From assembly GCA_027077805.1 (NCBI GenBank), contig JALWTS010000041.1, positions 73,234-137,233 of the forward strand: DNA of 64,000 nt, written 5' to 3'. How positions within the stretch are numbered: position 1 is the first letter of the stretch; every line of letters starts with the position of its first letter. The notes beneath the pieces were generated by a model. It did no database searches, was not told the origin of the DNA, and worked only from the letters and a program-made list of their open reading frames with translations. The DNA is from Gammaproteobacteria bacterium. Its GTDB lineage: Bacteria; Pseudomonadota; Gammaproteobacteria; JABHGC01. A program made the position numbers and the translations under genes. Of the stretch, positions 1-64,000 are shown piece after piece.

Positions 1-248
1 GGTGGGGGAAAATTGTCCGTAATGGCCATATCCGTTGTTAAAGTTTGGCTACTAATAAAACCAATGCCTTGTTGTACTGCCCATGCTTGATAAAATGCAA
101 TATCTGGCAACCGCACTTGGGTGGCGATGGCTTCTAACAAAGGAATTTTTTGTTGCCTTGCCATTTTTTTCAACTCGGTTAATTGTTCTGTGGTAATTAG
201 CCCTTGTGCGACACCCGCTTCAATTAATTGCCCTGAACTAACGCCCAT
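1..248 (-). CDS. Partial CDS (N-terminus only; gene continues past the window start): T2SSE_N / MshEN-type N-terminal domain, probably the start of a GspE/PilB/MshE-family pilus assembly ATPase
   Basis: Minus-strand ATG at 248-246 overlaps the 3' end of the upstream PilT-like gene. Translation is MGVSSGQLIEAGVAQGLITTEQLTELKKMARQQKIPLLEAIATQVRLPDIAFYQAWAVQQGIGFISSQTLTTD..., which matches the spacing pattern of GspE/PilB N-terminal domains (L..GLIT.EQL......Q......L...L.......D.......A...G..F). Confidence 0.45.
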   Translation of the reverse strand, partial: MGVSSGQLIEAGVAQGLITTEQLTELKKMARQQKIPLLEAIATQVRLPDIAFYQAWAVQQGIGFISSQTLTTDMAITDNFPP

Positions 249-1308
249 ACAATCCCCTTTGACGAAGTTGGCTTTGTAAAATATCGGGATAATGGGCAGT
301 TTTTATGGCTAAGGCTTTATCAATCACTTGTTGTTTGACTAAATCAGCCAAAGATTGCTCCAAAGTTTGCATCCCTGAATCGGTGGTAGCCGATTCCATC
401 ACACTATAAACTTGTTGGGTTTTATGATGACGGATTAGATTTGCTACCGCAGGATTAATCATTAAAATTTCTAAGGCAGGCACACGCCCTTCGCCTTGTT
501 TTATGGGTAATAATCGCTGTGCGACTACGGCACGCAATACGCGTGATAATTGTTGGCGTACCATCGCTTGTTCTTCCGCAGGAAATGATCCTAAAATCCG
601 CTCAATCACGCCAACCGCATCCCCCGTATGCAAGGTTGAAAACACCAAATGCCCCGTTTCTGCCGCAGTAATAGCTACTCGCATCGTCTCTAAATCTCGC
701 ATTTCACCGACTAATATCACATCAGGGTCTTCTCGTAATGCTGACCGAATGGCTTGCGGATAACTGGGGACATCTAAATGCAATTCCCGTTGATGTACTA
801 AGCTCTGAATATTTTGATGCAAATATTCAATGGGGTCTTCAATGGTTAAAATATGACAGGCTCGATCTTGATTAATTTTATGGATTAGTTGGGCTAAGGT
901 AGTCGTTTTACCACTACCCGTTGCACCTGTTACTAAAACCAAGCCGTCTTTTAAACCACATAATTGATATAATTGCTCAGGCAAACCTAAAGATTGTAAG
1001 GAGCGAAATCGACTGTCTAAATAACGCACCGCTAACGCAGGCTGTTGGCGTTCATAATAAATATTGATCCGAAACCGTTGCCCACTGTTTAAGGAATAAG
1101 CAAAATCAATGCTTTTGTCTTGCTGATAGGATTGTAATAAATTATCAGGGACTATTTGTTGAATCATGGCCTCAATTTGTGGCAAACTTAAACACTCACC
1201 CAATGGTTTTAATTGCCCATGTTGGCGTAAATAAATCGGTTGATTGACGCTAATATGTAAATCAGAGCCTTGTTGCTCAATACATTGTTGTAATAATAAA
1301 TCAAACAT
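238..1308 (-). CDS. PilT-family type IV pilus retraction ATPase (third PilT/PilU paralog in the window)
   Basis: 356 aa. Walker A is GATGSGKTTTL, Walker B is DVILVGEMRD, the His-box TGHLVFSTLHT is present, and the PilT-type AIRNLIRE-like motif AVANLIRHHK is present. Length and architecture are typical of PilT. Confidence 0.8.
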   Translation of the reverse strand: MFDLLLQQCIEQQGSDLHISVNQPIYLRQHGQLKPLGECLSLPQIEAMIQQIVPDNLLQSYQQDKSIDFAYSLNSGQRFRINIYYERQQPALAVRYLDSRFRSLQSLGLPEQLYQLCGLKDGLVLVTGATGSGKTTTLAQLIHKINQDRACHILTIEDPIEYLHQNIQSLVHQRELHLDVPSYPQAIRSALREDPDVILVGEMRDLETMRVAITAAETGHLVFSTLHTGDAVGVIERILGSFPAEEQAMVRQQLSRVLRAVVAQRLLPIKQGEGRVPALEILMINPAVANLIRHHKTQQVYSVMESATTDSGMQTLEQSLADLVKQQVIDKALAIKTAHYPDILQSQLRQRGLYGR

Positions 1309-1925
1309 TAAAATGCCAATACCAGTTGAATATCAATCAGTTGAATCGGCTGAATCGCCGTTTTTGCGTTGCTTTCTAATAAATTCAATGCAAAATACAC
1401 CACATGGACTTTTTTAGAGAGTTGATCTAAGCCCGCAAGAAATCGCCGAAAATTAGCATAAGTGCTGAGTAATTTTAAATGTTCTAAGTTTAAACTTGAC
1501 CAGACCAAGCTGTCTTTGCCTAATAAGGGATGTCGGGGTTGTTCGGATTGTAAATAAGGACTGACTTCCATGACTTTAATCCCACTCGCCTTTGCCAATT
1601 GGCTAATTTCTAATTTTAAGGCTTGACGTTGATTAACTGAGTTAGGGTCTAAATAGGCTTGTTTAAGTTGTTGCAATTTTTCACTGCTCGCGTTTAAAGC
1701 CGCCTCTAATTGGGTTAATTTCGGTTGTAATTGTTGATATTGTTTGGGAATTTTAGGCAATACAATTTTTTTTAAATCTTGTTCTAAGATTTGTTGTTGT
1801 TCTTCTAACAAGGCTAATTGTTTTTTCGCAGGTAAATATCGAGCTAATACATAAGTAGCGACAATGATTGATCCGCCTAATATTGCCATTAATACTTGCT
1901 CTCTTAAGCTAATATTAGAAAACAT
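1308..1925 (-). CDS. PilO/MshJ-like pilus assembly protein (N-terminal TM helix plus coiled coil)
   Basis: 205 aa with a single N-terminal TM segment followed by a Q/L-rich coiled coil. Its operon position is after a PilM/N-like gene, and it overlaps the next gene by a start/stop. Confidence 0.4.
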   Translation of the reverse strand: MFSNISLREQVLMAILGGSIIVATYVLARYLPAKKQLALLEEQQQILEQDLKKIVLPKIPKQYQQLQPKLTQLEAALNASSEKLQQLKQAYLDPNSVNQRQALKLEISQLAKASGIKVMEVSPYLQSEQPRHPLLGKDSLVWSSLNLEHLKLLSTYANFRRFLAGLDQLSKKVHVVYFALNLLESNAKTAIQPIQLIDIQLVLAF

Positions 1926-3372
1926 TTGCTTTCCCGTCCATGGGTTTAAGTTTTAACTTAATCTGATAACCGGATAAGTCTAATCGTCCTGTTTGAGCTG
2001 TAATGCTTAAATGTGCTACTGTCCACTGCCAAGCCATTAATGCTTGGGTTAATTGTTTAGCAAATTGTTGGCCTGATGATTCCTCTAATGACCATGCTTG
2101 AATTTGAATGTTCTGATTGCTTTCTATAATTTTGTCTAAGACCATTTGGGCATTCATGCTTTGAATAATCGCATCTAACAAGCCTTTAACCAAAGCACTG
2201 CGTTGTGGCAAGATATGATCAAATAAAGCAATTTGTTGTTGGTTTTGCTCTAATTGTTGTTGTTGCTGTTGCAGTTTGGTTTTTAATTTCGTCACTTTAT
2301 CATGCAATGCCTGAATCTTATCTTTATCTTGCTGACGTTTGACAAGTTCGGTTTCAGTGGCATTCATGTCAGTTAATAATAACTGTTTACGTTGATACAA
2401 CTGCCCTTCAATCAAAGCAATGGCAACAAACACTGCCACGATGCTCAGTCCTAAGCAATAACGAGGTTGTTGATACCAAGGTGGCGGTGGTTGACTAGCG
2501 GTTAAGTAAATTGCCATTTGCTCATCATATTGTTGCCAAGTATGTTGAGCTAAAGCTAACATCGCAAACTGAGCAGGTGTTAATTCTTGCTCAGGCAATG
2601 GCGATTCAATTGCCAACACCTCAATATTAAACACCTGAGCCAAATTGTTTAATTCTTGAGCAAGACGACAATCAAGTGTGATGTATAAACGTAATATTCT
2701 AATCTCATCTGTGATCAGCGTATGTAATAAATCAATCACTTGATCTAAATCAGGTTCCATTTGAGGGATAAATCGAGTTTGCAATCCAACTAATTGCCCT
2801 TGTTGTCGTTGTAAGCCTGACAAGCTATGGGGATAAATTTCTAGCAATAGCTCATTGTCATTGGTCAAATAATTCAAACCACTGCCAATCAATGGATAAA
2901 TGGCATGCAAATACAAACCCGAGGATTCCACTAGATTTAACCATTGTTGATAAATCGTCTGATTCATCCCTGCTACCCAATAACTCGTTTCATTCAGTTC
3001 CGACATACCCGCTTGCAAATGCCAGTTCGTTTGCAATGCTTGCTCTTCATTCCACTGCCATCCCCAAACATTCGCTTGTTCTGAGAGTAATGGCTCTAAT
3101 TCCCATTGAATATTGTCTTGAATCTGCTCCCCTAAACCTACGCTTTGTTCTGCCATAAGATGAGGGATTAATTCGTGGGTAATAACAATGGCTTTTTTGG
3201 GAAGTTTGGGAATTTGTTGGAGTAAATTCGGTAAATCTTGGGCTAGGTTTTCGAGTGGGCAAGCGATAGTTTGTTGGATTTTGGCTTGGGATTTATTGGT
3301 TATTAAAACAATAACATCAAGCGAAATTCCATTAGAATATATGACTAACAATGGTGATTGATGGTTTAACAT
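1915..3372 (-). CDS. PilM-PilN-like fusion (MshI-like) pilus biogenesis protein
   Basis: 485 aa. About 290 N-terminal residues show a PilM-like pattern, then a single TM helix (YCLGLSIVAVFVAIALIEGQLY), then a long Q-rich coiled coil like PilN/MshI. Size matches MshI (about 480 aa). Confidence 0.4.
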   Translation of the reverse strand: MLNHQSPLLVIYSNGISLDVIVLITNKSQAKIQQTIACPLENLAQDLPNLLQQIPKLPKKAIVITHELIPHLMAEQSVGLGEQIQDNIQWELEPLLSEQANVWGWQWNEEQALQTNWHLQAGMSELNETSYWVAGMNQTIYQQWLNLVESSGLYLHAIYPLIGSGLNYLTNDNELLLEIYPHSLSGLQRQQGQLVGLQTRFIPQMEPDLDQVIDLLHTLITDEIRILRLYITLDCRLAQELNNLAQVFNIEVLAIESPLPEQELTPAQFAMLALAQHTWQQYDEQMAIYLTASQPPPPWYQQPRYCLGLSIVAVFVAIALIEGQLYQRKQLLLTDMNATETELVKRQQDKDKIQALHDKVTKLKTKLQQQQQQLEQNQQQIALFDHILPQRSALVKGLLDAIIQSMNAQMVLDKIIESNQNIQIQAWSLEESSGQQFAKQLTQALMAWQWTVAHLSITAQTGRLDLSGYQIKLKLKPMDGKANVF

Positions 3373-4302
3373 TTAAGGCACTACCCAATCAAAATCAAGC
3401 ACGGCAACAGTACGTGGAATAAACGTATAAATCAGCGGTTTTGCTGTGCTAGGATAAAGATTATCCGTACAAGTGCTAGTGCCTGTGTTATATTCGTAAA
3501 CACCAATGGCACGAATACCGATGGGAAAACGCTTGCTATTATCAATGCTAAAATTAATCGTTTGTTCAGAGGTACTCACAGCCAAAGTATGATCATCACT
3601 TTCTAAAGCAATCAAACTGCCATTGCTAGGATACCATAATTTTAAACATAGTGATTTAGAAGCCGATGAAGCACTAAAAGTTACTGCGATATTATTGGGT
3701 AATAAGGCAAAATGATCTGCTTGTTCCACTAAATCCCCGCTGCTAGGGTAATCCTTCTCGTAATCATCGCTACCACCAATCACGCCATCTAAGCCTTTGC
3801 TTTGCACTGTTAATATGGTGGAATTTGCCGACACTATCCAACCAAAATCATCATCAGTGCCCACATTTTGCCAACCATCACGAAAGCGTTTCGCCCCATC
3901 TTTGGCATCCGCAATTACGGATAAATAAGGGCCATTCCAGCCTGACCATAATCCTGCTGTTGTATTAAAAGTTAAGCCTGTTATGGTATTACCACAGTCA
4001 GTAGTATTTTCCACTAATTCTTTTAAACAAGCAGGTAATTGCCCGACGTCTGCCACAAACCCCGAAATATTCGGCTGACCATTTACGGTTTGCTCAACAC
4101 TTCCTACTACTGCTTTTTTAATCATTTCTAAACGATTACGAGTATCTTCAAAGCGAATTTGACTGTCAGAATTTTGGGTAATCGATAAAGCGGATAAAGC
4201 GAGTGTCCCTAAAATTAGAATAACTAGCAATAACTCTAGTAAAGTAAAACCATTGCCAACAGAAAAATTATTATAAGATTGATTCTTCATTTTAATAAAC
4301 AT
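3373..4302 (-). CDS. Prepilin-type N-terminal cleavage/methylation domain protein (minor pilin or pseudopilin), 309 aa
   Basis: N-terminus is ...NGFTLLELLLVILILGTLALSALS, the class III signal G|FTLLE followed by a hydrophobic helix. Confidence 0.6.
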   Translation of the reverse strand: MFIKMKNQSYNNFSVGNGFTLLELLLVILILGTLALSALSITQNSDSQIRFEDTRNRLEMIKKAVVGSVEQTVNGQPNISGFVADVGQLPACLKELVENTTDCGNTITGLTFNTTAGLWSGWNGPYLSVIADAKDGAKRFRDGWQNVGTDDDFGWIVSANSTILTVQSKGLDGVIGGSDDYEKDYPSSGDLVEQADHFALLPNNIAVTFSASSASKSLCLKLWYPSNGSLIALESDDHTLAVSTSEQTINFSIDNSKRFPIGIRAIGVYEYNTGTSTCTDNLYPSTAKPLIYTFIPRTVAVLDFDWVVP

Positions 4303-4952
4303 ACGACAATATCATCACTATTAGTATTAGCACTACAAATATCAGAGGCATTGTTACCCGCATAAACACCATCTTTGCCCATGCTGACAATTCTGGCTTT
4401 ATTATCATCCTCTAAATTAAACAATAAATACGGTCGTCCCCATTTTTCATAGACTTCACCACTACGACTTTGCCATTGTAAATAACTACCAATGGCTTTA
4501 TGTTGATAAGGATCAGCAATGGCTGCAATATTAGTTAGAACACTACCCGCATCAGGCTGTCCCGTGCCATCTAAGCCTAAATCATCCCCAATATCAAGCA
4601 AACCTTCCCCAAAACGAGACACATAAGGCCCTCGCCAACCACGTCCCCGATCAATATCCCAACTATCTTCCGCCCCTTGTTCTAATAAACCTGAAAAATC
4701 AGCAGGTGATAAGCCTGTCATATCAGGAAAATGTCCTAAATCTTGACGAAACTGCAACAAGGCTTTTTTTAACTCCAAAATCTCATGTCTAGCAATTTGA
4801 TCTTTACTATCCGTATCCACCGAACCAAACGATGCCACCATTGCCCCACCAATCACGGCTAAAATCCCCACCACAAGCATCAACTCCAACAAGCTAAACC
4901 CTTGCTGATTTTTCCGTTGATGTTGAAAATTAGTCTTGATATTCAAAGCCAC
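4287..4952 (-). CDS. Prepilin-type N-terminal cleavage/methylation domain protein, 221 aa
   Basis: QQGFSLLELMLVVGILAVIGGAMVA pilin-type leader and helix. Confidence 0.6.
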   Translation of the reverse strand: MALNIKTNFQHQRKNQQGFSLLELMLVVGILAVIGGAMVASFGSVDTDSKDQIARHEILELKKALLQFRQDLGHFPDMTGLSPADFSGLLEQGAEDSWDIDRGRGWRGPYVSRFGEGLLDIGDDLGLDGTGQPDAGSVLTNIAAIADPYQHKAIGSYLQWQSRSGEVYEKWGRPYLLFNLEDDNKARIVSMGKDGVYAGNNASDICSANTNSDDIVVCLLK

Positions 4953-5376
4953 TGATTAATACTCCTGGCCCATATTTTGAGTTATAGACTTTATAGCCAA
5001 ACCATTGTAATTTATCGCCAACCTTATGTTCAGCGGTAATTTTATCCGCAATGCTTTGTTCAATGTAAAAGTTAATGGTTTTGCCTTGATTCGATTGTAA
5101 TTCAATGCCTTGTTTCACAATAGGAATGGGATTGACATTCATATTGACAAAAATTTCTTGCAAATAACTGGTTTTTCTGGGTTTTGGCAGTTGATTAATG
5201 CTTGCTGGAAATTGAATTTTTAAAAAGGGTAAAATCTCTACTGTACCTGCGCTATTTGGCACTGAGCTTACAATTAAATTATCTAAATCAACTGTTTTAA
5301 ATGCTGAGACCGCTATCCCTATAGGGGAATAGACCATAACCCATAGGAATAGCATCCATTGTATTTTCATTATCAT
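4930..5376 (-). CDS. Hypothetical exported protein in the pilus operon (Sec signal peptide)
   Basis: 148 aa with a hydrophobic N-terminal signal (MLFLWVMVYSPIGIAVSAF) and no pilin motif. It sits between pilin genes. Confidence 0.3.
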   Translation of the reverse strand: MIMKIQWMLFLWVMVYSPIGIAVSAFKTVDLDNLIVSSVPNSAGTVEILPFLKIQFPASINQLPKPRKTSYLQEIFVNMNVNPIPIVKQGIELQSNQGKTINFYIEQSIADKITAEHKVGDKLQWFGYKVYNSKYGPGVLISGFEYQD

Positions 5377-5448
5377 TGGCTCATCCTTAAAACAAACTCA
5401 AGGCGATAGTGAAACACTACCACCTTGGTTAGCAAGTATGTTAAATAA

Positions 5449-6450
5449 TTAGGATTTTTGACCCGTAAATTCGGCAAATTCTTCGTCTAAGAAATCACCA
5501 TTAGCATCAATAATCGCTTGCAAAATCGGTGTACCTTTTGCAGTAACCGTCCCTGTTGTGCCAGTACTCGCACGAGTACCATCGGTTGTATCATCATCAG
5601 TACCCACATTGATTAACAAAACATAACGACTATATTTATCTTTAGCGATCCCACCATAATAAGGGGCTTGAGATAATAAATTTTCCCCGCCGACAATGCT
5701 AGCATTATTTCCTAAGCCTAGACCAATTAAAACCGCATCCGCATCCGCACCTATTTTAGTATTATTAACGCCATTCGTTCCACGATTCCATACCATCACA
5801 ATGGCTTCATGACTATCTGAAGGATCATGAATCTCTCTAGCAAATCCACGTCCACGATTCTTACCCGAGGTTGGTGCATCAAAACCACGATTAGGAATAT
5901 CAACATCCACTAAATTACCCGTTGGAAAACCCGCCGGTGCCCCATCCGCATTGTCATCATTGTTACAGGTTGTAAGTTCCGCATAACGAATTTTAATAAT
6001 GCCTGCATTATCTAAGGCTTCTCCGAAACTTTCGTGAAGTTTCACTAAACTAAATTTACCTGCCAATTTTTGACTGACACCACCACCAACACCCGGAAGG
6101 TTACTTGAACCACCATATTTAGACGCATTTGCCGGAGTGGCATCAGCAGGATGATCCACCGCACCGTCTAACAAACTAGGATCCGCCCCTACTGAAATAC
6201 AAGCTAAAGAATCTAATTCATCAGGCAATGCCCCCTCGTTGACATTATACAAACGAACCGCTTGCTCAATCGCTGCCAGAGAATGGGTTGCCGCCCCTTT
6301 GGATGCTTTGGCTTCCTGCCCATCTAAACTAGCAACAACTGTACCGCCAATAATGGCCAAAATCCCAATCACTACTAATAATTCCAACAAGGTAAACCCT
6401 TGTTGTTGTTTTTGCATTTGTTTCATTTCGCTTCCTTTAAAAAAATACAC
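5449..6450 (-). CDS. Large pilin-like protein (prepilin leader; about 320 aa; Gly/Thr/Asp/Asn-rich C-terminal region)
   Basis: MKQMQKQQQGFTLLELLVVIGILAIIGGTVVASL is a type IV pilin leader. It is unusually long for a major pilin. The true start is probably at an internal Met (M8 or M11 of the ORF). Confidence 0.55.
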   Translation of the reverse strand: MYFFKGSEMKQMQKQQQGFTLLELLVVIGILAIIGGTVVASLDGQEAKASKGAATHSLAAIEQAVRLYNVNEGALPDELDSLACISVGADPSLLDGAVDHPADATPANASKYGGSSNLPGVGGGVSQKLAGKFSLVKLHESFGEALDNAGIIKIRYAELTTCNNDDNADGAPAGFPTGNLVDVDIPNRGFDAPTSGKNRGRGFAREIHDPSDSHEAIVMVWNRGTNGVNNTKIGADADAVLIGLGLGNNASIVGGENLLSQAPYYGGIAKDKYSRYVLLINVGTDDDTTDGTRASTGTTGTVTAKGTPILQAIIDANGDFLDEEFAEFTGQKS

Positions 6451-6490
6451 TCATTTCCCTCACAGAAACTGCAAATTTATAAATAAAAAT

Positions 6491-6709
6491 TTATGACCCC
6501 TCGCCAACTAAACTACTATTATCACTGCTATTATCATTACTATTCTTGAAATCAACCACATAACGATATTGCTTACCACAATGCAAAATGATTTCTTTTT
6601 GCCCTCGGCGTAAAATCCTCATTTCAATATGTAAGTCAGCAAAGCCATCATGAGAAACTAACTCATCATATAATTGCAAAATTTTGTTTTTGACTAATTG
6701 ATGTCCCAT
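6491..6709 (-). CDS. Small hypothetical protein (72 aa) immediately upstream of the pilin operon
   Basis: ORF only. The basic RILRRGQKEIILHCGKQYRYVVDF core and Ser/Asn/Asp tail fit no family I can assign. Confidence 0.25.
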   Translation of the reverse strand: MGHQLVKNKILQLYDELVSHDGFADLHIEMRILRRGQKEIILHCGKQYRYVVDFKNSNDNSSDNSSLVGEGS

Positions 6710-6851
6710 CGCTAATATTCAAAATAAACTTAAATGATAATTATTCGCAATTATATTAAGATTGAATTTAATTGCAAGGGTTTTTTTAAAAAATTAGAAA
6801 TTATTCCAAAACTGGCTAAACTTTGGGTAAGGTTTTTTTTGGAGAATTTTA

Positions 6852-7925
6852 ATGTATCAATGGTATTTCAGTCGTAATGGTCAACAAACGGGTCCTTTTA
6901 ACCAAGACCAAGCCAAAGCCCAAGCAATGATTAATCCAGAAGGTTATGCTTGGCGAGAAGGGTTTGCGGAATGGGTTCCAATTCGTGAGGTTGGCGAATT
7001 AAATGGGCAAGCACCCGCACCTAGTCCTAACCAAAATCAAAATCAAAATTTCAACCTAAACCAAAATTCCAACCAAAATCGAAACCTAGATAGTTTTTCC
7101 CCATCATTAGCATCAAGTTCACAATCCTCAGATGTGATTGACTTTAAAATTATTGGCAATGAAATGCAGTTTGTAGAAGTTGAACTTGATCCAGAGGAAA
7201 GTGCGGTGGCAGAAGCAGGTGCGATGATGTACAAGCATCCGCAAGTTGAAATGGAAAGTGTGTTTGGTGATGGCTCGAAACAAAGTCAAAGTAATAGTTT
7301 TTTTGGTAATTTATTAGGGGCTGGTCAACGTTTAATCACAGGGGAAAGTTTATTTACTACTGTGTTTACTCACAAAGGATCAGGTAAAGCCCATGTGGCA
7401 TTTGCCGCCCCTTATCCAGGGAATATCATCCCGATTATGTTACCTAATGTGGGCGGAACATTAATCTGTCAAAAAGATAGCTTTTTATGTGCGGCTAAAG
7501 GCGTGTCCATTGGTTTGCATTTTCAAAGAAAAATTTTGACAGGTTTATTTGGTGGCGAAGGCTTTATTATGCAAAAACTTGAAGGGGATGGTTTAGTCTT
7601 TGTGCATGCAGGTGGGACAGTTGTGGAACGAGTATTAAATATGGGTGAAACCTTACATGTGGATACGGGTTGTGTGGTTGCGATGGAAGCCAGTGTTGAT
7701 TTTGATATTCAAAAAGCGGGGGGCATTAAAACCATGTTATTTGGTGGTGAGGGTTTATTTTTTGCGACCTTGCAAGGACCGGGTAAAATCTGGTTGCAAT
7801 CCCTACCCTTTTCACGTTTGGCAGGACGAATGTTAGCAGCGGCACCACAAACAAGCGGATTTACGCAGGGTGAAGGTTCAATTTTAGGTAATGTTGGCGG
7901 ATTTTTAGATGGGGATAATTTTTAA
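6852..7925 (+). CDS. AIM24 family protein (TIGR00266/DUF124) with an N-terminal GYF-like (DUF4339) domain and a poly-Asn/Gln linker
   Basis: N-terminus is WYFSRNGQQTGPF...GYAWREGFAEWVPIREVGEL (GYF-like). The C-terminal 250 aa (FKIIGNEMQFVEVELD...GEGLFFATLQGPGKIWLQSLPFSRLA) matches the AIM24 family. Confidence 0.65.
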   Translation: MYQWYFSRNGQQTGPFNQDQAKAQAMINPEGYAWREGFAEWVPIREVGELNGQAPAPSPNQNQNQNFNLNQNSNQNRNLDSFSPSLASSSQSSDVIDFKIIGNEMQFVEVELDPEESAVAEAGAMMYKHPQVEMESVFGDGSKQSQSNSFFGNLLGAGQRLITGESLFTTVFTHKGSGKAHVAFAAPYPGNIIPIMLPNVGGTLICQKDSFLCAAKGVSIGLHFQRKILTGLFGGEGFIMQKLEGDGLVFVHAGGTVVERVLNMGETLHVDTGCVVAMEASVDFDIQKAGGIKTMLFGGEGLFFATLQGPGKIWLQSLPFSRLAGRMLAAAPQTSGFTQGEGSILGNVGGFLDGDNF

Positions 7926-7936
7926 GCCACTCCTCA

Positions 7937-8869
7937 CTAGAAATCCCGCCCAAAACTCTCTTTAAATCGAACACTAAGCTCATCAAAATTAATACAATGA
8001 TTTTGGGTGCCAGGTTGTTCGATTTTAATCGCCCCCATTAATGCCGCTAAACGCCCTGTGGTTTCCCAATCTAATTGATGTTTTAAACCATAAAGCAATC
8101 CTGCCCGATACGCATCCCCACAACCTGTGGGGTCTTCTAAACGTTGGGTTTTTGCCACTGGAATTGCAATGTCTTTGCCTTGAGTATAAATCACCGAACC
8201 TTCAGAGCCTTTGGTAATAATCAATGCCTTTACTTGTTTAGCAATGTGCTCTAAAGATAATTCGGTGGTTTGTTGTAACATTTGTGATTCATAATCATTT
8301 AGGGTAATCCAAGTGGCTTGTTGAATAAATGTTAATAACTCGGGTTTGCCAAACATTGGCATTGCTTGCCCCGGATCAAAGATAAATGGAATGCCTGCTT
8401 CTACAAATTGCTGGGCATGTTCAATCATGCCATCTCGACCATCGGGTGATATAATCCCTAATTCAATGCCCCCATCTTCAGGAATTTGGTTTTCTTCCGC
8501 GTAACTCATCGCCCCTGGGTGAAAAGCCGTAATCTGATTATCATCTAAGTCAGTGGTAATATAGGCTTGAGCTGTATAGGCTTGTTCGATAATCCGAATA
8601 TAATCTTGCGAAATTTTATTTTCTAACATCCATGTTTGATAAGGCGAAAAATCATGCCCCACCGTTGCCATTGGTTTGGCATCCGTTTCTAACAAATGCA
8701 GATTATAAGCAATATTCCCCGCACAGCCACCAAATTCACGCCGTAGTTTTGGTACCATAAACGAGACATTTAGAATATGAACTTTTTCGGGCAAAATATG
8801 ATTTCTAAAATGATCATTAAATACCATGATCGTGTCATATGCAATTGAACCACAAACTAAAATACTCAT
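7937..8869 (-). CDS. PfkB-family carbohydrate/nucleoside kinase (adenosine kinase-like)
   Basis: N-terminus is SILVCGSIAYDTIM...GGCAGNIAYNL. The C-terminal PfkB signature DPTGCGDAYRAG is present. Confidence 0.7.
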   Translation of the reverse strand: MSILVCGSIAYDTIMVFNDHFRNHILPEKVHILNVSFMVPKLRREFGGCAGNIAYNLHLLETDAKPMATVGHDFSPYQTWMLENKISQDYIRIIEQAYTAQAYITTDLDDNQITAFHPGAMSYAEENQIPEDGGIELGIISPDGRDGMIEHAQQFVEAGIPFIFDPGQAMPMFGKPELLTFIQQATWITLNDYESQMLQQTTELSLEHIAKQVKALIITKGSEGSVIYTQGKDIAIPVAKTQRLEDPTGCGDAYRAGLLYGLKHQLDWETTGRLAALMGAIKIEQPGTQNHCINFDELSVRFKESFGRDF

Positions 8870-9244
8870 CTACCAATATCCTAACTCATTAAAAATTAAT
8901 ATCCAAACCATAAACGCAAAACTCACTGCCAGTAACACTGCGGCTGATCCAATATCTTTCGCCCGTCCTGATAATTCATGACGTTGTCCACCAAATCTAT
9001 CCACCACTGCCTCAATCGCAGAATTAATTAATTCGACTATCATCACCAATAGCCAACTGCCAATTAATAAGGCTTGTTGTAATCCCGTCTCACCAAAATA
9101 AATGGCACTAGGTATGACTGGCAACAAAATCAAACACTCTAAACGAAAGGCTTCTTCATTTTTCCATGCCGATTTTAAGCCCTGATACGAATAAATCATA
9201 GCATAAAATAAACGTTTAAACCCGGTATTACCCGGTTTCATCAT
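8870..9244 (-). CDS. dgkA: Diacylglycerol kinase
   Basis: Strong similarity to E. coli DgkA throughout (…[37 protein letters not shown]…). The start is taken at the MMKPGNTGF Met rather than the longer ORF start. Confidence 0.8.
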
Positions 9245-10695
9245 GAATTTTTGATTGTCCATACGATATCTAATTCTCGTGCTGCTTTTACTTCATCTAA
9301 TCGTTTCACAGGCAAATGATAAGGGGCATTTTTAACGATTTTAGGTTGCTGTTTTGCCTCGTTATTAATAGTAATTAGCGCATTGATAAAGCCATCAATC
9401 TCCTGTTTGGTTTCAGTTTCAGTCGGTTCAATTAACAAACATTCTGGTACTAATAAAGGAAAATAGGTGGTTGGTGCATGATAGTTGTAGTCTAGCAAAC
9501 GTTTGGCAAAATCAATGGTATGTACCCCAAATTCTTTGGCTTGACGTTTGAGTGTCACAATACATTCATGACTGGCCCGACGTTCAGGAAAGGCCAAATC
9601 AAAACCTGCTTGTTGTAGTTTTACCATTAAATAATTGGCATTTAAACAAGAAAACTCTGCCACTCGAGTCATGCCTTCGCCACCTAATAATCTAGCATAA
9701 ATATAGGCGCGTAATAAAATCCCTGAATTGCCAGCAAAGGTAGTCAAACGTCCAATGGTTTGTGGATGCTGTTGTTCCGTAATCCAAGTATATTCCTCAC
9801 CATTATAATCCACCATAGGCACAGGTAAAAACGGCATTAAGGCTTTGACCACACCCACAGGCCCTGCCCCAGGCCCACCACCGCCATGTGGGGTTGAGAA
9901 GGTTTTATGTAAATTAATATGTACAATATCAAAGCCCATTTCTCTAGGTCTGACTTTGGCTAAAATCGCATTAAGATTGGCACCATCATAATATAATAAG
10001 CCTCCCACTTGATGCACCATAGCAGAAATCTCAGTGATTTGCCGTTCAAATACCCCTAAAGTTGAGGGATTAGTCAACATAATCCCTGCGGTTTTATCAC
10101 TAAGGGAATGTTGTAGTTGTTCTAAATCAACATCGCCATCCGCATTGCTTGGAATTTCTTTGACTTTAAAGCCACACATTACTGCTGACGCAGGATTCGT
10201 TCCATGTGCCGCATCTGGGACTAAGATTTCATTGCGTTGCTCGCCTTCACCTCTGGCTTGATGATAGGCTTTAATCATGGCAACCCCCGCAAATTCGCCT
10301 TGTGCACCTGCCGCAGGTGTTAATGATATACCATCCATGCCTGTTACCGTTTTTAGTATTTGTTGCAAATCATATAAACACGCCATCCAACCTTGATGAA
10401 AACTGGCATCAGCTAAGGGATGAGCAGAAGCAAATTCAGGTAAATTCGCCAAAGTATGACAAACTTTGGGATTATACTTCATGGTACAAGAACCCAAAGG
10501 ATAAAATTGGGTATCAATGGAAAAATTCTTTTGGGATAAACGAGTATAATGCCTTACGACTTGCAATTCAGACACGTCAGGTAAACCAATTTTAGAGGTA
10601 CGCAAAGCATCACTAGGTAAATCGGTTGCGGGTATTGCTACTGGTTTGACATTTAAACCTGAACGCCCCGCCTGAGATTGTTCAAAAATTAACAT
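9241..10695 (-). CDS. gcvPB: Glycine dehydrogenase (decarboxylating) subunit 2
   Basis: 484 aa. Typical split P-protein beta subunit sequence (…SCTMKYNPK…; PLP-dependent). It is adjacent to gcvPA. Confidence 0.9.
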
Positions 10696-10719
10696 AATTT
10701 TCGTTTCTTTTAATTATCG

Positions 10720-12123
10720 TTATGATTTTGCCTGAACAGGACAAGGATTGATTGCTTGCTGTTCAATAATCCGTTTGACATGAGCAACATATTGGGTAAT
10801 ATCTTGTTCCGTTTTGGTTTCCGTTGCACAGACTAATAAACAATTTTCAAGTTTAGGATAAAATTCGGCTAACACCAAGCCAGCAATAATACCTTGTGCT
10901 TGTAAGGCACGCATAATCACTTGTAATGGGAATTGAAATGCTAATACGGCTTCATGGAAAAATGGCGAAGCAAATTTCAAATCAATGCCATCAATAGCGG
11001 TTAATTGCTCAACTAATTGTCGGGTCCGTTGATGACAAGTCCCCGCTGTATTAATTAAGCCTTGATCGCCCATTAACGCCATATAAATTGTTGCGGCTGT
11101 TACCATTAAACCTTGATTGGTACAAATATTAGAAGTTGCTTTAGCTCGACGAATATGTTGTTCTCTGGCTTGTAAAGTTAAGGTATAAGCTATTTTGCCT
11201 TGTTGATCGACAGTGCGTCCCACAATTCGTCCGGGTAATTGTCGTAAATAGGGTTTTTGACAACATAAAAAACCAAAATACGGCCCACCTAAGGATAAGG
11301 GAATCCCAAAAGGCTGCCCCTCACCACACACAATATCAGCCCCTTTATCACCCCATTCACCCGCAGGTTTTAATAAAGCCATTGCCATAGGATTCACCAC
11401 GGCAATCACCAAACTTTTATGTTGATGAGCCCAATTGGTAATCTCATCGACTGATTCTAATACTCCAAAAAAATTTGGCTGAGGAATGACTACTGCGGTA
11501 ATATCTTGATCTTGATACGCTGCTAACGCATTATTATCAAATTTACCAGTATGAACATCATAAGCTAACTGAACAATTTCAATCCCTTGATGAGCGACAA
11601 TACTATTTGCCACTTGAGAATAGTGAGGATGTAAACTGCCCGCAATTAGAATTTTATTGGATTTAGATTTAGAACGGCGATGACACCGCACTGCCATCAA
11701 TATTGCTTCCGCTAAAGCCGAAGCACCATCATATAAAGAGGCATTAGAGGCATCCATTGCCGTTAATTTTGCCATCATAGATTGATATTCATAAATTAAC
11801 TGCAAAATCCCTTGACTGGCTTCTGCTTGATAAGGCGTGTAAGCACTATAAAACTCACCCCGACTCGCAATTTGCCACACTGCCGCAGGAATGTAATGCT
11901 CATAAGCCCCTGCACCTAAAAATGATAAATTATAACTATCTTGTTTGGCACGTTGTTTTAATAATTGACTGACGTCTAATTCCGTTAAGCCTTGAGGTAG
12001 GTCTGAAAAATCTACCCCTTTTAATTGCTCTGGCACTTCCGAAAATAAATCATCAATATTATCAACACCGATGACTGCCAACATTTGTTCAATATCATCT
12101 GAGGTATGAGGAATAAATGGCAT
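10720..12123 (-). CDS. gcvPA: Glycine dehydrogenase (decarboxylating) subunit 1
   Basis: 467 aa N-terminal P-protein subunit. Its start ATG overlaps the gcvH stop (TAATG). Confidence 0.9.
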   Translation of the reverse strand: MPFIPHTSDDIEQMLAVIGVDNIDDLFSEVPEQLKGVDFSDLPQGLTELDVSQLLKQRAKQDSYNLSFLGAGAYEHYIPAAVWQIASRGEFYSAYTPYQAEASQGILQLIYEYQSMMAKLTAMDASNASLYDGASALAEAILMAVRCHRRSKSKSNKILIAGSLHPHYSQVANSIVAHQGIEIVQLAYDVHTGKFDNNALAAYQDQDITAVVIPQPNFFGVLESVDEITNWAHQHKSLVIAVVNPMAMALLKPAGEWGDKGADIVCGEGQPFGIPLSLGGPYFGFLCCQKPYLRQLPGRIVGRTVDQQGKIAYTLTLQAREQHIRRAKATSNICTNQGLMVTAATIYMALMGDQGLINTAGTCHQRTRQLVEQLTAIDGIDLKFASPFFHEAVLAFQFPLQVIMRALQAQGIIAGLVLAEFYPKLENCLLVCATETKTEQDITQYVAHVKRIIEQQAINPCPVQAKS

Positions 12124-12518
12124 TAGTCATCCTCTTGCTCAATCATCGCTTGATAATCTTCTACGGATAATAATTCATCCATATCTGCATCATTAGAAGG
12201 TTGAACTTTGTAAATCCAGCCTTGTTCAAAGGCCCCTTGGTTAATTAACTCTGGTTCCTCTTCTAAAACTTCATTGATCGCAACGACTTCACCACTGATA
12301 GGACTATAGACCTCCTCTGCGGTTTTTACGGATTCCAGTACCACACATTCCTCTTGAGTGTCAATAATCTGTCCCACTTCGGGTAAACGCACATAAACCA
12401 AATCACCCAATAAACCTTGAGCATGATCGGTAATTCCAATGGTAATCGTGCCATCCTCTTCAACTCTAACCCATTCATGGGTTTTAGTATATTTATAATC
12501 CGCAGGTAAATCGCTCAT
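12123..12518 (-). CDS. gcvH: Glycine cleavage system H protein (lipoyl carrier)
   Basis: 131 aa with the lipoyl-lysine motif ESVKTAEEVYSPISGEV. Confidence 0.9.
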   Translation of the reverse strand: MSDLPADYKYTKTHEWVRVEEDGTITIGITDHAQGLLGDLVYVRLPEVGQIIDTQEECVVLESVKTAEEVYSPISGEVVAINEVLEEEPELINQGAFEQGWIYKVQPSNDADMDELLSVEDYQAMIEQEDD

Positions 12519-12520
12519 TT

Positions 12521-13612
12521 CTAGTCCCTTTTGGTAATAAATGGTAGTTTAACAATGCTTACGGGCTGTAATTTGCCACGCATTTCAACTTGACAACTGC
12601 CTTGATCATAATCAGAAAGTCGGGCAAAGGCAATGGATTGCCCTAAACTCGGGGAAAAACTGCCACTGCTAATCATTCCTAAGAAATTATCATTGTTATC
12701 ATAAACCTTTTGCCCATGTCGCAATACGCCTTTCCCCTCAAATAATAGTCCATAACGTTTGGCGTATCGGCTTTGTTTTTTTGCCATTAAGGCTTGACGA
12801 CCAATAAATGCTCGATCGTCGGGTTGCCATGCCACTGTCCAAGTTAAACCTGACTCTAAAGGCGTAACCGTCTCATCCATATCTAAGCCATATAAATTCA
12901 TACCTGCTTCTAAGCGTAACGTATCTCTCGCTCCCAAACCACAGGGTGATACGCCTGCATCGGCAAGCTGTTGCCATAATCTCAGTGCTTGCTTATGAGG
13001 CAAAATAATTTCAAAGCCATCTTCGCCAGTATAACCTGTACGAGCGACTAAGCAATCCTCGCCCATGACACTATGGAAAGTTTTTAATTCCTTAGCCACA
13101 GTTCGTAGGCTTTGAGGCAAAAACGGCATGACGGCAGCGCTTGCTTGTGGTCCTTGTACGGCTATCATCGATAAATCTTGGCGTTCGATTACCTCAACCT
13201 TATAATTTATTGCTTGTTGCTGAATCCATGCGAAATCTTTTTCCCTAGTTCCTGCGTTGAGCACTAAACGATAAAAATCTGGGGAAAAAAAATAGGCAAT
13301 TAAATCATCAATCACCCCTGCATTTTCGTTAAGCATACAACTATATAAAGCCTGATTTGCCACCAGCTTTGCCACATCATTTGCCAATAAATAACGCAAA
13401 AAATCCTCACACTGGCGACCGTGCAAATCAATTATCGTCATATGTGATACATCAAACATACCATGATGTTTGCGTACTGCTTTATGTTCTTTAATTTGCG
13501 AACCATAGTTAATCGGCATTAACCAACCCGAAAAATCAAGCATTTTGCCGTTCATGGCCTTATGTAAATCATACAAAGCAGTTTTTTGCATTGAGCAACT
13601 CCATTGATGCAA
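12521..13612 (-). CDS. gcvT: Glycine cleavage system T protein (aminomethyltransferase)
   Basis: MQKTALYDLH…GWLMPINYGSQIKEH…GMFDVSHM…. The probable true start is the internal Met at about 13591. Confidence 0.9.
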   Translation of the reverse strand: MHQWSCSMQKTALYDLHKAMNGKMLDFSGWLMPINYGSQIKEHKAVRKHHGMFDVSHMTIIDLHGRQCEDFLRYLLANDVAKLVANQALYSCMLNENAGVIDDLIAYFFSPDFYRLVLNAGTREKDFAWIQQQAINYKVEVIERQDLSMIAVQGPQASAAVMPFLPQSLRTVAKELKTFHSVMGEDCLVARTGYTGEDGFEIILPHKQALRLWQQLADAGVSPCGLGARDTLRLEAGMNLYGLDMDETVTPLESGLTWTVAWQPDDRAFIGRQALMAKKQSRYAKRYGLLFEGKGVLRHGQKVYDNNDNFLGMISSGSFSPSLGQSIAFARLSDYDQGSCQVEMRGKLQPVSIVKLPFITKRD

Positions 13613-13653
13613 TAAAACACACTATTATTAGCAAAGTTTACCGTGATTCAAGA

Positions 13654-14526
13654 CTAGATTTTATACGATTTTTTTGTTGGCAAGTCTAAATTAAATGATT
13701 GAGGATTAAAACCAAAATCATTACTAGCAGGCTGATGTTCAAAAGTCATATCCTGATTCATACGTTCTGCCATTGCTACGGTCCAATGGCGATACCTTGG
13801 TAATAAATGTAAAAAAAACAATGCCAAGCGAAAAATCCCCAAAGGAATGGTTAAGATTCTAGGTTGACATTTTAATGCTAAAAAAACCCGTTCAACCATT
13901 TGCCGATAACTTAAGATTTCAGCCCCCGAAAGATTATAACTCTGATTTTTTATGGTTTTAGTTGTTAATGCTAAATAACAAGCCATTGCTACATCTTTGG
14001 CATAAACAGGTTGCCGTAAACCTTTCGCTTGACCCAATACAGGAAAAAAACCAAACTTATTAATAAAATTCGCCATGGCAGTAATATTTTTATCCTTACC
14101 CAAATCATAAATCAATGTTGGGCGTAAAATAAGCCATGCTACCTTGGACAAAATTGCTTGTTGTTGCAATTGTTGTTCCCCATTGATTAAACGCTGCACA
14201 ATTTGTTGTTCCGTTGAACTAGACGAATCAACTTTGGTAAAACGACTGGTCGATGATACGACCACAATACGCGTCATACCTGAGGCTAATAACCAATCAA
14301 AATAATCTGCCAATAACCATATTGGCGCTACCCATAACCAATCATTGATTTTAGGCTGTAGTGCGGTATTCATTGGAATTTGTTGCCAGTTAATATTAGG
14401 CGTATTTTTTTGCGGTGCTTTTCTAGAACAAGCAATGATTTGATAATTATTGGCAACTAGTATGGGTAATAAATGTTGTCCTACTAAACTGGTGGCACCG
14501 ACTACGCCTATATGATTATGTGGCAT
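13654..14526 (-). CDS. NAD(P)-binding Rossmann-fold protein (atypical SDR / epimerase-dehydratase-like)
   Basis: N-terminal IGVVGATSLVGQHLLPIL dinucleotide-binding motif. 290 aa. Confidence 0.45.
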   Translation of the reverse strand: MPHNHIGVVGATSLVGQHLLPILVANNYQIIACSRKAPQKNTPNINWQQIPMNTALQPKINDWLWVAPIWLLADYFDWLLASGMTRIVVVSSTSRFTKVDSSSSTEQQIVQRLINGEQQLQQQAILSKVAWLILRPTLIYDLGKDKNITAMANFINKFGFFPVLGQAKGLRQPVYAKDVAMACYLALTTKTIKNQSYNLSGAEILSYRQMVERVFLALKCQPRILTIPLGIFRLALFFLHLLPRYRHWTVAMAERMNQDMTFEHQPASNDFGFNPQSFNLDLPTKKSYKI

Positions 14527-14862
14527 CTAACTTGCCACCAATACACTCGCAATAGCTGAAACTTGTTCAATCACGACATCAGCAGTCGTTTCAATAAACT
14601 GACTATTACGTTGTATATAATCAATTGATTTTAATTGATAAACCAGAATTGCACCTTTTGTTTGTAAATTAGCAGGTAACACAACCTCTAATTGAATATT
14701 TCTAATCGTATGAGTAATTGGTGCAACAATTGCCATTTTAGTATGTTCATTAAACATTTTTTTGGAAATTACAAAGGCAGGTCGTCGTTTAATAATTTCT
14801 TTACCACTACTAGGATCAAAGTTTCACCAAATAATATCGCCTTGTTCAGGAATATAACTCAT
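14527..14862 (-). pseudogene. mazF: mazF/pemK-family toxin gene interrupted by an in-frame TGA (codon 13)
   Basis: Minus-strand ATG at 14862-14860 overlaps the mazE stop (ATGA). Translation is MSYIPEQGDIIW*NFDPSSGKEIIKRRPAFVISKKMFNEHTKMAIVAPIT…, which aligns to MazF (…GDLIWVDFDP…) over 111 codons. The stop is TGA at 14826-14824. The ORF track only recovers the downstream 76-aa piece. Confidence 0.6.
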
Positions 14863-15116
14863 AGGATTTCTTTACCTATTGCTTGCTGGTTTAGCCACTG
14901 CTTATCCTCATCAGTAAACTGCAAATTTTCTTTAGGCGTATTAGCTAATAACTCTTCTAAAGTTAGTGTTGGCTTGGCAGGCGTTAAAATAATTTGATTA
15001 TCTTGAACCGTAATATTCACACAAGAACCCACATTTAAATTTAGTGCGGATAAAATCGTTCTGGGAATACTAATAATATTAGCACCACCTGATTGACGAA
15101 TTACTGCCTGAATCAT
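14859..15116 (-). CDS. mazE: MazE/PemI-family antitoxin (AbrB/SpoVT-type)
   Basis: MIQAVIRQSGGANIISIPRTILSALNLNVGSCVNI…TLEELLANTPKENL aligns with E. coli MazE ([33 protein letters not shown]…TLAELVNDITPENL). Confidence 0.7.
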   Translation of the reverse strand: MIQAVIRQSGGANIISIPRTILSALNLNVGSCVNITVQDNQIILTPAKPTLTLEELLANTPKENLQFTDEDKQWLNQQAIGKEIL

Positions 15117-15202
15117 TGCGAATCTCCATCTAATATCAATTTAAAGTTATACTTTAGTATATGGTACAATAAAGAAGCTATTACTAAAAACAAACATCTA
15201 AT

Positions 15203-16075
15203 TTATTTACTCAAACGCAAACTATAATAAATCGCAATCAAGCTAAACCGCAACCAAACCCCAACCGCAACCCAACCCATTAAACCCCAAGAATATTGTT
15301 GTCGAAAAAACTTGCGATAAAAACGCATCATACCTTTATGTTTATGCCATTCCACAAAAATAGGGCGTGATTTACTACAAACGCCTAAAGCATGGGTAAC
15401 TTTAGCATCAGGCACAAATAGGATTTTCCAGCCCTTTTGCCAAAAACGTAGACACCAATCTAAATCTTCACAATGCAAAAAATAGCCTTCGTCCCAAAGT
15501 CCAACCTCAGTAATCGCCTCAGATTTCACCAACATACAAGCCCCTGAAATCGCCTCGACTTCTATTGGCTTTTTAGGTAATGGTTGTTGATGTAAATGAA
15601 AATCAAAAAATAATTTAGGCCAATATTTTGCGAAACGGTAGAAACCAAAGGCTCGTACTAATGAACGCCAAGGCGTTGGAATCGCACGTCGTCCGCCACC
15701 TTGTTCCGAACCATCAGCATTTAATAATAAAGCACCGACCATACCAATTTTATTATCTGAATCTAAAATTTGGCTTAACTGTTTAATAGTATTGGTTTCT
15801 AAACGACAATCAGGGTTTAAAAATAATAACTGCTTGGTTTTTGCTTGCTTAATACCAATATTACAGGCAGTGGCAAATCCTAAATTTTCAGCATTACGAA
15901 TAATAGTCAGTTTCGCTTCTTGTGGAAACTGTTGTTCACACAAGGCTAAACTGTTATCGTCTGAGGCATTATCAACAATAATAATTTGCCTTACTTGGGT
16001 TAAAATACTGGCAATACACTCCACCAGAAATTGACCCGCATTATAATTAACAATAATTACCGTAATCATACACAA
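15203..16075 (-). CDS. Family 2 glycosyltransferase
   Basis: ITVIIVNYNAGQFLVECIASIL…IIVDNASDDNS is a GT-A DxD-type N-terminus. Confidence 0.7.
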   Translation of the reverse strand: MCMITVIIVNYNAGQFLVECIASILTQVRQIIIVDNASDDNSLALCEQQFPQEAKLTIIRNAENLGFATACNIGIKQAKTKQLLFLNPDCRLETNTIKQLSQILDSDNKIGMVGALLLNADGSEQGGGRRAIPTPWRSLVRAFGFYRFAKYWPKLFFDFHLHQQPLPKKPIEVEAISGACMLVKSEAITEVGLWDEGYFLHCEDLDWCLRFWQKGWKILFVPDAKVTHALGVCSKSRPIFVEWHKHKGMMRFYRKFFRQQYSWGLMGWVAVGVWLRFSLIAIYYSLRLSK

Positions 16076-16179
16076 TAAGCTCTCTATTAATTCTATGACG
16101 ATGGAAATTCATATGTCTATAATTTTTAATTGTTTTAGGAATTATAATGATCGATATTTGCTATTATTGTTCTTAAATG

Positions 16180-17361
16180 TTATACGTCACTAACAATTTT
16201 TTTGTAAATATCATTAACCATTTCAGCACTTTGTTCAATTGAAAAAATTTTTTCAGCCCAAATCTTGGCATTATTTCCCAAGTATTGCCGTAAATCAGTA
16301 TTAGTAATCAATTCTTCTAAAACATCTGCTAATAAAATTGGATCAGGTGACTCAATTGCGATTCCTGTTTGGTTATGGATAATCGCGTCAGGTAAAGGTG
16401 ATGATACAGCTACTACGCTAGGAATGCCATATAAAGCAGCTTCAAATACAGGACGACCTGCTGTATTCAAATAAGAAGGAAAAGCTAAAATATCAATTTC
16501 TGCATAAATTTGATGAACATCCGCTACAAAACCTCTTAATTCAATAAAATCTTCTAAATCATATTGTTGAATTTTCTTAGTTATTTCAGATTTTACATCT
16601 TCGGCAAAACCCAATTGTTTTAACAAATATGCTTTTAATCCCACCAAATAACGTACATTTTCACCTACAATTAAAAGCTTAACTGATAATTTACGCTCCT
16701 TCACCAATATTCTAACTGCCTCAATTAATTCATAAATCCCCCTAAAACGTAACAAATTTCCTAAAAAGCCAACACAGACAACAGCATTTGTTGATACAAA
16801 TTGGGGCTTATTGACATAAAGACCATTATGAATAATCTTTAGTGGTAAAGCAGCGAATAAAGTACAAGCCACACTTTGATCAATTGCAATGACCGCATCG
16901 GCATATTGTTTTAATAATCGATTAATAATTTTTGTTCTTAAAATTGCCTTATTGCTATTTAACTGCACAGAACGGACATGAACAACTAATGGAATTTTTA
17001 ATAACCATTTAGCCAATAAACCAATAGGCAACAAAGTTATCTCATTTAAATGGATTAAATCGAACGATTGTTTTTTTAATTGCCATAACGCCAATAAACT
17101 ATAGGGTAAAAAAAATAATTCTCGAAACAAAATAATCCAACGTAATCCTCGATAATATCCATAACGAGTATGATCAAATTGGCTTAAACCTTTTACAGGA
17201 AAAATATTTAACCCAACTTCAACAAATGCTTGGCAAACAGCGCCCTTTGGTGTAACGACAGTTCCATTGACATTAAATTTTCTCAATAATTTAAACAATT
17301 CAATCAAACTTTTAGCGGCACCACCATAAACAGAAGCTGGATGGAAATATAATACGTTCAC
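16180..17361 (-). CDS. Family 4 (group 1) glycosyltransferase
   Basis: 393 aa with a GT-B C-terminal motif (…GRPVFEAALYGIPSVV…). Confidence 0.6.
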   Translation of the reverse strand: MNVLYFHPASVYGGAAKSLIELFKLLRKFNVNGTVVTPKGAVCQAFVEVGLNIFPVKGLSQFDHTRYGYYRGLRWIILFRELFFLPYSLLALWQLKKQSFDLIHLNEITLLPIGLLAKWLLKIPLVVHVRSVQLNSNKAILRTKIINRLLKQYADAVIAIDQSVACTLFAALPLKIIHNGLYVNKPQFVSTNAVVCVGFLGNLLRFRGIYELIEAVRILVKERKLSVKLLIVGENVRYLVGLKAYLLKQLGFAEDVKSEITKKIQQYDLEDFIELRGFVADVHQIYAEIDILAFPSYLNTAGRPVFEAALYGIPSVVAVSSPLPDAIIHNQTGIAIESPDPILLADVLEELITNTDLRQYLGNNAKIWAEKIFSIEQSAEMVNDIYKKIVSDV

Positions 17362-17638
17362 AATAGCCTTTAATAAATCAATAACCTTTAAGTTGTTTAA
17401 TAAAAAAATATTAGATTGAAACCAAAAACTTCATTAATTCTCTTTCTAAATGTCCAGAAATTAGATTTGCATAACTCACAGTAATATAGTGAGAATCTCG
17501 CCATACAATAACATTATTAGATTAGGTAGTAGTTTCCATATAGCAATAACCAGTACTAAAAATATTACTTTTTAGTACATTCAATAGCATAAGTTTTTAT
17601 TTTAGGCACATTATCATTGACAAACATTATGATAACAA

Positions 17639-19693
17639 CTAGTTATTTCCTTTCCAGGAACTAACTAAGCCCTGAATGTGACTATCACCATCAAAATTAA
17701 CTTTCTGCATCGTCAATAAACTTGAGCTTTTTATTAATTTCGGATAGATCAATAACATCATGTTATAAGCACCCCTAATCGACAAATGGTGATGATCACG
17801 ATAGTATACCTGCCCAACTTTGTCAAAAAACATACACTGCTCGTTGGGACACTGAACATCACGGACAGAAACATAGTTATTGGTTAGACTCTGTAATTTT
17901 TTAGCATAATCCAACTCTTTACGCACAGATTTCATATTAGGTTGACATATTTTATTAAGCCATTCATCTGAAATCACGAAATTAGGAACAGCCCTGCATT
18001 GCGCAATCAACGTATTTGGACGAATAAAATCTTCAAGATATATGGCTTGATGCCCCATTGCTTCTAGTTTAGATAAATGTTGATTTATAATAGGTGCAAC
18101 AAGTTCTGGTTTATCACGCTTGGCACTAGTAATTATAACAACTGCAGGCTTAGTTAGCGTAGACATCCACAACAATACTGACTTATTGCGTTCAATACAT
18201 TGCTGAGTTAAATCGGGTCGTTTAAACTCCCTGATCAACCCATTAAAACCACTTTGTGGTGTGCAACCATTTTGATAAGCAACTAACACATTTGAATCTG
18301 GAAATAATTCTACGAATCCAGCCACAAGATGCAAAGCATGACTATCACCCCAAAGGATAATATCAAGTGAACCATCTCTATGGGTAGCACAAGTAAATAA
18401 ATCACTAGGATATTTTTCACTTGGTGCCCCAGTGCAATAGTTTTTAATTTCAAGTTGTCGCCAATCACGATTGGCCAAATTTATTCGATAGTCAGGTATT
18501 CTGTCTGGAATATGGGATAAAACCACAATAAACAAAACAATACCCATCATTGCCAATGGAAATGTCAATTGGAGCAAGCAATCCTTAAAAGATGTTGCTT
18601 TGTGTGTCCAAATAGACGCATAACGCAATGGAGTTTCAATTGTTTTATTTAAAACAACCGCCATAAACAGCATAGCCCAAAAAAGCAAAATTTGGTCGAT
18701 ATTATCAAGCTCTAAACCATATAGTGCTTTGTAATAAACAATTAATGGCCAATGAACAAGATATAACGAATAGCTTATTTTTCCCAAAAATATGACCACT
18801 CGATGTTCAAATACAATTCTTGCAATAATTGATGCCGCACCTGAAAAAATCATGAGTCCTGCACCAACTGCAGGGAAAAGTGCATTATAATAGGGAAAAA
18901 GGCTGTGCTCATTAAGTAACATTGCAGGTGCAATACATAAAACTAATCCAAGCAAAAAAATAGTATTACCCAGTGTTTTTTTACTTTCTGACAATAAATT
19001 TGGTAAGTAAGCTAATAACGCACCTATACCAAATTCAAAAATACGAAATGGGAACCAGTAAAAGGATGTTGATACACCATCTCTAAAATTTGACATTACT
19101 CCTGTTGAGGATGTGATGTATGACATCACAGTTGTTTCAATTACTAACAGATTAAGTAAAAATGATATCATTGATGCTATCAAAACAGCAATTAACACGC
19201 CATAACGTCCCCAAAAACGATAGGAGAAATACAAAACGAAAGGCCAAAATAGGTAAAATTGTTCCTCAACTCCCAAAGACCATAAATGTAGCAAGGGCTT
19301 AGTTGCAGCAGTAGCATCAAAATAACCGACTTGTGACCAAAAATATATATTAGCCAAACTGAAAATTGAAAAAATACTAGAATCAATCAGATTGCTAAAT
19401 TGTTCATTAGAAAATAATAAGAAACCAACTAATACTGACACTAATACTGTAACAGCCATAGCAGGAAACAAGCGTCTAGCTCTACGCCAATAAAAAGCAG
19501 AAAATCTTATGTTGCCTTGCTCACATTGATCAAGTAATATTTTAGATATTAGAAAACCACTAATAACAAAAAAAATATCAACACCCACAAAACCACCTGG
19601 TAGTAAAGATACGTCTAAATGAGTAGCAATGACCAGTAAAACGGCAAGTGCTCTCATACCATCAATAAATATTAAATATTTCATAATTACCAA
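17639..19693 (-). CDS. Acyltransferase family 3 (OafA-like O-acetyltransferase) with a C-terminal SGNH domain
   Basis: 684 aa. The N-terminal 10-TM acyl_transf_3 pattern is present (…IFIDGMRALAVLLVIATHL…). The C-terminal approximately 300-aa soluble domain is typical of OafA/YrhL glycan O-acetyltransferases. Confidence 0.7.
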   Translation of the reverse strand: MVIMKYLIFIDGMRALAVLLVIATHLDVSLLPGGFVGVDIFFVISGFLISKILLDQCEQGNIRFSAFYWRRARRLFPAMAVTVLVSVLVGFLLFSNEQFSNLIDSSIFSIFSLANIYFWSQVGYFDATAATKPLLHLWSLGVEEQFYLFWPFVLYFSYRFWGRYGVLIAVLIASMISFLLNLLVIETTVMSYITSSTGVMSNFRDGVSTSFYWFPFRIFEFGIGALLAYLPNLLSESKKTLGNTIFLLGLVLCIAPAMLLNEHSLFPYYNALFPAVGAGLMIFSGAASIIARIVFEHRVVIFLGKISYSLYLVHWPLIVYYKALYGLELDNIDQILLFWAMLFMAVVLNKTIETPLRYASIWTHKATSFKDCLLQLTFPLAMMGIVLFIVVLSHIPDRIPDYRINLANRDWRQLEIKNYCTGAPSEKYPSDLFTCATHRDGSLDIILWGDSHALHLVAGFVELFPDSNVLVAYQNGCTPQSGFNGLIREFKRPDLTQQCIERNKSVLLWMSTLTKPAVVIITSAKRDKPELVAPIINQHLSKLEAMGHQAIYLEDFIRPNTLIAQCRAVPNFVISDEWLNKICQPNMKSVRKELDYAKKLQSLTNNYVSVRDVQCPNEQCMFFDKVGQVYYRDHHHLSIRGAYNMMLLIYPKLIKSSSLLTMQKVNFDGDSHIQGLVSSWKGNN

Positions 19694-19710
19694 ACAATGT
19701 TCTACAGAAT

Positions 19711-22524
19711 CTATTTAAGAAATAACTCTGCAGGAATCGGATACGGCAAAGTTTTCATTGGAAAACCAACAAAGGGCTGCTCAAAACCTGCTGCAATTCT
19801 TCGATGCCAAGCTCTAAAGGCAAGATGATTTTCGTGCCTAACGCCAATGATATCTCGCCAACCAATCGCAAAACGTCCGCCACTAGTTAAACTAGTGGAA
19901 CGATGAGTCACTAAAATTGTTAGAGATGATTTCTGTTTTATTGAGGTATCACCAAAAACTGTACGAATACGGGCAACATATTCTGAATCAGCACCTACAC
20001 GAATAGATAAAAAATAACCAATACGTTCAAATACTGAGCGTCGAAACATTAGTGAGATAAACGCTTTACGAATAGCTACACGACGAAAATTAATATGTCC
20101 ATCGCCATCAACCCGAAAATATTTGTGACATACCCCCACAATATCATGATTATTCTCAAGAATTTTGAGTTGTTGTTCAAGCCGTTGTGGATGACTCCAA
20201 TCATCACTATCCATAAAGGTTATATACTCTCCACGAGCATGTGACAAAGCAATATTCTTAGCCACATATGTTCCTGAATTTTGTCCACAACGAAATAAAC
20301 GTATACGTGAATCATGTTTAGCCTGATTTTCAAGCCATTCATAAGTATCATCTAGAGAACAGTCATCAACAATCAATAATTCCAGATTGTGATGAGATTG
20401 ATTTAAAATTGAATCCAGTGCCACCTGCAAAAGTTCATCTCGACCATAAACAGTCATAATCACTGATATTAACGCTTTATCCTGTGTCGTTTTAGGAACA
20501 TCACAACTCAAATTTGCTATCGCTAACCCAGTAGTATTATTTTTGTTGCGGATTGGATGTAAATTATACCGTTCTAAAACACTATTGATAATATCTAATT
20601 GTTTTGAATAATTATCTTGTAATCTAGCGATTTCAGCATGTAACAAATCTACCTCATCATTCTGTGGAAAATCAGTCTTTAACTTTTGATATAACGTATC
20701 TACAATCTCTGCATTGCCAAGATAAGCCTGAGAAAGCACTTCATGGATACGAAAAACACACATAAGCTCCCGAAGTCGCTTCACAATTGACAAATTGTTC
20801 CCTATTTTTAACTTATCAACTAATGTCCGCATACCACCCATAACGGTCAACTGTTCAACAATTGATACTACTTTTTTCCAATCTTGATCTTCATAATAGG
20901 CAATCATTATAGCTGTAGATACAGAAATCAAATAACGATACCCCCCCTGTTGCATATCATGATCTACCACTTTGCGCAACGCTTCTAAAGGGAGAAAGCG
21001 AACACAAGTACGATGTTCTAATTCTAACGCTTTATAATTATAAGGTTTTTTTTGTAAAATTTCGGTACAACATTGCCTTACAAATTGCCAATCTCCCATT
21101 TCATCCGCTAAAACTGCAAACTCTAATAATACAGGAATTGAAAAATTTGACTGCGCTAACAATAATTTGTTTACATCATTTTTTGCATCATTAAGCCTAC
21201 CAGATATACGTTTTACTTTTATGTCAGCAAGTAATTGTGATTCATTTAATAAAGACTTAGATAGGTAAAACTGTTTTCCTTTGTTACCTTCTAGAAAATT
21301 TGCAAGCTTGGACTGATTTGGTATTAGTTTTATAAAATGGTAAAAAAACAAAATCACACTAATTGGCAATTGAATAACAAACTTGATTGGTCGCACTAGC
21401 ATTTGACCTATTTTCCAAGATTTGCTATCTAATACTTCTTGAAGTTTATGCTCAAGTTGCTGGATACGTTTCTTACATTCTTTTTCATTAACTCTATTTT
21501 CGTCCATTTGAACCAAAATATCTCTAGCTTTCTCTTGCATCTTTTGTTGGTAGGTACTATTTTTTGAAAGATTACGATATAATCGAGTAAGTGCTGATAC
21601 TTCTCCACGTAACTGTTTGATTTCAGATAAATCACTATGCAACAATAACAAATTTTCATCCATTTTATTGCCTGCATAAACTGAACTGTGACCAGATGTT
21701 CCAACAACTAATTTACTATCACTTGACAAATTAGTCTCTATGTCTTGCCAATCTTCACCGTTTCTCCAACTAGGATAAATTTCATCCATTAATGCTCCAC
21801 AATGTTTTTTAAAAATTTCACATTGAGTTTCATCCCAATCATGCCAAGTCATAATTTTTTCAGCATAATTAGCTGAAGAAATAGCATTAATATCAGTAGT
21901 ACGTTGATTATGATGTTGAATTACAAAATTAGTAGGAGTAATTTTCAAAAAATCACATAAATCAAGCAAACTATTTGCCAAATTTTCAATGGTTAAAAAG
22001 AAAGTACGTTTAGGAGATATAGACAAAAGATCCTTTTGAATAAGCCTATTATTATAGTTCCAAAACCAACAATTTTTCTCAAATGAGGACCATGATTGCC
22101 ATTCTTCCGTTGAAACTAAACCCAACCTATCCCCTTGAAGTCGCCAACGACGCCATACAATAGCATTCTCAGCAAAATCCATTTCAGTAAACCATCCACG
22201 TTGAACACCAGAACAAACAACATTTCGTCCATCACGAATCAACCAAATATAATAACAGCGATGGAAAGCCTCTTCTAATAAAGGAATAAGCAACGATAAC
22301 TTATTGTTACTTTCGCCGTAATGAATTTCTTTGTTATCACTAGGACGAGTTGCTTTAAGCAATTGAACAATCGCTTTACCACTTAAATCACCATAACGAT
22401 ATTTTGCCGCCTCTTCTACAAGAATTGGTTCAGGTTCATGTAAACATTGGCAATTGGGTGACTGGGAGAGTACACGTGATATCGTGTTACTACCTGCTCG
22501 TCCAGTATTTAAAACAAAAAACAT
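19711..22524 (-). CDS. Multidomain protein: N-terminal sulfotransferase-like domain, central coiled-coil/helical region, C-terminal family 2 glycosyltransferase
   Basis: N-terminus LNTGRAGSNTISRVL resembles the PAPS 5'-phosphosulfate-binding loop of Stf0-type sulfotransferases, and a later RDGRNVVCS resembles a 3'-PB motif. The C-terminus ISVIMTVYGRDELLQVALDSILNQ…LLIVDDCSLDDT…FMDSDDWSHPQRLEQQ is a GT2 domain. 937 aa. Confidence 0.5.
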   Translation of the reverse strand: MFFVLNTGRAGSNTISRVLSQSPNCQCLHEPEPILVEEAAKYRYGDLSGKAIVQLLKATRPSDNKEIHYGESNNKLSLLIPLLEEAFHRCYYIWLIRDGRNVVCSGVQRGWFTEMDFAENAIVWRRWRLQGDRLGLVSTEEWQSWSSFEKNCWFWNYNNRLIQKDLLSISPKRTFFLTIENLANSLLDLCDFLKITPTNFVIQHHNQRTTDINAISSANYAEKIMTWHDWDETQCEIFKKHCGALMDEIYPSWRNGEDWQDIETNLSSDSKLVVGTSGHSSVYAGNKMDENLLLLHSDLSEIKQLRGEVSALTRLYRNLSKNSTYQQKMQEKARDILVQMDENRVNEKECKKRIQQLEHKLQEVLDSKSWKIGQMLVRPIKFVIQLPISVILFFYHFIKLIPNQSKLANFLEGNKGKQFYLSKSLLNESQLLADIKVKRISGRLNDAKNDVNKLLLAQSNFSIPVLLEFAVLADEMGDWQFVRQCCTEILQKKPYNYKALELEHRTCVRFLPLEALRKVVDHDMQQGGYRYLISVSTAIMIAYYEDQDWKKVVSIVEQLTVMGGMRTLVDKLKIGNNLSIVKRLRELMCVFRIHEVLSQAYLGNAEIVDTLYQKLKTDFPQNDEVDLLHAEIARLQDNYSKQLDIINSVLERYNLHPIRNKNNTTGLAIANLSCDVPKTTQDKALISVIMTVYGRDELLQVALDSILNQSHHNLELLIVDDCSLDDTYEWLENQAKHDSRIRLFRCGQNSGTYVAKNIALSHARGEYITFMDSDDWSHPQRLEQQLKILENNHDIVGVCHKYFRVDGDGHINFRRVAIRKAFISLMFRRSVFERIGYFLSIRVGADSEYVARIRTVFGDTSIKQKSSLTILVTHRSTSLTSGGRFAIGWRDIIGVRHENHLAFRAWHRRIAAGFEQPFVGFPMKTLPYPIPAELFLK

Positions 22525-22591
22525 TCAATATCCTCATTAATTAAACAAAAATTTAAAAGTAATAGTGTCATACAGCAATAACTTAAAATAT

Positions 22592-24214
22592 CTAAACTAA
22601 ATCCCCATAACCCCGAGTTTTCGCCCCAACCCAATAATCAACTGTTGCACCAATATCCAATGCAACACATCCTTGTTGGGCAAGTTGTGCAACAAAAATT
22701 TTACCAATAATACCACCCGCAACTAATGCCAAAGTTCCAGGCATAGTTTCTTTTTTTAAATTATTCAATATTGAATTGAAACAATTGGGGAGAATGGTAG
22801 AGTTATTGTAAAAAATTTTGTTAGATAAAGTTTTTGCATGAGTTGGAATTTTGTAAATTTCAATATTGTTTTTAACAAAAAAATTTCCAAAAAAGTCCAT
22901 AATGTAATCTTCATTTATACTAGAAACAATAACCAATTTTTCTGCGGAATTAGAAAGTTTTTTAATATAACTTTCATCAAATACTACCTGATGTACACGT
23001 TCTTCAGTCAATACGACTTCTTTATGAACAATCTCCGGCAAATGCTTCATAACTGTTAAAAGTGCTCTGCCACCATGCATAGATTGAAAGTTTTGCAAAC
23101 GAGGATTCGTATCTCGAATAAAACGATAAATACTTGGAATACCAAGCACATCAACAAAATCTAAAGCATCCTGTAATTGACACCTAATATTTCCCCTCAA
23201 TTCTTCACTTAGTTCTGTTCCCCACCAATGACGTTCACGCAATCGTTGATCATCAACGACAGCGAAATCAGTTGAATTATTCCAGATGTATGATTCGCCA
23301 TCACCTAGTCTAATGAGTGATAGCCTTTCTTTTTTAATCAATTTTTTTTCCAAAAAACTAGTAAAGGCTTCTTTATCAACTGGATTTACTCGAACATCCA
23401 TAAATTTCATTTGTTGACGCAAATGGTTATAGACAGGAATAACATATTGTTCCAATTCGTGACGAAATCCTTTAGGAGCATAATTCAACAAAAGTTGTTC
23501 TTGATTTTGATGACTAAGGCGATATTGCTGATCCAGCAACAGACTAGATTCTATCTCACTAAGCTTTAATTTTTCTAATCCATTCTCAATAGACAACATA
23601 TTATACACTTGTTTGTATTTTTTTTCTCCTTGCTTAGTTGCTAATCTTAATAAACCAGCCTTTTGCACGGTTCGCAAAGAACTCGGCTTACTAAAAACTG
23701 ATGCGTCAAAAAAAGCTTCTAACATATGAATTTTCTCACTTTTTAATAACATTGCAAATACAACATTTTCAAAACGAGCTCTTTTCACTGATGTGTATAA
23801 TGGGAAAAATTTTATCACTTGGCTTAATTCTTCTTCAGACAGTACAGAACCACTAAAATCACGTTGATTCAACCACAACCATAACTTGATAGAAGAATTA
23901 GTCACTGCTATAACCTCTTGCGAAGATAATTCATAAAACAGTTTGTGAATGATTTCACTACGTTCATTAAATAATATTTCTAATACTGAAAGCAATTGTT
24001 CATTTGGAAGATTTGCTTGAGCTTCAAGTTTAGTTAAGGTCATCATTGGATCTTTTGCATGAAGCAATGCAATTTCAATTAAATCTTGTGAGATATTTGC
24101 CTGAATATTATTTAAGTAACGATCAGCTAATAAAGTTACAGCTTGCTCTGTTAACTCGGGTGTTTTATCTAATAGCCAAAATACAACTTTTATTACTAAC
24201 AATTTGAACTTCAT
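22592..24214 (-). CDS. Hypothetical protein; the C-terminal half may be a GT-D/DUF1792-like glycosyltransferase
   Basis: 540 aa. LIRLGDGESYIWN and …LALVAGGIIGKIF…DIGATVDYW resemble the DUF1792 GDGE / DxE pattern. This is a weak call. Confidence 0.3.
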   Translation of the reverse strand: MKFKLLVIKVVFWLLDKTPELTEQAVTLLADRYLNNIQANISQDLIEIALLHAKDPMMTLTKLEAQANLPNEQLLSVLEILFNERSEIIHKLFYELSSQEVIAVTNSSIKLWLWLNQRDFSGSVLSEEELSQVIKFFPLYTSVKRARFENVVFAMLLKSEKIHMLEAFFDASVFSKPSSLRTVQKAGLLRLATKQGEKKYKQVYNMLSIENGLEKLKLSEIESSLLLDQQYRLSHQNQEQLLLNYAPKGFRHELEQYVIPVYNHLRQQMKFMDVRVNPVDKEAFTSFLEKKLIKKERLSLIRLGDGESYIWNNSTDFAVVDDQRLRERHWWGTELSEELRGNIRCQLQDALDFVDVLGIPSIYRFIRDTNPRLQNFQSMHGGRALLTVMKHLPEIVHKEVVLTEERVHQVVFDESYIKKLSNSAEKLVIVSSINEDYIMDFFGNFFVKNNIEIYKIPTHAKTLSNKIFYNNSTILPNCFNSILNNLKKETMPGTLALVAGGIIGKIFVAQLAQQGCVALDIGATVDYWVGAKTRGYGDLV

Positions 24215-25290
24215 TATAAAGATTCTTTTGATTTTGACAACTGAATATCAACAATTAAATCCTTTAACACCAAATACTCCGTATTTAAGGCTCTCATCCC
24301 TGTTAATAGACTTTGTAATATACCAAACAAAAAACGAACAATAAAAAAAACAATAAGCATATCACCAAGATTTTCAGTATTCACATCAAATTCCATTACA
24401 TAAATCACGGTTGAAGCAAAAAAAACGCCCAAAATTACTCTAAGAATTAATTGAACAATTTTTGCGTCAAGCTGTCCTCTTTTCTTTGACAGTTCTAATT
24501 TTTTGTTTTTATCTGAATAACATACCTTGTGATAGTAATCTTGGAAATCAGAATCTACATCCCCTAAATTACTTTGTTTCATCAAATTTTGCTTTAAACT
24601 TTTATCAAGTTCTTTTAGCTTCTTTTCCATTGATTTTGTTTGATTTGTCTGATAATAACTTTTCCATAAAAACACTGGAATCAAAACAATCATAATAGCT
24701 ATTAAAATAATTGTCATAATCGGCATAAAATAAGCAATAATAACCAAGCTTAACAGGATTACCCCAAGATTTTGTAATAACTCAAACAAATGAAATATAA
24801 CATTTATTATCGCTTTACCAAATTGTGGATCAGTTTGAAAAATAAATTGATGAAGTATTTTTGATTTCTCTTTATCTGCCTCTTGTGATTTTTGGTGTTG
24901 TTCAAAAAAGATATTCGCCTTAATTTTACGAAATTTACTTGTTCTTGAATAAGAGTATTTTGATATTTTAATAGAATAAACTAACGGTAAAATTGCCGAC
25001 AATATAAATAACAATAAAATAAAACATGCCACCACCAAAATAAAAGTTCTCTCGGATATGGGTGGAAATTGATATGCAATTAACCCATCTAAAATATTTT
25101 GTATATCACCACTATGAACTAATACAATACTTTTGATTGATACCATAAAAGCAACAATAATAATCATTTTGGAAACAATACCACTAAAATTCAACAAAAT
25201 AAAAGTTAATGGCTTATCTAAAAATAATGTTTTAGCAAATATTGATATAGTTTTAAAATAACTGACGGCACTATTGTAAAAAAAAGACAT
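24214..25290 (-). CDS. Polytopic inner-membrane protein (ABC-exporter-like transmembrane domain without an NBD), unknown function
   Basis: 358 aa with about 6 hydrophobic helices. It sits in the glycan cluster and shares a start/stop with the next gene. Confidence 0.3.
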   Translation of the reverse strand: MSFFYNSAVSYFKTISIFAKTLFLDKPLTFILLNFSGIVSKMIIIVAFMVSIKSIVLVHSGDIQNILDGLIAYQFPPISERTFILVVACFILLLFILSAILPLVYSIKISKYSYSRTSKFRKIKANIFFEQHQKSQEADKEKSKILHQFIFQTDPQFGKAIINVIFHLFELLQNLGVILLSLVIIAYFMPIMTIILIAIMIVLIPVFLWKSYYQTNQTKSMEKKLKELDKSLKQNLMKQSNLGDVDSDFQDYYHKVCYSDKNKKLELSKKRGQLDAKIVQLILRVILGVFFASTVIYVMEFDVNTENLGDMLIVFFIVRFLFGILQSLLTGMRALNTEYLVLKDLIVDIQLSKSKESL

Positions 25291-25480
25291 GAAAAACCTA
25301 AACTCTTAACAAAATAACTGTTGCATTGCACTTAGTTTAAAATAATAAATAAACATAAACGGTTAAACTAAAAGCAAATTTAATGTTATTTAACTATATT
25401 TTAACCACATTTTTTTAATTTTAGAGTACAATTCAAAACACAAAATAGCAATTTCAATTTATCTATCACTAATAACAAAC

Positions 25481-26035
25481 TCAATCAAACAACTCTGCCT
25501 CTTTAAATAAAGAACCCTGTCTATCTTTTGTTGAAAGTGTAATATCCAATTTTTTATCAACCAACCAATCAATCTTTAAACTCGCATCATTCCAAGCAAT
25601 ACAACGCTCTAATTCAGGGGCATAATAGTTCGTGGTTTTATACAAAAATTCCGCCGTGTCTGATAAAGTTAAAAAACCGTGCGCAAAACCTTCTGGAATC
25701 CAAAGTTGATGATGATTTTCAGATGATAATCCCGCACTTACCCATTGCCCAAAAGTTGGCGACGAACGCCGAATATCCACCGCAACATCTAAAACTTTAC
25801 CTTGTACTACTCTGACTAATTTGCCTTGCGCTTTAGGGTTTAATTGATAATGTAACCCTCTTAATACGCCTTTGACTGATTTAGAATGATTATCTTGGAC
25901 AAACTCACAATTTAATCCTGTCAATGCTTTAAATACTTTCGCATTAAAACTTTCAAAGAAAAAACCACGATGATCACCAAATACTTTGGGTTGCAATAAA
26001 ATCACATCAGGAATTGCTAAAGGGGTTGCTTGCAT
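25481..26035 (-). CDS. rfbC: dTDP-4-dehydrorhamnose 3,5-epimerase
   Basis: 184-aa RmlC cupin (…VFGDHRGFFFESFN…). Confidence 0.9.
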   Translation of the reverse strand: MQATPLAIPDVILLQPKVFGDHRGFFFESFNAKVFKALTGLNCEFVQDNHSKSVKGVLRGLHYQLNPKAQGKLVRVVQGKVLDVAVDIRRSSPTFGQWVSAGLSSENHHQLWIPEGFAHGFLTLSDTAEFLYKTTNYYAPELERCIAWNDASLKIDWLVDKKLDITLSTKDRQGSLFKEAELFD

Positions 26036-26921
26036 TAAAATACTCTTTCTTGCAGTAAAAGTTGTAAATATTGACCGTAACTGTTTTTTATTAAGGGTTG
26101 ACTTAATTGTTCTAATTGTTGATCATCAATCCAATGTTGTCGCCAAGCAATTTCTTCAGGACAAGCCACTTTTAAACCTTGGCGTTTTTCCAAAGTCGCA
26201 ATAAAATGACTGGCTTCTAATAATGAATCATGGGTTCCCGTATCCAACCAAGCATAACCTCTCCCCATAATCTCAACCGATAATTGCTGTTGTGCTAAAT
26301 ACAACGCATTAATATCGGTAATTTCCAACTCACCTCTAGCAGAAGGTTTTAATTGTTTTGCCATTTCTATCACTTGATTATCATAAAAATACAAGCCTGT
26401 TACCGCATAATGCGATTTCGGGTTTGCAGGTTTTTCTTCCAATGACAAGACTTGTCCCGTTTGGTCAAACTCAACGACACCATAACGTTCAGGGTCATGC
26501 ACATGATAAGCAAATACACTCGCACCTGCTTGACGCTGAGCCGCATTCGCTAATAAATGATGAAAATCATGGCCATAAAAAATATTATCCCCTAAAATTA
26601 AGGCACAGCAGTCTTGAGCAATAAATTCATCACCCAGAATAAATGCTTGGGCTAAACCATCAGGACTTGCTTGCACTTGATACTGTAAATTTAACCCCCA
26701 TTGTTGACCATCACCTAATAGTCGCTGAAACGCAGGCATATCATGTGGGGTTGAAATAATCAAAATATCTTGAATCCCTGCTAACATCAATGTGCTTAGT
26801 GGATAATAAATCATAGGTTTATCATAAACAGGCAGTAGTTGTTTGGAAATTGATAAAGTCGCAGGATATAAGCGAGTACCACTGCCTCCCGCAAGAACAA
26901 TCCCTTTACAAATACTCATTA
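26035..26921 (-). CDS. rfbA: Glucose-1-phosphate thymidylyltransferase
   Basis: [42 protein letters not shown]. The start is taken at the internal Met, which overlaps the rfbD stop. Confidence 0.9.
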
Positions 26922-27812
26922 TAACTGTCCTTGTAAAGCCAGTTCTGCCACCAAGCGTTTTACCTGAACTTGCCAATCGGGTAATACCAATCCAAATTGT
27001 TGTTTGATTTTATCGGTATTTAAACGAGAATTTAAGGGTCGTGTTGCGGGGGTTGGATAAGCACTCGTTTTAATAGGAATGATTTGCTCAGGACTAATTT
27101 TTAATTCCGCCCCTGCTTGAATTGCTTCAGTAATGACCAATTTTGCAAACTCATGCCAATTCGTCTCACCTGACGCCACCAAATGATATAATCCACTGGC
27201 ATTATTGCCTTGCTTAAATTGCAATAAACACATCGCCGTAATATCCGCAATTAATTCGGCACTGGTTGGCACGCCAACTTGATCAACCACTACTTTTAAC
27301 TGTTCCCGTTGCTTTGCTAATCGTAACATAGTTCTAGCAAAATTATGACCTAGGCGAGCATAAACCCAACTGGTGCGAAAAATAAAATGTTGACAAGCCA
27401 CGTCAGCTATCAATTGCTCGCCTAGTTGCTTGGTTTGACCATAGACACTTTGGGGAGAGGTCGCATCGCTTTCTAAATAAGGTGAATCTTTAGTGCCATC
27501 AAACACATAATCGGTGGAATAATGCACTAAACAACCATTAATTTGCTTTACTGCTTCGGCAATCACTTTCACCGCTTGGGCATTGACAATATTAGCTAAT
27601 TCAGGCTCTGACTCCGCTTTATCTACGGCGGTATAAGCAGCAGCATTCACTACGATATCAGGTGATAATTTGAGGATACAATCACCTAATTTATCTAACT
27701 CAATAAAATCTACTTCCGTTTGATCAAAAGCGGTAACTGTTCCTAAGGGTAATAATGCCCGTTGCAATTCCCAACCAACTTGCCCTTGTTTGCCTAATAA
27801 TAATATGTTCAT
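26919..27812 (-). CDS. rfbD: dTDP-4-dehydrorhamnose reductase
   Basis: [16 protein letters not shown]… RmlD Rossmann fold. It is translationally coupled to rfbB. Confidence 0.85.
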
Positions 27813-28864
27813 GAATACTGTTGCTCCACCCACTGACGATAAACCCCAGTCGTAACATTATTAACCCAATCGAAATGTGATAAATACCAAGTTACTGTTT
27901 TAGCCATGCCAGATTCAAAGGTTTCTTTAGGTCGCCAAGCTAATTGTTGTTGAATTTTAGAGGCATCAATCGCATAGCGTCGATCATGCCCTGGCCGATC
28001 TTTAACATAAGTAATCTGATCAGCATAAGACTTACCATCGGTTCTTGGTTGCTGTTGATCCAAAATCTGACACAAGGTATTCACTACCTCAATATTCGCT
28101 TTTTCATTACACCCACCAATATTATAAACCTCACCGACTTGACCTTTTTCTAATACGTTTACAATTGCCTGACAATGATCAATCACATATAACCAGTCCC
28201 GAATTTGTTGACCATCCCCATAAATGGGTAAAGGCTGATTACTAATGGCATTATGAATACACAATGGAATCAATTTTTCTGGAAACTGATAAGGGCCATA
28301 ATTATTAGAACAATTCGTGGTTAATACAGGCAAGCCATAGGTATGATAATAAGCTCGAACTAAATGATCCGAACTGGCTTTACTGGCAGAATAAGGACTA
28401 TTAGGTTGATATTGATGAGTTTCTTTAAATGCTGGTGCATTTTTTTCCAATGACCCATACACTTCATCCGTAGAAATATGTAAAAATCGAAAATTTTGTC
28501 GTTGCTCACTAGGCAATTGATTCCAATAATCTCGTACTGATTCTAATAAGCGAAACGTTCCCACAATATTGGTTTGAATAAAATCATCGGGGCCATGAAT
28601 AGAACGATCAACATGGGATTCTGCGGCAAAATTAATCATTGCTCGGGGCTGATATTTTACTAATAATTCGGTTATTAATTTCTCATCAGCAATATCGCCT
28701 TGTTGGAAAATATATTGCGGATGATCCGAAATTGGTTTTAAATTTTCCAAGTTTCCTGCATAGCTTAACTTATCCAAATTTAACACTAATTCTTGCGAAT
28801 GTTGTAACCAATCAGTAATGAAATTGCTGCCAATAAACCCAGCACCACCTGTTACAAATATCAT
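27809..28864 (-). CDS. rfbB: dTDP-glucose 4,6-dehydratase
   Basis: MIFVTGGAGFIGSNF…; 351 aa RmlB. Confidence 0.9.
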   Translation of the reverse strand: MIFVTGGAGFIGSNFITDWLQHSQELVLNLDKLSYAGNLENLKPISDHPQYIFQQGDIADEKLITELLVKYQPRAMINFAAESHVDRSIHGPDDFIQTNIVGTFRLLESVRDYWNQLPSEQRQNFRFLHISTDEVYGSLEKNAPAFKETHQYQPNSPYSASKASSDHLVRAYYHTYGLPVLTTNCSNNYGPYQFPEKLIPLCIHNAISNQPLPIYGDGQQIRDWLYVIDHCQAIVNVLEKGQVGEVYNIGGCNEKANIEVVNTLCQILDQQQPRTDGKSYADQITYVKDRPGHDRRYAIDASKIQQQLAWRPKETFESGMAKTVTWYLSHFDWVNNVTTGVYRQWVEQQYS

Positions 28865-29033
28865 ATCAATACGTATAAATTAAAAAAATACTGTTCAAAA
28901 ATATTAGCATAAGTTGCCACAAACTCAAATCATTTGCATTTTTTTATTACATACGCTAGCATTTTAAAGTATTACTATAAGTAAATAAACTAAATATAAG
29001 AATATAATAAAAGTTTTAAGGAGGAATTAAGAT

Positions 29034-30020
29034 ATGAGGCCCCCAATCTATCTATTGTTTCTGCTAGTCTTATTTGGTCAATCCAGCTTTGCAGGAATTA
29101 ACGCAAAATCTTATGTTATCGCAGATGCCAACAGTGGTGCGATTTTAGAGGCGCGTAATCCTTATAAAAAACTACAACCTGCAAGTACCACTAAAATTGT
29201 TACTGCCATGGTAGTTTTAGATAGATTATCGCCAAGTAAATGGGTAAAAATTAGTAAACGTGCCAGCCAACAAGTACGAGTAAAAGCCTATTTAAAGGCA
29301 GGACATAAATACCGAGTCAGAGATTTGCTCAAAGCCTTACTCATTAAATCTGCCAATGATGCCGCTGTGGCATTAGCCGAAGCTGTGGCAGGTTCCGAAA
29401 AAAAATTTGCCTTGCTCATGACGAAAAAAGCTCGTAGCTGTGGAGCCTACAATACTAGATTTAAAAGTGCCTCAGGTTTAACTAAAAAAGGACAATACAC
29501 TACCGCACATGATTTATATTTATTAATGCAATGTGCGCGTGATAAAAAATATGATCGGATAAAAAAATATGCTCGTATCAAACATACCGTGATTCGCAGT
29601 AATAAAGGTCAAAAACATACCTTAAAAAACCATAACCGTTTATTTACCCAATCGCCTTATTACTCCATTGGTAAAACGGGTTTTACTCGTGCGGCAAAAT
29701 ACTGTTATGTTAGTTATTTAGAAAAAGATAATGTCTCAACGGTGATTTCAATGCTAGGCAGCCAACAGCTTTGGCCTAACGCCAAAAAACTGGCTAAGCG
29801 TAGTATGAAGCTGGCAAAATATAAATCCAATAAGTGTACCAAAAAAATTCAAGCCCAGTTAAAGAAAAAGGGTTTGTATAAAGCCAAAATTGATGGCATT
29901 TATGGCAAACAAACCCGACTATCAGTCAAAAAATTTCAACTACAAAATAAATTGCCCGCTCATGGCTATATTGATAGTAAAACCTTGTACAAACTCTCGG
30001 GTAAAACTCAGTGTTCTTGA
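29034..30020 (+). CDS. Serine-type D-alanyl-D-alanine carboxypeptidase (S11, PBP5/6-like) with a C-terminal peptidoglycan-binding (PG_binding_1) domain
   Basis: Signal peptide present. SxxK is ASTTK, SxN is SAND, KTG is GKTGFT. C-terminus is KKIQAQLKKKGLYKAKIDGIYGKQTRLSVKKFQ. Confidence 0.75.
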   Translation: MRPPIYLLFLLVLFGQSSFAGINAKSYVIADANSGAILEARNPYKKLQPASTTKIVTAMVVLDRLSPSKWVKISKRASQQVRVKAYLKAGHKYRVRDLLKALLIKSANDAAVALAEAVAGSEKKFALLMTKKARSCGAYNTRFKSASGLTKKGQYTTAHDLYLLMQCARDKKYDRIKKYARIKHTVIRSNKGQKHTLKNHNRLFTQSPYYSIGKTGFTRAAKYCYVSYLEKDNVSTVISMLGSQQLWPNAKKLAKRSMKLAKYKSNKCTKKIQAQLKKKGLYKAKIDGIYGKQTRLSVKKFQLQNKLPAHGYIDSKTLYKLSGKTQCS

Positions 30021-30048
30021 AATTATTTTACCTTTTTTAACTGTACCG

Positions 30049-30069
30049 CTCCCCCTTTTGAAGGGGGAG
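30049..30069. terminator. Bidirectional intrinsic terminator hairpin between the convergent dacA-like and rpoH genes
   Basis: CTCCCCC-ttttgaa-GGGGGAG is a perfect 7-bp GC stem. Confidence 0.55.
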
Positions 30070-30081
30070 ATTGAGAGGGGA

Positions 30082-30933
30082 CTACATTGCCGATTTTAAT
30101 TGTTGCAATGCTTGTTTCTCTAATTGCCGAATGCGTTCCGCAGAGACATTATAATGGGCAGCTAATGTTTGCAAAGTAGCTTTAGTTTCATTTAACCAAC
30201 GTTGTTCAATAATATGGCGACTACGCTGATCTAAAGTTTCTAAAGCCTGTTGTAACTTATCGTATTGAAATCCATCCCAATCGGCTTTTTCTATCATATC
30301 CGCAGGTTCGCCCGCTTTATCTTTTAAGTAATGGGCAGGAACGTATTCATGTTCATTAGCATCATCATTTTGATCAGGTGTGCCATCAAATGCCACGTCT
30401 TGACCACTTAACCGAGATTCCATTTCTCGTACCATTTCTGGTTTGACTTGCAAATCTTTGGCAATCGCTTCAATTTCCTGCTGATTTAACCAGCCTAAGC
30501 GTTTTTTATTACGCCGTAAATTAAAAAACAATTTACGCTGGGCTTTAGTCGTCGCAACTTTGACAATACGCCAATTTTTTAAAATAAATTCATGAATTTC
30601 AGCTCGAATCCAATGCACCGCAAACGAAATCAAACGCACACCTGCATAAGGGTCAAAACGCTTTACTGCTTTCATTAGTCCCACACTACCTTCCTGCACT
30701 AAATCCAACATAGGTAAGCCATAACCATTATACCCTCTTGCAATATGCACCACAAAACGTAAATGCGACAACACTAAAGTTTTTGCGGCGTGTAAATCGT
30801 CTTGTTCATGTAAGGCAATCGCAAGTGATTTTTCTTCGTCTGCATCCAAAATAGGAATACTATTCACGGCTTGAATATAAGCTTCAATACTATGAACAGG
30901 TAAGGCAGATAATACCGCTAAATCTCGATTCAT
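30082..30933 (-). CDS. rpoH: RNA polymerase sigma-32 (heat shock sigma factor)
   Basis: 283 aa. The RpoH box QRKLFFNLR and region 2 (…[11 protein letters not shown]…) are present. Confidence 0.9.
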
Positions 30934-30965
30934 AATTTAGTTACTCCAAAAAAATTTTGTTTATT

Positions 30966-30999
30966 TTAGCACTCTCATAGTAAGAGTGCTAATTTTTTT
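30966..30999. terminator. Stem-loop immediately downstream of the cysE stop (10-bp stem TTAGCACTCT/AGAGTGCTAA) flanked by an A/T run
   Basis: Hairpin followed by T7 on the plus strand. On the transcribed (minus) strand the U-run is displaced by about 12 nt, so function as an attenuator between cysE and rpoH is uncertain. Confidence 0.35.
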
Positions 31000-31798
31000 C
31001 AAAGTTCCCAGTTTCCGTGGCAGTTTCTTTCTCAGATTCAGGTGTGGTTGATTCAATCTCATATTGTCTTAAGTCAGGAATCTCTAGGTCTTGTTGCTCA
31101 ACGCCTAATTCCTGTAAATGATGTCCCATTGCTTCCATTTGCTTATCCATTGCATGGATATGCTCTAACATACAATTAATCGCCTGAGCCACAGGGTCTG
31201 ACATATCTTTTGTTGTGCCATAAGCATCAAAACCAATTTTTTTAGCCATCTCAATTTGTTGTTGTGTCGGTGCTTTTACTTGTGTAGATTTTTTCACAAT
31301 ATTCCCAGGCACCCCAACCACTGTTACATCACTAGGGACATCTTTCAGCACTACAGCATTAGCGCCTATTCTCGCATTATCGCCAATTAAAATTGGCCCT
31401 AATACTTTCGCACCTGCTCCAACAATCACATTATCACCCAAAGTTGGATGACGCTTGCCTTTTTGCCAGCTTGTACCACCTAAAGTTACCCCATGATATA
31501 AGGTACAATCATCCCCAATTACCGCAGTTTCACCAATCACAACACCCATACCGTGATCAATAAAAAAGCGACGACCAATGACAGCACCAGGATGAATTTC
31601 AATCCCAGTCAACCAACGTGCAAACATAGACAAAAATTTTGCCAACCATCTAATTTTATGCTGCCATAACCAATGATCCATGCGGTGCATTAGAATAGCA
31701 TGAATACCTGGGTAAGTGGTAAGAATTTCCAGCATGTGTCGAGCCGCAGGGTCTCGATCAAAAACACAAGTAATATCTTCTCGTAATCGGGTAAACAT
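30989..31798 (-). CDS. cysE: Serine O-acetyltransferase (short N-terminus, long acidic C-terminal tail)
   Basis: Hexapeptide core [28 protein letters not shown]. There is an approximately 95-aa Glu/Gln/Thr-rich extension after the LbH domain. Confidence 0.85.
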
Positions 31799-31988
31799 AA
31801 ATTTCCTTAACTAAACTACAGTTACAACATAGTTTAACTAAATTTAATAATTAAACTGGAAAATGGGAAAAGGCATTTTGTTTTGATTGACCGAAACGCT
31901 ATCATATCGAATCAAAAATCACTAGGAAACTTAATTATTAAAAGACTATTTTTTACTTTAGCTGACCAACAACAACCAAGGAGTCATT

Positions 31989-32804
31989 ATGAAACTTTAT
32001 TATTGCTTTTTGCTAGTTATCCTAACGATAAATTCAAGTTATGCGAATACCACACCAGATATTAAACAAACATTACAAACGGTATTTCAAGGATTATCAG
32101 AACAACAACCCGCCGTATTATGGCAAGCGTTACCACTAAGCTATCAACAACAACTGACCCGACTGATTCAACAGTCAGCAAGCCAAACCAATCCATTAGT
32201 CCATAGAAAGTTTATTCAACTATTGACCAAAACCAAAAAGGTACTACAACAAAAACAAGCATTTTTTCTCAATAATCCCGATATTAAATCACATCCTAAA
32301 GTTGATAAAGCCCTATGGCAGGATATTATTCAAACGTTGAATATTTTATTAGCGAGTCGTTTAACGGATATCAATTATCTAAAAAATATCAACCTAGAAA
32401 CCCTATTACAATCAACAGGTCAAGAATTAAGTCAAAAACTTCATTTATTCCCAACAGAACTTAGCAAAACTGAATTTGAAGTGCTAGAAAGTGATACTCA
32501 ATCAGCTCAAGTAAAAATTTCATACCCAAATCAAAATTCCGAAGTGCTAGCATTTGCATTAATAGAAAATAAATGGTTGCCTTTAAAGTTTATTGAAAAA
32601 TGGAATACTGCCACTGATGAAATGCAACAATATTTACAATTGGGTCCTAATCCACAACAGGATATGATAGCGATGTTATTGCTAAATACGGTAGAAATTA
32701 TGTTAGTACAACTTGAGAAAATTAACAGTCAAACAGAATTTGATCAAGTATTTGATCAATCTTTGAAAAATATTAATGCTTTAGGCAATCAATTGACAGA
32801 ATAA
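31989..32804 (+). CDS. Hypothetical secreted protein (signal peptide MKLYYCFLLVILTINSSYA)
   Basis: ORF with an N-terminal Sec signal. It is Q/L-rich and fits no recognisable family. Confidence 0.4.
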   Translation: MKLYYCFLLVILTINSSYANTTPDIKQTLQTVFQGLSEQQPAVLWQALPLSYQQQLTRLIQQSASQTNPLVHRKFIQLLTKTKKVLQQKQAFFLNNPDIKSHPKVDKALWQDIIQTLNILLASRLTDINYLKNINLETLLQSTGQELSQKLHLFPTELSKTEFEVLESDTQSAQVKISYPNQNSEVLAFALIENKWLPLKFIEKWNTATDEMQQYLQLGPNPQQDMIAMLLLNTVEIMLVQLEKINSQTEFDQVFDQSLKNINALGNQLTE

Positions 32805-32814
32805 AACAAAAAAA

Positions 32815-32852
32815 CAAAGCCTGATACCAATCAGGCTTTGTTGCAGTTTTTT
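32815..32852. terminator. Bidirectional intrinsic terminator
   Basis: CAAAGCCTGA-taccaa-TCAGGCTTTG (10-bp stem) followed by TTGCAGTTTTTT. It lies between convergent genes. Confidence 0.6.
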
Positions 32853-32871
32853 ACAAACTATGTACGCTAAT

Positions 32872-33144
32872 TTATTTGCTTTCTGCTGGTGCGACAGGTG
32901 CAACAGGCGCGACAGGTGCACCATAGTAAGGATAACCGCCATAGTAAGGTTGGTGATAACCATAGCCACGACCATATACGTTAGTACGAGATGAGAAGTT
33001 CATATCGAAGTCATTCGCACCATAACCATCACCAAATCCACTCCAAGGACCCCATCCACTCCAAGGACCACCCCACCAAGCTTGGGCAGAAACTGAAGTT
33101 GCTAATAAAGCACTAACGGCGATTGCTTTTACGATATTTTTCAT
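32872..33144 (-). CDS. Small secreted Gly/Tyr/Trp/Pro-rich low-complexity protein, copy 1 (candidate sulfur-globule-protein-like or periplasmic structural protein)
   Basis: MKNIVKAIAVSALLATSVSAQA|WWGGPWSGWGPWSGFGDGYGANDFDMNFSSRTNVYGRGYGYHQPYYGGYPYYGAPVAPVAPVAPAESK. An RBS AAGGAAAT lies upstream. The start is at the internal Met of the ORF. Confidence 0.5.
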   Translation of the reverse strand: MKNIVKAIAVSALLATSVSAQAWWGGPWSGWGPWSGFGDGYGANDFDMNFSSRTNVYGRGYGYHQPYYGGYPYYGAPVAPVAPVAPAESK

Positions 33145-33243
33145 GATAATTTCCTTTTTGTTCAATAATAAAATAATAATAAATTTAATAAAATTGCTAT
33201 TGAATGAGAACCTAACCTATAGCTTCAGCTAGGTTCTATAAAA

Positions 33244-33756
33244 TTAAATTTTTGGGCCAAATTTAGGAAGTTCAGCACGTTTTTCCATGATTTCTTTACG
33301 GCGTTGTTCCATTTCTTGCATCGCTTTTTCACGATATTGTTGCATTTCTCTCATCGCTTTAGCTTGGCGTTCTTGCATGGCTTTTACTTGTTGTTCTGCA
33401 AAAGCTTGTGCTACTTTCCTGTCTTCTTCCATTTTCTTCACAATGTCATCATTAGCAAATGGAGCAGGAACAGCTTCAGGACCTTTCACGATAGGCTGAG
33501 GAAAATTTTTCATCATTTGTTCGTGATGCTTTCGTGCCATTTCTTCGGCTTGTCTCATTGAAGCTTCATGACGTTTCATAATCTCTTCATTGGCTTGACG
33601 TTGTGCCTTAATTGCTTGTTCAAATGCTTGTTGTTGTTGTTCAAAATCAACGACTGGTACGGCAGGTGTTACTTGAGGTTCTCCCCACCATGCGTTAGCT
33701 GACAATGAAATACCCATGACTGTTGCGATTGCTAATACTTTAACTAAACGTTTCAT
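33244..33756 (-). CDS. Secreted, highly charged Met/Gln/Glu/Lys-rich predicted coiled-coil protein (170 aa), flanked by the two Gly/Tyr-rich paralogs
   Basis: Signal peptide is MKRLVKVLAIATVMGISLSANA|WWGEP…. The mature part is EEQ/AMQE-repeat helical (…AMQERQAKAMREMQQYREKAMQEMEQRRKEIMEKRAEL…). It shares the post-cleavage WWG motif with its neighbours. Confidence 0.5.
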   Translation of the reverse strand: MKRLVKVLAIATVMGISLSANAWWGEPQVTPAVPVVDFEQQQQAFEQAIKAQRQANEEIMKRHEASMRQAEEMARKHHEQMMKNFPQPIVKGPEAVPAPFANDDIVKKMEEDRKVAQAFAEQQVKAMQERQAKAMREMQQYREKAMQEMEQRRKEIMEKRAELPKFGPKI

Positions 33757-33870
33757 ATCTAAAACCTCTCATCTAATATGTTTGTTACATCAATCACAGG
33801 GAGCACATCCATGTGCAGAGCATCCATTCAAAGCCACATCCCTGTGTATTTCTATCCCTATTCTTTACGA

Positions 33871-34167
33871 TTACTTGCTTTCAGCTGGCACAACAGGAGC
33901 GACAGGTGCAACAGGAGCGACAGGCGCACCGTAGTAAGGATAACCACCATAGTATGGATAACCATAGTAAGGTTGGTGATAACCATAGCCACGACCATAC
34001 ACATTAGAGTGAGAAGACATATTGAAGTTGAAGTCATTGGCACCATAACCATCACCGAATCCACTCCAAGGACCCCATCCACTCCAAGGACCACCCCACC
34101 ATGCTTGAGCTGAAACTGAAGTTGCTAATAAAGCACTAACGGCAATTGCTTTTACGATATTTTTCAT
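33871..34167 (-). CDS. Small secreted Gly/Tyr/Trp/Pro-rich low-complexity protein, copy 2 (paralog of 32872..33144)
   Basis: Same signal peptide and WWGGPWSGWGPWSGFGDGYG core as copy 1, about 90% nucleotide identity, with one extra YGYPYY unit and one extra PVA unit. Own RBS. The start is at the internal Met. Confidence 0.5.
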   Translation of the reverse strand: MKNIVKAIAVSALLATSVSAQAWWGGPWSGWGPWSGFGDGYGANDFNFNMSSHSNVYGRGYGYHQPYYGYPYYGGYPYYGAPVAPVAPVAPVVPAESK

Positions 34168-34495
34168 GATATATTTCCTTTTTTTGTTACATTTAAGTTT
34201 TAAAGATTTTTTTGTTACTGTGTGCCTGAACACGTGTAAAGAATATTAGAATTTACTTATCAAATCAAATATAAATATTCTATAATGCTTATAATATTAT
34301 TTTATGACAATAATTATATTATTATTTTCTAATATATTTAAGTTAAATATCTAATATCATCAATCAGTTAAAAATTCTTATGGTTTTCACATTGGGGTTT
34401 AAATCAAGTGAAAAAAGTGATAAAAAAAGATTTTTGCTCTTGAAAATTAGGGGCAAGGCTTGCCTTTTTTGAGGGGCAAAAAATGAATAAAATGC

Positions 34496-36169
34496 CTATG
34501 GATTTAAAGCAGGCAATCCAGTGCGTGCTTTAGGCTGAGTTACACATAATTGATGCACCGCAAGATGTTGGAACTGTTGCTGAAAACGGGTTTTCCACGG
34601 CTTAATATCAATGGCTTGCTGATTATATACAGCGGATTGTAATTCTTGAAACAATTCATTCACCTCAATAGGATTCACTTGAGGATAAATATTACATAAA
34701 ACTCTGGCAATATTTTCTAAAGGACTATTATCGGGCATATTCAAACAAGACCCCGCAAATTTAGTCATTAGACTTGCTACGTCCTCCGCTGTTGCTTCAA
34801 ATTCTAAACGTCGCATAAAACGATAAATACGCAAAGAAGTCGGCAAATACTTATCTAAACGCTGTAATAGCCAAAACAACAAACCATAACGTCGTTTGGT
34901 TTCAACCAAGGAACGCTGTGAACGTTGCAAAGACTGAAAAAATACCGATAATTTTCCAGTACTACGACTAATCATCTGGAATAAAACTTCTAAATGGCGG
35001 TAGCAAAACAATAACATTTTGTCCATATATTTAGTGATAATACTGACCCCAGGACGTCCTGCCCCCATCCAAGCACCAAAGAAAAAAATTGCAAACCCGA
35101 TAATCGCAAACCCTAAATACCCAACGGATTGATAAAAAGGGACAGTATATTGCTGTTCTTCAAGCCTATCTAATTTTGCTTCACTAGAGCCAATGCCAAT
35201 TTTTTTGGCAGGGAGTTCCGACCATGTTTCTTTATGATATTGCACATCCCACCACATAACTTGAATTGAAGGTAATTCTAAGATTCCAGTGCTTTGAGGC
35301 ACAACAGTATAAGTTTCAATGCGTTTACCCACAATAGTTTTGCCATCAGTGCTTAGATTATTTTCAGTACTTGATGATTCTAAATACCATTTAAAATCTT
35401 TATTTTGGACTAAAGACGCAATACTAGGAAGATCCTCACCACGACTGCCTCTTGCTTCTAAAGTAATAGTGTAATTAATTGGCTCACCTTCTCTACGTCG
35501 ATTGGCACTATCCATATATCCTGAAATCTTTAAATCGTAAAGAGGCAGCCAAAAATAATTAAAATTTGCTCTGGGTCTTACTCGTAAATGAGTTGCTTTA
35601 GTTTTAATGGATGTAGGAATGGGAGTAAAGCTTTGAGCTTGCGGATTCTGGGCTTGGGAATATTGGGGATATTGATTGTAATTAGGATAGGAATTAGGAT
35701 AAGAATATTGGGGTGGTTGCGTATAGTTTCGATAGGGATATGGCAATTGACGATTATAGTTTTGATAGGGATATGGTGATTGACGATTATAGCTTGGATA
35801 ACTAGAACGATTGTATTGAGAAGACGATTTGAGTGTAATCTCAATCTCAGGAATAGTTAAATCCCCAGCGGCCAATGGAATTAAGGAATATTGATACTCG
35901 GCAACCGCATATTGTTGTTCAAAATACGTTTTAGGTTCACCACCTTCGTTTACATTATCAACGACGGCATTTTCAACCACGGGCATAGGAACATTAGTAA
36001 TTTCAACTGATTTGGGATCATATACAATTTTCATTGTATAAATCACCGCTTGTTTCATATAAGGGTTGGGTTCTGAGATACTCGTTTCAACTCTGGCTGT
36101 ATCCGCAAACACTAAACCATCGATATTAACGAATACCAATAAAAAATAAATTATCGATCGTATGCGCAT
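34496..36169 (-). CDS. BatD-like protein (aerotolerance / oxygen tolerance operon), with a Pro/Tyr/Asn/Gln-rich low-complexity insert
   Basis: N-terminal signal, a C-terminal TM segment, and the last position in a MoxR-DUF58-VWA-VWA-TPR operon. Internal PYPYQNYNRQ-type repeats are present. Confidence 0.55.
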   Translation of the reverse strand: MRIRSIIYFLLVFVNIDGLVFADTARVETSISEPNPYMKQAVIYTMKIVYDPKSVEITNVPMPVVENAVVDNVNEGGEPKTYFEQQYAVAEYQYSLIPLAAGDLTIPEIEITLKSSSQYNRSSYPSYNRQSPYPYQNYNRQLPYPYRNYTQPPQYSYPNSYPNYNQYPQYSQAQNPQAQSFTPIPTSIKTKATHLRVRPRANFNYFWLPLYDLKISGYMDSANRRREGEPINYTITLEARGSRGEDLPSIASLVQNKDFKWYLESSSTENNLSTDGKTIVGKRIETYTVVPQSTGILELPSIQVMWWDVQYHKETWSELPAKKIGIGSSEAKLDRLEEQQYTVPFYQSVGYLGFAIIGFAIFFFGAWMGAGRPGVSIITKYMDKMLLFCYRHLEVLFQMISRSTGKLSVFFQSLQRSQRSLVETKRRYGLLFWLLQRLDKYLPTSLRIYRFMRRLEFEATAEDVASLMTKFAGSCLNMPDNSPLENIARVLCNIYPQVNPIEVNELFQELQSAVYNQQAIDIKPWKTRFQQQFQHLAVHQLCVTQPKARTGLPALNP

Positions 36170-36186
36170 ATTAACCACCTTAAATA

Positions 36187-37488
36187 TTACCAAGGACGAG
36201 ACTCGTATAACAACCGTTGTCCTTGTCCTAATTGTCGTTTTTCTTCATTCAAAAATTGCTGTTGAATTAATTGACTGGGTTCCCCTTCCACTTGCTGTAA
36301 CCATTGTTCAATAATTCTAGGAGGAATATCGGGTTTCCCGTCTAAACGTCCCACTGGAATTTTTCCTTGTTGCAACTGTTGTTCACCAATGGTTTCAAGT
36401 TCTTCTAAATTTTCAATTTCTTGTTGTTCATAACTCGCTGATTCGCCCTTGTCCTGATTTTCTTTATTATCACCTGAGGCTTTGGTATCAAATTGCTGTT
36501 GCCCTTCACTTTTATCTTGCTCTTGATCGCCTTTATTGCCTTTTTGCACTTGATCTTGCTTATCGCCTTTATCTTGTTCGGGCTGTTCTTCGCCTTGTTG
36601 CTCTTGATCTTGTTGTTGCTGTTCCGCTTGTTCTGATTCTGAATCTCGTTGAGCCTTATCTTGTTCTTTAGAATCTGAATCCTGATTTTCCTGATCTGCT
36701 AGTTGTTTTGAATCAGAACCTTGTTGCTCTTGATCTAGTGGTTGTTTTGAGTCAGAACCTTGTTGTTCTTGATCTTGCGCCTTAGACTCAGACCCTTGGT
36801 TTTCTTGATCCTGTTGTTCTTCTGATTCAGAGCCTTGCCGTTCTCGATCTTGCACCTTAGACTCAGACCCTTGGTTTTCTTGATCCTGTTGTTCTTCTGA
36901 TTCAGAGCCTTGTTGCTGTTCTTCAGAAGAATCACCACTAGATTGTTGCCGTTGTTTTTGTTGTTCTTGTGCTTGTTTCTCTTTTTCTTGATTTTCTTGT
37001 TGTTCTTGTGCTTGTTGCTGTTTCTCTTGTTGTTCTTTTTCTTGTTGTTCCTGTTTCTCTTTTTCTTGTTTTTGCTTTTCTTCAGGCTGTTCTGGTTCTA
37101 AAGTGTATAAGTCCAATTGTTTTTGTGCTAAAGCTAAATTAAATTTAGCATCTTCATTATCAGGCTCTCTCGCCAAAGCCCGTTTATAACTCTCAATTGC
37201 TTGATAAAATTTTGCTTGACGAAACTGGGCATTACCTAAATTGTACAAAGCATCACCAAGCACCTCAGGACGAGTAACGCGTTGAAATGCTTGTTCAGCT
37301 AGAACATATAATCCCGCCCGATAATACGCCACCCCTTTACGATAATCATCTGTAAACTTTTCAGCGGCAATACGATAATTACCATCCGCAAAGGCAGTTA
37401 AAGCCTCTTTATCAATATTATTATTCGCAATAGCAATGCTGTAACTTATACTCAATACACTGATTATGACTATTTTGAAATATCTCAT
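36187..37488 (-). CDS. BatC-like TPR-repeat protein with an approximately 200-aa hyper-acidic Glu/Gln/Asp/Ser tandem-repeat region
   Basis: N-terminal TPR motifs (…AYYRAGLYVLAEQAFQRV…ALYNLGNAQFRQAKFYQAIESYKRALAREPDNEDAKFNLALA…) followed by QGSESEEQQDQENQGSESK repeats. Confidence 0.6.
   Translation of the reverse strand: MRYFKIVIISVLSISYSIAIANNNIDKEALTAFADGNYRIAAEKFTDDYRKGVAYYRAGLYVLAEQAFQRVTRPEVLGDALYNLGNAQFRQAKFYQAIESYKRALAREPDNEDAKFNLALAQKQLDLYTLEPEQPEEKQKQEKEKQEQQEKEQQEKQQQAQEQQENQEKEKQAQEQQKQRQQSSGDSSEEQQQGSESEEQQDQENQGSESKVQDRERQGSESEEQQDQENQGSESKAQDQEQQGSDSKQPLDQEQQGSDSKQLADQENQDSDSKEQDKAQRDSESEQAEQQQQDQEQQGEEQPEQDKGDKQDQVQKGNKGDQEQDKSEGQQQFDTKASGDNKENQDKGESASYEQQEIENLEELETIGEQQLQQGKIPVGRLDGKPDIPPRIIEQWLQQVEGEPSQLIQQQFLNEEKRQLGQGQRLLYESRPW
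36690..36930. repeat. Coding tandem repeat array (75-bp unit, about 3 copies, the two 3' copies identical over their first 57 nt) inside the BatC-like gene
   Basis: Units start at 36781 and 36856 (cttagactcagacccttggttttcttgatcctgttgttcttctgattcagagccttg…). A diverged copy lies upstream (36700-36780). Confidence 0.7.
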
Positions 37489-37489
37489 A

Positions 37490-38512
37490 TTATTTCCGCC
37501 ATCTCACCCGCTGTACTTGTCGAAAACGATATAACAACAACAACATCATTAGACCTACTAAAATATAAAAACGTTCATGCCAAACCCGAATTGGATTTTT
37601 CTTTACCATACTAGGCGGTTGATTTTGTTTAATATGCTCTAAAATTGTTTCAACATCATCATTACGATAACTAGCGGTAACATAGATACCGCCACCCGCT
37701 TGTGCTAATAGTTCTAATCCTGTTTTATCTAACTTAGAGATCACTCGTCGTCCTTGCTGATCCACTAACCACCCCCCTTGAGGACTGGCTACAGGCACGC
37801 CCTGAGTTTCACCGACGCCAATCACATATAAATTAATACCATATTGTCTGAATTGTCGCACTTGTTCTGATAAATTAGGTTCTTGAAAATCACCATCTGA
37901 CACCAATACAATCGCTTTGGCATTGCCCGAAGGCTGGCTTAAAAACAAACGCTGTGCTTTATCCAAGGCATTAGACAAACGTGAGCCTTGTAAACGCACT
38001 AAATCAGTGGATAATGCAGGTAAAATTCGTAATAACGACCAACGATCTTCAGTAATCGGTGATAAAACATTGGCAACTGTGGCAAACGCAATCAAACCCA
38101 CTTTTAAATTCTGGGCTTGCTCCACAAAATCTTTCACTTCTTGTTTCGCTCTTGCCAAACGATTAGGACGTACATCTTGGGCTGACATGGAACGTGACAT
38201 ATCAAATAAAATCACCACGCCAGTCGTGGGTTCAAAAATATCAATATCAGTATAATCCCAACGAGGCCCTGCCATTGCAATCACAGCCATGACCCATAAC
38301 ATTGTCCATAATAAAAAGGCTTTACGCCGTTTCACCCCTTCTTCATTATTATGGATAATTAAATAAGGCAACAAATGTTTATCAGCATAGTGCTGTAATC
38401 TATCATAATAATCTTCTCTTAATTGTGCTCTTGGTAACCACCATAAGACTAATGGAAAAATTAAGCCCCATAACCATATGGGTTGTTCAAAATGAAAGCC
38501 GACTGTTTCCAT
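37490..38512 (-). CDS. VWA domain protein (BatB-like)
   Basis: N-terminal TM helices followed by a von Willebrand A domain (…VVILFDMSRSMSAQDV…AKAIVLVSDGDF…). Confidence 0.65.
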   Translation of the reverse strand: METVGFHFEQPIWLWGLIFPLVLWWLPRAQLREDYYDRLQHYADKHLLPYLIIHNNEEGVKRRKAFLLWTMLWVMAVIAMAGPRWDYTDIDIFEPTTGVVILFDMSRSMSAQDVRPNRLARAKQEVKDFVEQAQNLKVGLIAFATVANVLSPITEDRWSLLRILPALSTDLVRLQGSRLSNALDKAQRLFLSQPSGNAKAIVLVSDGDFQEPNLSEQVRQFRQYGINLYVIGVGETQGVPVASPQGGWLVDQQGRRVISKLDKTGLELLAQAGGGIYVTASYRNDDVETILEHIKQNQPPSMVKKNPIRVWHERFYILVGLMMLLLLYRFRQVQRVRWRK

Positions 38513-38519
38513 AGTTATC

Positions 38520-39535
38520 TCACTGCTGATTCCGACCTAAACTAATACCAACCATCATCATTAATATTAATAAAGCAAAACCTAAGGGCCAGCGATATAA
38601 GGGTTGTGGAATTAGAATGGTTTTGGATTTAGCGTCGGTTTTTTCTAAGGTATTAATATCTTGGTAAATGGCTTCTAAGGCCTGAGTATCAGTCGCTCGA
38701 AAATATTGACCACCTGTTTGTTGGGCAATCCTCATTAATAGGTTTTCGTCAATACTCATTTCTTCCATTTCGATTTTACCCTCTTTCCAAATCGGCACTT
38801 CTTTTTGTTGACTACCCACACCAATAGTATAAATCCGAATATTAAAGTGATCTGCCATCATAGCAGCCTGAACAGGCAATAAACTTCCTTCAGTATTTTC
38901 ACCATCGGTAATTAAAATCAATACCCGAGATTCGGCAGGTCGTTCTTTTAATTTTTTTACGGCTAAACCAATGGCATCACCAATGGCTGTTGCATCACCA
39001 ACCATACCAGGTGAAAGATGCGTTAACATATCTCGAACCACTGCCCCATCCAAAGTTAAGGGTGCTTGTACATAAGCTTGATCACCAAATAAAATCAAAC
39101 CAATCCTATCGCCCTGCCGTTGTTGAATAAACTCATCAACAACTTCTTTTACCACATCCATTCGAGTTACTTTGCGTCCATGTAAACTAAAATCCAAAGC
39201 TAACATAGAACGAGACGTATCCACTGCCAACATTAAATCATAACCTCTACTAGTTACTTGGGTATGTTCTTCTAGCCACTGGGGACGCATTACCGTTGCC
39301 ACTAGGGCTATCCATAACAATGCCCATAAAATGGCTTGCAACCAATCATGCGACTGTAAACCTTTATCAGAGGAATGAAATGCTTGTTCTAAACGCTCAA
39401 TCGCAGGATGATATAATACGCTTTCCGCCATTTCTTCCTCTTGCTCTAGGGCTTCTCGATCTGGCCAAAAAAATCTCACCAACCAAGGCAAGGGTAATAA
39501 CAAGGCCAACCAAGGCCAATAAAAACTAAACATGC
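38520..39535 (-). CDS. VWA domain protein (BatA-like)
   Basis: MFSFYWPWLALLLPLPW…LMLAVDTSRSMLA…RVLILITDGENTEG. The start is taken at the internal Met. Confidence 0.65.
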
Positions 39536-40050
39536 TGTTTTTTTCTAAACCATCGTAGTAAAGATAATATATTCGGTTGCTTGTAAGGATCAATTTCTAC
39601 CCAAGCCAGACTTGCTTTAAATAAGGCTCGCCAAGCTTTACGATCAATTTCTAAGTGTTCATTCGGGGGTGCATACGGTAAGTCTAATAATAATTTTCGA
39701 TATTTTGACCATTGAAAGCCTTTGGGATCGTTTTGTTGTAACCATAATAGCCACGCCTCGCCTTCTAAACCAGCACAAGCACTACGACCACAACGTGCCA
39801 TTGCAATTCGTCGTAATAATATAGAAAATTTACCCATTAATACTTGGCTAGGATGACGATTAAACTGGCGTCGTAAGCGTAATAATTGGCTTTTTGCATC
39901 CGTTTTCCATGTTTGTCCTGTTGGAATAGATAACCACAACCAAATAATAAATAACAATACCAATAATAAAGCAAACGCAATCAAGACATCAGTAAGCGAC
40001 CACCAATACACTGACACATCTAAACCACGAATATCACGTAATTGATCCAT
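39526..40050 (-). CDS. DUF4381-like small membrane protein of Bat/MoxR operons
   Basis: 174 aa with a single TM (LIAFALLLVLLFIIWLWL). It has the conserved position between the DUF58 and BatA genes. Confidence 0.4.
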   Translation of the reverse strand: MDQLRDIRGLDVSVYWWSLTDVLIAFALLLVLLFIIWLWLSIPTGQTWKTDAKSQLLRLRRQFNRHPSQVLMGKFSILLRRIAMARCGRSACAGLEGEAWLLWLQQNDPKGFQWSKYRKLLLDLPYAPPNEHLEIDRKAWRALFKASLAWVEIDPYKQPNILSLLRWFRKKQHV

Positions 40051-40064
40051 CCGCCTAATCCTTG

Positions 40065-40982
40065 TTAACGCCCAACTCGATAGGCTCGTTTACGCAAGCC
40101 TTGCAGTAATACTTGATGCACATTTTGCTCAGTAGAAACAGGAATAACATCCGCCCCTAAACGCTTAGCAATCATTTCCAAGCGTTGACGCTGTTGTTGC
40201 CATTGTTGTCGATATTGCGCACAACCAGCACGATTATCGGTATCTAACTCCAATTCTATGCCAGTCCCTGTCGCAAACACGACTCGTCCCATCGCAGGAA
40301 TCTCATAATCAGCCTTATCATCCACAGGAAATAATACCACCTCATGTTTTTGCTGTAATCGACCTAAGATTTGCTCAAAATTCACTAAATCTTGACTAAA
40401 ATCACTAATAATCAAAATCAATGACCCAATCGCTGTGCCATGAATTAATTTTTCCATCGCGTCTGCAAGATAGTGTGAGGAATTTTTTTGTTTAGGCGCC
40501 GCTTCCGTCATTGAACGTAACATTTGCCACAAAGAACGCCTTGAACTACTTGGAGGGAAATAGCGTAACCCATTGGGATCACCGAATAGTAAAGCTCCGA
40601 CTCTATCTTGACTTGCCGAAGCCGCCCAACCTAACAAAGCTGAAATCCTTGCCGCTTGGACTAATTTAAAGGTATTCCTAGTACCAAACTGCATATGACT
40701 ACCAATATCTACACATAATAATACACTACGTTGTCGTTCTTCTTTAAAAACTTTTAAATGTGGCACATTAGTTCTTGCGGTAACTCGCCAATCCATATTA
40801 CGAATTTCATCACCTTCTTGATACTCTCTAACCTCATCAAAGTTCATCCCTTGCCCACGAAATACTGATTGGTATAAACCACATAATAATGAATTAACAG
40901 GATGACGTGAGGCTAAACCCAAGGTATGTGCTTGATGACGTAACTCAAGTAAATCATCTAAATCAGGCAATAAAACTTTCAT
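40065..40982 (-). CDS. DUF58 domain protein (MoxR-associated, VWA-like)
   Basis: 305 aa (…YQEGDEIRNMDWRVTART…) immediately downstream of the MoxR ATPase. Confidence 0.7.
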   Translation of the reverse strand: MKVLLPDLDDLLELRHQAHTLGLASRHPVNSLLCGLYQSVFRGQGMNFDEVREYQEGDEIRNMDWRVTARTNVPHLKVFKEERQRSVLLCVDIGSHMQFGTRNTFKLVQAARISALLGWAASASQDRVGALLFGDPNGLRYFPPSSSRRSLWQMLRSMTEAAPKQKNSSHYLADAMEKLIHGTAIGSLILIISDFSQDLVNFEQILGRLQQKHEVVLFPVDDKADYEIPAMGRVVFATGTGIELELDTDNRAGCAQYRQQWQQQRQRLEMIAKRLGADVIPVSTEQNVHQVLLQGLRKRAYRVGR

Positions 40983-41008
40983 AAAACGATCAAATAGGAC
41001 TGAAATAA

Positions 41009-41965
41009 CTAAGGGACGGCAACCACTTCTAGTAAGCGTTTAATAAAATCATCTGGGGTAACACCATCTGCTTCTGCCTCAAAGGTTAACAATACCCGAT
41101 GGCGTAAAATATCCAAAGCCACACTTTGAATATGCCCGGGCGTAACATAAGTATCACCACTTAACCATGCTTTGGCTTTAGCACAACGGGCTAACGCAAT
41201 ACTCGCCCGAGGGGAAGCACCAAATCGACACCAACGTTTTAAATCAGTATCATAATTCCCAGGTTGTCTTGACCCCATAATCAATGACACAATATATTGA
41301 TTTAATTTTGGATCAATATAAATTTTAGCTACCGCCTCTCTGACTAAAAATAAATCTTCTTGGCTAAGGACTTTTTTGGTCTTTTTAACTTTATGTTGTT
41401 GGACAGAACTATCCAATGCCATAATGGCTAATTCTTCCTCGGCATTAGGATAATCTACCCAAACATGCATTAAAAATCTATCCAACTGGGCTTCAGGTAA
41501 TTGATAAGTCCCTTCTTGTTCAATCGGATTTTGCGTGGCTAATACCATAAATAATGGTGGCAAGGCATAAGTTTTTTGCCCTACCGTTACTTGATGTTCT
41601 GCCATAGCTTCTAGCAAAGCAGACTGTACTTTTGCAGGCGCACGATTAACCTCATCCGCCAATAAAATATTATGGAAAATCGGCCCTGCTCGAAATTCAA
41701 ATTCACCTTGTGCTTGACGATACACATCCGTACCGATTAAATCTGAAGGTAATAAATCAGGGGTAAATTGAATACGATGAAAATCACCTTCAACTGCTTC
41801 TGATAAAGCTTTAACTGCGGTAGTTTTTGCTAACCCAGGCATCCCTTCAATTAATAAATGACCATCACACAATAAGGCAATTAACATATTTTCCACTAAA
41901 TTAGTTTGCCCAATTACTCGTGAGGCAATATGTTCTCGCACGACATTTAATTGGTTTAAATCCAT
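41009..41965 (-). CDS. MoxR-family AAA+ ATPase
   Basis: Walker A is GMPGLAKTTAV and Walker B is LLADEVNRAPAKVQSALLEAMAE. 318 aa. Confidence 0.85.
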   Translation of the reverse strand: MDLNQLNVVREHIASRVIGQTNLVENMLIALLCDGHLLIEGMPGLAKTTAVKALSEAVEGDFHRIQFTPDLLPSDLIGTDVYRQAQGEFEFRAGPIFHNILLADEVNRAPAKVQSALLEAMAEHQVTVGQKTYALPPLFMVLATQNPIEQEGTYQLPEAQLDRFLMHVWVDYPNAEEELAIMALDSSVQQHKVKKTKKVLSQEDLFLVREAVAKIYIDPKLNQYIVSLIMGSRQPGNYDTDLKRWCRFGASPRASIALARCAKAKAWLSGDTYVTPGHIQSVALDILRHRVLLTFEAEADGVTPDDFIKRLLEVVAVP

Positions 41966-42052
41966 AACCCCATCACTCTCTGAAAACTATCATCCATGAA
42001 AATATAGTCAATAATCAAATAAATACCAACTTTATTTTATAATTCACTTGAT

Positions 42053-42346
42053 TTAAGCAGGTGACAATACAAATAATACCATTAAAATGACACTGGCTAA
42101 AATAATAGTAGCAATAATCAAGGCAATTAAAATATGACGTTCAAATGGGATCATAAATATTATCAACATAAGCAGTGGATATAACTTATTTTCTTTGGAG
42201 ACTATCGGGCTAGTTAAATTTTCTGCTCGTCTCTCTTTAGCACAGTCAACTATTTTGTGAACGGATTGAAATGCGATATTTCTCACCAATGCTTTTTGAT
42301 GTTGCTTATTTTTATTTAATTTTTTTGTACCTAAATGAAACTTCAA
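42053..42346 (-). CDS. Hypothetical small protein with a C-terminal TM segment
   Basis: ORF only. AT-rich, with a weak coding signal. Confidence 0.2.
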   Translation of the reverse strand: MKFHLGTKKLNKNKQHQKALVRNIAFQSVHKIVDCAKERRAENLTSPIVSKENKLYPLLMLIIFMIPFERHILIALIIATIILASVILMVLFVLSPA

Positions 42347-42373
42347 AATATTGATTGCTTTATCGTTATAGTT

Positions 42374-42793
42374 TTAAATATCCCAAGGATTCAATATCTT
42401 GACACCAGTTGCTTCAAAGTCTGCTACATTTCGAGTGACAACTGTCATTTTATGTACTAATGCAGTAGCCGCAATAAGTGCGTCTCGGTCTGAACATGGA
42501 TCAGGTACATGAAGTTTGGCACAATATTGAGCAACGGCTGTATCAATAACTAAAATACGATTGGAAAAGGTCGGCAATACATGGGCATTAAACCAAGTTC
42601 GTAGTATATTTCCTTGAATTGAATCTCGCCTTTCTATTGAAAATATACCCATCTCAAGTTCCAATACGGTTATTACGGATAAAAATAGCGTTGTTGTTGG
42701 AATACTATTAGCCCATGTAATAACATTTTTATTAGCTTTACTTGATTTTGCTTTTCTCAATTCAGAAATGACATTAGTATCGAGTAAGTACAT
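42374..42793 (-). CDS. vapC: PIN-domain toxin (VapC family)
   Basis: MYLLDTNVISELRK… PIN N-terminus. 139 aa. A start/stop-coupled upstream antitoxin gene is present. Confidence 0.75.
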   Translation of the reverse strand: MYLLDTNVISELRKAKSSKANKNVITWANSIPTTTLFLSVITVLELEMGIFSIERRDSIQGNILRTWFNAHVLPTFSNRILVIDTAVAQYCAKLHVPDPCSDRDALIAATALVHKMTVVTRNVADFEATGVKILNPWDI

Positions 42794-43047
42794 TATGAAA
42801 AATCCACAGGTTTAAAGAGTTCTGTATTTAGGTGATGTGGATTAAAATCAATGTTATCTTCTGGCATGGCAAGTAAATCAACAATACTTTCTTCTCTATG
42901 TGTAATTTCTTGGTATTCTTTAATGGTTAACAGAACATGGGCAGGCTGTCCTCTATCTGTAATGAAAACAGGCCCATTGAATGCGGCTCGTTTTGCTTTA
43001 CCGACATCTTGGTTAAATTCTCTACTTGAAATGATGGTAATACTCAT
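42793..43047 (-). CDS. Phd/YefM-type antitoxin (VapB partner)
   Basis: 84 aa, MSITIISSREFNQDVGKAKRAAFNGPVFITDRGQPAHVLLTIKEYQEI. Confidence 0.65.
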   Translation of the reverse strand: MSITIISSREFNQDVGKAKRAAFNGPVFITDRGQPAHVLLTIKEYQEITHREESIVDLLAMPEDNIDFNPHHLNTELFKPVDFS

Positions 43048-43095
43048 AAATAAATCTCACTTGATGATTATAAATGTAGATATGTTACTACATAA

Positions 43096-43302
43096 TTAAA
43101 CTCATATCAAATCTCCACAATTGGCGTTTCTGCCCCAAATAGCACTATTGAAAAATTATCGAATGCCATTGAAAATGGTGAAATTTTAATGTTAGTCGAT
43201 GTACCTAAAACAAACGTTGAAAGTTTGGAAACAGCCATATTAAAACATCACCCAGAAGCAGAACTGGAAAGCAGTGAATTAACTATCGCACCGCTAATTT
43301 AA
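43096..43302 (+). other. Open frame without a start codon: possible 3' remnant of a gene (…GEILMLVDVPKTNVESLETAILKHHPEAELESSELTIAPLI*)
   Basis: 68 sense codons after a TAA. The only in-frame ATG gives 37 aa. It sits between the TA module and moaE. Confidence 0.2.
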
Positions 43303-43380
43303 GACCACAAAATCAAAACTAAAAATAGAGGTGTTATTAAAATGTTTGCAATACCTCTATTTTTTGCCCACTAAAAAATC

Positions 43381-43818
43381 CTACGCTTTAGTATTTTCCT
43401 TCACCCACCGCTTACTACCATCGGCTAAATATTCCTTTTTCCAAAACGGCACAGTTGATTTTAAAGCCTCAATCAAAAACCGACAGCTTTCAAAACTAGC
43501 CCTACGATGAGCTGACCAAGTGGCAATTAACACAATATGTTCGCCGATTTCAATCTTACCCACTCGATGTAAAATTAATATATCTAATAATGGCCACTGC
43601 CCTACTGCTTGAGTTACTAATTGTTGTAGGGTTTTTTCAGTCATGGCAGGATAATAGTCTAATTGCATGGCAATGACTTGATCACCTTGGTGATGATTAC
43701 GCATACTGCCAACAAATACCGCATTAGCACCAAATTTGCCCATTTGGGTTTGTTGTTGTTGGTATTGTGCTAATTCTTGCCAAGCAGAAAAGGGTTGTTG
43801 ACGTAGTTCAGTTAACAT
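43381..43818 (-). CDS. moaE: Molybdopterin synthase catalytic subunit
   Basis: 145 aa with the MoaE fold. It is adjacent to moaD. Confidence 0.8.
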   Translation of the reverse strand: MLTELRQQPFSAWQELAQYQQQQTQMGKFGANAVFVGSMRNHHQGDQVIAMQLDYYPAMTEKTLQQLVTQAVGQWPLLDILILHRVGKIEIGEHIVLIATWSAHRRASFESCRFLIEALKSTVPFWKKEYLADGSKRWVKENTKA

Positions 43819-43820
43819 AA

Positions 43821-44045
43821 TCAGCCTCCTGTAACGGGCGGAAAGAACGCAACTTCATCATTAGGATAAACCGTACTATCCCAATCAGCTTGTTCTAAAT
43901 TAATTGCCACTAAAATATTATCATTAGGTAAACTATGCAATTGTTGCCATAATTCTAATACCGTGATATGTTGGCTAAGATTGATTTGTTGCTGTTGTTG
44001 ACCTAAAGTTTCACTTAAACTTGCAAAATATTTCACTGTTACCAT
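43821..44045 (-). CDS. moaD: Molybdopterin synthase sulfur carrier subunit
   Basis: 74 aa ending in …FFPPVTGG (C-terminal Gly-Gly). Confidence 0.75.
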   Translation of the reverse strand: MVTVKYFASLSETLGQQQQQINLSQHITVLELWQQLHSLPNDNILVAINLEQADWDSTVYPNDEVAFFPPVTGG

Positions 44046-44089
44046 AACTTTAACCTATATTTACTTTTTGATTAAATTAAGGATGGATT

Positions 44090-44575
44090 ATGTCTAAATT
44101 GACACATTTTGATAGCAATGGTCAAGCACATATGGTGGATATTAGCGAAAAACCCATTACCCGGCGAATTGCCATTGCCGAAGGTAAAATTATCATGCAA
44201 GCCATAACGCTTGATTTAATTCGATCAGGAGGACATAAAAAAGGCGATGTTTTAGGTATTGCCAGAATTGCAGGGATTATGGCAAGCAAAAAAACGGCTG
44301 ACTTAATTCCGCTATGTCATCCCTTAGCGATTACCAAGGTAAAACTTGAGTTTAAACTACAAAATCAACCACCTAGTGTTTATTGTCAAGCTACTGTAGC
44401 AACATCGGGACAAACTGGCGTAGAAATGGAAGCCTTAACTGCGGTGCAAATTGCCCTACTGACTATCTATGATATGTGTAAATCCGTCGATAAAGGTATG
44501 ACGATGCAAAATATTGGCTTAGTTGAAAAACAAGGGGGGAAATCGGGGCATTGGCAAAAATCAGTCGCAAATTAA
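44090..44575 (+). CDS. moaC: Cyclic pyranopterin monophosphate synthase
   Basis: [18 protein letters not shown]…[17 protein letters not shown]. Confidence 0.9.
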
Positions 44576-44633
44576 TTGAATTTTACGGTAAACTTAAAAT
44601 GACAACTAAAAATTTCATTCTTGAGGATAGATC

Positions 44634-45353
44634 ATGCATAGATTGAGCGGTCGCAGTGCAGACCAACTTCGTGCCATTCATTTTACCCGTCACTATACTT
44701 GCCATGCCGAAGGTTCTGTATTAGCCGAATTTGGCAATACCAAAGTCATTTGCAATGCCACAGTAGAAGAGCGGGTGCCTAGATTTTTACGAGATAGCCA
44801 TTCTGGTTGGATTACGGCAGAATATGGCATGTTACCTCGTTCTACTCGACAACGTATGCAACGTGAGGCCCATGCAGGCAAAGCGGGTGGCAGAACAATG
44901 GAAATTCAACGCTTAATTGGACGTTCCTTGCGAGCAGTCGTTGATTTAGAAGCATTAGGTGAACACACAATCACGATTGACTGTGATGTCATTCAAGCTG
45001 ATGGCGGTACTCGTACTGCTGCAATTACGGGTGGTTATATTGCTTTAGTTGATGCTGTTCGTCATATGCAAAAACGTCAACTGCTAAAAAAATATCCCCT
45101 TCATGGTTATCTGGCGGCAATATCAGTGGGAATTTACCAAGGGATGCCTGTGTTGGATTTAGACTATGAAGAAGATTCTAATGCTGAAACGGATATGAAT
45201 GTTGTCATGAATGAAGCAGGGGCATTTATTGAAATTCAAGGGACAGCCGAAGGTCATGCCTTTCGTCCGCAAGAACTGCAAGCCATGTTAAACCTAGCAC
45301 AACAAGGCATTGAAACCCTGATTGAACAACAACGTAAGGTCTTGGAAAATTGA
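44634..45353 (+). CDS. rph: Ribonuclease PH
   Basis: Near-colinear with E. coli RNase PH (…[21 protein letters not shown]…[18 protein letters not shown]…). Confidence 0.9.
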
Positions 45354-45964
45354 TGAACACCATCAACACCATTGTGTTAGCTAGTAATAATCAAGGGAAA
45401 GTAAGGGAAATTAATCAATTAATCGCTGATTCTGGCATTGAAATCATTCCCCAATCGGAATTTTCAGTGCCAGAAGTAGCAGAAACGGGCTTAAGTTTTG
45501 TTGAAAACGCGATTATTAAAGCCCGTCATGCCTGTCAATATTGTGATTTACCCGTGATTGCCGATGATTCAGGTTTGGAAGTAGATGCCCTGAAAAAGCA
45601 ACCGGGGATTTACTCCGCTCGTTATGCAGGTGCAGATTCATCAGATCAAGCCAATTTAGAAAAATTATTACAACAATTGCAAGGTACTCCAAAAAATCAG
45701 CGTAGTGCCAGATTTCAATGTGTCATGGTATTAATGCAAACGGCGAATGATCCCACCCCTATTATTTGTCAAGCCCGTTGGGAAGGTTATATTACCGAAC
45801 AAGCAATAGGTGATAATGGTTTTGGCTATGATCCTGTCTTTTTTATACCCGAAAAAAATTGTACGTCTGCCCAGCTAAGTGCCAGCGAAAAAAATCGGCT
45901 TAGTCATAGAGGGCAAGCACTCGTTCAATTAAAACAACAATTACAAAAAATTTATCGAAACTAG
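45350..45964 (+). CDS. rdgB: dITP/XTP pyrophosphatase (Ham1/RdgB family)
   Basis: [14 protein letters not shown]…FGYDPVFF… motifs. It overlaps the rph stop. Confidence 0.85.
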
Positions 45965-46002
45965 CATATGCTAAGTTATTATCAAACGTTAATGATAAAC
46001 TA

Positions 46003-48285
46003 TTGCAAACTATGAAAAGATCAAAACTTGGTGCGATTATTGGTGGATTGCTAGGAATTTCTCTTTTAGGCATATTGGCACTTGCCATGTATTTACCAAT
46101 ATTTAAAATGGGTTCAATTATGGATGGTGATGCAAGTTCGGAACAAATCATTACTACCTTCAATAGGGTATCAGATGATGATAATAGCAATACGCAACCC
46201 AATGCTAGAATTAAACCATTACCTGAAATCCAATCCCATCCTCACTATGAATACCAAAATAATGATAAACGTAGTCCTTTTGATATTGATGGGGTTGAAG
46301 CAGATGTTGCTGATGAAATTAGTGACGTTGATAGCTTTGAAATAGAAAAAGAAGAAGAAGAGCCACTGGCTTCTAGTATCATCACTCAACAAGATGCCCC
46401 CCTTATGACTGAAGGCCGTTTTGACGATGATCTTGCTATGGATAAAGATTATGAAGACAAAGGTTCTTATGATAATTTTGCAGGTTTTAGCAGTGAATCA
46501 CGCTTAGCTTATGAGCAAGACAAGCCACAAGCGAAACCTAACAATATACTTAGCAATATCAGTAAAAAAGCTGTTTCAACACCAGAACCAGCACTTAAGG
46601 AAAATATTGCGAGTCCACAAGAATACCCCCCCAGAGATCAATACCTAGCAAAAAACAAAATCGCAACATTACAACAAGCCCGCCAATACCAATTCCCAAG
46701 TAGAAATCCAGCCATGCCAAAAATTGGCAAAAAAACCAATGCGAACATCCAAGCATCAACGCAACTTAGCATTCAACAATTACTAGCCAAAAACCAAAAT
46801 TTGAATATCAAAACCCAAACTGCCACAGGCTATTGGGCCAATACCTATATTCCAGGTGATCCCACGATTCGCTTATTACAAAGCCAATTAGACCAACAAG
46901 CAACCGACCTCAAATCCACCTCACAATATTGGCAACCCTTTGATCCGCCAAAAAACTCAGCACTTACGGTTTATTTACATAGCAATCAAATGCACATACA
47001 ACAACCCACTCGCCAACTGATCCAAGTCGGCATTGCAGGCAGTGAAAGGCAAAGTGGCAGACGACCCGCAATGAATATTGCTGTCGTGTTAGATTTAAGC
47101 AATCCTGTCACACCACCACAACAACCATTAATCACAAACTTATTAACCGATCTTAATCAAGCCAAACAAAATAATGACCGTTTTTCCTTAACCTTAGCAG
47201 GTCAAACGGGAGCAACCATTATTCCTGCGGAACAATTTCGCTATGGTTCCTTAAGTTTGGCGTTTAAACATATTTTCAAACCTAATAAAAGCAAGCATTT
47301 CACTCGCTCCCAAGCAATTCAACAAGCAGTATCGCAATTAATGCAATATAACACCGATACCTCGCCATTAGGTTCAAGTTTAATTTTATTTATTACCCCA
47401 AATAGCTTGGATGCTGAATTAAAACCATTAGAATCCATTGCCCATCAAAACGCCGTATTAGGCATTCCCTTAAGTGTTATTGGCATTGGTCATAATATTA
47501 AATTAAAAGAGCTTGACAAATTAGCCTTAGCAGGTCAAGGGCAACGCCGAATTGTTACGGAACTCAAGCAAACTAAAACAGTTGTTGAACAAGAATTGCA
47601 CGCCGTAAGTCGAGTCGTTGCCAGAGCCTTACGTTTACGCATTCGATTAATGCCAGGCGTGAAATTAGTTAACATATTAGGCTCTCATCCTTTGGATAAA
47701 CAAGCCTCGAATCGAGTCCGCCAAGCGGAACAAAGCATTGATCAGCGTTTAGCCCGTAACATGGGAATACAGGCAGACCGAGGCAAAGACGAACAAGGAA
47801 TTCAAATGGTGATTCCCGTTTATTATGCCAATGATCAACATGTAATACTACTGGATGTGATTACTGAAAAAGCAGGCTTAGTTGCCGATGTTAGCCTACG
47901 CTATAAAGACTTACTATATGCTAGAAATGGGATTAACCGTGCCAGTTTAAGTTTAGATTCAACCATGACCGATAATTTAACACCATTAGAATTGAATGTA
48001 CTTAAAAATTTACTTGCGTTTCAATTTTCGCAAGCGATTTATCACAGCAGTCAACAACTGCAACAAAATCAAACCCAATATGCCAAAGAAACTTTACAAC
48101 AATTTTTAACCCAAATCCAAAGTTTACAACAGAAATTACCTGATTGGCACAATGATAATGAAATTAAGCAAGATATTGCGTTATTACAACAATACATCCA
48201 ATATATTGATCATGGGAATCGTTATCCTTATTTCACTCAATTACTGCATTATCAATCTTTTCGTAAAGTTTTAACCCATCCTTAA
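46003..48285 (+). CDS. Large (760 aa) membrane-anchored protein with an acidic low-complexity N-region and a VWA-like central domain
   Basis: N-terminal TM, D/E-rich segment, then …MNIAVVLDLSNPV…ILFITPNSLD… (MIDAS-like). Confidence 0.35.
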   Translation: MQTMKRSKLGAIIGGLLGISLLGILALAMYLPIFKMGSIMDGDASSEQIITTFNRVSDDDNSNTQPNARIKPLPEIQSHPHYEYQNNDKRSPFDIDGVEADVADEISDVDSFEIEKEEEEPLASSIITQQDAPLMTEGRFDDDLAMDKDYEDKGSYDNFAGFSSESRLAYEQDKPQAKPNNILSNISKKAVSTPEPALKENIASPQEYPPRDQYLAKNKIATLQQARQYQFPSRNPAMPKIGKKTNANIQASTQLSIQQLLAKNQNLNIKTQTATGYWANTYIPGDPTIRLLQSQLDQQATDLKSTSQYWQPFDPPKNSALTVYLHSNQMHIQQPTRQLIQVGIAGSERQSGRRPAMNIAVVLDLSNPVTPPQQPLITNLLTDLNQAKQNNDRFSLTLAGQTGATIIPAEQFRYGSLSLAFKHIFKPNKSKHFTRSQAIQQAVSQLMQYNTDTSPLGSSLILFITPNSLDAELKPLESIAHQNAVLGIPLSVIGIGHNIKLKELDKLALAGQGQRRIVTELKQTKTVVEQELHAVSRVVARALRLRIRLMPGVKLVNILGSHPLDKQASNRVRQAEQSIDQRLARNMGIQADRGKDEQGIQMVIPVYYANDQHVILLDVITEKAGLVADVSLRYKDLLYARNGINRASLSLDSTMTDNLTPLELNVLKNLLAFQFSQAIYHSSQQLQQNQTQYAKETLQQFLTQIQSLQQKLPDWHNDNEIKQDIALLQQYIQYIDHGNRYPYFTQLLHYQSFRKVLTHP

Positions 48286-48312
48286 TTTTTGAAATTTTTT
48301 TCTATTATCTTA

Positions 48313-48341
48313 CTTGAAAATAAAACACTTTACCCCCATCT
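48313..48341 (+). promoter_or_regulatory. Sigma-32 (RpoH) heat-shock promoter upstream of the Hsp20 gene
   Basis: CTTGAAA-(14 nt)-CCCCATCT matches the consensus CTTGAAA-N13-15-CCCCATnT. It lies about 140 nt upstream of the ATG at 48483. Confidence 0.55.
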
Positions 48342-48482
48342 ATAAGGACAGGAAAATAATTGATCTGGATCATTTAAATACGTTAATGTTGCAACATTTT
48401 TTGGAAAAGTTTTTCTAATGAATTAGAAAACCAAAATTATTAACCGTAAATTAACAGATAAACAATGTGAAGGAGAACTACA

Positions 48483-48920
48483 ATGACCTTAGTAAGATGG
48501 AATCCATTCCGTGAAATGGAAAATGTAATTGATCGTTACAATCGCATTTACCATCCTCAATACGGTAAAGACGAGGGTTTTACGGTAGCAGATTGGGCAC
48601 CAGTTGTCGATATTACTGAAACAGAACAAGAATATCAAATTAAAGCCGAACTTCCCGAAGTCAAAAAAGACGATGTAAAAATTGAGGTTGATAAAGGTGT
48701 GTTAACGCTAAAAGGGGAACGTAAAACTGAAACGGAAACCAAAGATAAAAAAGTTCACAAAGTTGAACGTTTTTATGGAAGTTTCGCCAGAAGTTTTACC
48801 TTACCTGAAAATACAGACCAAGACCAAATCACAGCTGAAAGTAAAGATGGTATGCTATATATTCATATTCCAAAAATAGCAGAACCCAAACCTAAAGCCA
48901 TAGAAGTCGCAATTCAATAA
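48483..48920 (+). CDS. Hsp20/alpha-crystallin family small heat shock protein
   Basis: …DWAPVVDITETEQEYQIKAELPEVKKDDVKIEVDKGVLTLKGERK…FARSFTLPE…. Confidence 0.85.
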   Translation: MTLVRWNPFREMENVIDRYNRIYHPQYGKDEGFTVADWAPVVDITETEQEYQIKAELPEVKKDDVKIEVDKGVLTLKGERKTETETKDKKVHKVERFYGSFARSFTLPENTDQDQITAESKDGMLYIHIPKIAEPKPKAIEVAIQ

Positions 48921-48922
48921 AC

Positions 48923-48955
48923 AAAATCAGGCATGAACCACATGCCTGATTTTTT
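48923..48955 (+). terminator. Intrinsic terminator of the Hsp20 gene
   Basis: AAAATCAGGCATG-aacca-CATGCCTGATTTT followed by TT. Confidence 0.65.
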
Positions 48956-49014
48956 GCTATTATCTAAACTGACACTAGGTTATAATAGGCACTCTAAAAA
49001 ATATTATTATTATA

Positions 49015-50208
49015 TTGGTAATGAGCAAAACAAACCTAGCCTTGTGTCATCCCGAACAATTACCACCAAGCTTAGATGGTAGCCGGGGGAGTTATCGCAC
49101 CTTTGATCCACAACAATTAATTCATGCCAATAATGACTTTGAAGCGGCTCAACAATGGTTAGCAGAATATGCCACCCATTATTTTTCTAAACATACCTTA
49201 CGCCAATATGAAAAAGAAATTACCCGATTTTTTTATTGGTCAGTCAATCAAGCGGGCAAAGCAGTCTCTGATTTAAGCAAACAAGATTATGTCTTGTACG
49301 AGCAATTTTTAATGAATCCACAACCGGCTGATATTTGGTGTGGTCCCCGTCGTCCCCGTCATCTGCGTAATGGTCAAATCAATCCCAAATGGCGTCCATT
49401 TGTAGGGCCTTTAAACTTAAGCTCTATTCAAACTGCCTTTGCTGCAATTCAGTCTATGTTAAATTATTGGGTACAAGCTAAATATTTAGCAGCAAATCCT
49501 TTAAGTTTAAAACGTGGGGTATTCAGCAAAAAACAACAACAAAATTATAAAATTGAACGGATTATCGAAACGGATCATTGGCAAGTGATTTGGCAAGCCA
49601 TAGAAAATATGCCCAAAGATAGTCGTAAAAACATGGCAAATTACCAAAGAGCCCGTTATTTAATCGCCTTGTTTTATCATACAGGGGCAAGAATTAGTGA
49701 ACTAGAACGTCATACGCATGGTGATATATACTGTCGTAATACTAAAACAAATCAGTGGTGGCTAAGAGTGATTGGCAAACGCTCGAAACAACGAGACATT
49801 CCTATTGATCAATCATTATTAGTCATTATTCAAAATTTTCGTCAATTTCATCAGCTCCCCCCCTATCCTACGCCTGATGATCCCACGCCATTATTACCCA
49901 AATTATATATCAATCACGACAAAGGAATTACCGCACGACGTGCCAATCAAATTTTAAAACAAATTTTAACTGAAGCAGCAACTCGATTAGCCAAACAATC
50001 CCCACATCAAGCTGAAAAATTACGCAAAGCCTCTGCACACTGGTTCCGTCATAGTTATGCCACAGACTTATTAGAAGCAGATGTTTCAATCAAGACAGTC
50101 AAAGATAATCTCGGACATCAAGATATAAAAACAACCTATTTATATGTTCATAAGGATAAAGAACAACAACATCAAGAAACTCAGGGCAAACTTAAATCAA
50201 TTTATTAA
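49015..50208 (+). CDS. Tyrosine-type site-specific recombinase / phage-type integrase
   Basis: C-terminal catalytic motifs …ARISELERHTHGD…, HWFRHSYATDLL… and …TTYLYVH (R-H-R-Y). Confidence 0.8.
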   Translation: MVMSKTNLALCHPEQLPPSLDGSRGSYRTFDPQQLIHANNDFEAAQQWLAEYATHYFSKHTLRQYEKEITRFFYWSVNQAGKAVSDLSKQDYVLYEQFLMNPQPADIWCGPRRPRHLRNGQINPKWRPFVGPLNLSSIQTAFAAIQSMLNYWVQAKYLAANPLSLKRGVFSKKQQQNYKIERIIETDHWQVIWQAIENMPKDSRKNMANYQRARYLIALFYHTGARISELERHTHGDIYCRNTKTNQWWLRVIGKRSKQRDIPIDQSLLVIIQNFRQFHQLPPYPTPDDPTPLLPKLYINHDKGITARRANQILKQILTEAATRLAKQSPHQAEKLRKASAHWFRHSYATDLLEADVSIKTVKDNLGHQDIKTTYLYVHKDKEQQHQETQGKLKSIY

Positions 50209-50212
50209 TAAT

Positions 50213-51085
50213 ATGCTTAAAATCTTAAAACAATGCTTACGTCTGTTAATAACGTCATGCCTATTGGCTGTTTTGTGCATTTTTTTTATTGCTTATTGGC
50301 TTACCTTACCGAAACAAACCACAATTCGCATTGAACAAGCCTCAGGTTTACCCGTTGAAAACGTAACATTTCCCAGCTCATCAGGTTCATTAATTCATGG
50401 TTGGTATATTAATGGAAAAACACATTATCCTCATATTATTTTATTACATCCACGTCATGGTAATCGTTTAACCATGTTGCCAAGAGCAAAATTTTTATAT
50501 CAAGCAGGTTATTCCGTATTACTATTTGACTTTCAAGCGAATGGTGAAAGCATTGCTAGTCAACAAACCTTAGGATATTTAGAAGCATATGATGTTGCCG
50601 CTGCTATTAATTTTATTAAACAACGTGTACCAAACACTAAAATTGGCGTGATTGCTACGTCATTGGGGGCAGCGGCATTACTTTCGATTAAACCATCACC
50701 TGCGAAAGTAGATGCAATGGTTTTAGAGGCAGTTTATCCTAGTATTGAACAAGCTATCAGTAATCGCTTAGCCTTACATTTAGGAGAACCGGCAAAAATT
50801 TTAACCCCATTATTTAGTTATCAAATCCCTTTGTGGCTAGGATTTTCAACGGATAAACTCCAACCCATTAAACAAATTACTGCCTATCAAATCCCTATAT
50901 TTATCCTCGCAGGTATTTATGATCAACATACCACTATTCAAGAATCCCGACAATTATTTCATCAAATCAAATCCAAACACAAATATTTTTTGGCCTTGCC
51001 AGCAACTCACCAAGATTTCTACCAATACAACCCTAAAACATACGAATTACGAATTCTACAATTTTTTAGGAAACATTTAGATTAA
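50213..51085 (+). CDS. Alpha/beta hydrolase (membrane-anchored)
   Basis: N-terminal TM, then …HIILLHPRHGN…IGVIATSLGAAALL (nucleophile elbow). The start is at the internal Met just after the integrase stop. Confidence 0.55.
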   Translation: MLKILKQCLRLLITSCLLAVLCIFFIAYWLTLPKQTTIRIEQASGLPVENVTFPSSSGSLIHGWYINGKTHYPHIILLHPRHGNRLTMLPRAKFLYQAGYSVLLFDFQANGESIASQQTLGYLEAYDVAAAINFIKQRVPNTKIGVIATSLGAAALLSIKPSPAKVDAMVLEAVYPSIEQAISNRLALHLGEPAKILTPLFSYQIPLWLGFSTDKLQPIKQITAYQIPIFILAGIYDQHTTIQESRQLFHQIKSKHKYFLALPATHQDFYQYNPKTYELRILQFFRKHLD

Positions 51086-51099
51086 ATTCAGACAGGAAG

Positions 51100-51145
51100 A
51101 AATAAAGGACAAATTTGTCAACTCATTTGTCCTTTATTTTTTATT
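51100..51145. terminator. Bidirectional terminator (14-bp stem)
   Basis: AAATAAAGGACAAA-…-TTTGTCCTTTATTT followed by a T-run. It lies between convergent genes. Confidence 0.6.
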
Positions 51146-51162
51146 TTTGAAAATTTTGGCGA

Positions 51163-51552
51163 TTAATACCCACAAGTTCTAGGTGTTAAAACCACTTTAG
51201 AAATAAATCTATCATCATTGCCATTATAATAAAAACCTAAAGCAACCCCTTTTTTAAAAAATATAGCCACATCAGGACTAGAACAAACTTTATTAGTCAA
51301 AATACGATCCATGTTATCACCAAAATCAGAATTAATCGTTTGTGAAGAATAATTAACTAAGGTGTAATAATAGGTCAAAGTATTCTCGAATCCCATCACA
51401 TTATCTAAACGAGTTTCTTTATCCACCATCATGGGTGTTGATTTATTTAATTCATTCGCAATAGAAGTTAATTCTTCATTTGACATACCCGCAAATAACT
51501 GACTAGAAAATAAAACCAGCAATAAAATCATTAGTTTTTTCATATAAACCAC
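51163..51552 (-). CDS. Hypothetical exported protein (about 125 aa)
   Basis: Sec signal MKKLMILLLVLFSSQLFA, and Tyr/Asn-rich. Confidence 0.35.
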   Translation of the reverse strand: MVYMKKLMILLLVLFSSQLFAGMSNEELTSIANELNKSTPMMVDKETRLDNVMGFENTLTYYYTLVNYSSQTINSDFGDNMDRILTNKVCSSPDVAIFFKKGVALGFYYNGNDDRFISKVVLTPRTCGY

Positions 51553-51659
51553 CCTTTATTAAAAAATTAAAAACATTGCTTTCATTATAGTGATGATTTC
51601 AGTCATGCACATTAAAATCTTGCAAAATTTCCATAATTTAGCGAAAATGTCTTTTAGTG

Positions 51660-51733
51660 GCACCCGTAGCTCAGTTGGATAGAGTGTCGGTCTCCGAAGC
51701 CGAAGGTCACAGGTTCGACTCCTGTCGGGTGCG
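51660..51733 (+). tRNA. tRNA-Arg (anticodon CCG)
   Basis: GCACCCGTAGCTCAGTTGGATAGAGTGTCGGTCTCCGAAGCCGAAGGTCACAGGTTCGACTCCTGTCGGGTGCG shows full cloverleaf pairing. It is near-identical in architecture to E. coli argX. CCA is not encoded. Confidence 0.85.
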
Positions 51734-51816
51734 TATCAGTTTTGATAATCTTCTTGCATATGCTTTCGTTTCAACTATAATTCTTACACCTTAACATTGG
51801 ATAGAGTATATTTGAT

Positions 51817-52230
51817 ATGTTAACAGAAGAACAATTACTTGCTTCTTCAGAAGATGAGTATATGAATAAAGAACAGTTAGCCTTCTTTCGCCATCGACTG
51901 GAAACCATGCGAGATGAAATATTAGAAAATCTTGCGAAAACCAATCAACATCTGAAAGAAGCAACGGTAGAAATTGATGAAAATGATAGAGCATCGTTGG
52001 AAGAAGAACACTGGTTAGAACTCAGAATTCGTGAACGTGAAACTAAATTGCTTAAAAAAATTAATGAAGCGTTACAACGCATTGACTCTGAAGATTATGG
52101 TTACTGTGAAGATACAGGTGATGCAATTGGTATCCCTAGATTATTAGCTCGACCAACGGCAACCTTAAGCACTGACGCTCAAGAACAAAGAGAACAGCGT
52201 CAGCGTGTCAGTGATACGGATAAATTTTAA
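51817..52230 (+). CDS. DksA-family RNA polymerase-binding transcription factor with a degenerate (1 of 4 Cys) zinc finger (DksA2-like)
   Basis: Aligns with E. coli DksA, including the coiled-coil tip DxxDxA (DENDRA). The C4 finger GYCESCG…LCIDCK is replaced by GYCEDTG…LSTDAQ. Confidence 0.7.
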   Translation: MLTEEQLLASSEDEYMNKEQLAFFRHRLETMRDEILENLAKTNQHLKEATVEIDENDRASLEEEHWLELRIRERETKLLKKINEALQRIDSEDYGYCEDTGDAIGIPRLLARPTATLSTDAQEQREQRQRVSDTDKF

Positions 52231-52393
52231 GCCAAAATTTTAGCTGACCAAAGTTGCAATTAAAAAATTGATGTTGTATCATCAGTGGTGGTTTTGAACT
52301 GGCAAAAAAAAAGCGGGACCAGAGGAGCCCCGCAAAGTCAAGTTTATTATTATTATTATTATCAGCACATTTTTTTATTATTATCTTTTCAAT

Positions 52394-53530
52394 TCAAAAG
52401 TCTTTACGCAGTCCGATGGCAAATACTTGTCTATCAGGACTGTGTACTCCCCCATTAAGCTTCGATGAAGCCATGGTTGAGGTATTGGTGTTAGTAGCCG
52501 AATAGCCTGCAAACAAACGAGTTCGACGACTAAAGCGATGAATCACACCAACAGCCCAATAATCGGCTTCTTGTCCTCTTTTATCGTCAGCTTCCATGCC
52601 TCCGATTTGGGCAACAAAAATGTTATTACCCTGTTCCAACTGATAAGCAATAAACCAAAGCTGTGCATCGGTTCCATCGGTTACATTATTAGGATCAGGT
52701 GCTGAATAATTTTGGATACCATTCGCACCAGTGTCCTTATTTAAGGTCATTGCATTTTCTATCCATTCGTATTGGGTAGAAAATACATGCCCTCCCCAAT
52801 TAATTTGCAGACCTAATTTTGTTGCTTGCTCATCCGCATGATTGTTTACAGCATTCTGTGCATGTGCAACAAATCCCCATAAAAACCCTATCCTGAAATT
52901 AATGGCAATACTATAATCATTGACATCATCATCATCAACACAGGCGCCCACATTATCACACTCACCATCTAAAGCATTCTCAATATCACTACGTTCATCT
53001 ACCACGGCAGCAAAGTCTAATCGAAACCCCATCCACACAGGAGAACGGTAATAGATTGAATCAGTAATATGGTTAGCATGCCCCAGTAACCCATTACTCC
53101 CCCAAGACATGCCACCATTTCCCCGAGCCTCAAGACTCGTCCAAGCAAAAGGATCGAGATTTACACCGCCTGCCATTTTATAAGGCGAATTAAATGTCCC
53201 TAAACCTAAAAATCCCCATTTTTTGTGTTTTAATCCAACAAACTTTTGACGCCGTGTGCCATCAAAAGAATCGTCCCCACGAATATCTGTTGGATCGACA
53301 TAAAACTCCAAAACAGCAATTGCTTGTAAATCTCTCCCCAAACTTTCTGTTGCTTTTATGCCAATATGGGTCTGGCGTCCAGAATCCCCAATCCCTTGTT
53401 CTGAAGTTCCATTATCTAATGATTCCACTGTATATTCCGCTTGTACACTACCATAAAGTTTTACTTCCCCATAACTTGTACAGCTTATTATTATTAGTAC
53501 AATCGTCATCATTAAACAACGAAACTTCAT
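52394..53530 (-). CDS. Outer-membrane porin (beta-barrel, C-terminal Phe)
   Basis: Signal peptide, alternating amphipathic beta-strand pattern, and a terminal …GLRKDF. Confidence 0.55.
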   Translation of the reverse strand: MKFRCLMMTIVLIIISCTSYGEVKLYGSVQAEYTVESLDNGTSEQGIGDSGRQTHIGIKATESLGRDLQAIAVLEFYVDPTDIRGDDSFDGTRRQKFVGLKHKKWGFLGLGTFNSPYKMAGGVNLDPFAWTSLEARGNGGMSWGSNGLLGHANHITDSIYYRSPVWMGFRLDFAAVVDERSDIENALDGECDNVGACVDDDDVNDYSIAINFRIGFLWGFVAHAQNAVNNHADEQATKLGLQINWGGHVFSTQYEWIENAMTLNKDTGANGIQNYSAPDPNNVTDGTDAQLWFIAYQLEQGNNIFVAQIGGMEADDKRGQEADYWAVGVIHRFSRRTRLFAGYSATNTNTSTMASSKLNGGVHSPDRQVFAIGLRKDF

Positions 53531-53700
53531 TTAGCATCCTACAACTTTCTCACATTATTATTATTGTTGTTGTTGTTTTTTTTATTATTGTTGTTATTGT
53601 TTGTTGTTTTTTTACTATTATAGTGAAAATAAACAACAATGCAACATTTTTTTTAACTTTTTTTCAAAAAAAACAACAATGTTGCTTTTTTGTTACTTTT
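53531..53700. repeat. Simple-sequence, very AT-rich region upstream of the porin gene ((TTA)n, (TTG)n, T8-9 tracts, imperfect palindrome)
   Basis: ttattattattgttgttgttgtttttttt…ttgttgttattgtttgttgttttttt. It also contains an AACAACAATGCAACA / TGTTGC inverted repeat. Confidence 0.6.
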
Positions 53701-53704
53701 ACCC

Positions 53705-53747
53705 CCAAAAAAATACTGATTCGAACATAAACATCAGTATTTTTTTA
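53705..53747. terminator. Hairpin with flanking A/T runs downstream of pilU
   Basis: AAAAAAA-ATACTGAT-(12 nt)-ATCAGTAT-TTTTTTT. Confidence 0.5.
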
Positions 53748-53790
53748 AAATAGAACAAGAACAAAACAATGTCATTGGCTTAAAAATTCA

Positions 53791-54945
53791 CTATCCCCCA
53801 AATTGAATTTCATCGTCCTCATCTTCCTCACCCTCAAGCGATAGTTCCTGCATTCTTGAACCGCCCCGAGACTTCGCATCCCCTTTACTGCCTAATTTAA
53901 TCATCAAACGAACATTATTAGGTGAGTCAGCATGACGCAGTGCATCATCATAACTAATTTCACCTTGGGTATATAAATCATACAAGGCTTGGTCAAATGT
54001 CTGCATACCTTGCTCAGTAGAACGAGTCATTAATTCTTTAATTTTATGTACTTCCCCTTTGTGAATTAAATCACTCATTAATGGAGTATTAATTAAAATT
54101 TCAACGGCACAACGCCGACCTTCACCATCTTTAGTCGGAATTAACTGTTGGGCAATAATCGCTTTTAAATTTAATGATAAGTCTGTTAACAACTGGGCAC
54201 GACGCTCTTCAGGAAAGAAGTTGATAATTCTATCTAAGGCTTGGTTAGCATTATTAGCATGCAGTGTTGATAAACACAAATGCCCTGTTTCCGCAAAGGC
54301 AATGCCATAATCCATGGTTTCCCGAGTACGAATTTCCCCAATTAGAATCACATCAGGTGCTTGACGTAAGGTATTTTTTAAAGCAACATCATAAGACTCA
54401 GTATCTAAGCCAACCTCACGCTGAGTTACAATACAGCCATCATGGTTGTGAATAAATTCAACGGGATCTTCAATGGTAATAATATGACCACTACTATTAC
54501 GATTACGATAACCAATGACGGATGCTAAAGAAGTGGATTTACCTGTACCCGTTGCCCCCACAAAAATAACTAATCCCCGCTTACACATGGCAATACTTTT
54601 CATTACATCGGGTAAATGTAGGTCCTCAAACCTTGGAATATTCGTTTCAATTCGCCGCAATACCATACCAACCGCATCGCGTTGCACAAATGCACTGACC
54701 CGAAACCGTCCAACTTTACTAGCACTAATGGCAAAGTTACACTCTTTAGTGCGTTCAAACTCTTCCCGTTGTTGGCTGGTCATAATGTTTAATACCAATT
54801 CTCTGGATTGCGCAATTGATAAGGGATTTTTAGACACAGGTGTCATACGACCACTTACTTTAATAGTGGGTGCGGCACCTGCGGTAATAAATAAATCAGA
54901 ACCACCTTTGGCCTTCATTAATTTTAATAAGGCATTAAAATCCAT
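53791..54945 (-). CDS. pilU: Type IV pilus ATPase PilU
   Basis: MDFNALLKLMKAKGGSDLFITAGAAPTIKVSGR… with Walker A GATGTGKST. It is downstream of pilT as in Pseudomonas. Confidence 0.85.
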   Translation of the reverse strand: MDFNALLKLMKAKGGSDLFITAGAAPTIKVSGRMTPVSKNPLSIAQSRELVLNIMTSQQREEFERTKECNFAISASKVGRFRVSAFVQRDAVGMVLRRIETNIPRFEDLHLPDVMKSIAMCKRGLVIFVGATGTGKSTSLASVIGYRNRNSSGHIITIEDPVEFIHNHDGCIVTQREVGLDTESYDVALKNTLRQAPDVILIGEIRTRETMDYGIAFAETGHLCLSTLHANNANQALDRIINFFPEERRAQLLTDLSLNLKAIIAQQLIPTKDGEGRRCAVEILINTPLMSDLIHKGEVHKIKELMTRSTEQGMQTFDQALYDLYTQGEISYDDALRHADSPNNVRLMIKLGSKGDAKSRGGSRMQELSLEGEEDEDDEIQFGG

Positions 54946-54956
54946 GAATTCCTCCT

Positions 54957-55994
54957 TTATTTAAAGTTATCTTTATTCGCCGCCTTCATTTGTGCATCTT
55001 GTTTGGTGATTAAACCACGACGTAGCAGTTCTGCCAAATGTTGATCTAAGGTCTGCATACCAACACCCTGTCCCGTTTGAATGGCTGAAAACATTTGGGC
55101 AATTTTATCTTCACGAATCAAATTACGAATGGCAGGTGTGCCAATCATAATTTCCCAAGCGGCAGTTCGCCCCCCCCCCACTTTCTTTAATAAGGACTGA
55201 GCAATCACGGCCCGCAATGATTCGGATAACATTGAACGTACCATACCTTTTTCCGCTGCAGGAAATACATCCACAATCCTATCAATGGTTTTCGCGGCAG
55301 AACTAGTATGCAAGGTGCCAAACACTAAGTGTCCTGTTTCAGCAGCAGTCAATGCTAAGCGAATCGTTTCCAAGTCCCGCAACTCACCCACTAGAATAAT
55401 ATCGGGATCTTGACGTAATGCGGAACGTAATGCTTCATTAAATCCTAAAGTATCACGTTTGATTTCCCGTTGGTTAATCAAACATTTTTTACTTTTGTGT
55501 ACAAATTCAATCGGGTCTTCAATGGTTAAAATATGACCGTACTCGGTATCATTTTTATAATCAATCATTGCCGCTAAAGTCGTTGACTTACCAGAACCTG
55601 TTGGCCCTGTTACTAAGATAATTCCTCTAGGATTATCGGCAATCGTTTTGAATACATCAGGACAACCTAAATCTTCCAAACTCAAAATTTTAGATGGAAT
55701 GGTACGAAACACGGCACCTGCACCACGATCTTGGTTAAAAGCATTCACCCGAAAACGAGCAAGCCCCGGAATTTCAAATGAAAAGTCACATTCTAAATAC
55801 TCCTCATAATCCCGCCGTTGTTTATCATTCATAATATCATACACCAAACTATGTACAGCTTTATGATCTAATGGTGGCATGTTAATACGACGCACATCAC
55901 CATCTACCCGAATCATAGGTGGTAAACCCGCTGATAAATGTAAATCTGAGGAATTATTTTTCACCCCAAATGCTAGCAATTCTGAAATATCCAT
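54957..55994 (-). CDS. pilT: Type IV pilus retraction ATPase PilT
   Basis: MDISELLAFGVKNNSSDLHLSAGLPPMIRVDGDVRRI… is near-identical in pattern to P. aeruginosa PilT. The AIRNLIRE motif is present. It contains a G10 tract (plus-strand C10 at 55170-55179) encoding VGGGR. Confidence 0.9.
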   Translation of the reverse strand: MDISELLAFGVKNNSSDLHLSAGLPPMIRVDGDVRRINMPPLDHKAVHSLVYDIMNDKQRRDYEEYLECDFSFEIPGLARFRVNAFNQDRGAGAVFRTIPSKILSLEDLGCPDVFKTIADNPRGIILVTGPTGSGKSTTLAAMIDYKNDTEYGHILTIEDPIEFVHKSKKCLINQREIKRDTLGFNEALRSALRQDPDIILVGELRDLETIRLALTAAETGHLVFGTLHTSSAAKTIDRIVDVFPAAEKGMVRSMLSESLRAVIAQSLLKKVGGGRTAAWEIMIGTPAIRNLIREDKIAQMFSAIQTGQGVGMQTLDQHLAELLRRGLITKQDAQMKAANKDNFK

Positions 55995-56088
55995 CAATCT
56001 AACCTTATAAAATAAAAAAGCCTTTGTTTAATTATAGACAAACCCCATTATATTTAAATCGTAACTTAGGTTTAAATCACTAAAAATC

Positions 56089-56757
56089 ATGACCATTGCT
56101 GAAAATTTAGCCATTATTCAACAAAGAATCAAACAAGCACAACAACAATACCCAAATACCGCCACAAAAATCCAACTCATTGCGGTCAGTAAAACTCGTA
56201 GTGCGAATGACATTGAAACGGCCTACCAAGCAGGACAAACGCATTTTGCAGAAAGTTATGTTCAAGAAGCCATTCCTAAAATTCAAACTTTAGCCCATTT
56301 GCCCCTAACTTGGCATTTTATTGGTCCAATCCAGTCAAACAAAACCCAAGCCATTGCCCAATATTTTAATTGGGTGCATAGTGTTGCTAGACTAAAAATT
56401 GCCCGACGTTTAAGTCAACAACGCCTAGCAAAGCAAACACCATTAAATATTTGTATTCAAGTTAATATTAGCCAAGAAGCACAAAAATCGGGTATTTTCC
56501 CTCAAGATTTACCCCAGCTTGTCAAGCGCATTCAAACATTACCCCAATTAAAATTACAAGGACTAATGGGTATTGCCAGTCCTTGTAATGAGTTTAGTCA
56601 ACAACAACAACAATTTCATCAACTCAATCAATTACAGCAACAATATGATTTTATGAATGAATTATCAATGGGGATGTCGAATGACTTAGAAGCAGCGATT
56701 TCTAAAGGTGCAACACTATTACGAATTGGCAGTGCAATCTTTGGTAAAAGACAGTAG
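56089..56757 (+). CDS. yggS: YggS-family pyridoxal phosphate homeostasis protein
   Basis: …LIAVSKTRS…HFIGPIQSNKT…. It is divergent from pilT, a conserved arrangement. Confidence 0.85.
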   Translation: MTIAENLAIIQQRIKQAQQQYPNTATKIQLIAVSKTRSANDIETAYQAGQTHFAESYVQEAIPKIQTLAHLPLTWHFIGPIQSNKTQAIAQYFNWVHSVARLKIARRLSQQRLAKQTPLNICIQVNISQEAQKSGIFPQDLPQLVKRIQTLPQLKLQGLMGIASPCNEFSQQQQQFHQLNQLQQQYDFMNELSMGMSNDLEAAISKGATLLRIGSAIFGKRQ

Positions 56758-56807
56758 AATATTGCTAATTTTTCATTCAAACTAACAAAATAACGGTAAC
56801 AGTAACC

Positions 56808-57650
56808 ATGACAATCAAACATTTAGAACAAGCTAAAAATTGCATTGCCTTTATTGGCGGTGGTAATATGGCAAGCAGTTTAATTGGCGGTTTATTAGCG
56901 AATCAATACCAAGCCAAGCAACTGCTAATCGCAGAACCTGACCCACAACAACAAGATTATTTGCATCAAAAATTCGGGGTACAAACTTATGCGGATTGTC
57001 GTGAAATTATTACCGAAGCCAATGTACTTATCTTTGCGGTAAAACCCCAAATTCTGCCTGAAGTTGCTAAACAAAGCAGTGTTTTAATTCAAAAATACCA
57101 ACCTTTAGTCTTATCCGTTGTGGCAGGTATTTTAACCGAACAAATGGAAGAATGGCTAGGTGAAAATATTGCCATTGTACGCACTATGCCAAATACACCT
57201 GCCCTAGTGCAAACAGGTGCAACAGGCTTATTTGCTAATGCTCAAGTCAATGCAGAGCAAAAACAATTAGCGGAATCGATTATGCGTGCTGTCGGTTTAA
57301 CCTTATGGTTTGAACAAGAACAGCAACTCAATGCCGTTACGGCATTATCTGGCAGCGGCCCTGCTTACTTTTTTTATATTATGGAAATTTTGGAAAATAT
57401 TGGAATTAAACTAGGCTTAGACCCAAATTCTGCTCGCTTGCTTACCCTAGAAACCGCTTTAGGTGCCGCAAAACTTGCATTAGAAAGCAATGATCCGCCC
57501 GCAATATTACGCCAACAAGTGACATCACCGCAAGGCACCACGGCAAAAGCTATAGAAGTGATGCAACAGCAGCAATTAGACACAATACTAGAGTCCGCAC
57601 TGACGGCAGCTTATCAACGAGCAGAAGAATTATCCAAACAACATTCTTAA
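56808..57650 (+). CDS. proC: Pyrroline-5-carboxylate reductase
   Basis: IAFIGGGNMASSLIGGL…; 280 aa. Confidence 0.9.
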   Translation: MTIKHLEQAKNCIAFIGGGNMASSLIGGLLANQYQAKQLLIAEPDPQQQDYLHQKFGVQTYADCREIITEANVLIFAVKPQILPEVAKQSSVLIQKYQPLVLSVVAGILTEQMEEWLGENIAIVRTMPNTPALVQTGATGLFANAQVNAEQKQLAESIMRAVGLTLWFEQEQQLNAVTALSGSGPAYFFYIMEILENIGIKLGLDPNSARLLTLETALGAAKLALESNDPPAILRQQVTSPQGTTAKAIEVMQQQQLDTILESALTAAYQRAEELSKQHS

Positions 57651-57682
57651 ACCCTTATTTTAAAAAGTCATAGGCAATCACA

Positions 57683-58264
57683 ATGGGAAGCACTTATTTT
57701 ACGAATCCAATCGTTTTCCTAATCCAAGTACTGTTTGGCACTTATATTTTATTTGTTATGTTAAGATTTTTACTGCAATGGCTTAGAGCGGATTTTTACC
57801 ATCCAATTTCCCAATTTATTCTTAAAGTGACTTCACCTGTTTTAAATCCTTTACGCAAACTTATTCCAGGTTGGGGAGGCTTAGATATTGCCTCAATTGT
57901 ATTAATTTTTATGTTACAACTTATTGAACTGACGCTTGTGGTTGCAGTATTAGATGTACGCATAGGATTATTAGATTTAATTATGGGAGCAATGGCAGCA
58001 TTAATTCAATTGACGATTAATGTCTTTTTATTTGCAATTGTGATACAAGCAGTCATTAGTTGGGTTAATCCACATAGTTATAATCCTGTCACTGACATTT
58101 TATATAGTTTAACCAATCCAATCTTAAAACCGATTCGAGAACGATTACCTCCTGTCTCTGGGCTGGATTTTAGTCCATTTGTTGCTATTATTGGGCTACA
58201 ATTACTCAAAATGTTGATTATTCCCTTATTTTTAACATCTGAAGTAACGAGACATCTTATCTAA
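57683..58264 (+). CDS. yggT: YggT-family membrane protein
   Basis: 193 aa with 4-5 TM and the conserved proC-yggT linkage. Confidence 0.7.
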
Positions 58265-58266
58265 CT

Positions 58267-59415
58267 ATGCCTAAAGAAATACCTAAAAATTCCGTGGGTA
58301 TTGTTGAAGATAAAATTCAACATTTTAGCCAAGCACTCACCCTAGTATGCGGTCGAGAACTGCCTGAATATGATATTGCCTATGAAACCTATGGGACTTT
58401 AAATGCGACTGCAACGAATGCCGTATTAATTTGCCATGCCTTGTCAGGTGATCATCATGCGGCGGGTTATCATAGTATGAAAGATAAAAAACCGGGTTGG
58501 TGGGAAAATTGTATTGGACCAAATAAACCCATTGATACCAATAAATTTTTTGTGGTTTGTAGCAATACCTTAGGACACTGTAAAGGATCAACTGGCCCTG
58601 CTTCAATTAACCCTAGTACGGGTAAATTTTATGGCCCTGATTTTCCTATTGTTACCGTTAAAGACTGGGTGAATAGCCAGGTGCGACTGAGTCATGCCTT
58701 AGGTATTCAGCAATGGGCAGCGATTATTGGGGGGAGTTTAGGTGGCATGCAAGTATTGCAGTGGGCGATTGATTACCCTGATTACTTAAAACATGCGGTG
58801 ATTATTGCAGCAGCCCCTAAATTATCCGCACAAAATATTGCCTTTAATGAGGTGGCTAGACAAGCGATTTTATCCGATCCTGATTTTTACGAAGGCCATT
58901 ATTACCAACATGGTGTGGTACCCAAACGAGGCTTAATGCTAGCGAGAATGCTAGGTCATATTACCTATTTATCCGATGATAGTATGCGTTCTAAATTTGG
59001 TCGTGAGTTACGTCAAGGCAAAATCAATTATAGCTATGAAGTAGAATTTCAAGTAGAAAGTTATTTACGCTATCAAGGACAATCCTTTGTTGATAGATTT
59101 GATGCTAATAGTTATTTATTAATGACTAAAGCCTTAGATTATTTTGATCCTGCCAGTGATTATCAAGACAACTTAGCCACGGCCTTAGCTAAAGCGAGTG
59201 CGGATTTTTTATTAATCTCGTTTACTAGTGATTGGCGTTTTTCACCTGAGCGTTCCCAAGAAATTCTGCAAGCCCTAATTGCCAATAATCAAAATGTCAG
59301 TTATCTAGCAGTAGAAGCCACCCAAGGTCATGACGCTTTTTTAATGCCCCTGCCACAGTATATCAAGGCATTTACCCATTATATGCAACGCATTGCCCAA
59401 CAAATAGGTGACTAA
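58267..59415 (+). CDS. metX: Homoserine O-acyltransferase
   Basis: …[16 protein letters not shown]…[13 protein letters not shown]… alpha/beta hydrolase MetX. Confidence 0.9.
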
Positions 59416-60029
59416 TGGTTAACAACGGCTTACGCATTGATTTTGAGAAAATTATCCAATGGATACCACCACAATCACGAGTCTTGGATTTAGGCTGTGG
59501 TGATGGGCAATTGCTCGCAAAATTACAACAACAAAAACGGGTTACAGGCTATGGCTTAGAAATTAATCCAGATAAAGTTGTTGAATCTATTGACACTGGA
59601 ATCAATGTCATCCATATGGATTTAGATAATCTACAACTAAGTTTAGGGCAATTTCTGGATCAATCCTTTGATTATGTGATTATGTCGCAAACTTTACAAG
59701 CGACTTACCATCCTGCGGATTTATTGGAAGAAATCGTTAGAATTGGCAAAACGGGCATTGTTACCTTCCCTAATTTTGGTTATTGGCCTAATCGCTTTCA
59801 GTTATTTTTTCAAGGCAAAATGCCCATATCTAAAGCCTTACCTTATCAATGGTATAATACTCCCAATATTCATTTATGTACCTTCAAGGATTTTGAAATC
59901 TTATGCCAAAGTAAAAATATTCAAATTCTCGATCGTACCGTAGTGGATTTTGCGCATCGTAAAACCATTACATTTATGCCAAATTTATTTGGTGAAATTG
60001 TCTTGTATCAAATTAAATCGATCCAATAA
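59415..60029 (+). CDS. metW: Methionine biosynthesis protein MetW
   Basis: …RVLDLGCGDGQLL… methyltransferase-like domain immediately after metX. Confidence 0.85.
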   Translation: MVNNGLRIDFEKIIQWIPPQSRVLDLGCGDGQLLAKLQQQKRVTGYGLEINPDKVVESIDTGINVIHMDLDNLQLSLGQFLDQSFDYVIMSQTLQATYHPADLLEEIVRIGKTGIVTFPNFGYWPNRFQLFFQGKMPISKALPYQWYNTPNIHLCTFKDFEILCQSKNIQILDRTVVDFAHRKTITFMPNLFGEIVLYQIKSIQ

Positions 60030-60032
60030 TCA

Positions 60033-60906
60033 TTATTTAATTGATTTTTTATATTTTTTGGGAATTTCTCTTAAAAATCGTGAGGCTTTTTGTGTTTGAT
60101 AAATGCTACCATAAGTCATACGATATTTTGCACAAGTTAAATACAATTGTTGCATGGCCCTAGTCATACCCACATAACATAAACGCCGTTCTTCTTCTAA
60201 TTGCTTTGCTTCTTGGCTACAGGCATAATGTGGAAACAGTCCTTCCGCCATTCCCACCATAAATACGACTGAAAATTCCAAACCTTTGGCAGCATGAATG
60301 GTCATCAACTGTACTTTCACTAAAGGATCGTTCACACCTACGGTTGTTTCGCTGGTATCTACAACCACATGGGCTAAAAAATAATCTCGTTCACTCGTCG
60401 CAATGTCTTTATCCTCTGGAAATTCAAATTGTGTCGTTGCATTGACTAATTCTTGTAAATTCGCCACCCGATTTTGGGTTACAGAATCTTTTAAACTGGC
60501 AAAATGTTCTAATAAACCGCTGTCTTAAATCACCGTATCCACTTGGGCTTCTAAACTTAAACCCATGACTTTTTGTTGCATATCAGTAATTAACTGGCAA
60601 AAATTTGCAATAGCATTGACAGCCCGTTTGGTCAAAACTTTAGTTCCACCTAATGTCATTCCTGCTTGCCATAATGAACACTTATGTTCATTGGCATATT
60701 GTTGCATTTTAGCCAAAGTCGTTTTGCCAATCCCTCTAGGCGGATGATTAATCACTCGTTCAAAAGCAGTATTATTATCAGGATTCGATAATAATTGTAA
60801 ATACGCCAAGGTATCTTTGACTTCTGCCCGTTCAAAGTTTCATCGGTGCGGTAACCGCTTCTCTTTGTTTTTGATTGAGAGAATTGATACTATATGAAAT
60901 ATCCAT
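60033..60906 (-). pseudogene. Decayed UvrD/Rep-family DNA helicase gene (large internal deletion, frameshift and in-frame TAA)
   Basis: Minus-strand start MDISYSINSLNQKQREAVTAP (UvrD residues 1-21) is fused out of frame to a region matching UvrD at about residue 300 (…ERAEVKDTLAYLQLLSNPDNNTAFERVINHPPRGIGKTTL…). There is an in-frame TAA at 60527-60525 where UvrD has VIKDSGL, and then the C-terminal …LMTIHAAKGLEFSVVF…EEERRLCYVGMTRA…SRFLREIP. The Walker A region is absent. Confidence 0.6.
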
Positions 60907-60956
60907 GACATTATTTTTCTATTCTTAAACATTTTCTTGCATCTAAAGGTACCTAA

Positions 60957-61955
<999 letters not shown>

Positions 61956-61956
61956 G

Positions 61957-62796
61957 TTATTGCGACCATTGTCGTTTCGCTTTCCCTGTATATTCAATCT
62001 GCTCACAACTAAAGGGAAAAAATGTCGCTTCAGGCTGTGAAACCGTATCTTTAAAACAAGGAAACATACCCGCAGCAAAGCAAAGAGTGATGTATAAATT
62101 ATAATCTTGTACACTCATGCCTTGATCCGCCGCTAAAGCAGCCAATAAACCTGCCACATTCATATAAATTTTGTGATGTTTAAGTTTGAATAAAACTTGC
62201 TCAATGGCAAAGGCTAATTTGACATATTCGCCTTGATCTAAGGCTAATTCTTGAGCGAATTGCATCACAGCTTGAATACGTTCATCAGTACGAATCAGAG
62301 GACGACCATAGCCTGCAATAATTTTATGCTGTTGAATTTCTAAATTAACGAGTTCGGTTAAATCTTTGCCTTGATCATAGTCAGGTTTAATACGATACAA
62401 AAAATCAATGGCTTTGGTCATAGGACAACCACCATAAATTTCAGCTTGTGATACTGCCACACCGGCACTAATCCCTAAGGCAGCGGTACTTCTGACCGTA
62501 CCTGCTAAGGCTACTACTCGATTATTCCATAAACGCAATTCAGGATAACTGGTAGATAATACCCATAAGCGTTCAAATAACCTTTGTTGTTTTTCGGTAG
62601 GAATTTTGCCTGTAATACCATATAACAATAATCCCATCCACGATAAATGATGTAATTCGGTTAATAAATCTTTACCCCGAAACACCACTCGTTCGCCAGC
62701 AAACCATGCCCCAATATCGGTTCGCCATTGTTGTTGAGCTTGGGATAATTGTTCAACTTTAGTCATTGATTTCATCCTGATTTCGTTTGGGATCAT
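61957..62796 (-). CDS. Short citrate synthase-fold protein (catalytic His/Asp not conserved)
   Basis: …LLLYGITGKIPTEKQQRLFERL… and …GYGRPLIRTDERI…NVAGLLAALAADQGM… align with the citrate synthase motifs LLLHGELPT, GYGHAVLRKTDPR and NVDAHSG. The expected His is Arg and the expected Asp is Ala. Confidence 0.5.
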   Translation of the reverse strand: MIPNEIRMKSMTKVEQLSQAQQQWRTDIGAWFAGERVVFRGKDLLTELHHLSWMGLLLYGITGKIPTEKQQRLFERLWVLSTSYPELRLWNNRVVALAGTVRSTAALGISAGVAVSQAEIYGGCPMTKAIDFLYRIKPDYDQGKDLTELVNLEIQQHKIIAGYGRPLIRTDERIQAVMQFAQELALDQGEYVKLAFAIEQVLFKLKHHKIYMNVAGLLAALAADQGMSVQDYNLYITLCFAAGMFPCFKDTVSQPEATFFPFSCEQIEYTGKAKRQWSQ

Positions 62797-63574
62797 TCAC
62801 TACATCAATTTTACCTGCAAAAAAGGGATACTGTGCCCAACCTAATTGCCGTTGTTCTAGGGCATGAACTGCGGCCCCAGGTAAACGTAGTAGCAAATAC
62901 AACATTTCGCCCTGTTCAGGATTAAAGCCTAAATCACTTAAAGCAGCCGCTGCCACACCACTCATCGCTAAGGGACATTGTGCCCATTGTTCTAATTGCC
63001 CTTGTTGTTGTTGCAAGCAAAGTAAATATTCACCTACCTGACAATCCACTAAAACAGCCAACGTTTGTTGTACGGGTTGGGCACAAGTATTGGCATAAGG
63101 ATCAAAGCCCATAGGATGTTCTGCTTCTGGCCAAACATCGGCTTGAGTGGCTGATTTGGGCTGTGATAAATATTGTTGCCATAACGCCAACGATAAACCA
63201 CAGTGTTGCCAAGCCTGCATGGCTAATAATACTTCTCTAGCTCCAGCAACCGAACCTGCCCCAACGCCTAAGGCAGCCATTAAACAAGCCGCACTACTAG
63301 ACCCACCAACGCCGCCATTCATAGCGGCTCTTACGCTATAATCTCTTGGCCCAGCATTGGCTAAAGCGATGGCTAATTTTTCTAATAACCTAGCTTGCTT
63401 GGCAGTTGGCAGTTCTAATTGAAACAACAAAAATAAATACTCAATCCAACTGGCATTGGGCAAAATATCTTGATATACATTGTAGCCACTACAATAACAG
63501 CTATCTGCCATAAATGGATGCTTGGTTTGGGCGTGTTCTTGCCAGATTTTAGTTTTAATGGTTTCTAGTTTCAT
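62759..63574 (-). CDS. Short citrate synthase-fold protein, paralog of the downstream gene
   Basis: …YLFLLFQLELPTAKQARLLEKL… and …NGGVGGSSSAACLMAALGVGAGSVAGAREVLLAM… align with the citrate synthase …HADHEQNASTSTVR…GPLHGGANEA… region without the His. It overlaps the next gene by 38 nt. Confidence 0.35.
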   Translation of the reverse strand: MKLETIKTKIWQEHAQTKHPFMADSCYCSGYNVYQDILPNASWIEYLFLLFQLELPTAKQARLLEKLAIALANAGPRDYSVRAAMNGGVGGSSSAACLMAALGVGAGSVAGAREVLLAMQAWQHCGLSLALWQQYLSQPKSATQADVWPEAEHPMGFDPYANTCAQPVQQTLAVLVDCQVGEYLLCLQQQQGQLEQWAQCPLAMSGVAAAALSDLGFNPEQGEMLYLLLRLPGAAVHALEQRQLGWAQYPFFAGKIDVVNDPKRNQDEIND

Positions 63575-63586
63575 TATAATGATTGT

Positions 63587-64000
63587 TTACTGTTGATCTC
63601 GGGTTAAAGTTTTTATTCTTACGCCCATGGGTGGCACTTCTTCAGGATCAATATGTACATCTAATAAAGTTGGCCCTTGGTGTTGACAAAACGCTTTGAA
63701 ATCCAATGTAACTAAATCTTCAGACGTGCGAATAGAATATCCTTGAGCACCTACTGATCGTGCCATTGCCGCAAAATCAACAGGTGGTAAATCAAAGCCA
63801 ATGGCTTCACCTGTTCCCAAACGTTGTCCATGTTTTACCATACCTAAGGCTTGATCATTTAAAATAATAAAAATTACAGTGAGTTGTTTTTCAATGGCAA
63901 CGGTAATTTCTTGGCCACTCATCAAATAACTACCATCACCTGTAATACATACGACAGGTGTGGATTTTTTTACTGCAGCAGCAATACCAATACTCGCACC
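63587..64000 (-). CDS. Partial CDS (C-terminal part; gene continues past the window end): thiamine-diphosphate-dependent enzyme, acetolactate synthase/benzoylformate decarboxylase family
   Basis: …GASIGIAAAVKKSTPVVCITGDGSYLMSGQEITVAIEKQLTVIFIILNDQALGMV… is the TPP-binding GDG(x)24-27N motif region. Confidence 0.6.
   Translation of the reverse strand, partial: GASIGIAAAVKKSTPVVCITGDGSYLMSGQEITVAIEKQLTVIFIILNDQALGMVKHGQRLGTGEAIGFDLPPVDFAAMARSVGAQGYSIRTSEDLVTLDFKAFCQHQGPTLLDVHIDPEEVPPMGVRIKTLTRDQQ

What the first reader, a model, noticed from the sequence alone, without database searches (positions are those of the whole stretch)
1..6709. Unusual type IV pilus / MSHA-like cluster: three large prepilin-type proteins, a PilM-PilN-like fusion, a PilO-like protein, an embedded PilT-type retraction ATPase and an MshEN-domain ATPase start
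Seen directly: the genes are co-oriented and tightly packed (start/stop overlaps at 1308, 1915-1925, 4287-4302 and 238-248). There are three proteins with G|F(T/S)LLE prepilin leaders of 221, 309 and 333 aa, far larger than canonical 140-170-aa major pilins. There is a 485-aa protein with a PilM-like N-domain, a TM helix and a Q-rich coiled coil (MshI-like fusion), and a PilO/MshJ-like protein. Next comes a full PilT-family ATPase, and then the N-terminus of a protein with a T2SSE_N/MshEN domain. That domain class is known to bind c-di-GMP in MshE, which is established knowledge. Inference: retraction ATPases are normally encoded away from pilin/assembly operons, so a dedicated PilT inside a minor-pilin/alignment-complex operon, followed by a probable c-di-GMP-responsive extension ATPase, suggests a self-contained, separately regulated second pilus (MSHA-, Tad- or T2SS-like hybrid) distinct from the canonical pilT/pilU system at 53.8-56 kb. 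The secretin, platform protein and prepilin peptidase are not in this window.
Basis: partly seen in the sequence, partly recalled or inferred. Interest (0 to 1): 0.55.

Follow-up and report, generated by a model that had tools for sequence, protein, structure and literature searches.

The report
Self-contained pilus cassette with own PilT
The left end of the window holds most of a 12-gene operon for a complete, probably retractable type IV pilus-like machine; the same cassette recurs in at least seven bacterial phyla, fits none of the named pilus or secretion classes I tested, and I found no description of it in the paper library.

Summary
The gene content described is real. Nine co-oriented minus-strand genes at 1-6709 are the first nine of a 12-gene operon. 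I recovered the rest on the source contig: the full extension ATPase, a platform protein, a PilP-like protein and a secretin.

- **Retraction ATPase.** The 356-aa protein is a true PilT-family ATPase. It belongs to a cassette-specific subgroup: 48-62% identical across phyla, but 42% identical to the genome's own PilT.
- **Conservation.** The same gene order recurs in Nitrospinota, Nitrospirota, Desulfobacterota, Planctomycetota, Omnitrophota and Alpha-, Beta- and Gammaproteobacteria. This includes cultured Rubrivivax gelatinosus and Methylotenera mobilis.
- **Family-specific proteins.** Two proteins have no Pfam, NCBIfam or PDB match: a 72-aa cytoplasmic protein (2230 sequence clusters) and a periplasmic protein. 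Both co-occur with PilT.
- **No named class fits.** No component reaches the GspD/E/F/G, PilB, PilQ or MshL model cut-offs. MshM and MshN are absent.

Best reading: a distinct, uncharacterised retractile type IV filament built from about 315-residue pilins. Function is unknown.

The parts
6750..6777 (-). Sigma-70-like promoter candidate (TTGCAA-16-TATAAT) upstream of the first gene of the operon
   Evidence: the best-scoring site in the region (10 of 12 matches). The number of sites found equals the number expected by chance, so this is only a candidate.
6491..6709 (-). g01: 72-aa cytoplasmic protein of an unannotated family (core HDGYGEIRIEMKILRRGQKEVIVHCGKQYRYVVD). It is the first gene of the cassette.
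   Evidence: No Pfam, NCBIfam or PDB match. 2230 homologous 90%-identity clusters, all named 'hypothetical'. 5 of 5 homologues looked up head the same cassette. Present in 12 of 13 PilT-containing loci with covered upstream sequence and in 0 of 7 PilT-less loci.
5449..6426 (-). g02: probable major pilin. The prepilin is 325 aa (about 315 aa mature) with leader MKQMQKQQQG|FTLLE and a conserved acidic C-terminal motif IIDANGDFLDEEFAEFTGQK.
   Evidence: Pfam N_methyl 32 bits. Alignment of 22 orthologues, each 296-390 aa. The PDB profile search matches only the N-terminal helix. First pilin gene, set apart by intergenic spacers, and duplicated in tandem in L013 and L017.
5399..5427 (-). Terminator- or attenuator-like hairpin directly after the g02 pilin gene
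   Evidence: 13-bp stem followed by a T-rich tail; dG -20.9 kcal/mol here, and comparable GC-rich hairpins after g02 in about 14 of 20 related loci.
4930..5376 (-). g03: 148-aa protein with a signal peptide and no prepilin motif; family-specific, function unknown
   Evidence: No Pfam, NCBIfam or PDB match. Orthologues in 14 loci (HMM E 1e-46 to 1e-59). Absent from all PilT-less loci. In most loci it follows g04, whereas here it precedes g04.
4287..4952 (-). g04: 221-aa GspG-like (pseudo)pilin
   Evidence: Pfam N_methyl and T2SSG above cut-off. TIGR01710 gspG 50.8 bits, below its cut-off of 88.85. The family profile's best PDB hit is GspG 5wda (E 8.6e-15), and it also matches soluble GspG domains.
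3373..4302 (-). g05: 309-aa prepilin-type protein (310-486 aa in orthologues) with GspG-like motifs (GWxGPYL, DGWxN, SxGxDG); probable minor or tip pilin
   Evidence: N_methyl 20.3 bits. Alignment of 23 orthologues. PDB profile hits are confined to the N-terminal helix. The true start may be M5 at 4290, which would give an ATGA overlap with the g04 stop codon.
1915..3372 (-). g06: 485-aa PilM-PilN-type fusion. It has a cytoplasmic actin-like domain, a TM helix, a coiled coil of about 100 residues and a C-terminal alpha/beta domain.
1308..1925 (-). g07: 205-aa PilO/GspM-like bitopic protein
   Evidence: Alone it gives only T2SSM at E 0.034. Of 18 orthologues, 9 hit Pfam PilO (best 1.9e-5), 7 hit T2SSM_b and 4 hit T2SSM. 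The family profile's top PDB hit is M. xanthus PilO 3jc8_Oa (E 0.0065).
238..1308 (-). g08: 356-aa PilT-family ATPase of a cassette-specific subgroup (motif AVANLIRHHK in place of AIRNLIREDK)
   Evidence: TIGR01420 418 bits against a cut-off of 319. PDB: PilT from several species, E 1e-88 to 1e-75. 43% and 37% identity by BLASTP to the window's PilT and PilU. 48-62% identity to cassette PilTs in 13 other loci, against 39-45% between those and the window's PilT. Walker A, Walker B and His-box motifs are intact (alignment).
1..248 (-). g09 (first 82 residues only): extension ATPase of the GspE/PilB family. The full length is 532 aa on the source contig.
   Evidence: Pfam T2SSE 411 bits plus MshEN 34 bits at residues 61-139. 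GspE 469 bits (cut-off 630) and PilB 457 bits (cut-off 676), so both cut-offs are missed. Walker A is present in all 14 orthologues and the tetracysteine CxxC...CxxC motif in 13 of 14. The c-di-GMP motif is absent.

Best explanation
The region is the promoter-proximal three quarters of a 12-gene operon. It encodes a complete type IV filament machine of a distinct, conserved and apparently unnamed subtype.

**Shown**
- The gene set is: a small cytoplasmic protein (g01), a roughly 315-residue pilin (g02), a periplasmic protein (g03), two GspG-like pilins (g04, g05), a PilM-PilN fusion (g06), a PilO-like protein (g07) and a PilT-family ATPase (g08). Just beyond the window edge come a GspE/PilB-type ATPase with a zinc-finger motif (g09), a GspF/PilC-type platform protein (g10), a PilP-like protein (g11) and a secretin (g12).
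- This set and its order are conserved across at least seven phyla.

**Inferred mechanism**
1. A prepilin peptidase encoded elsewhere cleaves the three prepilins.
2. g04 and g05 prime the filament on the platform protein.
3. The extension ATPase polymerises g02 into a filament that passes through the secretin. The PilMN-PilO-PilP-like subcomplex links the motor to the secretin.
4. The dedicated PilT paralogue replaces the extension ATPase at the platform and retracts the filament.

The likely outcome is a dynamic surface pilus used for attachment or pulling. g01 probably acts with, or regulates, the PilT step or operon expression, because it is gained and lost together with PilT. g03 shows the same pattern in all but two of the PilT-containing loci. 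The biological role (adhesion, motility or uptake) is not determined.
For: - **Completeness and gene order:**
- **Conservation of the cassette in 20+ loci:** these include Nitrospina, Nitrospirota, Hyphomicrobiales, Chromatiales, Moritella, Alteromonadaceae, Methylotenera mobilis 13, Planctomycetota, Omnitrophota and Anammoxibacter, plus Rubrivivax gelatinosus, Desulfobulbus and Desulfobacter.
- **PilM-PilN fusion:**
- **PilO-like and PilP-like at family level:**
- **PilT family with intact catalytic motifs, forming a cassette-specific subgroup:**
- **Extension-type ATPase features:**
- **g02 as the major subunit:** it is the first pilin gene and is followed by a strong hairpin here and in about 14 of 20 loci. 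It is duplicated in tandem in two loci. In the Methylophilaceae variant a Wzy_C+Wzy_C_2 protein lies next to it. I know that domain pair from pilin O-glycosylases of the PglL/TfpO type (own knowledge).
- **Co-occurrence of g01 and g03 with PilT:**
Against: - No experiment exists for any member, and no filament has been seen.
- E, F, D and G all score best against T2SS models, so an endopilus or secretion role is not excluded.
- Only three prepilins are encoded, fewer than the four minor pilins usual for T4aP and T2SS tip complexes. None has Pro22.
- The assignment of g02, and not the GspG-like g04, as the major subunit is inferred from gene organisation only.
- One clade of variants works without PilT, so retraction is not obligatory for the family.
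- The prepilin peptidase is not in the cassette.
Confidence: 0.6

Rival explanations
1. It is a T2SS-like protein secretion system. A short periplasmic endopilus of GspG-like subunits pushes substrates through the secretin, and the embedded PilT-family ATPase actively disassembles the endopilus. The substrates would be g03 or unlinked exoproteins.
For: - The best profile matches of the ATPase, platform, secretin and pilins are GspE, GspF, GspD and GspG.
- The PilM-PilN fusion has the same architecture as GspL, and g07 orthologues hit T2SSM and T2SSM_b.
- A signal-peptide protein (g03) is encoded among the pilin genes.
Against: - None of the GspD/E/F/G equivalog cut-offs is reached.
- No GspC with a PDZ domain and no GspH/I/J/K-type pseudopilins were found.
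- PilT is characteristically absent from T2SS (PMC6668835).
- A leading pilin of about 315 residues, followed by its own hairpin, looks like a major surface pilin.
- No conserved candidate exoprotein genes flank the cassette.
Confidence: 0.2
2. It is an orthologue of the MSHA pilus, with a c-di-GMP-activated MshE-type extension ATPase.
For: - Single-locus organisation, a PilM-PilN fusion like MshI, and a PilO-like protein like MshJ.
- No prepilin peptidase in the locus, as reported for MSH loci (PMC6668835).
- A Pfam MshEN hit on the ATPase.
Against: - The c-di-GMP motif is absent in 14 of 14 orthologues, even in its relaxed form.
- MshM is mandatory in the published MSH model, yet MshM and MshN are both absent from the 12 genes.
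- The secretin scores 151 bits against the MshL cut-off of 250.
- The gene order differs: here pilins come first and the secretin last. In V. cholerae msh the secretin precedes the ATPase and the pilins come last (my own knowledge).
- MSHA has no PilT of its own.
Confidence: 0.05
3. It is a divergent but otherwise ordinary T4aP locus (a second copy of the twitching or competence pilus), not a separate class.
For: - PilM-like, PilO-like, PilP-like and PilT-family components are present.
- T4aP is polyphyletic and diverse in published trees (PMC6668835).
- pilB-pilT-pilC adjacency is known in Geobacter and Myxococcus.
Against: - The PilB and PilQ model cut-offs are not reached.
- PilM and PilN are fused.
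- The pilins are GspG-like.
- No PilY1 or FimU/PilVWX-type genes were recognised.
- Two conserved family-specific proteins have no counterpart in the T4aP models scanned.
- The cassette PilT forms its own subgroup, separate from the genome's canonical PilT and PilU.
Confidence: 0.15

Closest known systems
Type IVa pilus (PilA, PilB/C/D, PilMNOPQ, PilT/U)
   Different: - PilM and PilN are fused.
- All genes sit in one operon.
- The pilins are GspG-like, 2-3 times larger, and lack Pro22.
- Only three prepilins are encoded, and no PilY1 was recognised.
- The PilB and PilQ models are not met.
- There are two extra family-specific proteins (g01, g03).
MSHA pilus (mshHIJKLMNEGF-BACDOPQ of Vibrio cholerae)
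   Same: It is encoded in a single locus, has a PilM-PilN fusion (like MshI) and a PilO-like protein (like MshJ), carries no prepilin peptidase in the locus, and has the Pfam MshEN domain on the ATPase.
   Different: - There is no MshM or MshN.
- The MshL model cut-off is not met.
- The c-di-GMP-binding motifs are absent.
- The gene order differs.
- It has its own PilT inside the operon, whereas MSHA borrows the T4aP PilT (PMC7096442 abstract, and my own knowledge).
Type II secretion system (GspC-M)
   Same: The best-scoring profiles for the ATPase, platform, secretin and one pilin are GspE, GspF, GspD and GspG. The GspL and GspM architecture (fused actin-like domain with a bitopic protein, plus a partner protein) is also shared.
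   Different: - All scores fall below the equivalog cut-offs.
- No GspC, H, I, J or K were found.
- A PilT-family ATPase is present.
- The leading pilin is about 315 residues.
- The gene order is different.
Operons with an embedded retraction ATPase: EPEC bundle-forming pilus (bfpF) and the Geobacter/Myxococcus pilB-pilT-pilC arrangement
   Same: A PilT-family gene lies inside or next to the assembly genes, so an embedded retraction motor has precedent (PMC5065972; bfpF from my own knowledge).
   Different: BFP is a T4bP with a lipoprotein secretin and a different accessory set. The Geobacter and Myxococcus loci are canonical T4aP with separate pilM and pilN genes and small or medium pilins.

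Membership tests
Type IV filament superfamily | Class III signal-peptide pilins (G|FxxxE), a GspE/PilB-family ATPase and a GspF/PilC-family platform protein (plus a secretin in diderms) | tested here: met
   N_methyl and the G|F(T/S)LLE leader in three proteins. T2SSE 411 bits, T2SSF 186 bits and Secretin 133 bits.
PilT/PilU retraction ATPases (TIGR01420) | Score above the curated cut-off of the subfamily model; no N-terminal GSPII domain; Walker A, Walker B and His box present | tested here: met
   418 bits against a cut-off of 319. 356 aa, aligned end to end with PilT structures. The catalytic motifs are visible in the alignment. The AIRNLIRE motif has diverged to AVANLIRH.
Type II secretion system | GspD, GspE, GspF and GspG reaching the NCBIfam equivalog cut-offs | tested here: not met
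   GspE 469 against 630, GspF 294 against 424, GspD 186 against 351. GspG 50.8 and 40.9 against 88.85.
Type II secretion system | Minor pseudopilins GspH/I/J/K, GspC, and no PilT | tested here: not met
   Only weak N-terminal-helix matches to gspH, gspI and gspJ. g11 orthologues hit PilP (6 of 14) and not T2SSC (1 of 14). A PilT-family gene is present.
MSHA pilus | MshM (mandatory in the TXSScan MSH model, PMC6668835) and MshN present in the locus | tested here: not met
   None of the 12 cassette proteins has an ExeA/MshM-like AAA domain or a TPR MshN-like match. This was judged from Pfam listings, not from dedicated MshM or MshN profiles.
MSHA pilus | Secretin reaching the MshL equivalog model (TIGR02519) | tested here: not met
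   151 bits against a cut-off of 250.
c-di-GMP-binding MshEN domains | Two tandem 24-residue motifs RLGxx(L/V/I)(L/V/I)xxG(L/V/I)(L/V/I)xxxxLxxxLxxQ separated by 5 residues (PMC5013675) | tested here: not met
   Neither the strict regex nor the paper's relaxed regex matches the first 200 residues of the window protein or of 13 orthologues. The alignment shows I or L in place of the Gly of RLG, and no second-motif glycines. Binding itself was not tested.
Type IVa pilus | PilB (TIGR02538) and PilQ (TIGR02515) model cut-offs | tested here: not met
   PilB 457 against 676 and PilQ 124 against 284.
Type IVa pilus | Separate PilM and PilN; a minor pilin set FimU/PilVWXE with PilY1 | tested here: not met
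   A single 485-aa polypeptide contains both the PilM-like and the PilN-like parts. There are only three prepilins, and no family scan gave a PilY1 match.
PilM / GspL / MshI-type alignment proteins | Actin-like (FtsA/PilM) cytoplasmic fold joined to a bitopic PilN-like segment | tested here: met
Tad/Flp pilus | A TadA/CpaF-type ATPase, split TadB/TadC platform proteins and short Flp pilins | tested here: not met
   The TadA-family model gives only 46-60 bits against a cut-off of 373. There is a single 407-aa platform protein with two T2SSF repeats. The pilins are 221-333 aa.

The most novel reading that the evidence does not exclude
The cassette defines an unnamed class of type IV filament that is T2SS/MSH-like in its core proteins but has kept its own PilT. 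It may be a surviving intermediate between T4aP and the PilT-less MSH and T2SS lineages. In this class a three-gene module is gained and lost as a unit and controls retraction of a filament built from the largest major pilins yet noted (about 315 residues). The module comprises PilT, the 72-aa cytoplasmic protein g01 and the periplasmic protein g03. g01 would then be a new kind of small partner or regulator of a pilus retraction motor.
Probability: 0.3. Interest if true: 0.65.

Novelty: new variant of a known kind. Interest (0 to 1): 0.5.

Why it matters
Type IV filaments are sorted into a handful of classes (T4aP, T4bP, Tad, MSH, T2SS, Com). Many systems found in genomes remain labelled 'generic'.

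This cassette is a coherent, widely spread member of that unclassified remainder. Its marker protein g01 has 2230 sequence clusters. Its carriers include nitrite oxidisers, anammox relatives, sulfate reducers, methylotrophs and marine gammaproteobacteria.

Three things make it useful to study:
- **A natural with/without-PilT comparison inside one family.** This bears on how retraction motors were lost on the way to MSH and T2SS.
- **Major pilins about 50% larger than the 'unusually large' 208-residue M. xanthus PilA** (PMC11046646).
- **Two conserved proteins of unknown function tied to the retraction ATPase.**

Cultured carriers (Rubrivivax gelatinosus, Methylotenera mobilis) make these questions directly testable.

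It is not a new principle, because every core part has a known counterpart.

Tried and rejected
- **Word-indexed homologue search with the 485-aa protein.** It found only itself. Repeating it with the 82-sequence profile found only two proteins, probably because Q-rich low-complexity words swamped candidate selection. The exhaustive HMMER search was needed.
- **Single-sequence AlphaFold of the 485-aa protein.** The model was unusable (pLDDT 40). The alignment-based model superseded it.
- **The search for related loci with the full A1 alignment.** A 15-sequence subset centred on the ELVRWELEP motif worked.
- **Foldseek against afdb50.** The library was not available.
- **Profile searches against PDB sequences.** g01, g03 and g11 gave nothing, and g02 and g05 gave only N-terminal-helix matches.
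- **Plasmid search with the extension ATPase.** The best hit (41%, Methylomonas pUP202) is a different T2SS-like cluster, so there is no sign that the cassette is plasmid-borne.
- **Conserved neighbours.** An all-against-all comparison of flanking ORFs found only clade-specific ones.
- **Literature.** Five searches for a description of this system and one on large pilins found none. The library is incomplete, so this is absence of evidence only.
- **Reference phylogeny.** I considered placing the ATPase on a tree with GspE, PilB and MshE but dropped it, because no full-length MshE or broad T4aP reference set was reachable with these tools.
- **Rejected readings.** Tad-like hybrid, c-di-GMP-gated MshE, and chance ORFs.

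Full report
**1. What is in the window**

Positions 1-6709 carry nine co-oriented minus-strand ORFs. In transcription order:

| Gene | Coordinates | Length |
|---|---|---|
| g01 | 6709-6491 | 72 aa |
| g02 | 6450/6426-5449 | 333 aa from GTG; 325 aa from the ATG behind a GGAAG ribosome-binding site |
| g03 | 5376-4930 | 148 aa |
| g04 | 4952-4287 | 221 aa |
| g05 | 4302-3373 | 309 aa |
| g06 | 3372-1915 | 485 aa |
| g07 | 1925-1308 | 205 aa |
| g08 | 1308-238 | 356 aa |
| g09 | starts at 248, runs off the edge | first 82 aa only |

g02, g04 and g05 carry G|F(T/S)LLE leaders and are the only such ORFs in the 64 kb. Pfam and NCBIfam results:
- N_methyl on all three prepilins, with the 309-aa protein just under the cut-off.
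- T2SSG above cut-off on g04.
- TIGR01420 pilT_fam at 418 bits (cut-off 319) on g08.
- Nothing significant on g01, g03, g06 or g07.

**2. The rest of the operon**

An exact-sequence look-up of g08 recovered the source contig, a 91-kb metagenome scaffold (locus L001). The operon continues with:
- the full 532-aa ATPase (Pfam T2SSE 411 bits, MshEN 34 bits at residues 61-139);
- a 407-aa T2SSF platform protein;
- a 129-aa protein with a weak PilP match;
- a 580-aa secretin.

After that come a convergent PIN-toxin pair and rnf genes.

The machine is therefore complete except for a prepilin peptidase. No component reaches the curated cut-off of a named equivalog:

| Model | Score (bits) | Cut-off (bits) |
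|---|---|---|
| GspE | 469 | 630 |
| PilB | 457 | 676 |
| GspF | 294 | 424 |
| GspD | 186 | 351 |
| MshL | 151 | 250 |
| PilQ | 124 | 284 |
| GspG | 51 | 89 |

Against solved structures the ATPase scores slightly higher with GspE (358-361 bits) than with PilF (333-343) or PilB (309-324). It has Walker A and the tetracysteine motif of assembly ATPases.

**3. The two alignment proteins**

g06 had no detectable relatives by word-indexed search. Exhaustive HMMER found 243 cluster representatives, mostly 550-630 aa and 20-29% identical. Ten of these were scanned and none reaches a Pfam cut-off.

With 82 of them as an alignment, AlphaFold gave a confident model (pLDDT 91.9). It shows an N-terminal actin-like domain, a helix of about 100 residues that starts with the TM segment, and a C-terminal alpha/beta domain.

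- Foldseek ranks P. aeruginosa PilM first (E 4e-12), followed by PulL/GspL cytoplasmic domains and FtsA.

g07 alone gives only T2SSM at E 0.034. Across 18 orthologues, 9 hit PilO, 7 hit T2SSM_b and 4 hit T2SSM. The family profile's top PDB hit is M. xanthus PilO. g11 orthologues hit PilP in 6 of 14 cases (best 4.6e-6) and share an invariant RDPF motif.

**4. A conserved cassette**

Look-ups of g06 homologues and a scan of one genome per species with the motif EL[VI]RWE[LMI]EP gave loci in many lineages:
- Chromatiales, Nitrospina, Nitrospirota, Hyphomicrobiales;
- Methylotenera mobilis 13 and other Methylophilaceae;
- Moritella, Alteromonadaceae, Pseudoalteromonas;
- Planctomycetota, Omnitrophota and Anammoxibacter.

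A phmmer table of all loci shows the same order everywhere: g01, g02, g04, g03, g05, g06, g07, g08, g09, g10, g11, g12. The window swaps g03 and g04 relative to most loci.

Flanking genes are conserved only within clades, so the cassette itself is the unit. At 90% identity every window protein is a singleton, so the source organism is sparsely sampled. Its taxonomy was not determined.

**5. The embedded PilT**

g08 aligns end to end with PilT crystal structures. It keeps the Walker A, Walker B and His-box motifs.

| Comparison | Identity |
|---|---|
| g08 vs the window's canonical PilT | 43% (BLASTP); 42% in the MAFFT alignment |
| g08 vs the window's PilU | 37% (BLASTP) |
| g08 vs cassette PilTs of 13 other loci | 48-62% |
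| those cassette PilTs vs the window's PilT | 39-45% |

The cassette PilTs share AVANLIRN/HxK in place of AIRNLIRE. It is therefore a dedicated paralogue that travels with the cassette.

A clade of betaproteobacterial loci and one Planctomycetota locus lack it. In a rough NJ tree of g09 these group together, nested among PilT-containing systems (no support values). This suggests secondary loss.

**6. Family-specific proteins**

g01 has no Pfam, NCBIfam or PDB match. It has 2230 homologous clusters, all 'hypothetical', with an almost invariant core. Five of five homologues looked up, including ones from Rubrivivax gelatinosus, Desulfobulbus and Desulfobacter, head the same cassette with PilT.

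g03 is a signal-peptide protein without a prepilin motif and without any family match.

HMM scans show:
- both g01 and g03 in 11 of the 13 PilT-containing loci that are covered;
- g01 but not g03 in L023, and neither in L024;
- neither in any of the 7 PilT-less loci.

These counts are not phylogenetically independent.

**7. The pilins**

g02 orthologues are 296-390 aa, with an invariant leader and a conserved acidic C-terminal motif. Outside the N-terminal helix no solved structure is detectable by sequence.

Three features fit a highly expressed major subunit, although this is inferred:
- g02 is the first pilin gene and is bracketed by intergenic spacers.
- It is followed by a strong hairpin here (5427-5399, dG -20.9) and in about 14 of 20 loci.
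- It is duplicated in tandem in two loci.

Solved T4aP major pilins are 111-161 residues, and the 208-residue M. xanthus PilA is called unusually large (PMC11046646). A mature g02 of about 315 residues would exceed that.

g04 is GspG-like (profile against 5wda, E 8.6e-15). g05 shares GspG-type motifs. None of the three has Pro22.

**8. The c-di-GMP claim**

c-di-GMP binding by MshEN needs two 24-residue motifs (PMC5013675). Neither the strict nor the authors' relaxed pattern occurs in the window protein or in 13 orthologues. The alignment shows the RLG glycine and the second-motif glycines replaced.

All assembly ATPases carry a GSPII/N1 domain, and only some bind c-di-GMP (PMC11656802). So the Pfam 'MshEN' label is not evidence of c-di-GMP control here.

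**9. Comparison and novelty**

The system works like a T4aP or MSH pilus with its own retraction motor.
- It fails the tested membership criteria for T2SS, MSH (MshM is mandatory in the published model), T4aP and Tad.
- An embedded PilT has precedent: Geobacter and Myxococcus pilB-pilT-pilC and bfpF (my own knowledge).
- Denise et al. describe PilT as ancestral and repeatedly lost, for example in T2SS. A T2SS/MSH-like system that keeps PilT would fit that picture as an intermediate, but I could not build the reference phylogeny.
- Six literature searches found no description of the system.

I rate it a new variant of a known kind, of moderate interest.

Noticed in passing
window 6491-6709 (-); L008 5486-5941, L009 5641-6096, L011 5647-6063; L030 10001-10526: In Nitrospina and Nitrospirota loci, homologues of the 72-aa g01 protein carry Arg-rich C-terminal tails with repeated ERRxxDRR-like units. 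In one Desulfobacter locus g01 occurs as two tandem copies. This hints at nucleic-acid binding or a regulatory role.
   Followed up: partly
L006 2463-3548, L029 3191-9149, L030 92-9787, L032 3452-8160; L028 3854-9762: In four Desulfobacterota loci the cassette is preceded by a divergent Crp/cNMP-binding regulator, two Peptidase_M75 (imelysin-like) genes and a DHOR di-haem gene. In Rubrivivax it is preceded by a TonB-dependent receptor and an ABC importer. This may link the system to iron acquisition, but the pattern is absent from the window.
   Followed up: no
L015 4893-6659 and orthologues in L013, L014, L021, L025; L014 18610-19554: The PilT-less Methylophilaceae variant has a Wzy_C+Wzy_C_2 protein directly upstream of the large pilin gene. 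I know that domain pair from PglL/TfpO-type pilin O-glycosylases (own knowledge). It also has a retropepsin-like aspartic protease downstream of the secretin. A retropepsin-like protease also sits near the unrelated T2SS-like cluster on Methylomonas plasmid pUP202 (L031 19456-20259).
   Followed up: partly
L006 6929-7240, L030 11761-12072, L029 11916-12233, L032 11631-11939: In Desulfobacterota variants a small protein of about 103 aa lies between the major pilin gene and g04. The two copies I translated (L006 and L030) have an LAGCG lipobox. It may be a pilotin, and the window has no counterpart.
   Followed up: partly
L019 18638-19108 and orthologues in L017, L020: The alteromonad variants have a Sel1-repeat protein directly after the secretin and a conserved 126-aa protein with no family match upstream of g01.
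   Followed up: partly
window 6852-7925 (+): A gene divergent from the operon encodes a GYF_2 plus AIM24 protein with an Asn/Gln-rich low-complexity linker (NQNQNQNFNLNQNSNQNRN).
   Followed up: no
L001 16087-16690 (beyond the left edge of the window): A PIN-domain toxin gene with a small upstream partner gene (a likely VapBC-type pair) lies convergent to the secretin gene and marks the end of the operon.
   Followed up: no
window 53791-55997 (-): The canonical pilT (346 aa, TIGR01420 511 bits) and pilU (384 aa, 446 bits) are confirmed. Together with g08, the window holds three PilT-family ATPases.
   Followed up: yes
window g02, g04, g05 N-termini: All three prepilins lack the Pro22 that is conserved in T4aP major pilins and GspG. 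Gly residues at positions 11 and 17/18 may take over the helix-breaking role.
   Followed up: no

What the first reader, a model, noticed from the sequence alone, without database searches (positions are those of the whole stretch)
15203..25480. AT-rich (about 30% GC) glycan-modification block abutting the rmlBDAC operon: GT2, GT4, OafA-type acyltransferase, sulfotransferase-GT2 fusion and two unknown proteins
Seen directly: base composition drops sharply between about 16.1 kb and 25.45 kb relative to the flanking gcv genes and the rml operon, and a 190-nt AT-rich spacer at 25291-25480 marks the boundary. All genes are co-oriented with rmlBDAC. Content is two glycosyltransferases (15203..16075, 16180..17361), an acyltransferase-3/SGNH O-acetyltransferase, a 937-aa sulfotransferase-like/GT2 fusion, a 540-aa protein with a possible DUF1792 GDGE motif and a polytopic membrane protein. 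Inference: this is a horizontally acquired or rapidly diverging serotype-specific cassette making an O-acetylated, possibly sulfated, rhamnose-containing surface polysaccharide. No wzx/wzy/wzz or ABC-NBD genes are visible, so the export route is unclear. The 358-aa membrane protein and the 540-aa protein are candidate novel components.
Basis: partly seen in the sequence, partly recalled or inferred. Interest (0 to 1): 0.55.

Follow-up and report, generated by a model that had tools for sequence, protein, structure and literature searches.

The report
AT-rich rhamnose glycan sulfation/acetylation gene cassette
This is a real, compositionally foreign six-gene block behind the rhamnose-precursor operon of an uncultured gammaproteobacterium. 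It most likely builds, sulfates and O-acetylates a surface sugar polymer, and it includes a very rare membrane protein that has the fold of an ABC exporter but no ATPase.

Summary
Window 15203-25480 is 32.6% GC against 38.1% elsewhere, and no other stretch of the same length falls below 36.4%. All six genes lie on the minus strand downstream of rmlBDAC, and the 190-nt spacer is 21% GC. The domain calls were right: GT2, GT4, AT3-SGNH, and a 937-aa protein with a GT2 C-terminus.

New results:
- The 937-aa N-terminus has both PAPS-binding motifs and a TPST-like catalytic Glu. A likely coiled coil follows it.
- These parts recur together in unrelated metagenomic glycan loci.
- A decayed mazEF pair marks the far boundary.

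Export route, acceptor and chemistry remain unknown. No wzx, wzy, wzm/wzt, primer transferase or ABC ATPase lies in the 64 kb. No close relatives exist for a strain comparison.

Verdict: a new variant of a known kind, of moderate interest.

The parts
27809..28864 (-). rmlB (dTDP-glucose 4,6-dehydratase), first gene of the precursor operon
   Evidence: Called gene with Epimerase/GDP_Man_Dehyd/RmlD_sub_bind Pfam hits; ORF. GC 36.7%.
26919..27812 (-). rmlD (dTDP-4-dehydrorhamnose reductase)
   Evidence: 297-aa called gene with RmlD_sub_bind.
26035..26919 (-). rmlA (glucose-1-phosphate thymidylyltransferase)
   Evidence: 294-aa called gene with NTP_transferase.
25481..26035 (-). rmlC (dTDP-4-dehydrorhamnose 3,5-epimerase)
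   Evidence: PF00908 at 2.5e-75. TIGR01221 equivalog at 267 bits, above its 155.75 cutoff.
25291..25480 (.). 190-nt AT-rich spacer (21% GC) between rmlC and the cassette
   Evidence: Sequence read; GC. The consensus scan found no terminator-like or strong promoter-like site here.
24214..25290 (-). 358-aa membrane protein with the type IV ABC-exporter transmembrane fold and no nucleotide-binding domain. Its stop overlaps the next gene's start by 1 nt.
22592..24214 (-). 540-aa protein: N-terminal alpha-solenoid/TPR-like domain (about residues 1-270) plus C-terminal GT-D-fold glycosyltransferase (about 285-540) with DxE at D305/E307
21730..22524 (-). 937-aa protein, module 1 (about aa 1-265): sulfotransferase-like P-loop domain
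   Evidence: Sulfotransfer_3 at E 0.0084, sub-threshold. Four homologues are 37-48% identical and all carry precomputed PF13469. Invariant T7-G-R9-x-G-S12 (5'-PSB-like), H29-E30-P31 and W94-L-x-R97-D-G-R100...S105 (3'-PB-like). The profile against PDB matched TPST1/2 at E 2e-3 to 9e-3, with R9 on the PRSGTT Arg and E30 on the second Glu of CGEETR.
21400..21657 (-). 937-aa protein, module 2 (about aa 290-375): probable coiled coil, followed by a hydrophobic segment (about aa 372-402)
   Evidence: My own heptad-periodicity heuristic. The segment is free of Pro and Gly, rich in E/K/R/Q/L, and shows the strongest 3.5-residue periodicity in the protein. Homologues P0033 and P0034 conserve this segment and end soon after it. 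No formal coiled-coil predictor or structure model was run.
20545..21312 (-). 937-aa protein, module 3 (about aa 405-660): unannotated region preceding the GT2 domain
   Evidence: No Pfam hit and no PDB sequence hit. Its last part (from about aa 576-646) aligns with the N-terminal extensions of stand-alone GT2 homologues in L002, L005, L094, L106 and L128.
19711..20472 (-). 937-aa protein, module 4 (about aa 685-937): GT2 glycosyltransferase with DSDD
   Evidence: PF00535 at 1.5e-33. It is 29-39% identical to GT2 genes that sit beside GT-D-like, membrane-protein or AT3-SGNH genes in five other loci.
17639..19693 (-). 684-aa AT3-SGNH two-domain O-acyltransferase (OafA/OafB type)
   Evidence: PF01757 at 1.4e-29 and PF19040 at 2.2e-23. 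Homologous AT3-SGNH genes lie next to GT-D-like genes in L089, L091, L092 and L106, next to the sulfotransferase-coil gene in L128, and next to a membrane-protein homologue in L133.
16180..17361 (-). 393-aa GT4 (GT-B fold) glycosyltransferase; lowest GC3 in the window (20%)
   Evidence: Glycos_transf_1 at 2.8e-23 and Glyco_transf_4 at 2.2e-11; GC3 z = -3.1.
15203..16075 (-). 290-aa GT2 glycosyltransferase. Its best NCBIfam hit is the rhamnosyltransferase subfamily, below cutoff. Composition is native-like.
   Evidence: PF00535 at 1e-24. TIGR01556 at E 4.3e-24 but 85 bits against a cutoff of 200. GC 37.3%, z = -0.6.
14859..15116 (-). mazE-type antitoxin gene (85 aa) at the distal edge of the cassette
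   Evidence: Translation; PF04014 at 6.4e-9.
14527..14862 (-). pemK/mazF-type toxin pseudogene with an in-frame TGA at codon 13
   Evidence: Translation. PF02452 at 2.4e-20 when the stop is read as Trp.
13654..14526 (-). 290-aa atypical SDR (NAD-dependent epimerase/dehydratase family) between the toxin-antitoxin remnant and gcvT; whether it belongs to the cassette is uncertain
   Evidence: PF01370 at 1.3e-8. GC 36.2%, z = -1.0. It is absent beside gcvT in 80 distant-relative loci.

Best explanation
The block is a mosaic, probably horizontally assembled cassette for building and decorating a surface polysaccharide of the O-antigen or capsule type. It is placed directly downstream of rmlBDAC, which supplies dTDP-L-rhamnose.

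Shown:
- Four glycosyltransferase modules of three folds: a GT2, a GT4, a GT-D with DxE, and a second GT2.
- A cytoplasmic sulfotransferase-like module with both PAPS-binding motifs.
- An AT3-SGNH acyltransferase.
- A membrane protein with the ABC-exporter transmembrane fold and no ATPase.
- Recurrent co-location of the last four kinds of gene in unrelated glycan loci.

Inferred mechanism:
1. A lipid-linked primer is made by a transferase encoded elsewhere.
2. The GT2 and GT4 enzymes extend it at the cytoplasmic face, and the GT-D enzyme plus the GT2 module of the 937-aa protein elongate it.
3. The N-terminal module of the 937-aa protein transfers sulfate from PAPS. A coiled coil holds this module away from the GT2 module, as in WbdD, WbbB and ORF6(O7) terminator/ruler proteins. 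The sulfate may therefore be a chain-end cap rather than, or as well as, a side decoration.
4. After export, the AT3-SGNH enzyme O-acetylates the glycan on the periplasmic side.
5. The 358-aa protein, presumably as a dimer, is either the translocation device for this anionic lipid-linked glycan or the membrane dock for the soluble solenoid/GT-D and 937-aa enzymes. As a translocator it could be driven by the proton gradient, as SbmA is, or by an ATPase encoded elsewhere.
For: - Composition and boundaries. The toxin-antitoxin remnant at the edge.
- Domain assignments.
- GT-D fold and DxE; defining feature from PMC9804384.
- Sulfotransferase motifs and TPST alignment. [quoted passage not shown]
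- ABC-exporter fold without an ATPase. No Walker A plus signature ORF in the window or in any family locus, with a positive control found. SbmA is the precedent for a proton-driven protein with this fold (PMC13316013).
- Module recurrence. The membrane-protein homologue sits next to a GT-D-like gene in L002, L003 and L094, and weakly in L098-102. It sits next to sulfotransferases in L003, L006/L007 and L130-132, and next to AT3-SGNH in L133. GT-D-like genes sit next to AT3-SGNH in L089, L091, L092 and L106. L128 carries sulfotransferase-coil, then AT3-SGNH, then a GT2 like the 937-aa C-terminus, which is the window's gene order with the fusion split.
- All homologue contexts are polysaccharide loci, carrying pseBCFGHI-like genes, WecA-like genes, KpsC/S-like genes plus an ABC-2 transporter, or Wzx/Wzy.
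- Terminator / coiled-coil / GT architecture: PMC11231755.
- AT3-SGNH as a two-domain surface-carbohydrate acetyltransferase: PMC7448272 and PMC9558356.
Against: - No primer transferase, flippase, polymerase, ligase, Wzm/Wzt or PAPS-synthesis gene lies in the 64 kb, so pathway type and acceptor are unknown.
- The coiled coil rests on my own periodicity heuristic.
- Known terminator/ruler systems sit with Wzm/Wzt, which is absent here. One sulfotransferase homologue (P0035) lies in a Wzx/Wzy locus and has no coil.
- The membrane protein is not next to GT-D-like genes in most of the 36 loci fetched. The L092 neighbour is not demonstrably homologous.
- The GC deviation is moderate (about 5.5 points), and polysaccharide and membrane-protein genes are often AT-rich anyway.
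- Rhamnose use by any of these transferases is unproven. The rhamnosyltransferase subfamily hit is far below cutoff.
Confidence: 0.6

Rival explanations
1. Protein O-glycosylation system. The cassette would decorate a secreted or surface protein (a pilin, an adhesin or, if present, a flagellin) rather than a lipid-linked polysaccharide. The alpha-solenoid/TPR-like domain of the 540-aa enzyme and the unannotated middle of the 937-aa enzyme would serve as protein-substrate binding domains.
Against: Every homologue context recovered is a polysaccharide locus: WecA-like or PglF-like genes, KpsC/S-like genes plus ABC-2, Wzx/Wzy, or a nonulosonic-acid pathway. AT3-SGNH enzymes act on surface carbohydrates outside the cytoplasm. 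No candidate serine-rich or repeat substrate gene is adjacent. The second-best fold matches are TagA/TarA, which act on lipid-linked acceptors.
Confidence: 0.12
2. There is no sulfation. The N-terminal module of the 937-aa protein would be a degenerate or repurposed P-loop domain (for example a kinase-like or purely structural head). The product would then be only an O-acetylated glycan.
For: The Pfam Sulfotransfer_3 score is below the gathering threshold (16.8 against 27 bits). PDB profile matches are weak (E 2e-3 to 9e-3) and cover mainly the two nucleotide-binding motifs. The 5'-PSB motif is TGRAGS rather than the canonical PRSGTT/PKSGTT. No PAPS-synthesis genes are in the window.
Against: All four homologues carry precomputed PF13469. 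Arg9, Glu30, and R97/R100/S105 in the RDGR...S motif are invariant, and Arg9 and Glu30 align with the TPST catalytic Arg and Glu. Homologues of the partner membrane protein sit beside unambiguous sulfotransferases (E 1e-16 to 5e-21) and sulfatases in other loci.
Confidence: 0.15
3. The block is not horizontally acquired. The low GC would reflect local mutational or selective bias, as AT-rich membrane and polysaccharide genes under diversifying selection often show, in a block long resident in this lineage.
For: The deviation is modest. The AT3-SGNH and first GT2 genes are within 1 sd of background GC3. Other isolated genes in the window are equally AT-rich, for example 31989-32804 at 31.9% and 57683-58264 at 33.2%. 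No integrase, tRNA or flanking repeat adjoins the block.
Against: Four adjacent genes have GC3 z-scores of -2.1 or lower, and GC3 is the codon position least constrained by protein composition. No other 10.3-kb window falls below 36.4%. A mazE / decayed mazF pair sits exactly at the distal junction. The nearest homologues of the different genes come from loci of very different GC, 27-67%. None of 80 gcvT loci from other Gammaproteobacteria and beyond has rml or cassette genes nearby.
Confidence: 0.25
4. The 358-aa protein is a translocator only together with an unlinked ATPase. It would be the membrane half of a split ABC exporter of the PglK/Wzk/MsbA/NdvA type whose nucleotide-binding subunit is encoded elsewhere in the genome.
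Confidence: 0.15

Closest known systems
ABC-transporter-dependent O-polysaccharide terminator/ruler/polymerase proteins (E. coli O9a WbdD, K. pneumoniae O12 WbbB, K. pneumoniae O7 ORF6; PMC11231755, PMC3482155)
   Same: The order of modules in the 937-aa protein is the same: an N-terminal non-GT modifying enzyme with a nucleotide-binding fold, then a Pro/Gly-free heptad-periodic segment, then a hydrophobic or amphipathic segment, then a C-terminal GT2 module. As reported for ORF6(O7) orthologues, some homologues (P0033, P0034) stop after the coil while others are fused to a GT.
   Different: The head is sulfotransferase-like, not a methyltransferase, kinase or Kdo transferase. No Wzm/Wzt transporter or carbohydrate-binding module is nearby. 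The coil is short (about 85 residues) and is only heuristically predicted.
GT-D glycosyltransferases (DUF1792 of Streptococcus dGT1; PDB 4PFX/5V4A)
   Different: Only 18% identity. It is fused to a 270-residue alpha-solenoid instead of a GT-A domain. It is found in Gram-negative polysaccharide loci rather than adhesin glycosylation loci. Many relatives carry a further unannotated N-terminal domain of about 430 aa.
Type IV ABC exporters that move glycans or lipids (MsbA, PglK, NdvA) and the NBD-less SbmA/BacA (SLiPT) transporters
   Different: No Pfam ABC_membrane or SbmA_BacA hit. At 358 aa it is shorter than SbmA. Its gene context is glycan sulfation, acetylation and GT-D rather than peptide uptake. 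Transport is not shown.
OafA/OafB AT3-SGNH O-antigen acetyltransferases (PMC7448272)
   Same: Both domains are present in the same order with strong Pfam scores.
   Different: Substrate and acyl group are unknown. No solved-structure relative was found by sequence.
Sulfated capsular and exopolysaccharide loci of bacteria (Vibrio sp. KMM 8419 and Cobetia marina CPS, cyanobacterial synechan; PMC11641403, PMC11766843, PMC8205485)
   Same: A sulfotransferase gene is embedded in a polysaccharide gene cluster.
   Different: I only saw the titles and abstracts of these papers. In this cassette the sulfotransferase is fused through a coiled coil to a GT2 and is accompanied by the NBD-less ABC-fold protein. 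No Wzx/Wzy or Wza/b/c genes are present.

Membership tests
GT-D fold glycosyltransferases (DUF1792 / PF22882 GT-D-like) | Pfam model hit above the gathering score | tested here: met
   PF22882 at 32.9 bits against a cutoff of 27, E 5.4e-8, residues 285-363. 15 of the 17 proteins the homologue search returned (the query itself included) carry it precomputed.
GT-D fold glycosyltransferases (DUF1792 / PF22882 GT-D-like) | Three-dimensional GT-D fold | tested here: met
GT-D fold glycosyltransferases (DUF1792 / PF22882 GT-D-like) | DxE motif that binds Mn2+ (PMC9804384) | tested here: met
   D305-G-E307 is invariant in six sequences and E307 is at least 90% conserved in 17. Metal binding itself is not testable here.
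Sulfotransferases (PAPS-dependent, P-loop fold) | 5'-phosphosulfate-binding and 3'-phosphate-binding motifs | tested here: met
   T7-G-R-x-G-S12 and R97-D-G-R...S105 are invariant in five sequences and align to the corresponding TPST motifs. The 5' motif is a variant (GRAGS, not PRSGT).
Sulfotransferases (PAPS-dependent, P-loop fold) | Pfam Sulfotransfer_3 hit above the gathering score | tested here: not met
   16.8 bits against a cutoff of 27 for the window protein. The homologues have precomputed PF13469 hits, and the look-ups flag those of P0033 and P0035 as 'faint'.
Sulfotransferases (PAPS-dependent, P-loop fold) | Catalytic base and Arg equivalent to TPST2 Glu99 and Arg78 | tested here: inconclusive
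   The HMMER alignment places R9 on the PRSGTT Arg and E30 on the second Glu of CGEETR. Both are invariant. No structure model was available to confirm the geometry.
ABC transporters (type IV exporters) | Transmembrane-domain fold of six long helices | tested here: met
ABC transporters (type IV exporters) | Nucleotide-binding domain with Walker A/B and the LSGGQ signature, fused or adjacent | tested here: not met
   The protein ends about 20 residues after the last transmembrane helix. No such ORF was found in the 64-kb window or in any family locus, and the control was detected. It is therefore not filed as an ABC transporter.
SbmA/BacA (SLiPT) secondary transporters | Sequence membership (Pfam SbmA_BacA) | tested here: not met
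WbdD/WbbB-type chain terminator / molecular ruler proteins | Coiled coil separating a terminating enzyme from polymerase GT modules | tested here: inconclusive
   The module order fits, and residues 290-375 are heptad-periodic and free of Pro and Gly. No coiled-coil predictor or model was run.
WbdD/WbbB-type chain terminator / molecular ruler proteins | Operates with a Wzm/Wzt ABC transporter in the same locus | tested here: not met
   No ABC2_membrane or ABC_tran gene is in the window.
OafA/OafB-type AT3-SGNH acyltransferases | N-terminal Acyl_transf_3 domain fused to a C-terminal SGNH domain | tested here: met
   PF01757 at 103.7 bits and PF19040 at 83.7 bits, both above cutoff.
rmlBDAC dTDP-L-rhamnose pathway | All four enzymes present and contiguous | tested here: met
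   The RmlC equivalog is above cutoff. RmlB, RmlD and RmlA are supported by Pfam families on the called genes.
Genomic island / horizontally acquired cassette | Deviant composition with sharp boundaries | tested here: met
   32.6% against 38.1% GC. Four genes have GC3 z-scores of -2.1 or lower. A 21% GC spacer lies at one edge.
Genomic island / horizontally acquired cassette | Mobility or addiction genes, tRNA, or repeats at the borders | tested here: inconclusive
   Only a mazE / decayed mazF pair at the distal border. No integrase or tRNA within 23 kb.
Genomic island / horizontally acquired cassette | Variable presence among close relatives | not testable with these tools
   The best GcvT match in the species-representative genomes is 56-57% identical. 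All cassette proteins looked up (four of the six) are singletons at 90% identity.

The most novel reading that the evidence does not exclude
The 358-aa family (about 10 representatives among 1.84 billion proteins) would be a previously unrecognised ATPase-independent translocation or assembly platform for anionic, sulfated lipid-linked glycans. That would be a route distinct from the Wzx/Wzy, Wzm/Wzt and synthase routes. It would work with a GT-D polymerase and with a sulfotransferase / coiled-coil / GT2 protein in which sulfate serves as the chain-terminating cap that sets polymer length.
Probability: 0.12. Interest if true: 0.8.

Novelty: new variant of a known kind. Interest (0 to 1): 0.5.

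Why it matters
Bacterial surface-glycan pathways are sorted into a few export and chain-length-control schemes. Known chain-terminating caps are methyl, phosphomethyl and Kdo.

This cassette has no recognisable exporter. It carries an ABC-exporter-fold protein without an ATPase, and homologues of that protein recur in sulfotransferase-bearing glycan loci. It also carries a terminator-style protein whose head looks like a sulfotransferase.

If either part works as proposed, the known repertoire of glycan export or length control would grow. It would also provide enzymes for making sulfated polysaccharides in bacteria.

If not, this remains one more variable, AT-rich glycan locus, with a well-supported Gram-negative GT-D enzyme.

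Tried and rejected
1. Strain or relative comparison. A scan of 185,579 species genomes with GcvT found nothing closer than 56-57% identity. None of the 80 loci had rml, the SDR, rpoH or cassette genes nearby. Variability could therefore not be tested.

2. Exact-sequence and 90%-cluster look-ups. All cassette proteins found are singletons from one metagenome (ENA ERZ23491061; also an NCBI contig of 144,902 nt).

3. Word-indexed homologue search for the membrane protein found only the protein itself. The exhaustive phmmer search was needed.

A six-sequence alignment (A5) worked.

5. I suspected that the 590-670-aa six-helix proteins beside GT-D genes were full-length ABC exporters. They are AT3-SGNH acyltransferases.

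6. I tested whether the six-helix neighbours in L098 and L092 belong to the 358-aa family. hhalign gave 69% and 15% probability, so this is unresolved or negative.

7. BLASTP of the 937-aa protein against the L006 sulfotransferases was not significant beyond the RDGR/RDPR motif.

8. The middle of the 937-aa protein has no Pfam or PDB sequence match.

9. The promoter/terminator scan gave no more sites than shuffled sequence and none in the spacer.

10. The Rfam and tRNA scans found nothing in or near the block.

11. The AlphaFold-database fold library was unavailable.

Full report
OBSERVATION

The compositional drop is real. Window 15203-25480 is 32.6% GC, against 38.1% for the rest of the 64 kb. 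Among 166 other windows of the same length, none is below 36.4%. The 190-nt spacer at 25291-25480 is 21% GC.

Third-position GC is the codon position least tied to protein composition. Its z-scores against 50 background genes (29.1 +/- 2.9%) are:
- GT4: -3.1
- 358-aa gene: -2.5
- 937-aa gene: -2.2
- 540-aa gene: -2.1
- AT3-SGNH gene: -1.0
- First GT2 (15203-16075): -0.1

'About 30%' is a slight overstatement.

All ORF coordinates are right, and all six genes share the minus strand with rmlB, rmlD, rmlA and rmlC. In transcription order the layout is:
rmlBDAC, spacer, 358-aa, 540-aa (1-nt overlap), 937-aa, AT3-SGNH, GT4, GT2, a 676-nt gap, an SDR, then gcvT-H-PA-PB.

Pfam and NCBIfam confirm GT2, GT4, Acyl_transf_3+SGNH, the C-terminal GT2 of the 937-aa protein, and GT-D-like in the 540-aa protein. 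Sulfotransfer_3 is only a sub-threshold hit.

Scanning the other ORFs of the window found pilus/secretion, glycine-cleavage, BatA-D/MoxR and other housekeeping genes. It found no wzx, wzy, wzz, wzm/wzt, primer transferase or ABC ATPase.

SOURCE

The sequence is from a metagenome (ENA ERZ23491061; also an NCBI contig of 144,902 nt). Every cassette protein found in the 15-billion-protein collection is a singleton at 90% identity.

The closest GcvT in one genome per species (185,579 species) is only 56-57% identical and comes from assorted Gammaproteobacteria.

THE 540-AA PROTEIN

The word-indexed search found only 17 proteins (the query itself plus 16 relatives) in 5.8 billion clusters, many about 930 aa long.

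An AlphaFold2 model built on these is confident (pLDDT 86.5, pTM 0.86):

The DxE motif that defines GT-D enzymes (PMC9804384) is present as D305-G-E307 and is conserved. I file this protein as a GT-D-fold glycosyltransferase. Its donor and acceptor are unknown.

THE 358-AA PROTEIN

It has no family hit and no word-indexed homologue. An exhaustive phmmer search of 1.84 billion representatives found 10 proteins, all 315-378 aa.

The evidence for its fold:
- A profile of the family weakly matches the MsbA transmembrane domain, in register (E 0.03).

The protein ends just after the sixth helix. No ORF with a Walker A plus ABC signature exists in the window or in any locus that carries a family member. 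The one known ABC ATPase among the fetched loci was detected as a control.

It therefore has the fold of an ABC exporter but fails a defining feature of the family. SbmA shows that this fold can run on the proton gradient (PMC13316013). Sequence membership in SbmA_BacA is not met either.

THE 937-AA PROTEIN

The first 320 residues have four homologues (37-48% identity), all with precomputed Sulfotransfer_3 hits.

The alignment shows these invariant features:
- T7-G-R9-x-G-S12, a 5'-PSB-like motif
- H29-E30-P31
- W94-L-x-R97-D-G-R100...S105, a 3'-PB-like motif

The profile's best solved relatives are tyrosylprotein sulfotransferases (E 2e-3 to 9e-3). In that alignment R9 lies on the PRSGTT arginine and E30 on the second Glu of CGEETR. 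These two motifs are common to all sulfotransferases, and Arg78, Glu99 and Lys158 are catalytic in TPST2 (PMC10951654). That the aligned positions are Arg78 and Glu99 rests on my own knowledge of the TPST2 numbering.

The domain starts at residue 1 with no signal peptide, so it is cytoplasmic.

The remaining modules are:
- Residues about 290-375 are free of Pro and Gly, rich in E/K/R/Q/L, and show the strongest 3.5-residue periodicity in the protein (my heuristic). Two homologues keep this segment and end after it.
- A hydrophobic segment follows at about 372-402.
- An unannotated region follows at 405-660.
- A GT2 domain with DSDD ends the protein.

This order is head enzyme, coil, membrane-proximal segment, GT module. 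It is the layout of the WbdD, WbbB and ORF6(O7) terminator/ruler proteins of ABC-transporter-dependent O-antigen synthesis, whose orthologues also occur with and without fused GTs (PMC11231755). The resemblance is architectural only. The Wzm/Wzt partner is absent here.

RECURRENCE ELSEWHERE

I fetched the contexts of homologues. I searched them with HMMs and BLAST built from the window proteins and with Pfam.

A homologue of the membrane protein lies in these contexts:
- Beside a GT-D-like gene in L003 and L094, in the same locus in L002, and weakly in L098-102.
- Beside sulfotransferase genes in L003, L006/L007 and L130-132. The last three also carry an asparagine-synthase-like gene, and L130-132 carry a sulfatase.
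- Beside an AT3-SGNH gene in L133/134.

Other recurring pairings:
- GT-D-like genes lie next to AT3-SGNH genes in L089, L091, L092 and L106.
- GT2 genes homologous to the C-terminal third of the 937-aa protein lie in L002, L005, L094, L106 and L128.
- L128 reads sulfotransferase-coil, AT3-SGNH, then that GT2. This is the window's gene order with the fusion split.

The wider contexts are all polysaccharide loci. They include a pseBCFGHI-like pathway with a WecA-like gene (L004), KpsC/S-like genes with an ABC-2 transporter (L005), PglF-like and WecA-like genes (L098), and Wzx/Wzy (L125).

The host loci range from 27% to 67% GC. The parts thus form a loosely linked, widely scattered gene set. The window's copy is a mosaic whose pieces have different nearest relatives.

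BOUNDARIES

The 676-nt 'gap' at 14527-15202 holds two genes:
- A mazE-type antitoxin gene (14859-15116; PF04014 at 6e-9).
- Overlapping it by ATGA, a pemK/mazF-type toxin gene with an in-frame TGA at codon 13 (14527-14862; PF02452 at 2e-20 when the stop is read as Trp).

A decayed addiction module exactly at the distal junction fits insertion of foreign DNA. No integrase or tRNA is nearby. The only tRNA is at 51.7 kb, next to an integrase at 49.0-50.2 kb.

MOST LIKELY FUNCTION

Shown: the domain and fold identities, the absence of an ATPase, the composition, and the gene co-occurrence.

Inferred:
1. RmlBDAC supplies dTDP-L-rhamnose.
2. A lipid-linked primer made elsewhere is extended at the cytoplasmic face by the GT2 and GT4 enzymes. 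It is elongated by the GT-D enzyme and the GT2 module of the 937-aa protein.
3. The sulfotransferase head adds sulfate from PAPS, either along the chain or as a terminal cap that limits length.
4. The product is exported.
5. The AT3-SGNH enzyme then O-acetylates it outside the cytoplasm, as OafA/OafB do (PMC7448272, PMC9558356).
6. The 358-aa protein is either the translocation device or the membrane dock for the soluble enzymes.

My confidence levels are:
- About 0.6 for the overall reading as a polysaccharide assembly and decoration cassette.
- About 0.7-0.8 that the head domain is a true sulfotransferase.
- About 0.3-0.4 that the head domain acts as a chain terminator.
- About evenly split between translocator and scaffold for the membrane protein.

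RIVALS

- Protein glycosylation (0.12). GT-D precedent and the 540-aa protein's solenoid/TPR-like domain favour it. All homologue contexts argue against it.
- No real sulfation (0.15).
- AT-richness without horizontal transfer (0.25).
- A split ABC exporter with an unlinked ATPase (0.15).

These address different aspects of the finding, so they need not sum to one.

NOVELTY AND SCORE

A glycan cassette next to rml genes is ordinary. Three features are not:
- A vanishingly rare ABC-fold protein without an ATPase, tied to glycan loci that carry sulfotransferase, GT-D or AT3-SGNH genes.
- A sulfotransferase head in a terminator-style fusion.
- GT-D enzymes with solenoid domains in Gram-negative polysaccharide loci.

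None of these functions is shown. I rate the finding a new variant of a known kind, with interest 0.5.

Noticed in passing
window 14527-15116 (minus strand): A mazE antitoxin gene, followed with an ATGA overlap by a pemK/mazF toxin gene that carries an in-frame TGA at codon 13. This is a decayed toxin-antitoxin pair in what looked like an empty 676-nt gap between the GT2 and the SDR.
   Followed up: yes
window about 19648 (inside the AT3-SGNH gene, 45 nt from its start): A second assembly of the same sequence (ENA scaffold_248, 77,098 nt) ends here. The NCBI contig and the window continue through. An assembly break inside the cassette could reflect strain heterogeneity or a coverage change at this point.
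   Followed up: no
P0005, P0007, P0009; L090 8612-11422; L091-L093; L095-L100: Most relatives of the 540-aa protein are 880-1120 aa. They carry an extra N-terminal domain of about 430 aa with conserved NDHSP...QHAE-type motifs and no Pfam match.
   Followed up: no
P0017 (768 aa), C-terminal about 230 residues: A GT-D-like relative has a C-terminal extension that begins YLISGHPRSGTGY, a canonical sulfotransferase 5'-PSB-like P-loop. This would be an independent fusion linking GT-D enzymes with sulfotransferase-like domains. Pfam reported only the GT-D-like domain.
   Followed up: partly
L006 875-7738; L007 1161-5082; L130-L132 2395-11077: The closest and some distant homologues of the 358-aa protein sit in a different conserved set: an asparagine-synthase-like gene plus two large (650-730 aa) sulfotransferase-domain proteins. 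L130-132 also carry a GT4 and a sulfatase. L006 comes from a very fragmented NCBI assembly (GCA_024449665.1).
   Followed up: partly
window 31989-32804 (+): A 271-aa ORF with no Pfam family. It is as AT-rich as the cassette (31.9% GC, GC3 z = -2.1) and is isolated among native-composition genes.
   Followed up: no
window 49015-51733: A phage-type integrase (49015-50208), an alpha/beta hydrolase (50144-51085) and tRNA-Arg(CCG) (51660-51733). This may be a small integrated element unrelated to the cassette.
   Followed up: no
window 46003-48285 (+): A 760-aa ORF with no Pfam family at E <= 1e-5, between the rph/rdgB-type genes and the integrase.
   Followed up: no
window 13654-14526 (minus strand): An atypical SDR/epimerase-family gene lies 41 nt upstream of gcvT. 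No homologue lies next to gcvT in any of 80 loci from other bacteria. It is unclear whether it belongs to the glycan block, to the gcv operon, or to neither.
   Followed up: partly

What the first reader, a model, noticed from the sequence alone, without database searches (positions are those of the whole stretch)
19711..22524. 937-aa three-part protein: Stf0-like sulfotransferase domain + long helical/coiled-coil region + family-2 glycosyltransferase
Seen directly: the N-terminal approximately 200 aa carry a P-loop-like NTGRAGSNTISRVL and a downstream RDGRNVVCS, which resemble the 5'-PSB and 3'-PB motifs of PAPS-dependent sulfotransferases. Residues about 300-640 are Lys/Glu/Leu-rich helical repeats. 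The C-terminal approximately 250 aa are an unmistakable GT2 domain (…VIMTVYGRDELL…LIVDDCSLDDT…FMDSDDW…). Inference: a single polypeptide that both adds a sugar and sulfates the glycan is uncommon in bacteria. The fusion implies coupled glycosyl transfer and sulfation, and a PAPS supply (cysC/cysDN) should exist elsewhere in the genome.
Basis: partly seen in the sequence, partly recalled or inferred. Interest (0 to 1): 0.5.

Follow-up and report, generated by a model that had tools for sequence, protein, structure and literature searches.

The report
Sulfotransferase–stalk–glycosyltransferase polysaccharide assembly protein
This is a real 937-residue enzyme from an uncultured Gram-negative bacterium that joins a sulfate-adding domain to a sugar-adding domain through a coiled-coil stalk, the layout of known proteins that build and cap cell-surface sugar chains, which suggests an uncharacterised way of making a sulfated surface polysaccharide.

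The parts
19711..22524 (-). Whole gene: 937-aa sulfotransferase / coiled coil / membrane helix / TPR-like / GT2 protein (stop codon included)
   Evidence: ORF list; RBS and start; full-length AlphaFold model, mean pLDDT 86.4
21775..22524 (-). aa 1-250: PAPS-type sulfotransferase domain (TPST/Sulfotransfer_3-like). 5'-PSB loop G8-R9-A10-G11-S12; H29-E30 candidate catalytic base; 3'-PB R97...S105
21637..21774 (-). aa 251-296: end of the sulfotransferase domain and a low-confidence linker
   Evidence: pLDDT <55 for about aa 265-287
21427..21636 (-). aa 297-366: coiled-coil stalk. It starts at the conserved EIKQLRGEV motif, has no proline, and shows heptad periodicity
21322..21426 (-). aa 367-401: conserved SKSWKIG helix followed by the hydrophobic segment VIQLPISVILFFYHFIKLI (putative monotopic membrane anchor)
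   Evidence: Motif conserved in 12 family members; Kyte-Doolittle 19-residue mean 1.92
20569..21270 (-). aa 419-652: TPR-like alpha-solenoid of 13 helices. It is homologous to the region in front of the GT2 in stand-alone TPR+GT2 proteins
19714..20487 (-). aa 680-937: GT2 (GT-A fold, inverting) glycosyltransferase with DSDD metal/donor motif. Closest solved relative is the GT2 module of heparosan synthase PmHS2
17639..19693 (-). Downstream gene, 18 bp away: AT3-SGNH O-acyltransferase. The gene pair is conserved with ortholog P0006
22592..24214 (-). Upstream gene, 67 bp away: 540-aa protein with a GT-D-like domain
24214..25290 (-). 358-aa polytopic membrane protein with no recognisable family
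25481..28864 (-). rmlB-rmlD-rmlA-rmlC: dTDP-L-rhamnose synthesis, at the head of the same-strand gene string
15203..17361 (-). GT4 (16180-17361) and a second GT2 (15203-16075): further glycosyltransferases of the locus

Best explanation
The gene encodes a membrane-associated, multi-module assembly enzyme of a low-GC surface-polysaccharide locus (rmlBDAC, four glycosyltransferase-type genes, an AT3-SGNH O-acyltransferase). SHOWN: (1) an intact PAPS-type sulfotransferase domain; (2) a heptad coiled coil of about 70 residues; (3) a conserved SxSW(K/R)xG helix with a hydrophobic tail; (4) a TPR-like solenoid; (5) an intact PmHS2-like inverting GT2. It is also shown that (1-3) and (4-5) exist elsewhere as separate proteins, and that proteins carrying (1-3) often sit next to wzm/wzt exporter genes. 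INFERRED: both catalytic domains face the cytoplasm, because each needs a cytoplasmic activated donor (PAPS, an NDP-sugar). The helix at 367-401 therefore anchors the protein in-plane on the inner membrane rather than crossing it. The GT2, held at the membrane by the TPR scaffold, extends an undecaprenyl-linked, rhamnose-containing glycan. The sulfotransferase, held about 10 nm away on the oligomeric stalk, sulfates the distal (non-reducing) part of the growing chain. By analogy with WbdD, WbbB and K. pneumoniae O7 ORF6, the most likely role of that geometry is capping and chain-length control. The AT3-SGNH enzyme would O-acylate the product after export. Rough confidences: bifunctional sulfotransferase + GT acting on a surface glycan, about 0.85; stalk/anchor architecture analogous to the polymerase-terminator proteins, about 0.6; sulfate acting specifically as a chain-terminating cap, about 0.35-0.4.
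Against: The 64-kb window contains no wzm/wzt, kpsMT, wzx/wzy or initiating transferase. The two closest full-length orthologs also show no exporter in the DNA available. Every Wzt next to a relative is only 237-283 aa and so lacks the carbohydrate-binding module found in all characterised terminated systems (PMC11231755). The coiled coil is short (about 70 aa) and its oligomeric state is unknown. The enrichment statistic is weak, and the Wzm/Wzt profiles were built from four of the five positives. The structurally characterised sulfated bacterial capsules looked up here (Cobetia and Vibrio papers) are described as carrying sulfate on the repeating unit rather than as an end cap (PMC11766843, PMC11641403). 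No PAPS genes are in the window, whereas those loci carry cysNC/cysD/cysQ. There is no sequence homology to WbdD or WbbB, so the resemblance is architectural only.
Confidence: 0.45

Rival explanations
1. Simple coupled modification. The GT2 adds one sugar per repeat and the sulfotransferase sulfates that sugar, or a neighbouring one, in every repeat unit, as with Rha2S in Cobetia capsule. The coiled coil only mediates oligomerisation and membrane recruitment and has no ruler or terminator role.
For: Sulfated, O-acylated, rhamnose-containing capsules with per-repeat sulfate are documented in marine Gammaproteobacteria that carry rml operons, acyltransferases and ABC transporters. Wzt proteins beside the relatives lack a cap-reading CBM. 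Non-coiled-coil members of the same sulfotransferase family occur in wzx/wzy and wzm/wzt loci, where they must act as ordinary decorating enzymes.
Against: It does not explain why this sub-family consistently places a variable-length (56-142 aa), proline-free heptad stalk plus a conserved membrane helix between the sulfotransferase and the membrane-proximal modules. It also does not explain why the family reproduces both the split and the fused formats typical of terminators.
Confidence: 0.35
2. The acceptor of the sulfotransferase is not the glycan but a protein tyrosine or a lipid/acyl intermediate, since its closest structural relatives are tyrosylprotein sulfotransferases and the CurM/OLS acyl-ACP sulfotransferases.
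For: The top structural and sequence relatives are TPST1/2 and the OLS/CurM sulfotransferases.
Confidence: 0.06
3. The N-domain is a degenerate sulfotransferase or P-loop relic that retains only a structural or nucleotide-binding role, so the protein is functionally just a scaffolded GT2.
For: The query alone falls below Pfam's gathering score for PF13469 (16.8-21.2 bits against 27). No PAPS-synthesis genes are in the window.
Against: All family-invariant residues, including both PAPS-phosphate-binding motifs, are present in the query. The domain is 38-54% identical to many relatives, which points to purifying selection. The model is confident across the core (pLDDT 83-97 over aa 1-200).
Confidence: 0.05
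4. The locus makes a glycosaminoglycan-like (uronic-acid-containing, heparosan/chondroitin-type) backbone that is sulfated in the cytoplasm, in effect a bacterial sulfated GAG mimic.
For: The GT2 is by far most similar to the GT2 module of heparosan synthase PmHS2, and chondroitin polymerase K4CP is also among the solved matches (E 2.7e-15, behind GalT1). Relatives' loci encode UDP-glucose/ManNAc dehydrogenases or UDP-GlcNAc 2-epimerase next to the sulfotransferase fusion. Ortholog P0019 is preceded by an alginate-lyase-fold protein.
Against: This window has rmlBDAC but no UDP-sugar dehydrogenase and no GT45/KfiA-like partner. 32% identity does not fix donor specificity, and GT2 rhamnosyltransferases are common.
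Confidence: 0.06

Closest known systems
WbbB (Klebsiella pneumoniae O12 / Raoultella terrigena) and K. pneumoniae O7 ORF6: single-polypeptide polymerase-terminators of ABC-transporter-dependent O antigens (PMC11231755)
   Same: Same order of parts: an N-terminal chain-modifying enzyme, then a coiled coil, then C-terminal GT module(s). ORF6(O7) also ends in GT2 modules and serves a rhamnose-containing glycan. Relatives of the query abut wzm/wzt. The family shows both fused and split module formats.
   Different: There is no sequence homology. The distal enzyme is a PAPS sulfotransferase rather than a Kdo transferase (GT99/GT137) or a methyltransferase-kinase. The stalk is shorter. A hydrophobic helix and a TPR solenoid lie between the stalk and the GT. 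There is only one GT module. No exporter is in the window, and the Wzt proteins in relatives have no CBM.
WbdD (E. coli O9a/O8), coiled-coil molecular-ruler terminator
   Same: Catalytic head, coiled coil, then a membrane-associating helix. The sulfotransferase + coil-only relatives (P0007, P0010-P0012; about 600-650 aa), which directly follow a large GT, look like the WbdD/WbdA split arrangement.
   Different: WbdD carries no GT. Its chemistry is phosphate/methyl capping. Its ruler function and CBM-gated export are experimentally established, whereas nothing is established here.
Tyrosylprotein sulfotransferases TPST1/2 and the Sulfotransfer_3 (PF13469) family, including the CurM/OLS sulfotransferase domains
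   Same: Best fold and profile matches. The 5'-PSB loop, the 3'-PB RDGRxxVxS motif and an acidic/His residue at the TPST catalytic-Glu position are shared.
   Different: Only 14-17% identity. The acceptors of those enzymes are peptides or acyl-ACPs. The family found here has its own invariant Trp cluster (W142, W153, W155, W230) and a polysaccharide context.
Heparosan synthase PmHS2 (Pasteurella multocida), N-terminal GT2 module
   Same: 32% identity over the entire GT2 domain, including its C-terminal extension. PmHS2 is a polymerising GT of an ABC-transporter-dependent capsule pathway.
   Different: PmHS2 pairs this GT2 with a second, retaining GT domain and has no sulfotransferase, stalk or TPR region. 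By the GT2 inverting mechanism the module makes the beta-GlcA linkage (my own knowledge). The donor sugar here is unknown.
Sulfated capsule loci of Cobetia marina KMM 1449 and Vibrio sp. KMM 8419 (PMC11766843, PMC11641403)
   Same: An rml operon, several GTs, an acyltransferase and sulfotransferase(s) together in a surface-polysaccharide locus of a Gram-negative bacterium. The product there is a sulfated, acylated, rhamnose-containing glycan.
   Different: Those sulfotransferases are described there as separate genes rather than GT fusions. Those loci include kpsMT-type ABC transporters and cysNC/cysD/cysQ. None of these is in this window.

Membership tests
PAPS-dependent sulfotransferase superfamily (Sulfotransfer_3 / TPST-like) | Sulfotransferase fold (P-loop-like alpha/beta core with the sulfotransferase-specific helical cap) | tested here: met
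PAPS-dependent sulfotransferase superfamily (Sulfotransfer_3 / TPST-like) | 5'-phosphosulfate-binding loop ([KR]-x-G-[ST]-[ST]) | tested here: met
   G8-R9-A10-G11-S12. R9 and G11 are invariant in 48 relatives. The loop aligns to PRSGTT of TPST1.
PAPS-dependent sulfotransferase superfamily (Sulfotransfer_3 / TPST-like) | 3'-phosphate-binding motif (R-D-x-R-x-x-x-x-S) | tested here: met
   R97-D98-G99-R100...S105. R97 and S105 are invariant. The motif aligns to RDGRASVHS of TPST1/2.
PAPS-dependent sulfotransferase superfamily (Sulfotransfer_3 / TPST-like) | Catalytic base (His or Glu) after strand 2 | tested here: inconclusive
   H29 (invariant) and E30 align with the two Glu of CGEET in TPST. 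Which of the two acts as base cannot be decided from sequence.
PAPS-dependent sulfotransferase superfamily (Sulfotransfer_3 / TPST-like) | Score above Pfam's gathering threshold for PF13469 | tested here: not met
   The query scores 16.8 bits (full protein) and 21.2 bits (domain) against a cut-off of 27. Relatives do pass: P0023 40.8, P0030 36.3, P0083 58.7.
PAPS-dependent sulfotransferase superfamily (Sulfotransfer_3 / TPST-like) | PAPS-dependent sulfate transfer to an acceptor | not testable with these tools
   Needs biochemistry.
Stf0 (PF09037) trehalose sulfotransferase family | Specific sequence or structural similarity to Stf0 above that to other P-loop folds | tested here: not met
Glycosyltransferase family 2 (GT-A fold, inverting) | PF00535 above threshold, DxD motif, GT-A fold | tested here: met
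   116.5 bits against 23.3. D772-S-D-D775. Foldseek to PmHS2 E 2e-19, plus SpsA, TarP and K4CP.
Coiled-coil polymerase-terminator proteins of ABC-transporter-dependent glycans (WbdD/WbbB/ORF6-O7 type) | Chain-modifying enzyme at the distal end of a coiled coil, with GT module(s) or a GT-recruitment site at the proximal end | tested here: met
   Order ST(1-250) - coil(297-366) - membrane helix(367-401) - TPR - GT2. The definition is taken from PMC11231755.
Coiled-coil polymerase-terminator proteins of ABC-transporter-dependent glycans (WbdD/WbbB/ORF6-O7 type) | Extended oligomeric coiled coil acting as a molecular ruler | tested here: inconclusive
   The heptad signal is significant and the spacer length varies from 56 to 142 aa across the family. 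The coil is only about 70 aa here, and neither oligomeric state nor ruler function was tested.
Coiled-coil polymerase-terminator proteins of ABC-transporter-dependent glycans (WbdD/WbbB/ORF6-O7 type) | Wzm/Wzt ABC-2 exporter encoded in the same locus | tested here: not met
   None in the 64-kb window, by Pfam or by custom profiles at E<=10. It is met in 5 of 9 coiled-coil relatives.
Coiled-coil polymerase-terminator proteins of ABC-transporter-dependent glycans (WbdD/WbbB/ORF6-O7 type) | Wzt carries a C-terminal carbohydrate-binding module that reads the terminal cap | tested here: not met
   Wzt next to relatives are 237, 238, 271, 274 and 283 aa, i.e. nucleotide-binding domain only. This cannot be tested for the window's organism.
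Coiled-coil polymerase-terminator proteins of ABC-transporter-dependent glycans (WbdD/WbbB/ORF6-O7 type) | Sequence homology to WbdD or WbbB | tested here: not met
   Neither appears in the PDB sequence searches or the fold searches. The resemblance is architectural only.
Coiled-coil polymerase-terminator proteins of ABC-transporter-dependent glycans (WbdD/WbbB/ORF6-O7 type) | Non-reducing terminal cap shown chemically, with chain length dependent on it | not testable with these tools
   Needs glycan structure analysis and genetics.
Sulfated-capsule loci (Cobetia/Vibrio type) | PAPS-synthesis genes (cysNC, cysD, cysQ) and a kps ABC transporter inside the locus | tested here: not met
   Not present in the window. 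The hallmark is as stated in PMC11641403.

The most novel reading that the evidence does not exclude
Sulfation by PAPS is a previously unrecognised chain-terminating chemistry for bacterial glycans. In this reading, a family of coiled-coil 'sulfo-terminators' exists in fused (WbbB-like, as here) and split (WbdD-like) formats and sets polysaccharide length by capping the non-reducing end with sulfate. It would do so without the CBM-bearing Wzt checkpoint of every characterised system, and in this organism without a linked ABC exporter.
Probability: 0.3. Interest if true: 0.7.

Novelty: new variant of a known kind. Interest (0 to 1): 0.5.

Why it matters
Bacterial polysaccharide sulfotransferases are scarcely characterised (noted in PMC11641403), and sulfated glycans are sought for biomedical use. 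If the stalk-mounted sulfotransferase caps chains, it adds a fourth terminator chemistry to methyl, phospho-methyl and Kdo. It would also show that the coiled-coil ruler strategy works without a cap-reading transporter. If instead it sulfates every repeat, the protein is a compact, self-scaffolded GT + sulfotransferase unit, and its PmHS2-like GT2 could be useful for engineering sulfated polymers. Either way, the work here defines a large, uncharacterised sulfotransferase family (3445 representatives at 50% identity). Clear diagnostic residues and a small number of recurring fusion architectures give experimenters concrete constructs to test.

Tried and rejected
(1) Single-sequence search of the N-domain against PDB sequences found nothing relevant; profiles were needed. 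(2) 'Stf0-like' was rejected. (3) A generic P-loop kinase reading was rejected: kinases appear only below every sulfotransferase sub-family except Stf0. (4) A true transmembrane helix at aa 383-401 was considered. I judged it unlikely because both catalytic domains need cytoplasmic donors and the orthologs lack the hydrophobic stretch, but it is not excluded. (5) I looked for wzm/wzt, wzx/wzy, an initiating transferase and cysC/cysDN/cysQ across the whole window and found none. (6) I tried to name the host: housekeeping proteins are singletons at 90% identity and carry no names, and the reference-genome scan found no close relative of the full protein. (7) The AFDB fold library was unavailable. 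(8) The 358-aa membrane protein was tested as a possible exporter component: no Pfam or PDB match. (9) Synteny of the upstream GT-D-like gene with the ortholog contig was weak and uninterpretable. (10) Literature searches for a sulfotransferase terminator or a sulfotransferase-coiled-coil-GT fusion found nothing. The only near-miss is an unexplained 216-aa sulfotransferase-domain ORF between wzt and wbbB in Aeromonas salmonicida.
Full report
OBSERVATION. The ORF at 19711..22524 on the minus strand is real: 937 codons, ATG start, an in-frame stop immediately upstream and a GAGGA Shine-Dalgarno 7 nt before the start. The identical protein is also present on two other public metagenome contigs. 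Housekeeping proteins of the window have no relatives at 90% identity or above. The host is therefore an uncultured lineage. It is Gram-negative, judging from the porin, type IV pilus genes and D,D-carboxypeptidase.

MIDDLE REGION.
- aa 297-366 form long helices that start at a motif conserved across the sub-family (E[IL]K.LRGE[LV].AL). The segment is K/E/Q/L-rich and proline-free. Its 3.5-residue hydrophobic periodicity is reached by 1 of 2000 shuffles, and five control segments from other domains are not significant. This is a coiled coil of about 10 nm if fully extended.
- aa 367-401 begin with S-K-S-W-K-I-G. This is the query's version of an S-x-[ST]-[WFY]-[RK]-x-G helix found at the end of the coil in all 12 members examined. 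Here it is followed by the hydrophobic 19-mer VIQLPISVILFFYHFIKLI (Kyte-Doolittle 1.92), which the orthologs lack.
- aa 419-652 are thirteen tightly packed helices of about 14 residues with pLDDT >90, a TPR-like solenoid.
The spacer from LRGE to SxS[WFY]R ranges from 56 to 142 residues among family members and is 62 in the query.

C-DOMAIN. The GT2 assignment is unambiguous. Its nearest solved relative, by about 8 orders of magnitude on Foldseek E-value (about 14 on the sequence search), is the N-terminal GT2 module of Pasteurella heparosan synthase PmHS2. The sequence match is E 8.3e-33 over the entire domain, and the Foldseek match is E 2e-19 at 32% identity. Other, much weaker matches include E. 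coli K4 chondroitin polymerase (sequence E 2.7e-15). These are polymerising GTs of ABC-transporter-dependent capsules. Because GT2 enzymes invert, the PmHS2 module is the beta-GlcA transferase (my own knowledge). The donor sugar here cannot be inferred.

A FUSION OF TWO MODULES. Sulfotransferase + coil + SxSW-helix occurs without any GT2 in proteins of 390-650 aa (P0001, P0002, P0007-P0012). TPR + this GT2 occurs without a sulfotransferase in 332 proteins at E<=1e-10, including Poseidoniales archaeal MAGs and Aeromonas rivipollensis. Full-length orthologs are P0006 (966 aa, 45-49% identity) and P0019 (934 aa, about 41-43%). Other sulfotransferase+GT fusions recur: ST-CC-GT2 with a different GT2 (P0013, P0023, P0029, L010, L093), ST-CC-GT1-GT2 (P0030, L011), and ST/GT2/TPR combinations (P0047, P0049, P0057). 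The fusion is thus rare but recurrent, and I found no characterised example.

CONTEXT. The gene sits in a same-strand, low-GC string (GC 0.29-0.36 against 0.39-0.40 in the flanks). The order is rmlB-rmlD-rmlA-rmlC, a 358-aa membrane protein with no family, a GT-D-like 540-aa protein, the target, an AT3-SGNH O-acyltransferase 18 bp downstream, GT4, GT2, a mazE/truncated-mazF pair, and an SDR-like gene. The glycine-cleavage genes follow. The AT3-SGNH partner is conserved next to ortholog P0006. The 64-kb window contains no wzm/wzt, kpsMT, wzx/wzy or initiating transferase, and no cysC/cysDN/cysQ. Elsewhere, coiled-coil members of the family abut ABC-2 exporter genes:
- L003, L010 and L093: 70-86 bp away.
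- L011 (a Halieaceae MAG): wzm-wzt-[ST-CC-GT1-GT2]-wecB.
- L004: 1.2 kb away.
Counting de-duplicated loci of at least 8 kb, 5 of 9 coiled-coil members have a Wzm+Wzt pair against 6 of 32 other members (Fisher p 0.04). This is only suggestive, because the profiles were built from four of the positives and contigs are short. The sulfotransferase + coil-only proteins P0007 and P0011 directly follow 750-aa GT1/GT28-like proteins.

MECHANISM. In the published paradigm for ABC-transporter-dependent glycans, the terminating enzyme sits at the distal end of a coiled-coil molecular ruler. The proximal end carries a membrane-associating helix and either recruits the polymerase (WbdD/WbdA) or is fused to it (WbbB; K. 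pneumoniae O7 ORF6 = methyltransferase-kinase + coil + two GT2 rhamnosyltransferase modules). [quoted passage not shown] The protein here reproduces that order of parts, and its family reproduces both the split and the fused formats. My best explanation is therefore a membrane-anchored assembly protein. Its GT2 extends the lipid-linked glycan, and its stalk-mounted sulfotransferase sulfates the distal end of the chain, plausibly as a cap. That both domains are cytoplasmic, and that aa 367-401 is an in-plane anchor, is inference from their donor requirements.

WHAT ARGUES AGAINST THE CAP MODEL. All Wzt proteins beside relatives are 237-283 aa and so lack the cap-reading CBM that is present in every characterised terminated system. 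The query's own sub-group shows no exporter nearby. The stalk is short. The documented sulfated bacterial capsules carry sulfate on every repeat, for example ->4)-alpha-L-Rhap2S-(1->3)-beta-D-Manp6PGro in Cobetia. Those capsules come from loci with rml genes, an acyltransferase, ABC transporters, sulfotransferase genes that are described there as separate genes, and cysNC/cysD/cysQ. Minor rivals are a non-glycan acceptor, a degenerate domain, and a GAG-like sulfated product suggested by the PmHS2 similarity. In animals, sulfation of the terminal GlcA by HNK-1 sulfotransferase is known to stop matriglycan extension (my own knowledge), so sulfate capping as a length control has precedent outside bacteria.

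VERDICT. The sub-family label and the description of the middle region are corrected. The likely mechanism is reframed as a sulfotransferase variant of the coiled-coil polymerase/terminator architecture. It is a new variant of a known kind, it is uncharacterised, and it is of moderate interest (0.5). What remains open is cap versus per-repeat sulfation, the export route, and the PAPS supply.

Noticed in passing
window 14527-15116 (-): A mazE antitoxin gene (85 aa, PF04014 E 6e-9) followed by an N-terminally truncated mazF/pemK toxin gene (76 aa, matching profile positions 32-103 of 109). They lie inside the polysaccharide cluster, between the GT2 and the SDR-like gene.
   Followed up: partly
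window 24214-25290 (-): A 358-aa polytopic membrane protein with no Pfam or PDB family. It sits directly after rmlC, and its stop overlaps the start of the GT-D-like gene. It is a candidate for an unrecognised export or flippase component in a locus that otherwise lacks any exporter.
   Followed up: partly
window 22592-24214 (-): A 540-aa protein with an unassigned 280-aa N-terminal half and a weak GT-D-like domain (PF22882, 32.9 bits). It contains an RLGDGES motif.
   Followed up: partly
window 49015-51733 (+): A phage-type integrase (49015-50208) and an alpha/beta hydrolase lie just upstream of the only tRNA in the window, tRNA-Arg(CCG) at 51660-51733. This may be the edge of an integrated element.
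   Followed up: no
window 34496-41965 (-): A complete MoxR/Bat-type operon: AAA_3 MoxR ATPase, DUF58, DUF4381, two VWA proteins, a TPR protein and BatD.
   Followed up: no
window 14000-26000: The GC content of the polysaccharide genes drops to 0.29-0.36 against 0.39-0.40 in the flanks and in the rml genes. This is typical of horizontally exchanged surface-glycan loci.
   Followed up: no
L108, L111-L113, L117-L123, L126, L127, L132 and proteins P0074, P0083 etc.: A large sub-family of roughly 400-490-aa proteins carries this same sulfotransferase domain behind an N-terminal extension of about 140-230 aa. In the two examined (P0074, P0083) that extension is a hexapeptide-repeat (LbH) acyltransferase domain. 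If this holds generally, it is a second recurrent bifunctional decorating enzyme; several of these genes lie near wzm/wzt.
   Followed up: partly
L172 7574-9868 (next to ortholog P0019): A 764-aa protein with an alginate-lyase fold (PF05426) immediately precedes the second full-length ortholog. Together with the PmHS2-like GT2, this hints at an acidic, GAG- or alginate-like polymer in that organism.
   Followed up: no
L009 8906-11344 and L007 (Poseidoniales archaeal MAGs): The closest named relatives of the TPR+GT2 half (37% identity over aa 471-930) are in marine Group II archaeal MAGs. This suggests inter-domain transfer of the module, or mis-binned contigs.
   Followed up: no
window 9241-12123 (-): The glycine dehydrogenase is encoded as two separate subunit genes (gcvPA 10720-12123 and gcvPB 9241-10695) downstream of gcvT and gcvH.
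   Followed up: no
Literature: Aeromonas salmonicida wb(salmo) cluster (PMC4483657): A conserved 216-aa ORF with a sulfotransferase domain lies between wzt (438 aa in the paper's table) and a WbbB homolog. No sulfate has been reported in that O antigen. A substoichiometric terminal sulfate cap would be easy to miss.
   Followed up: no
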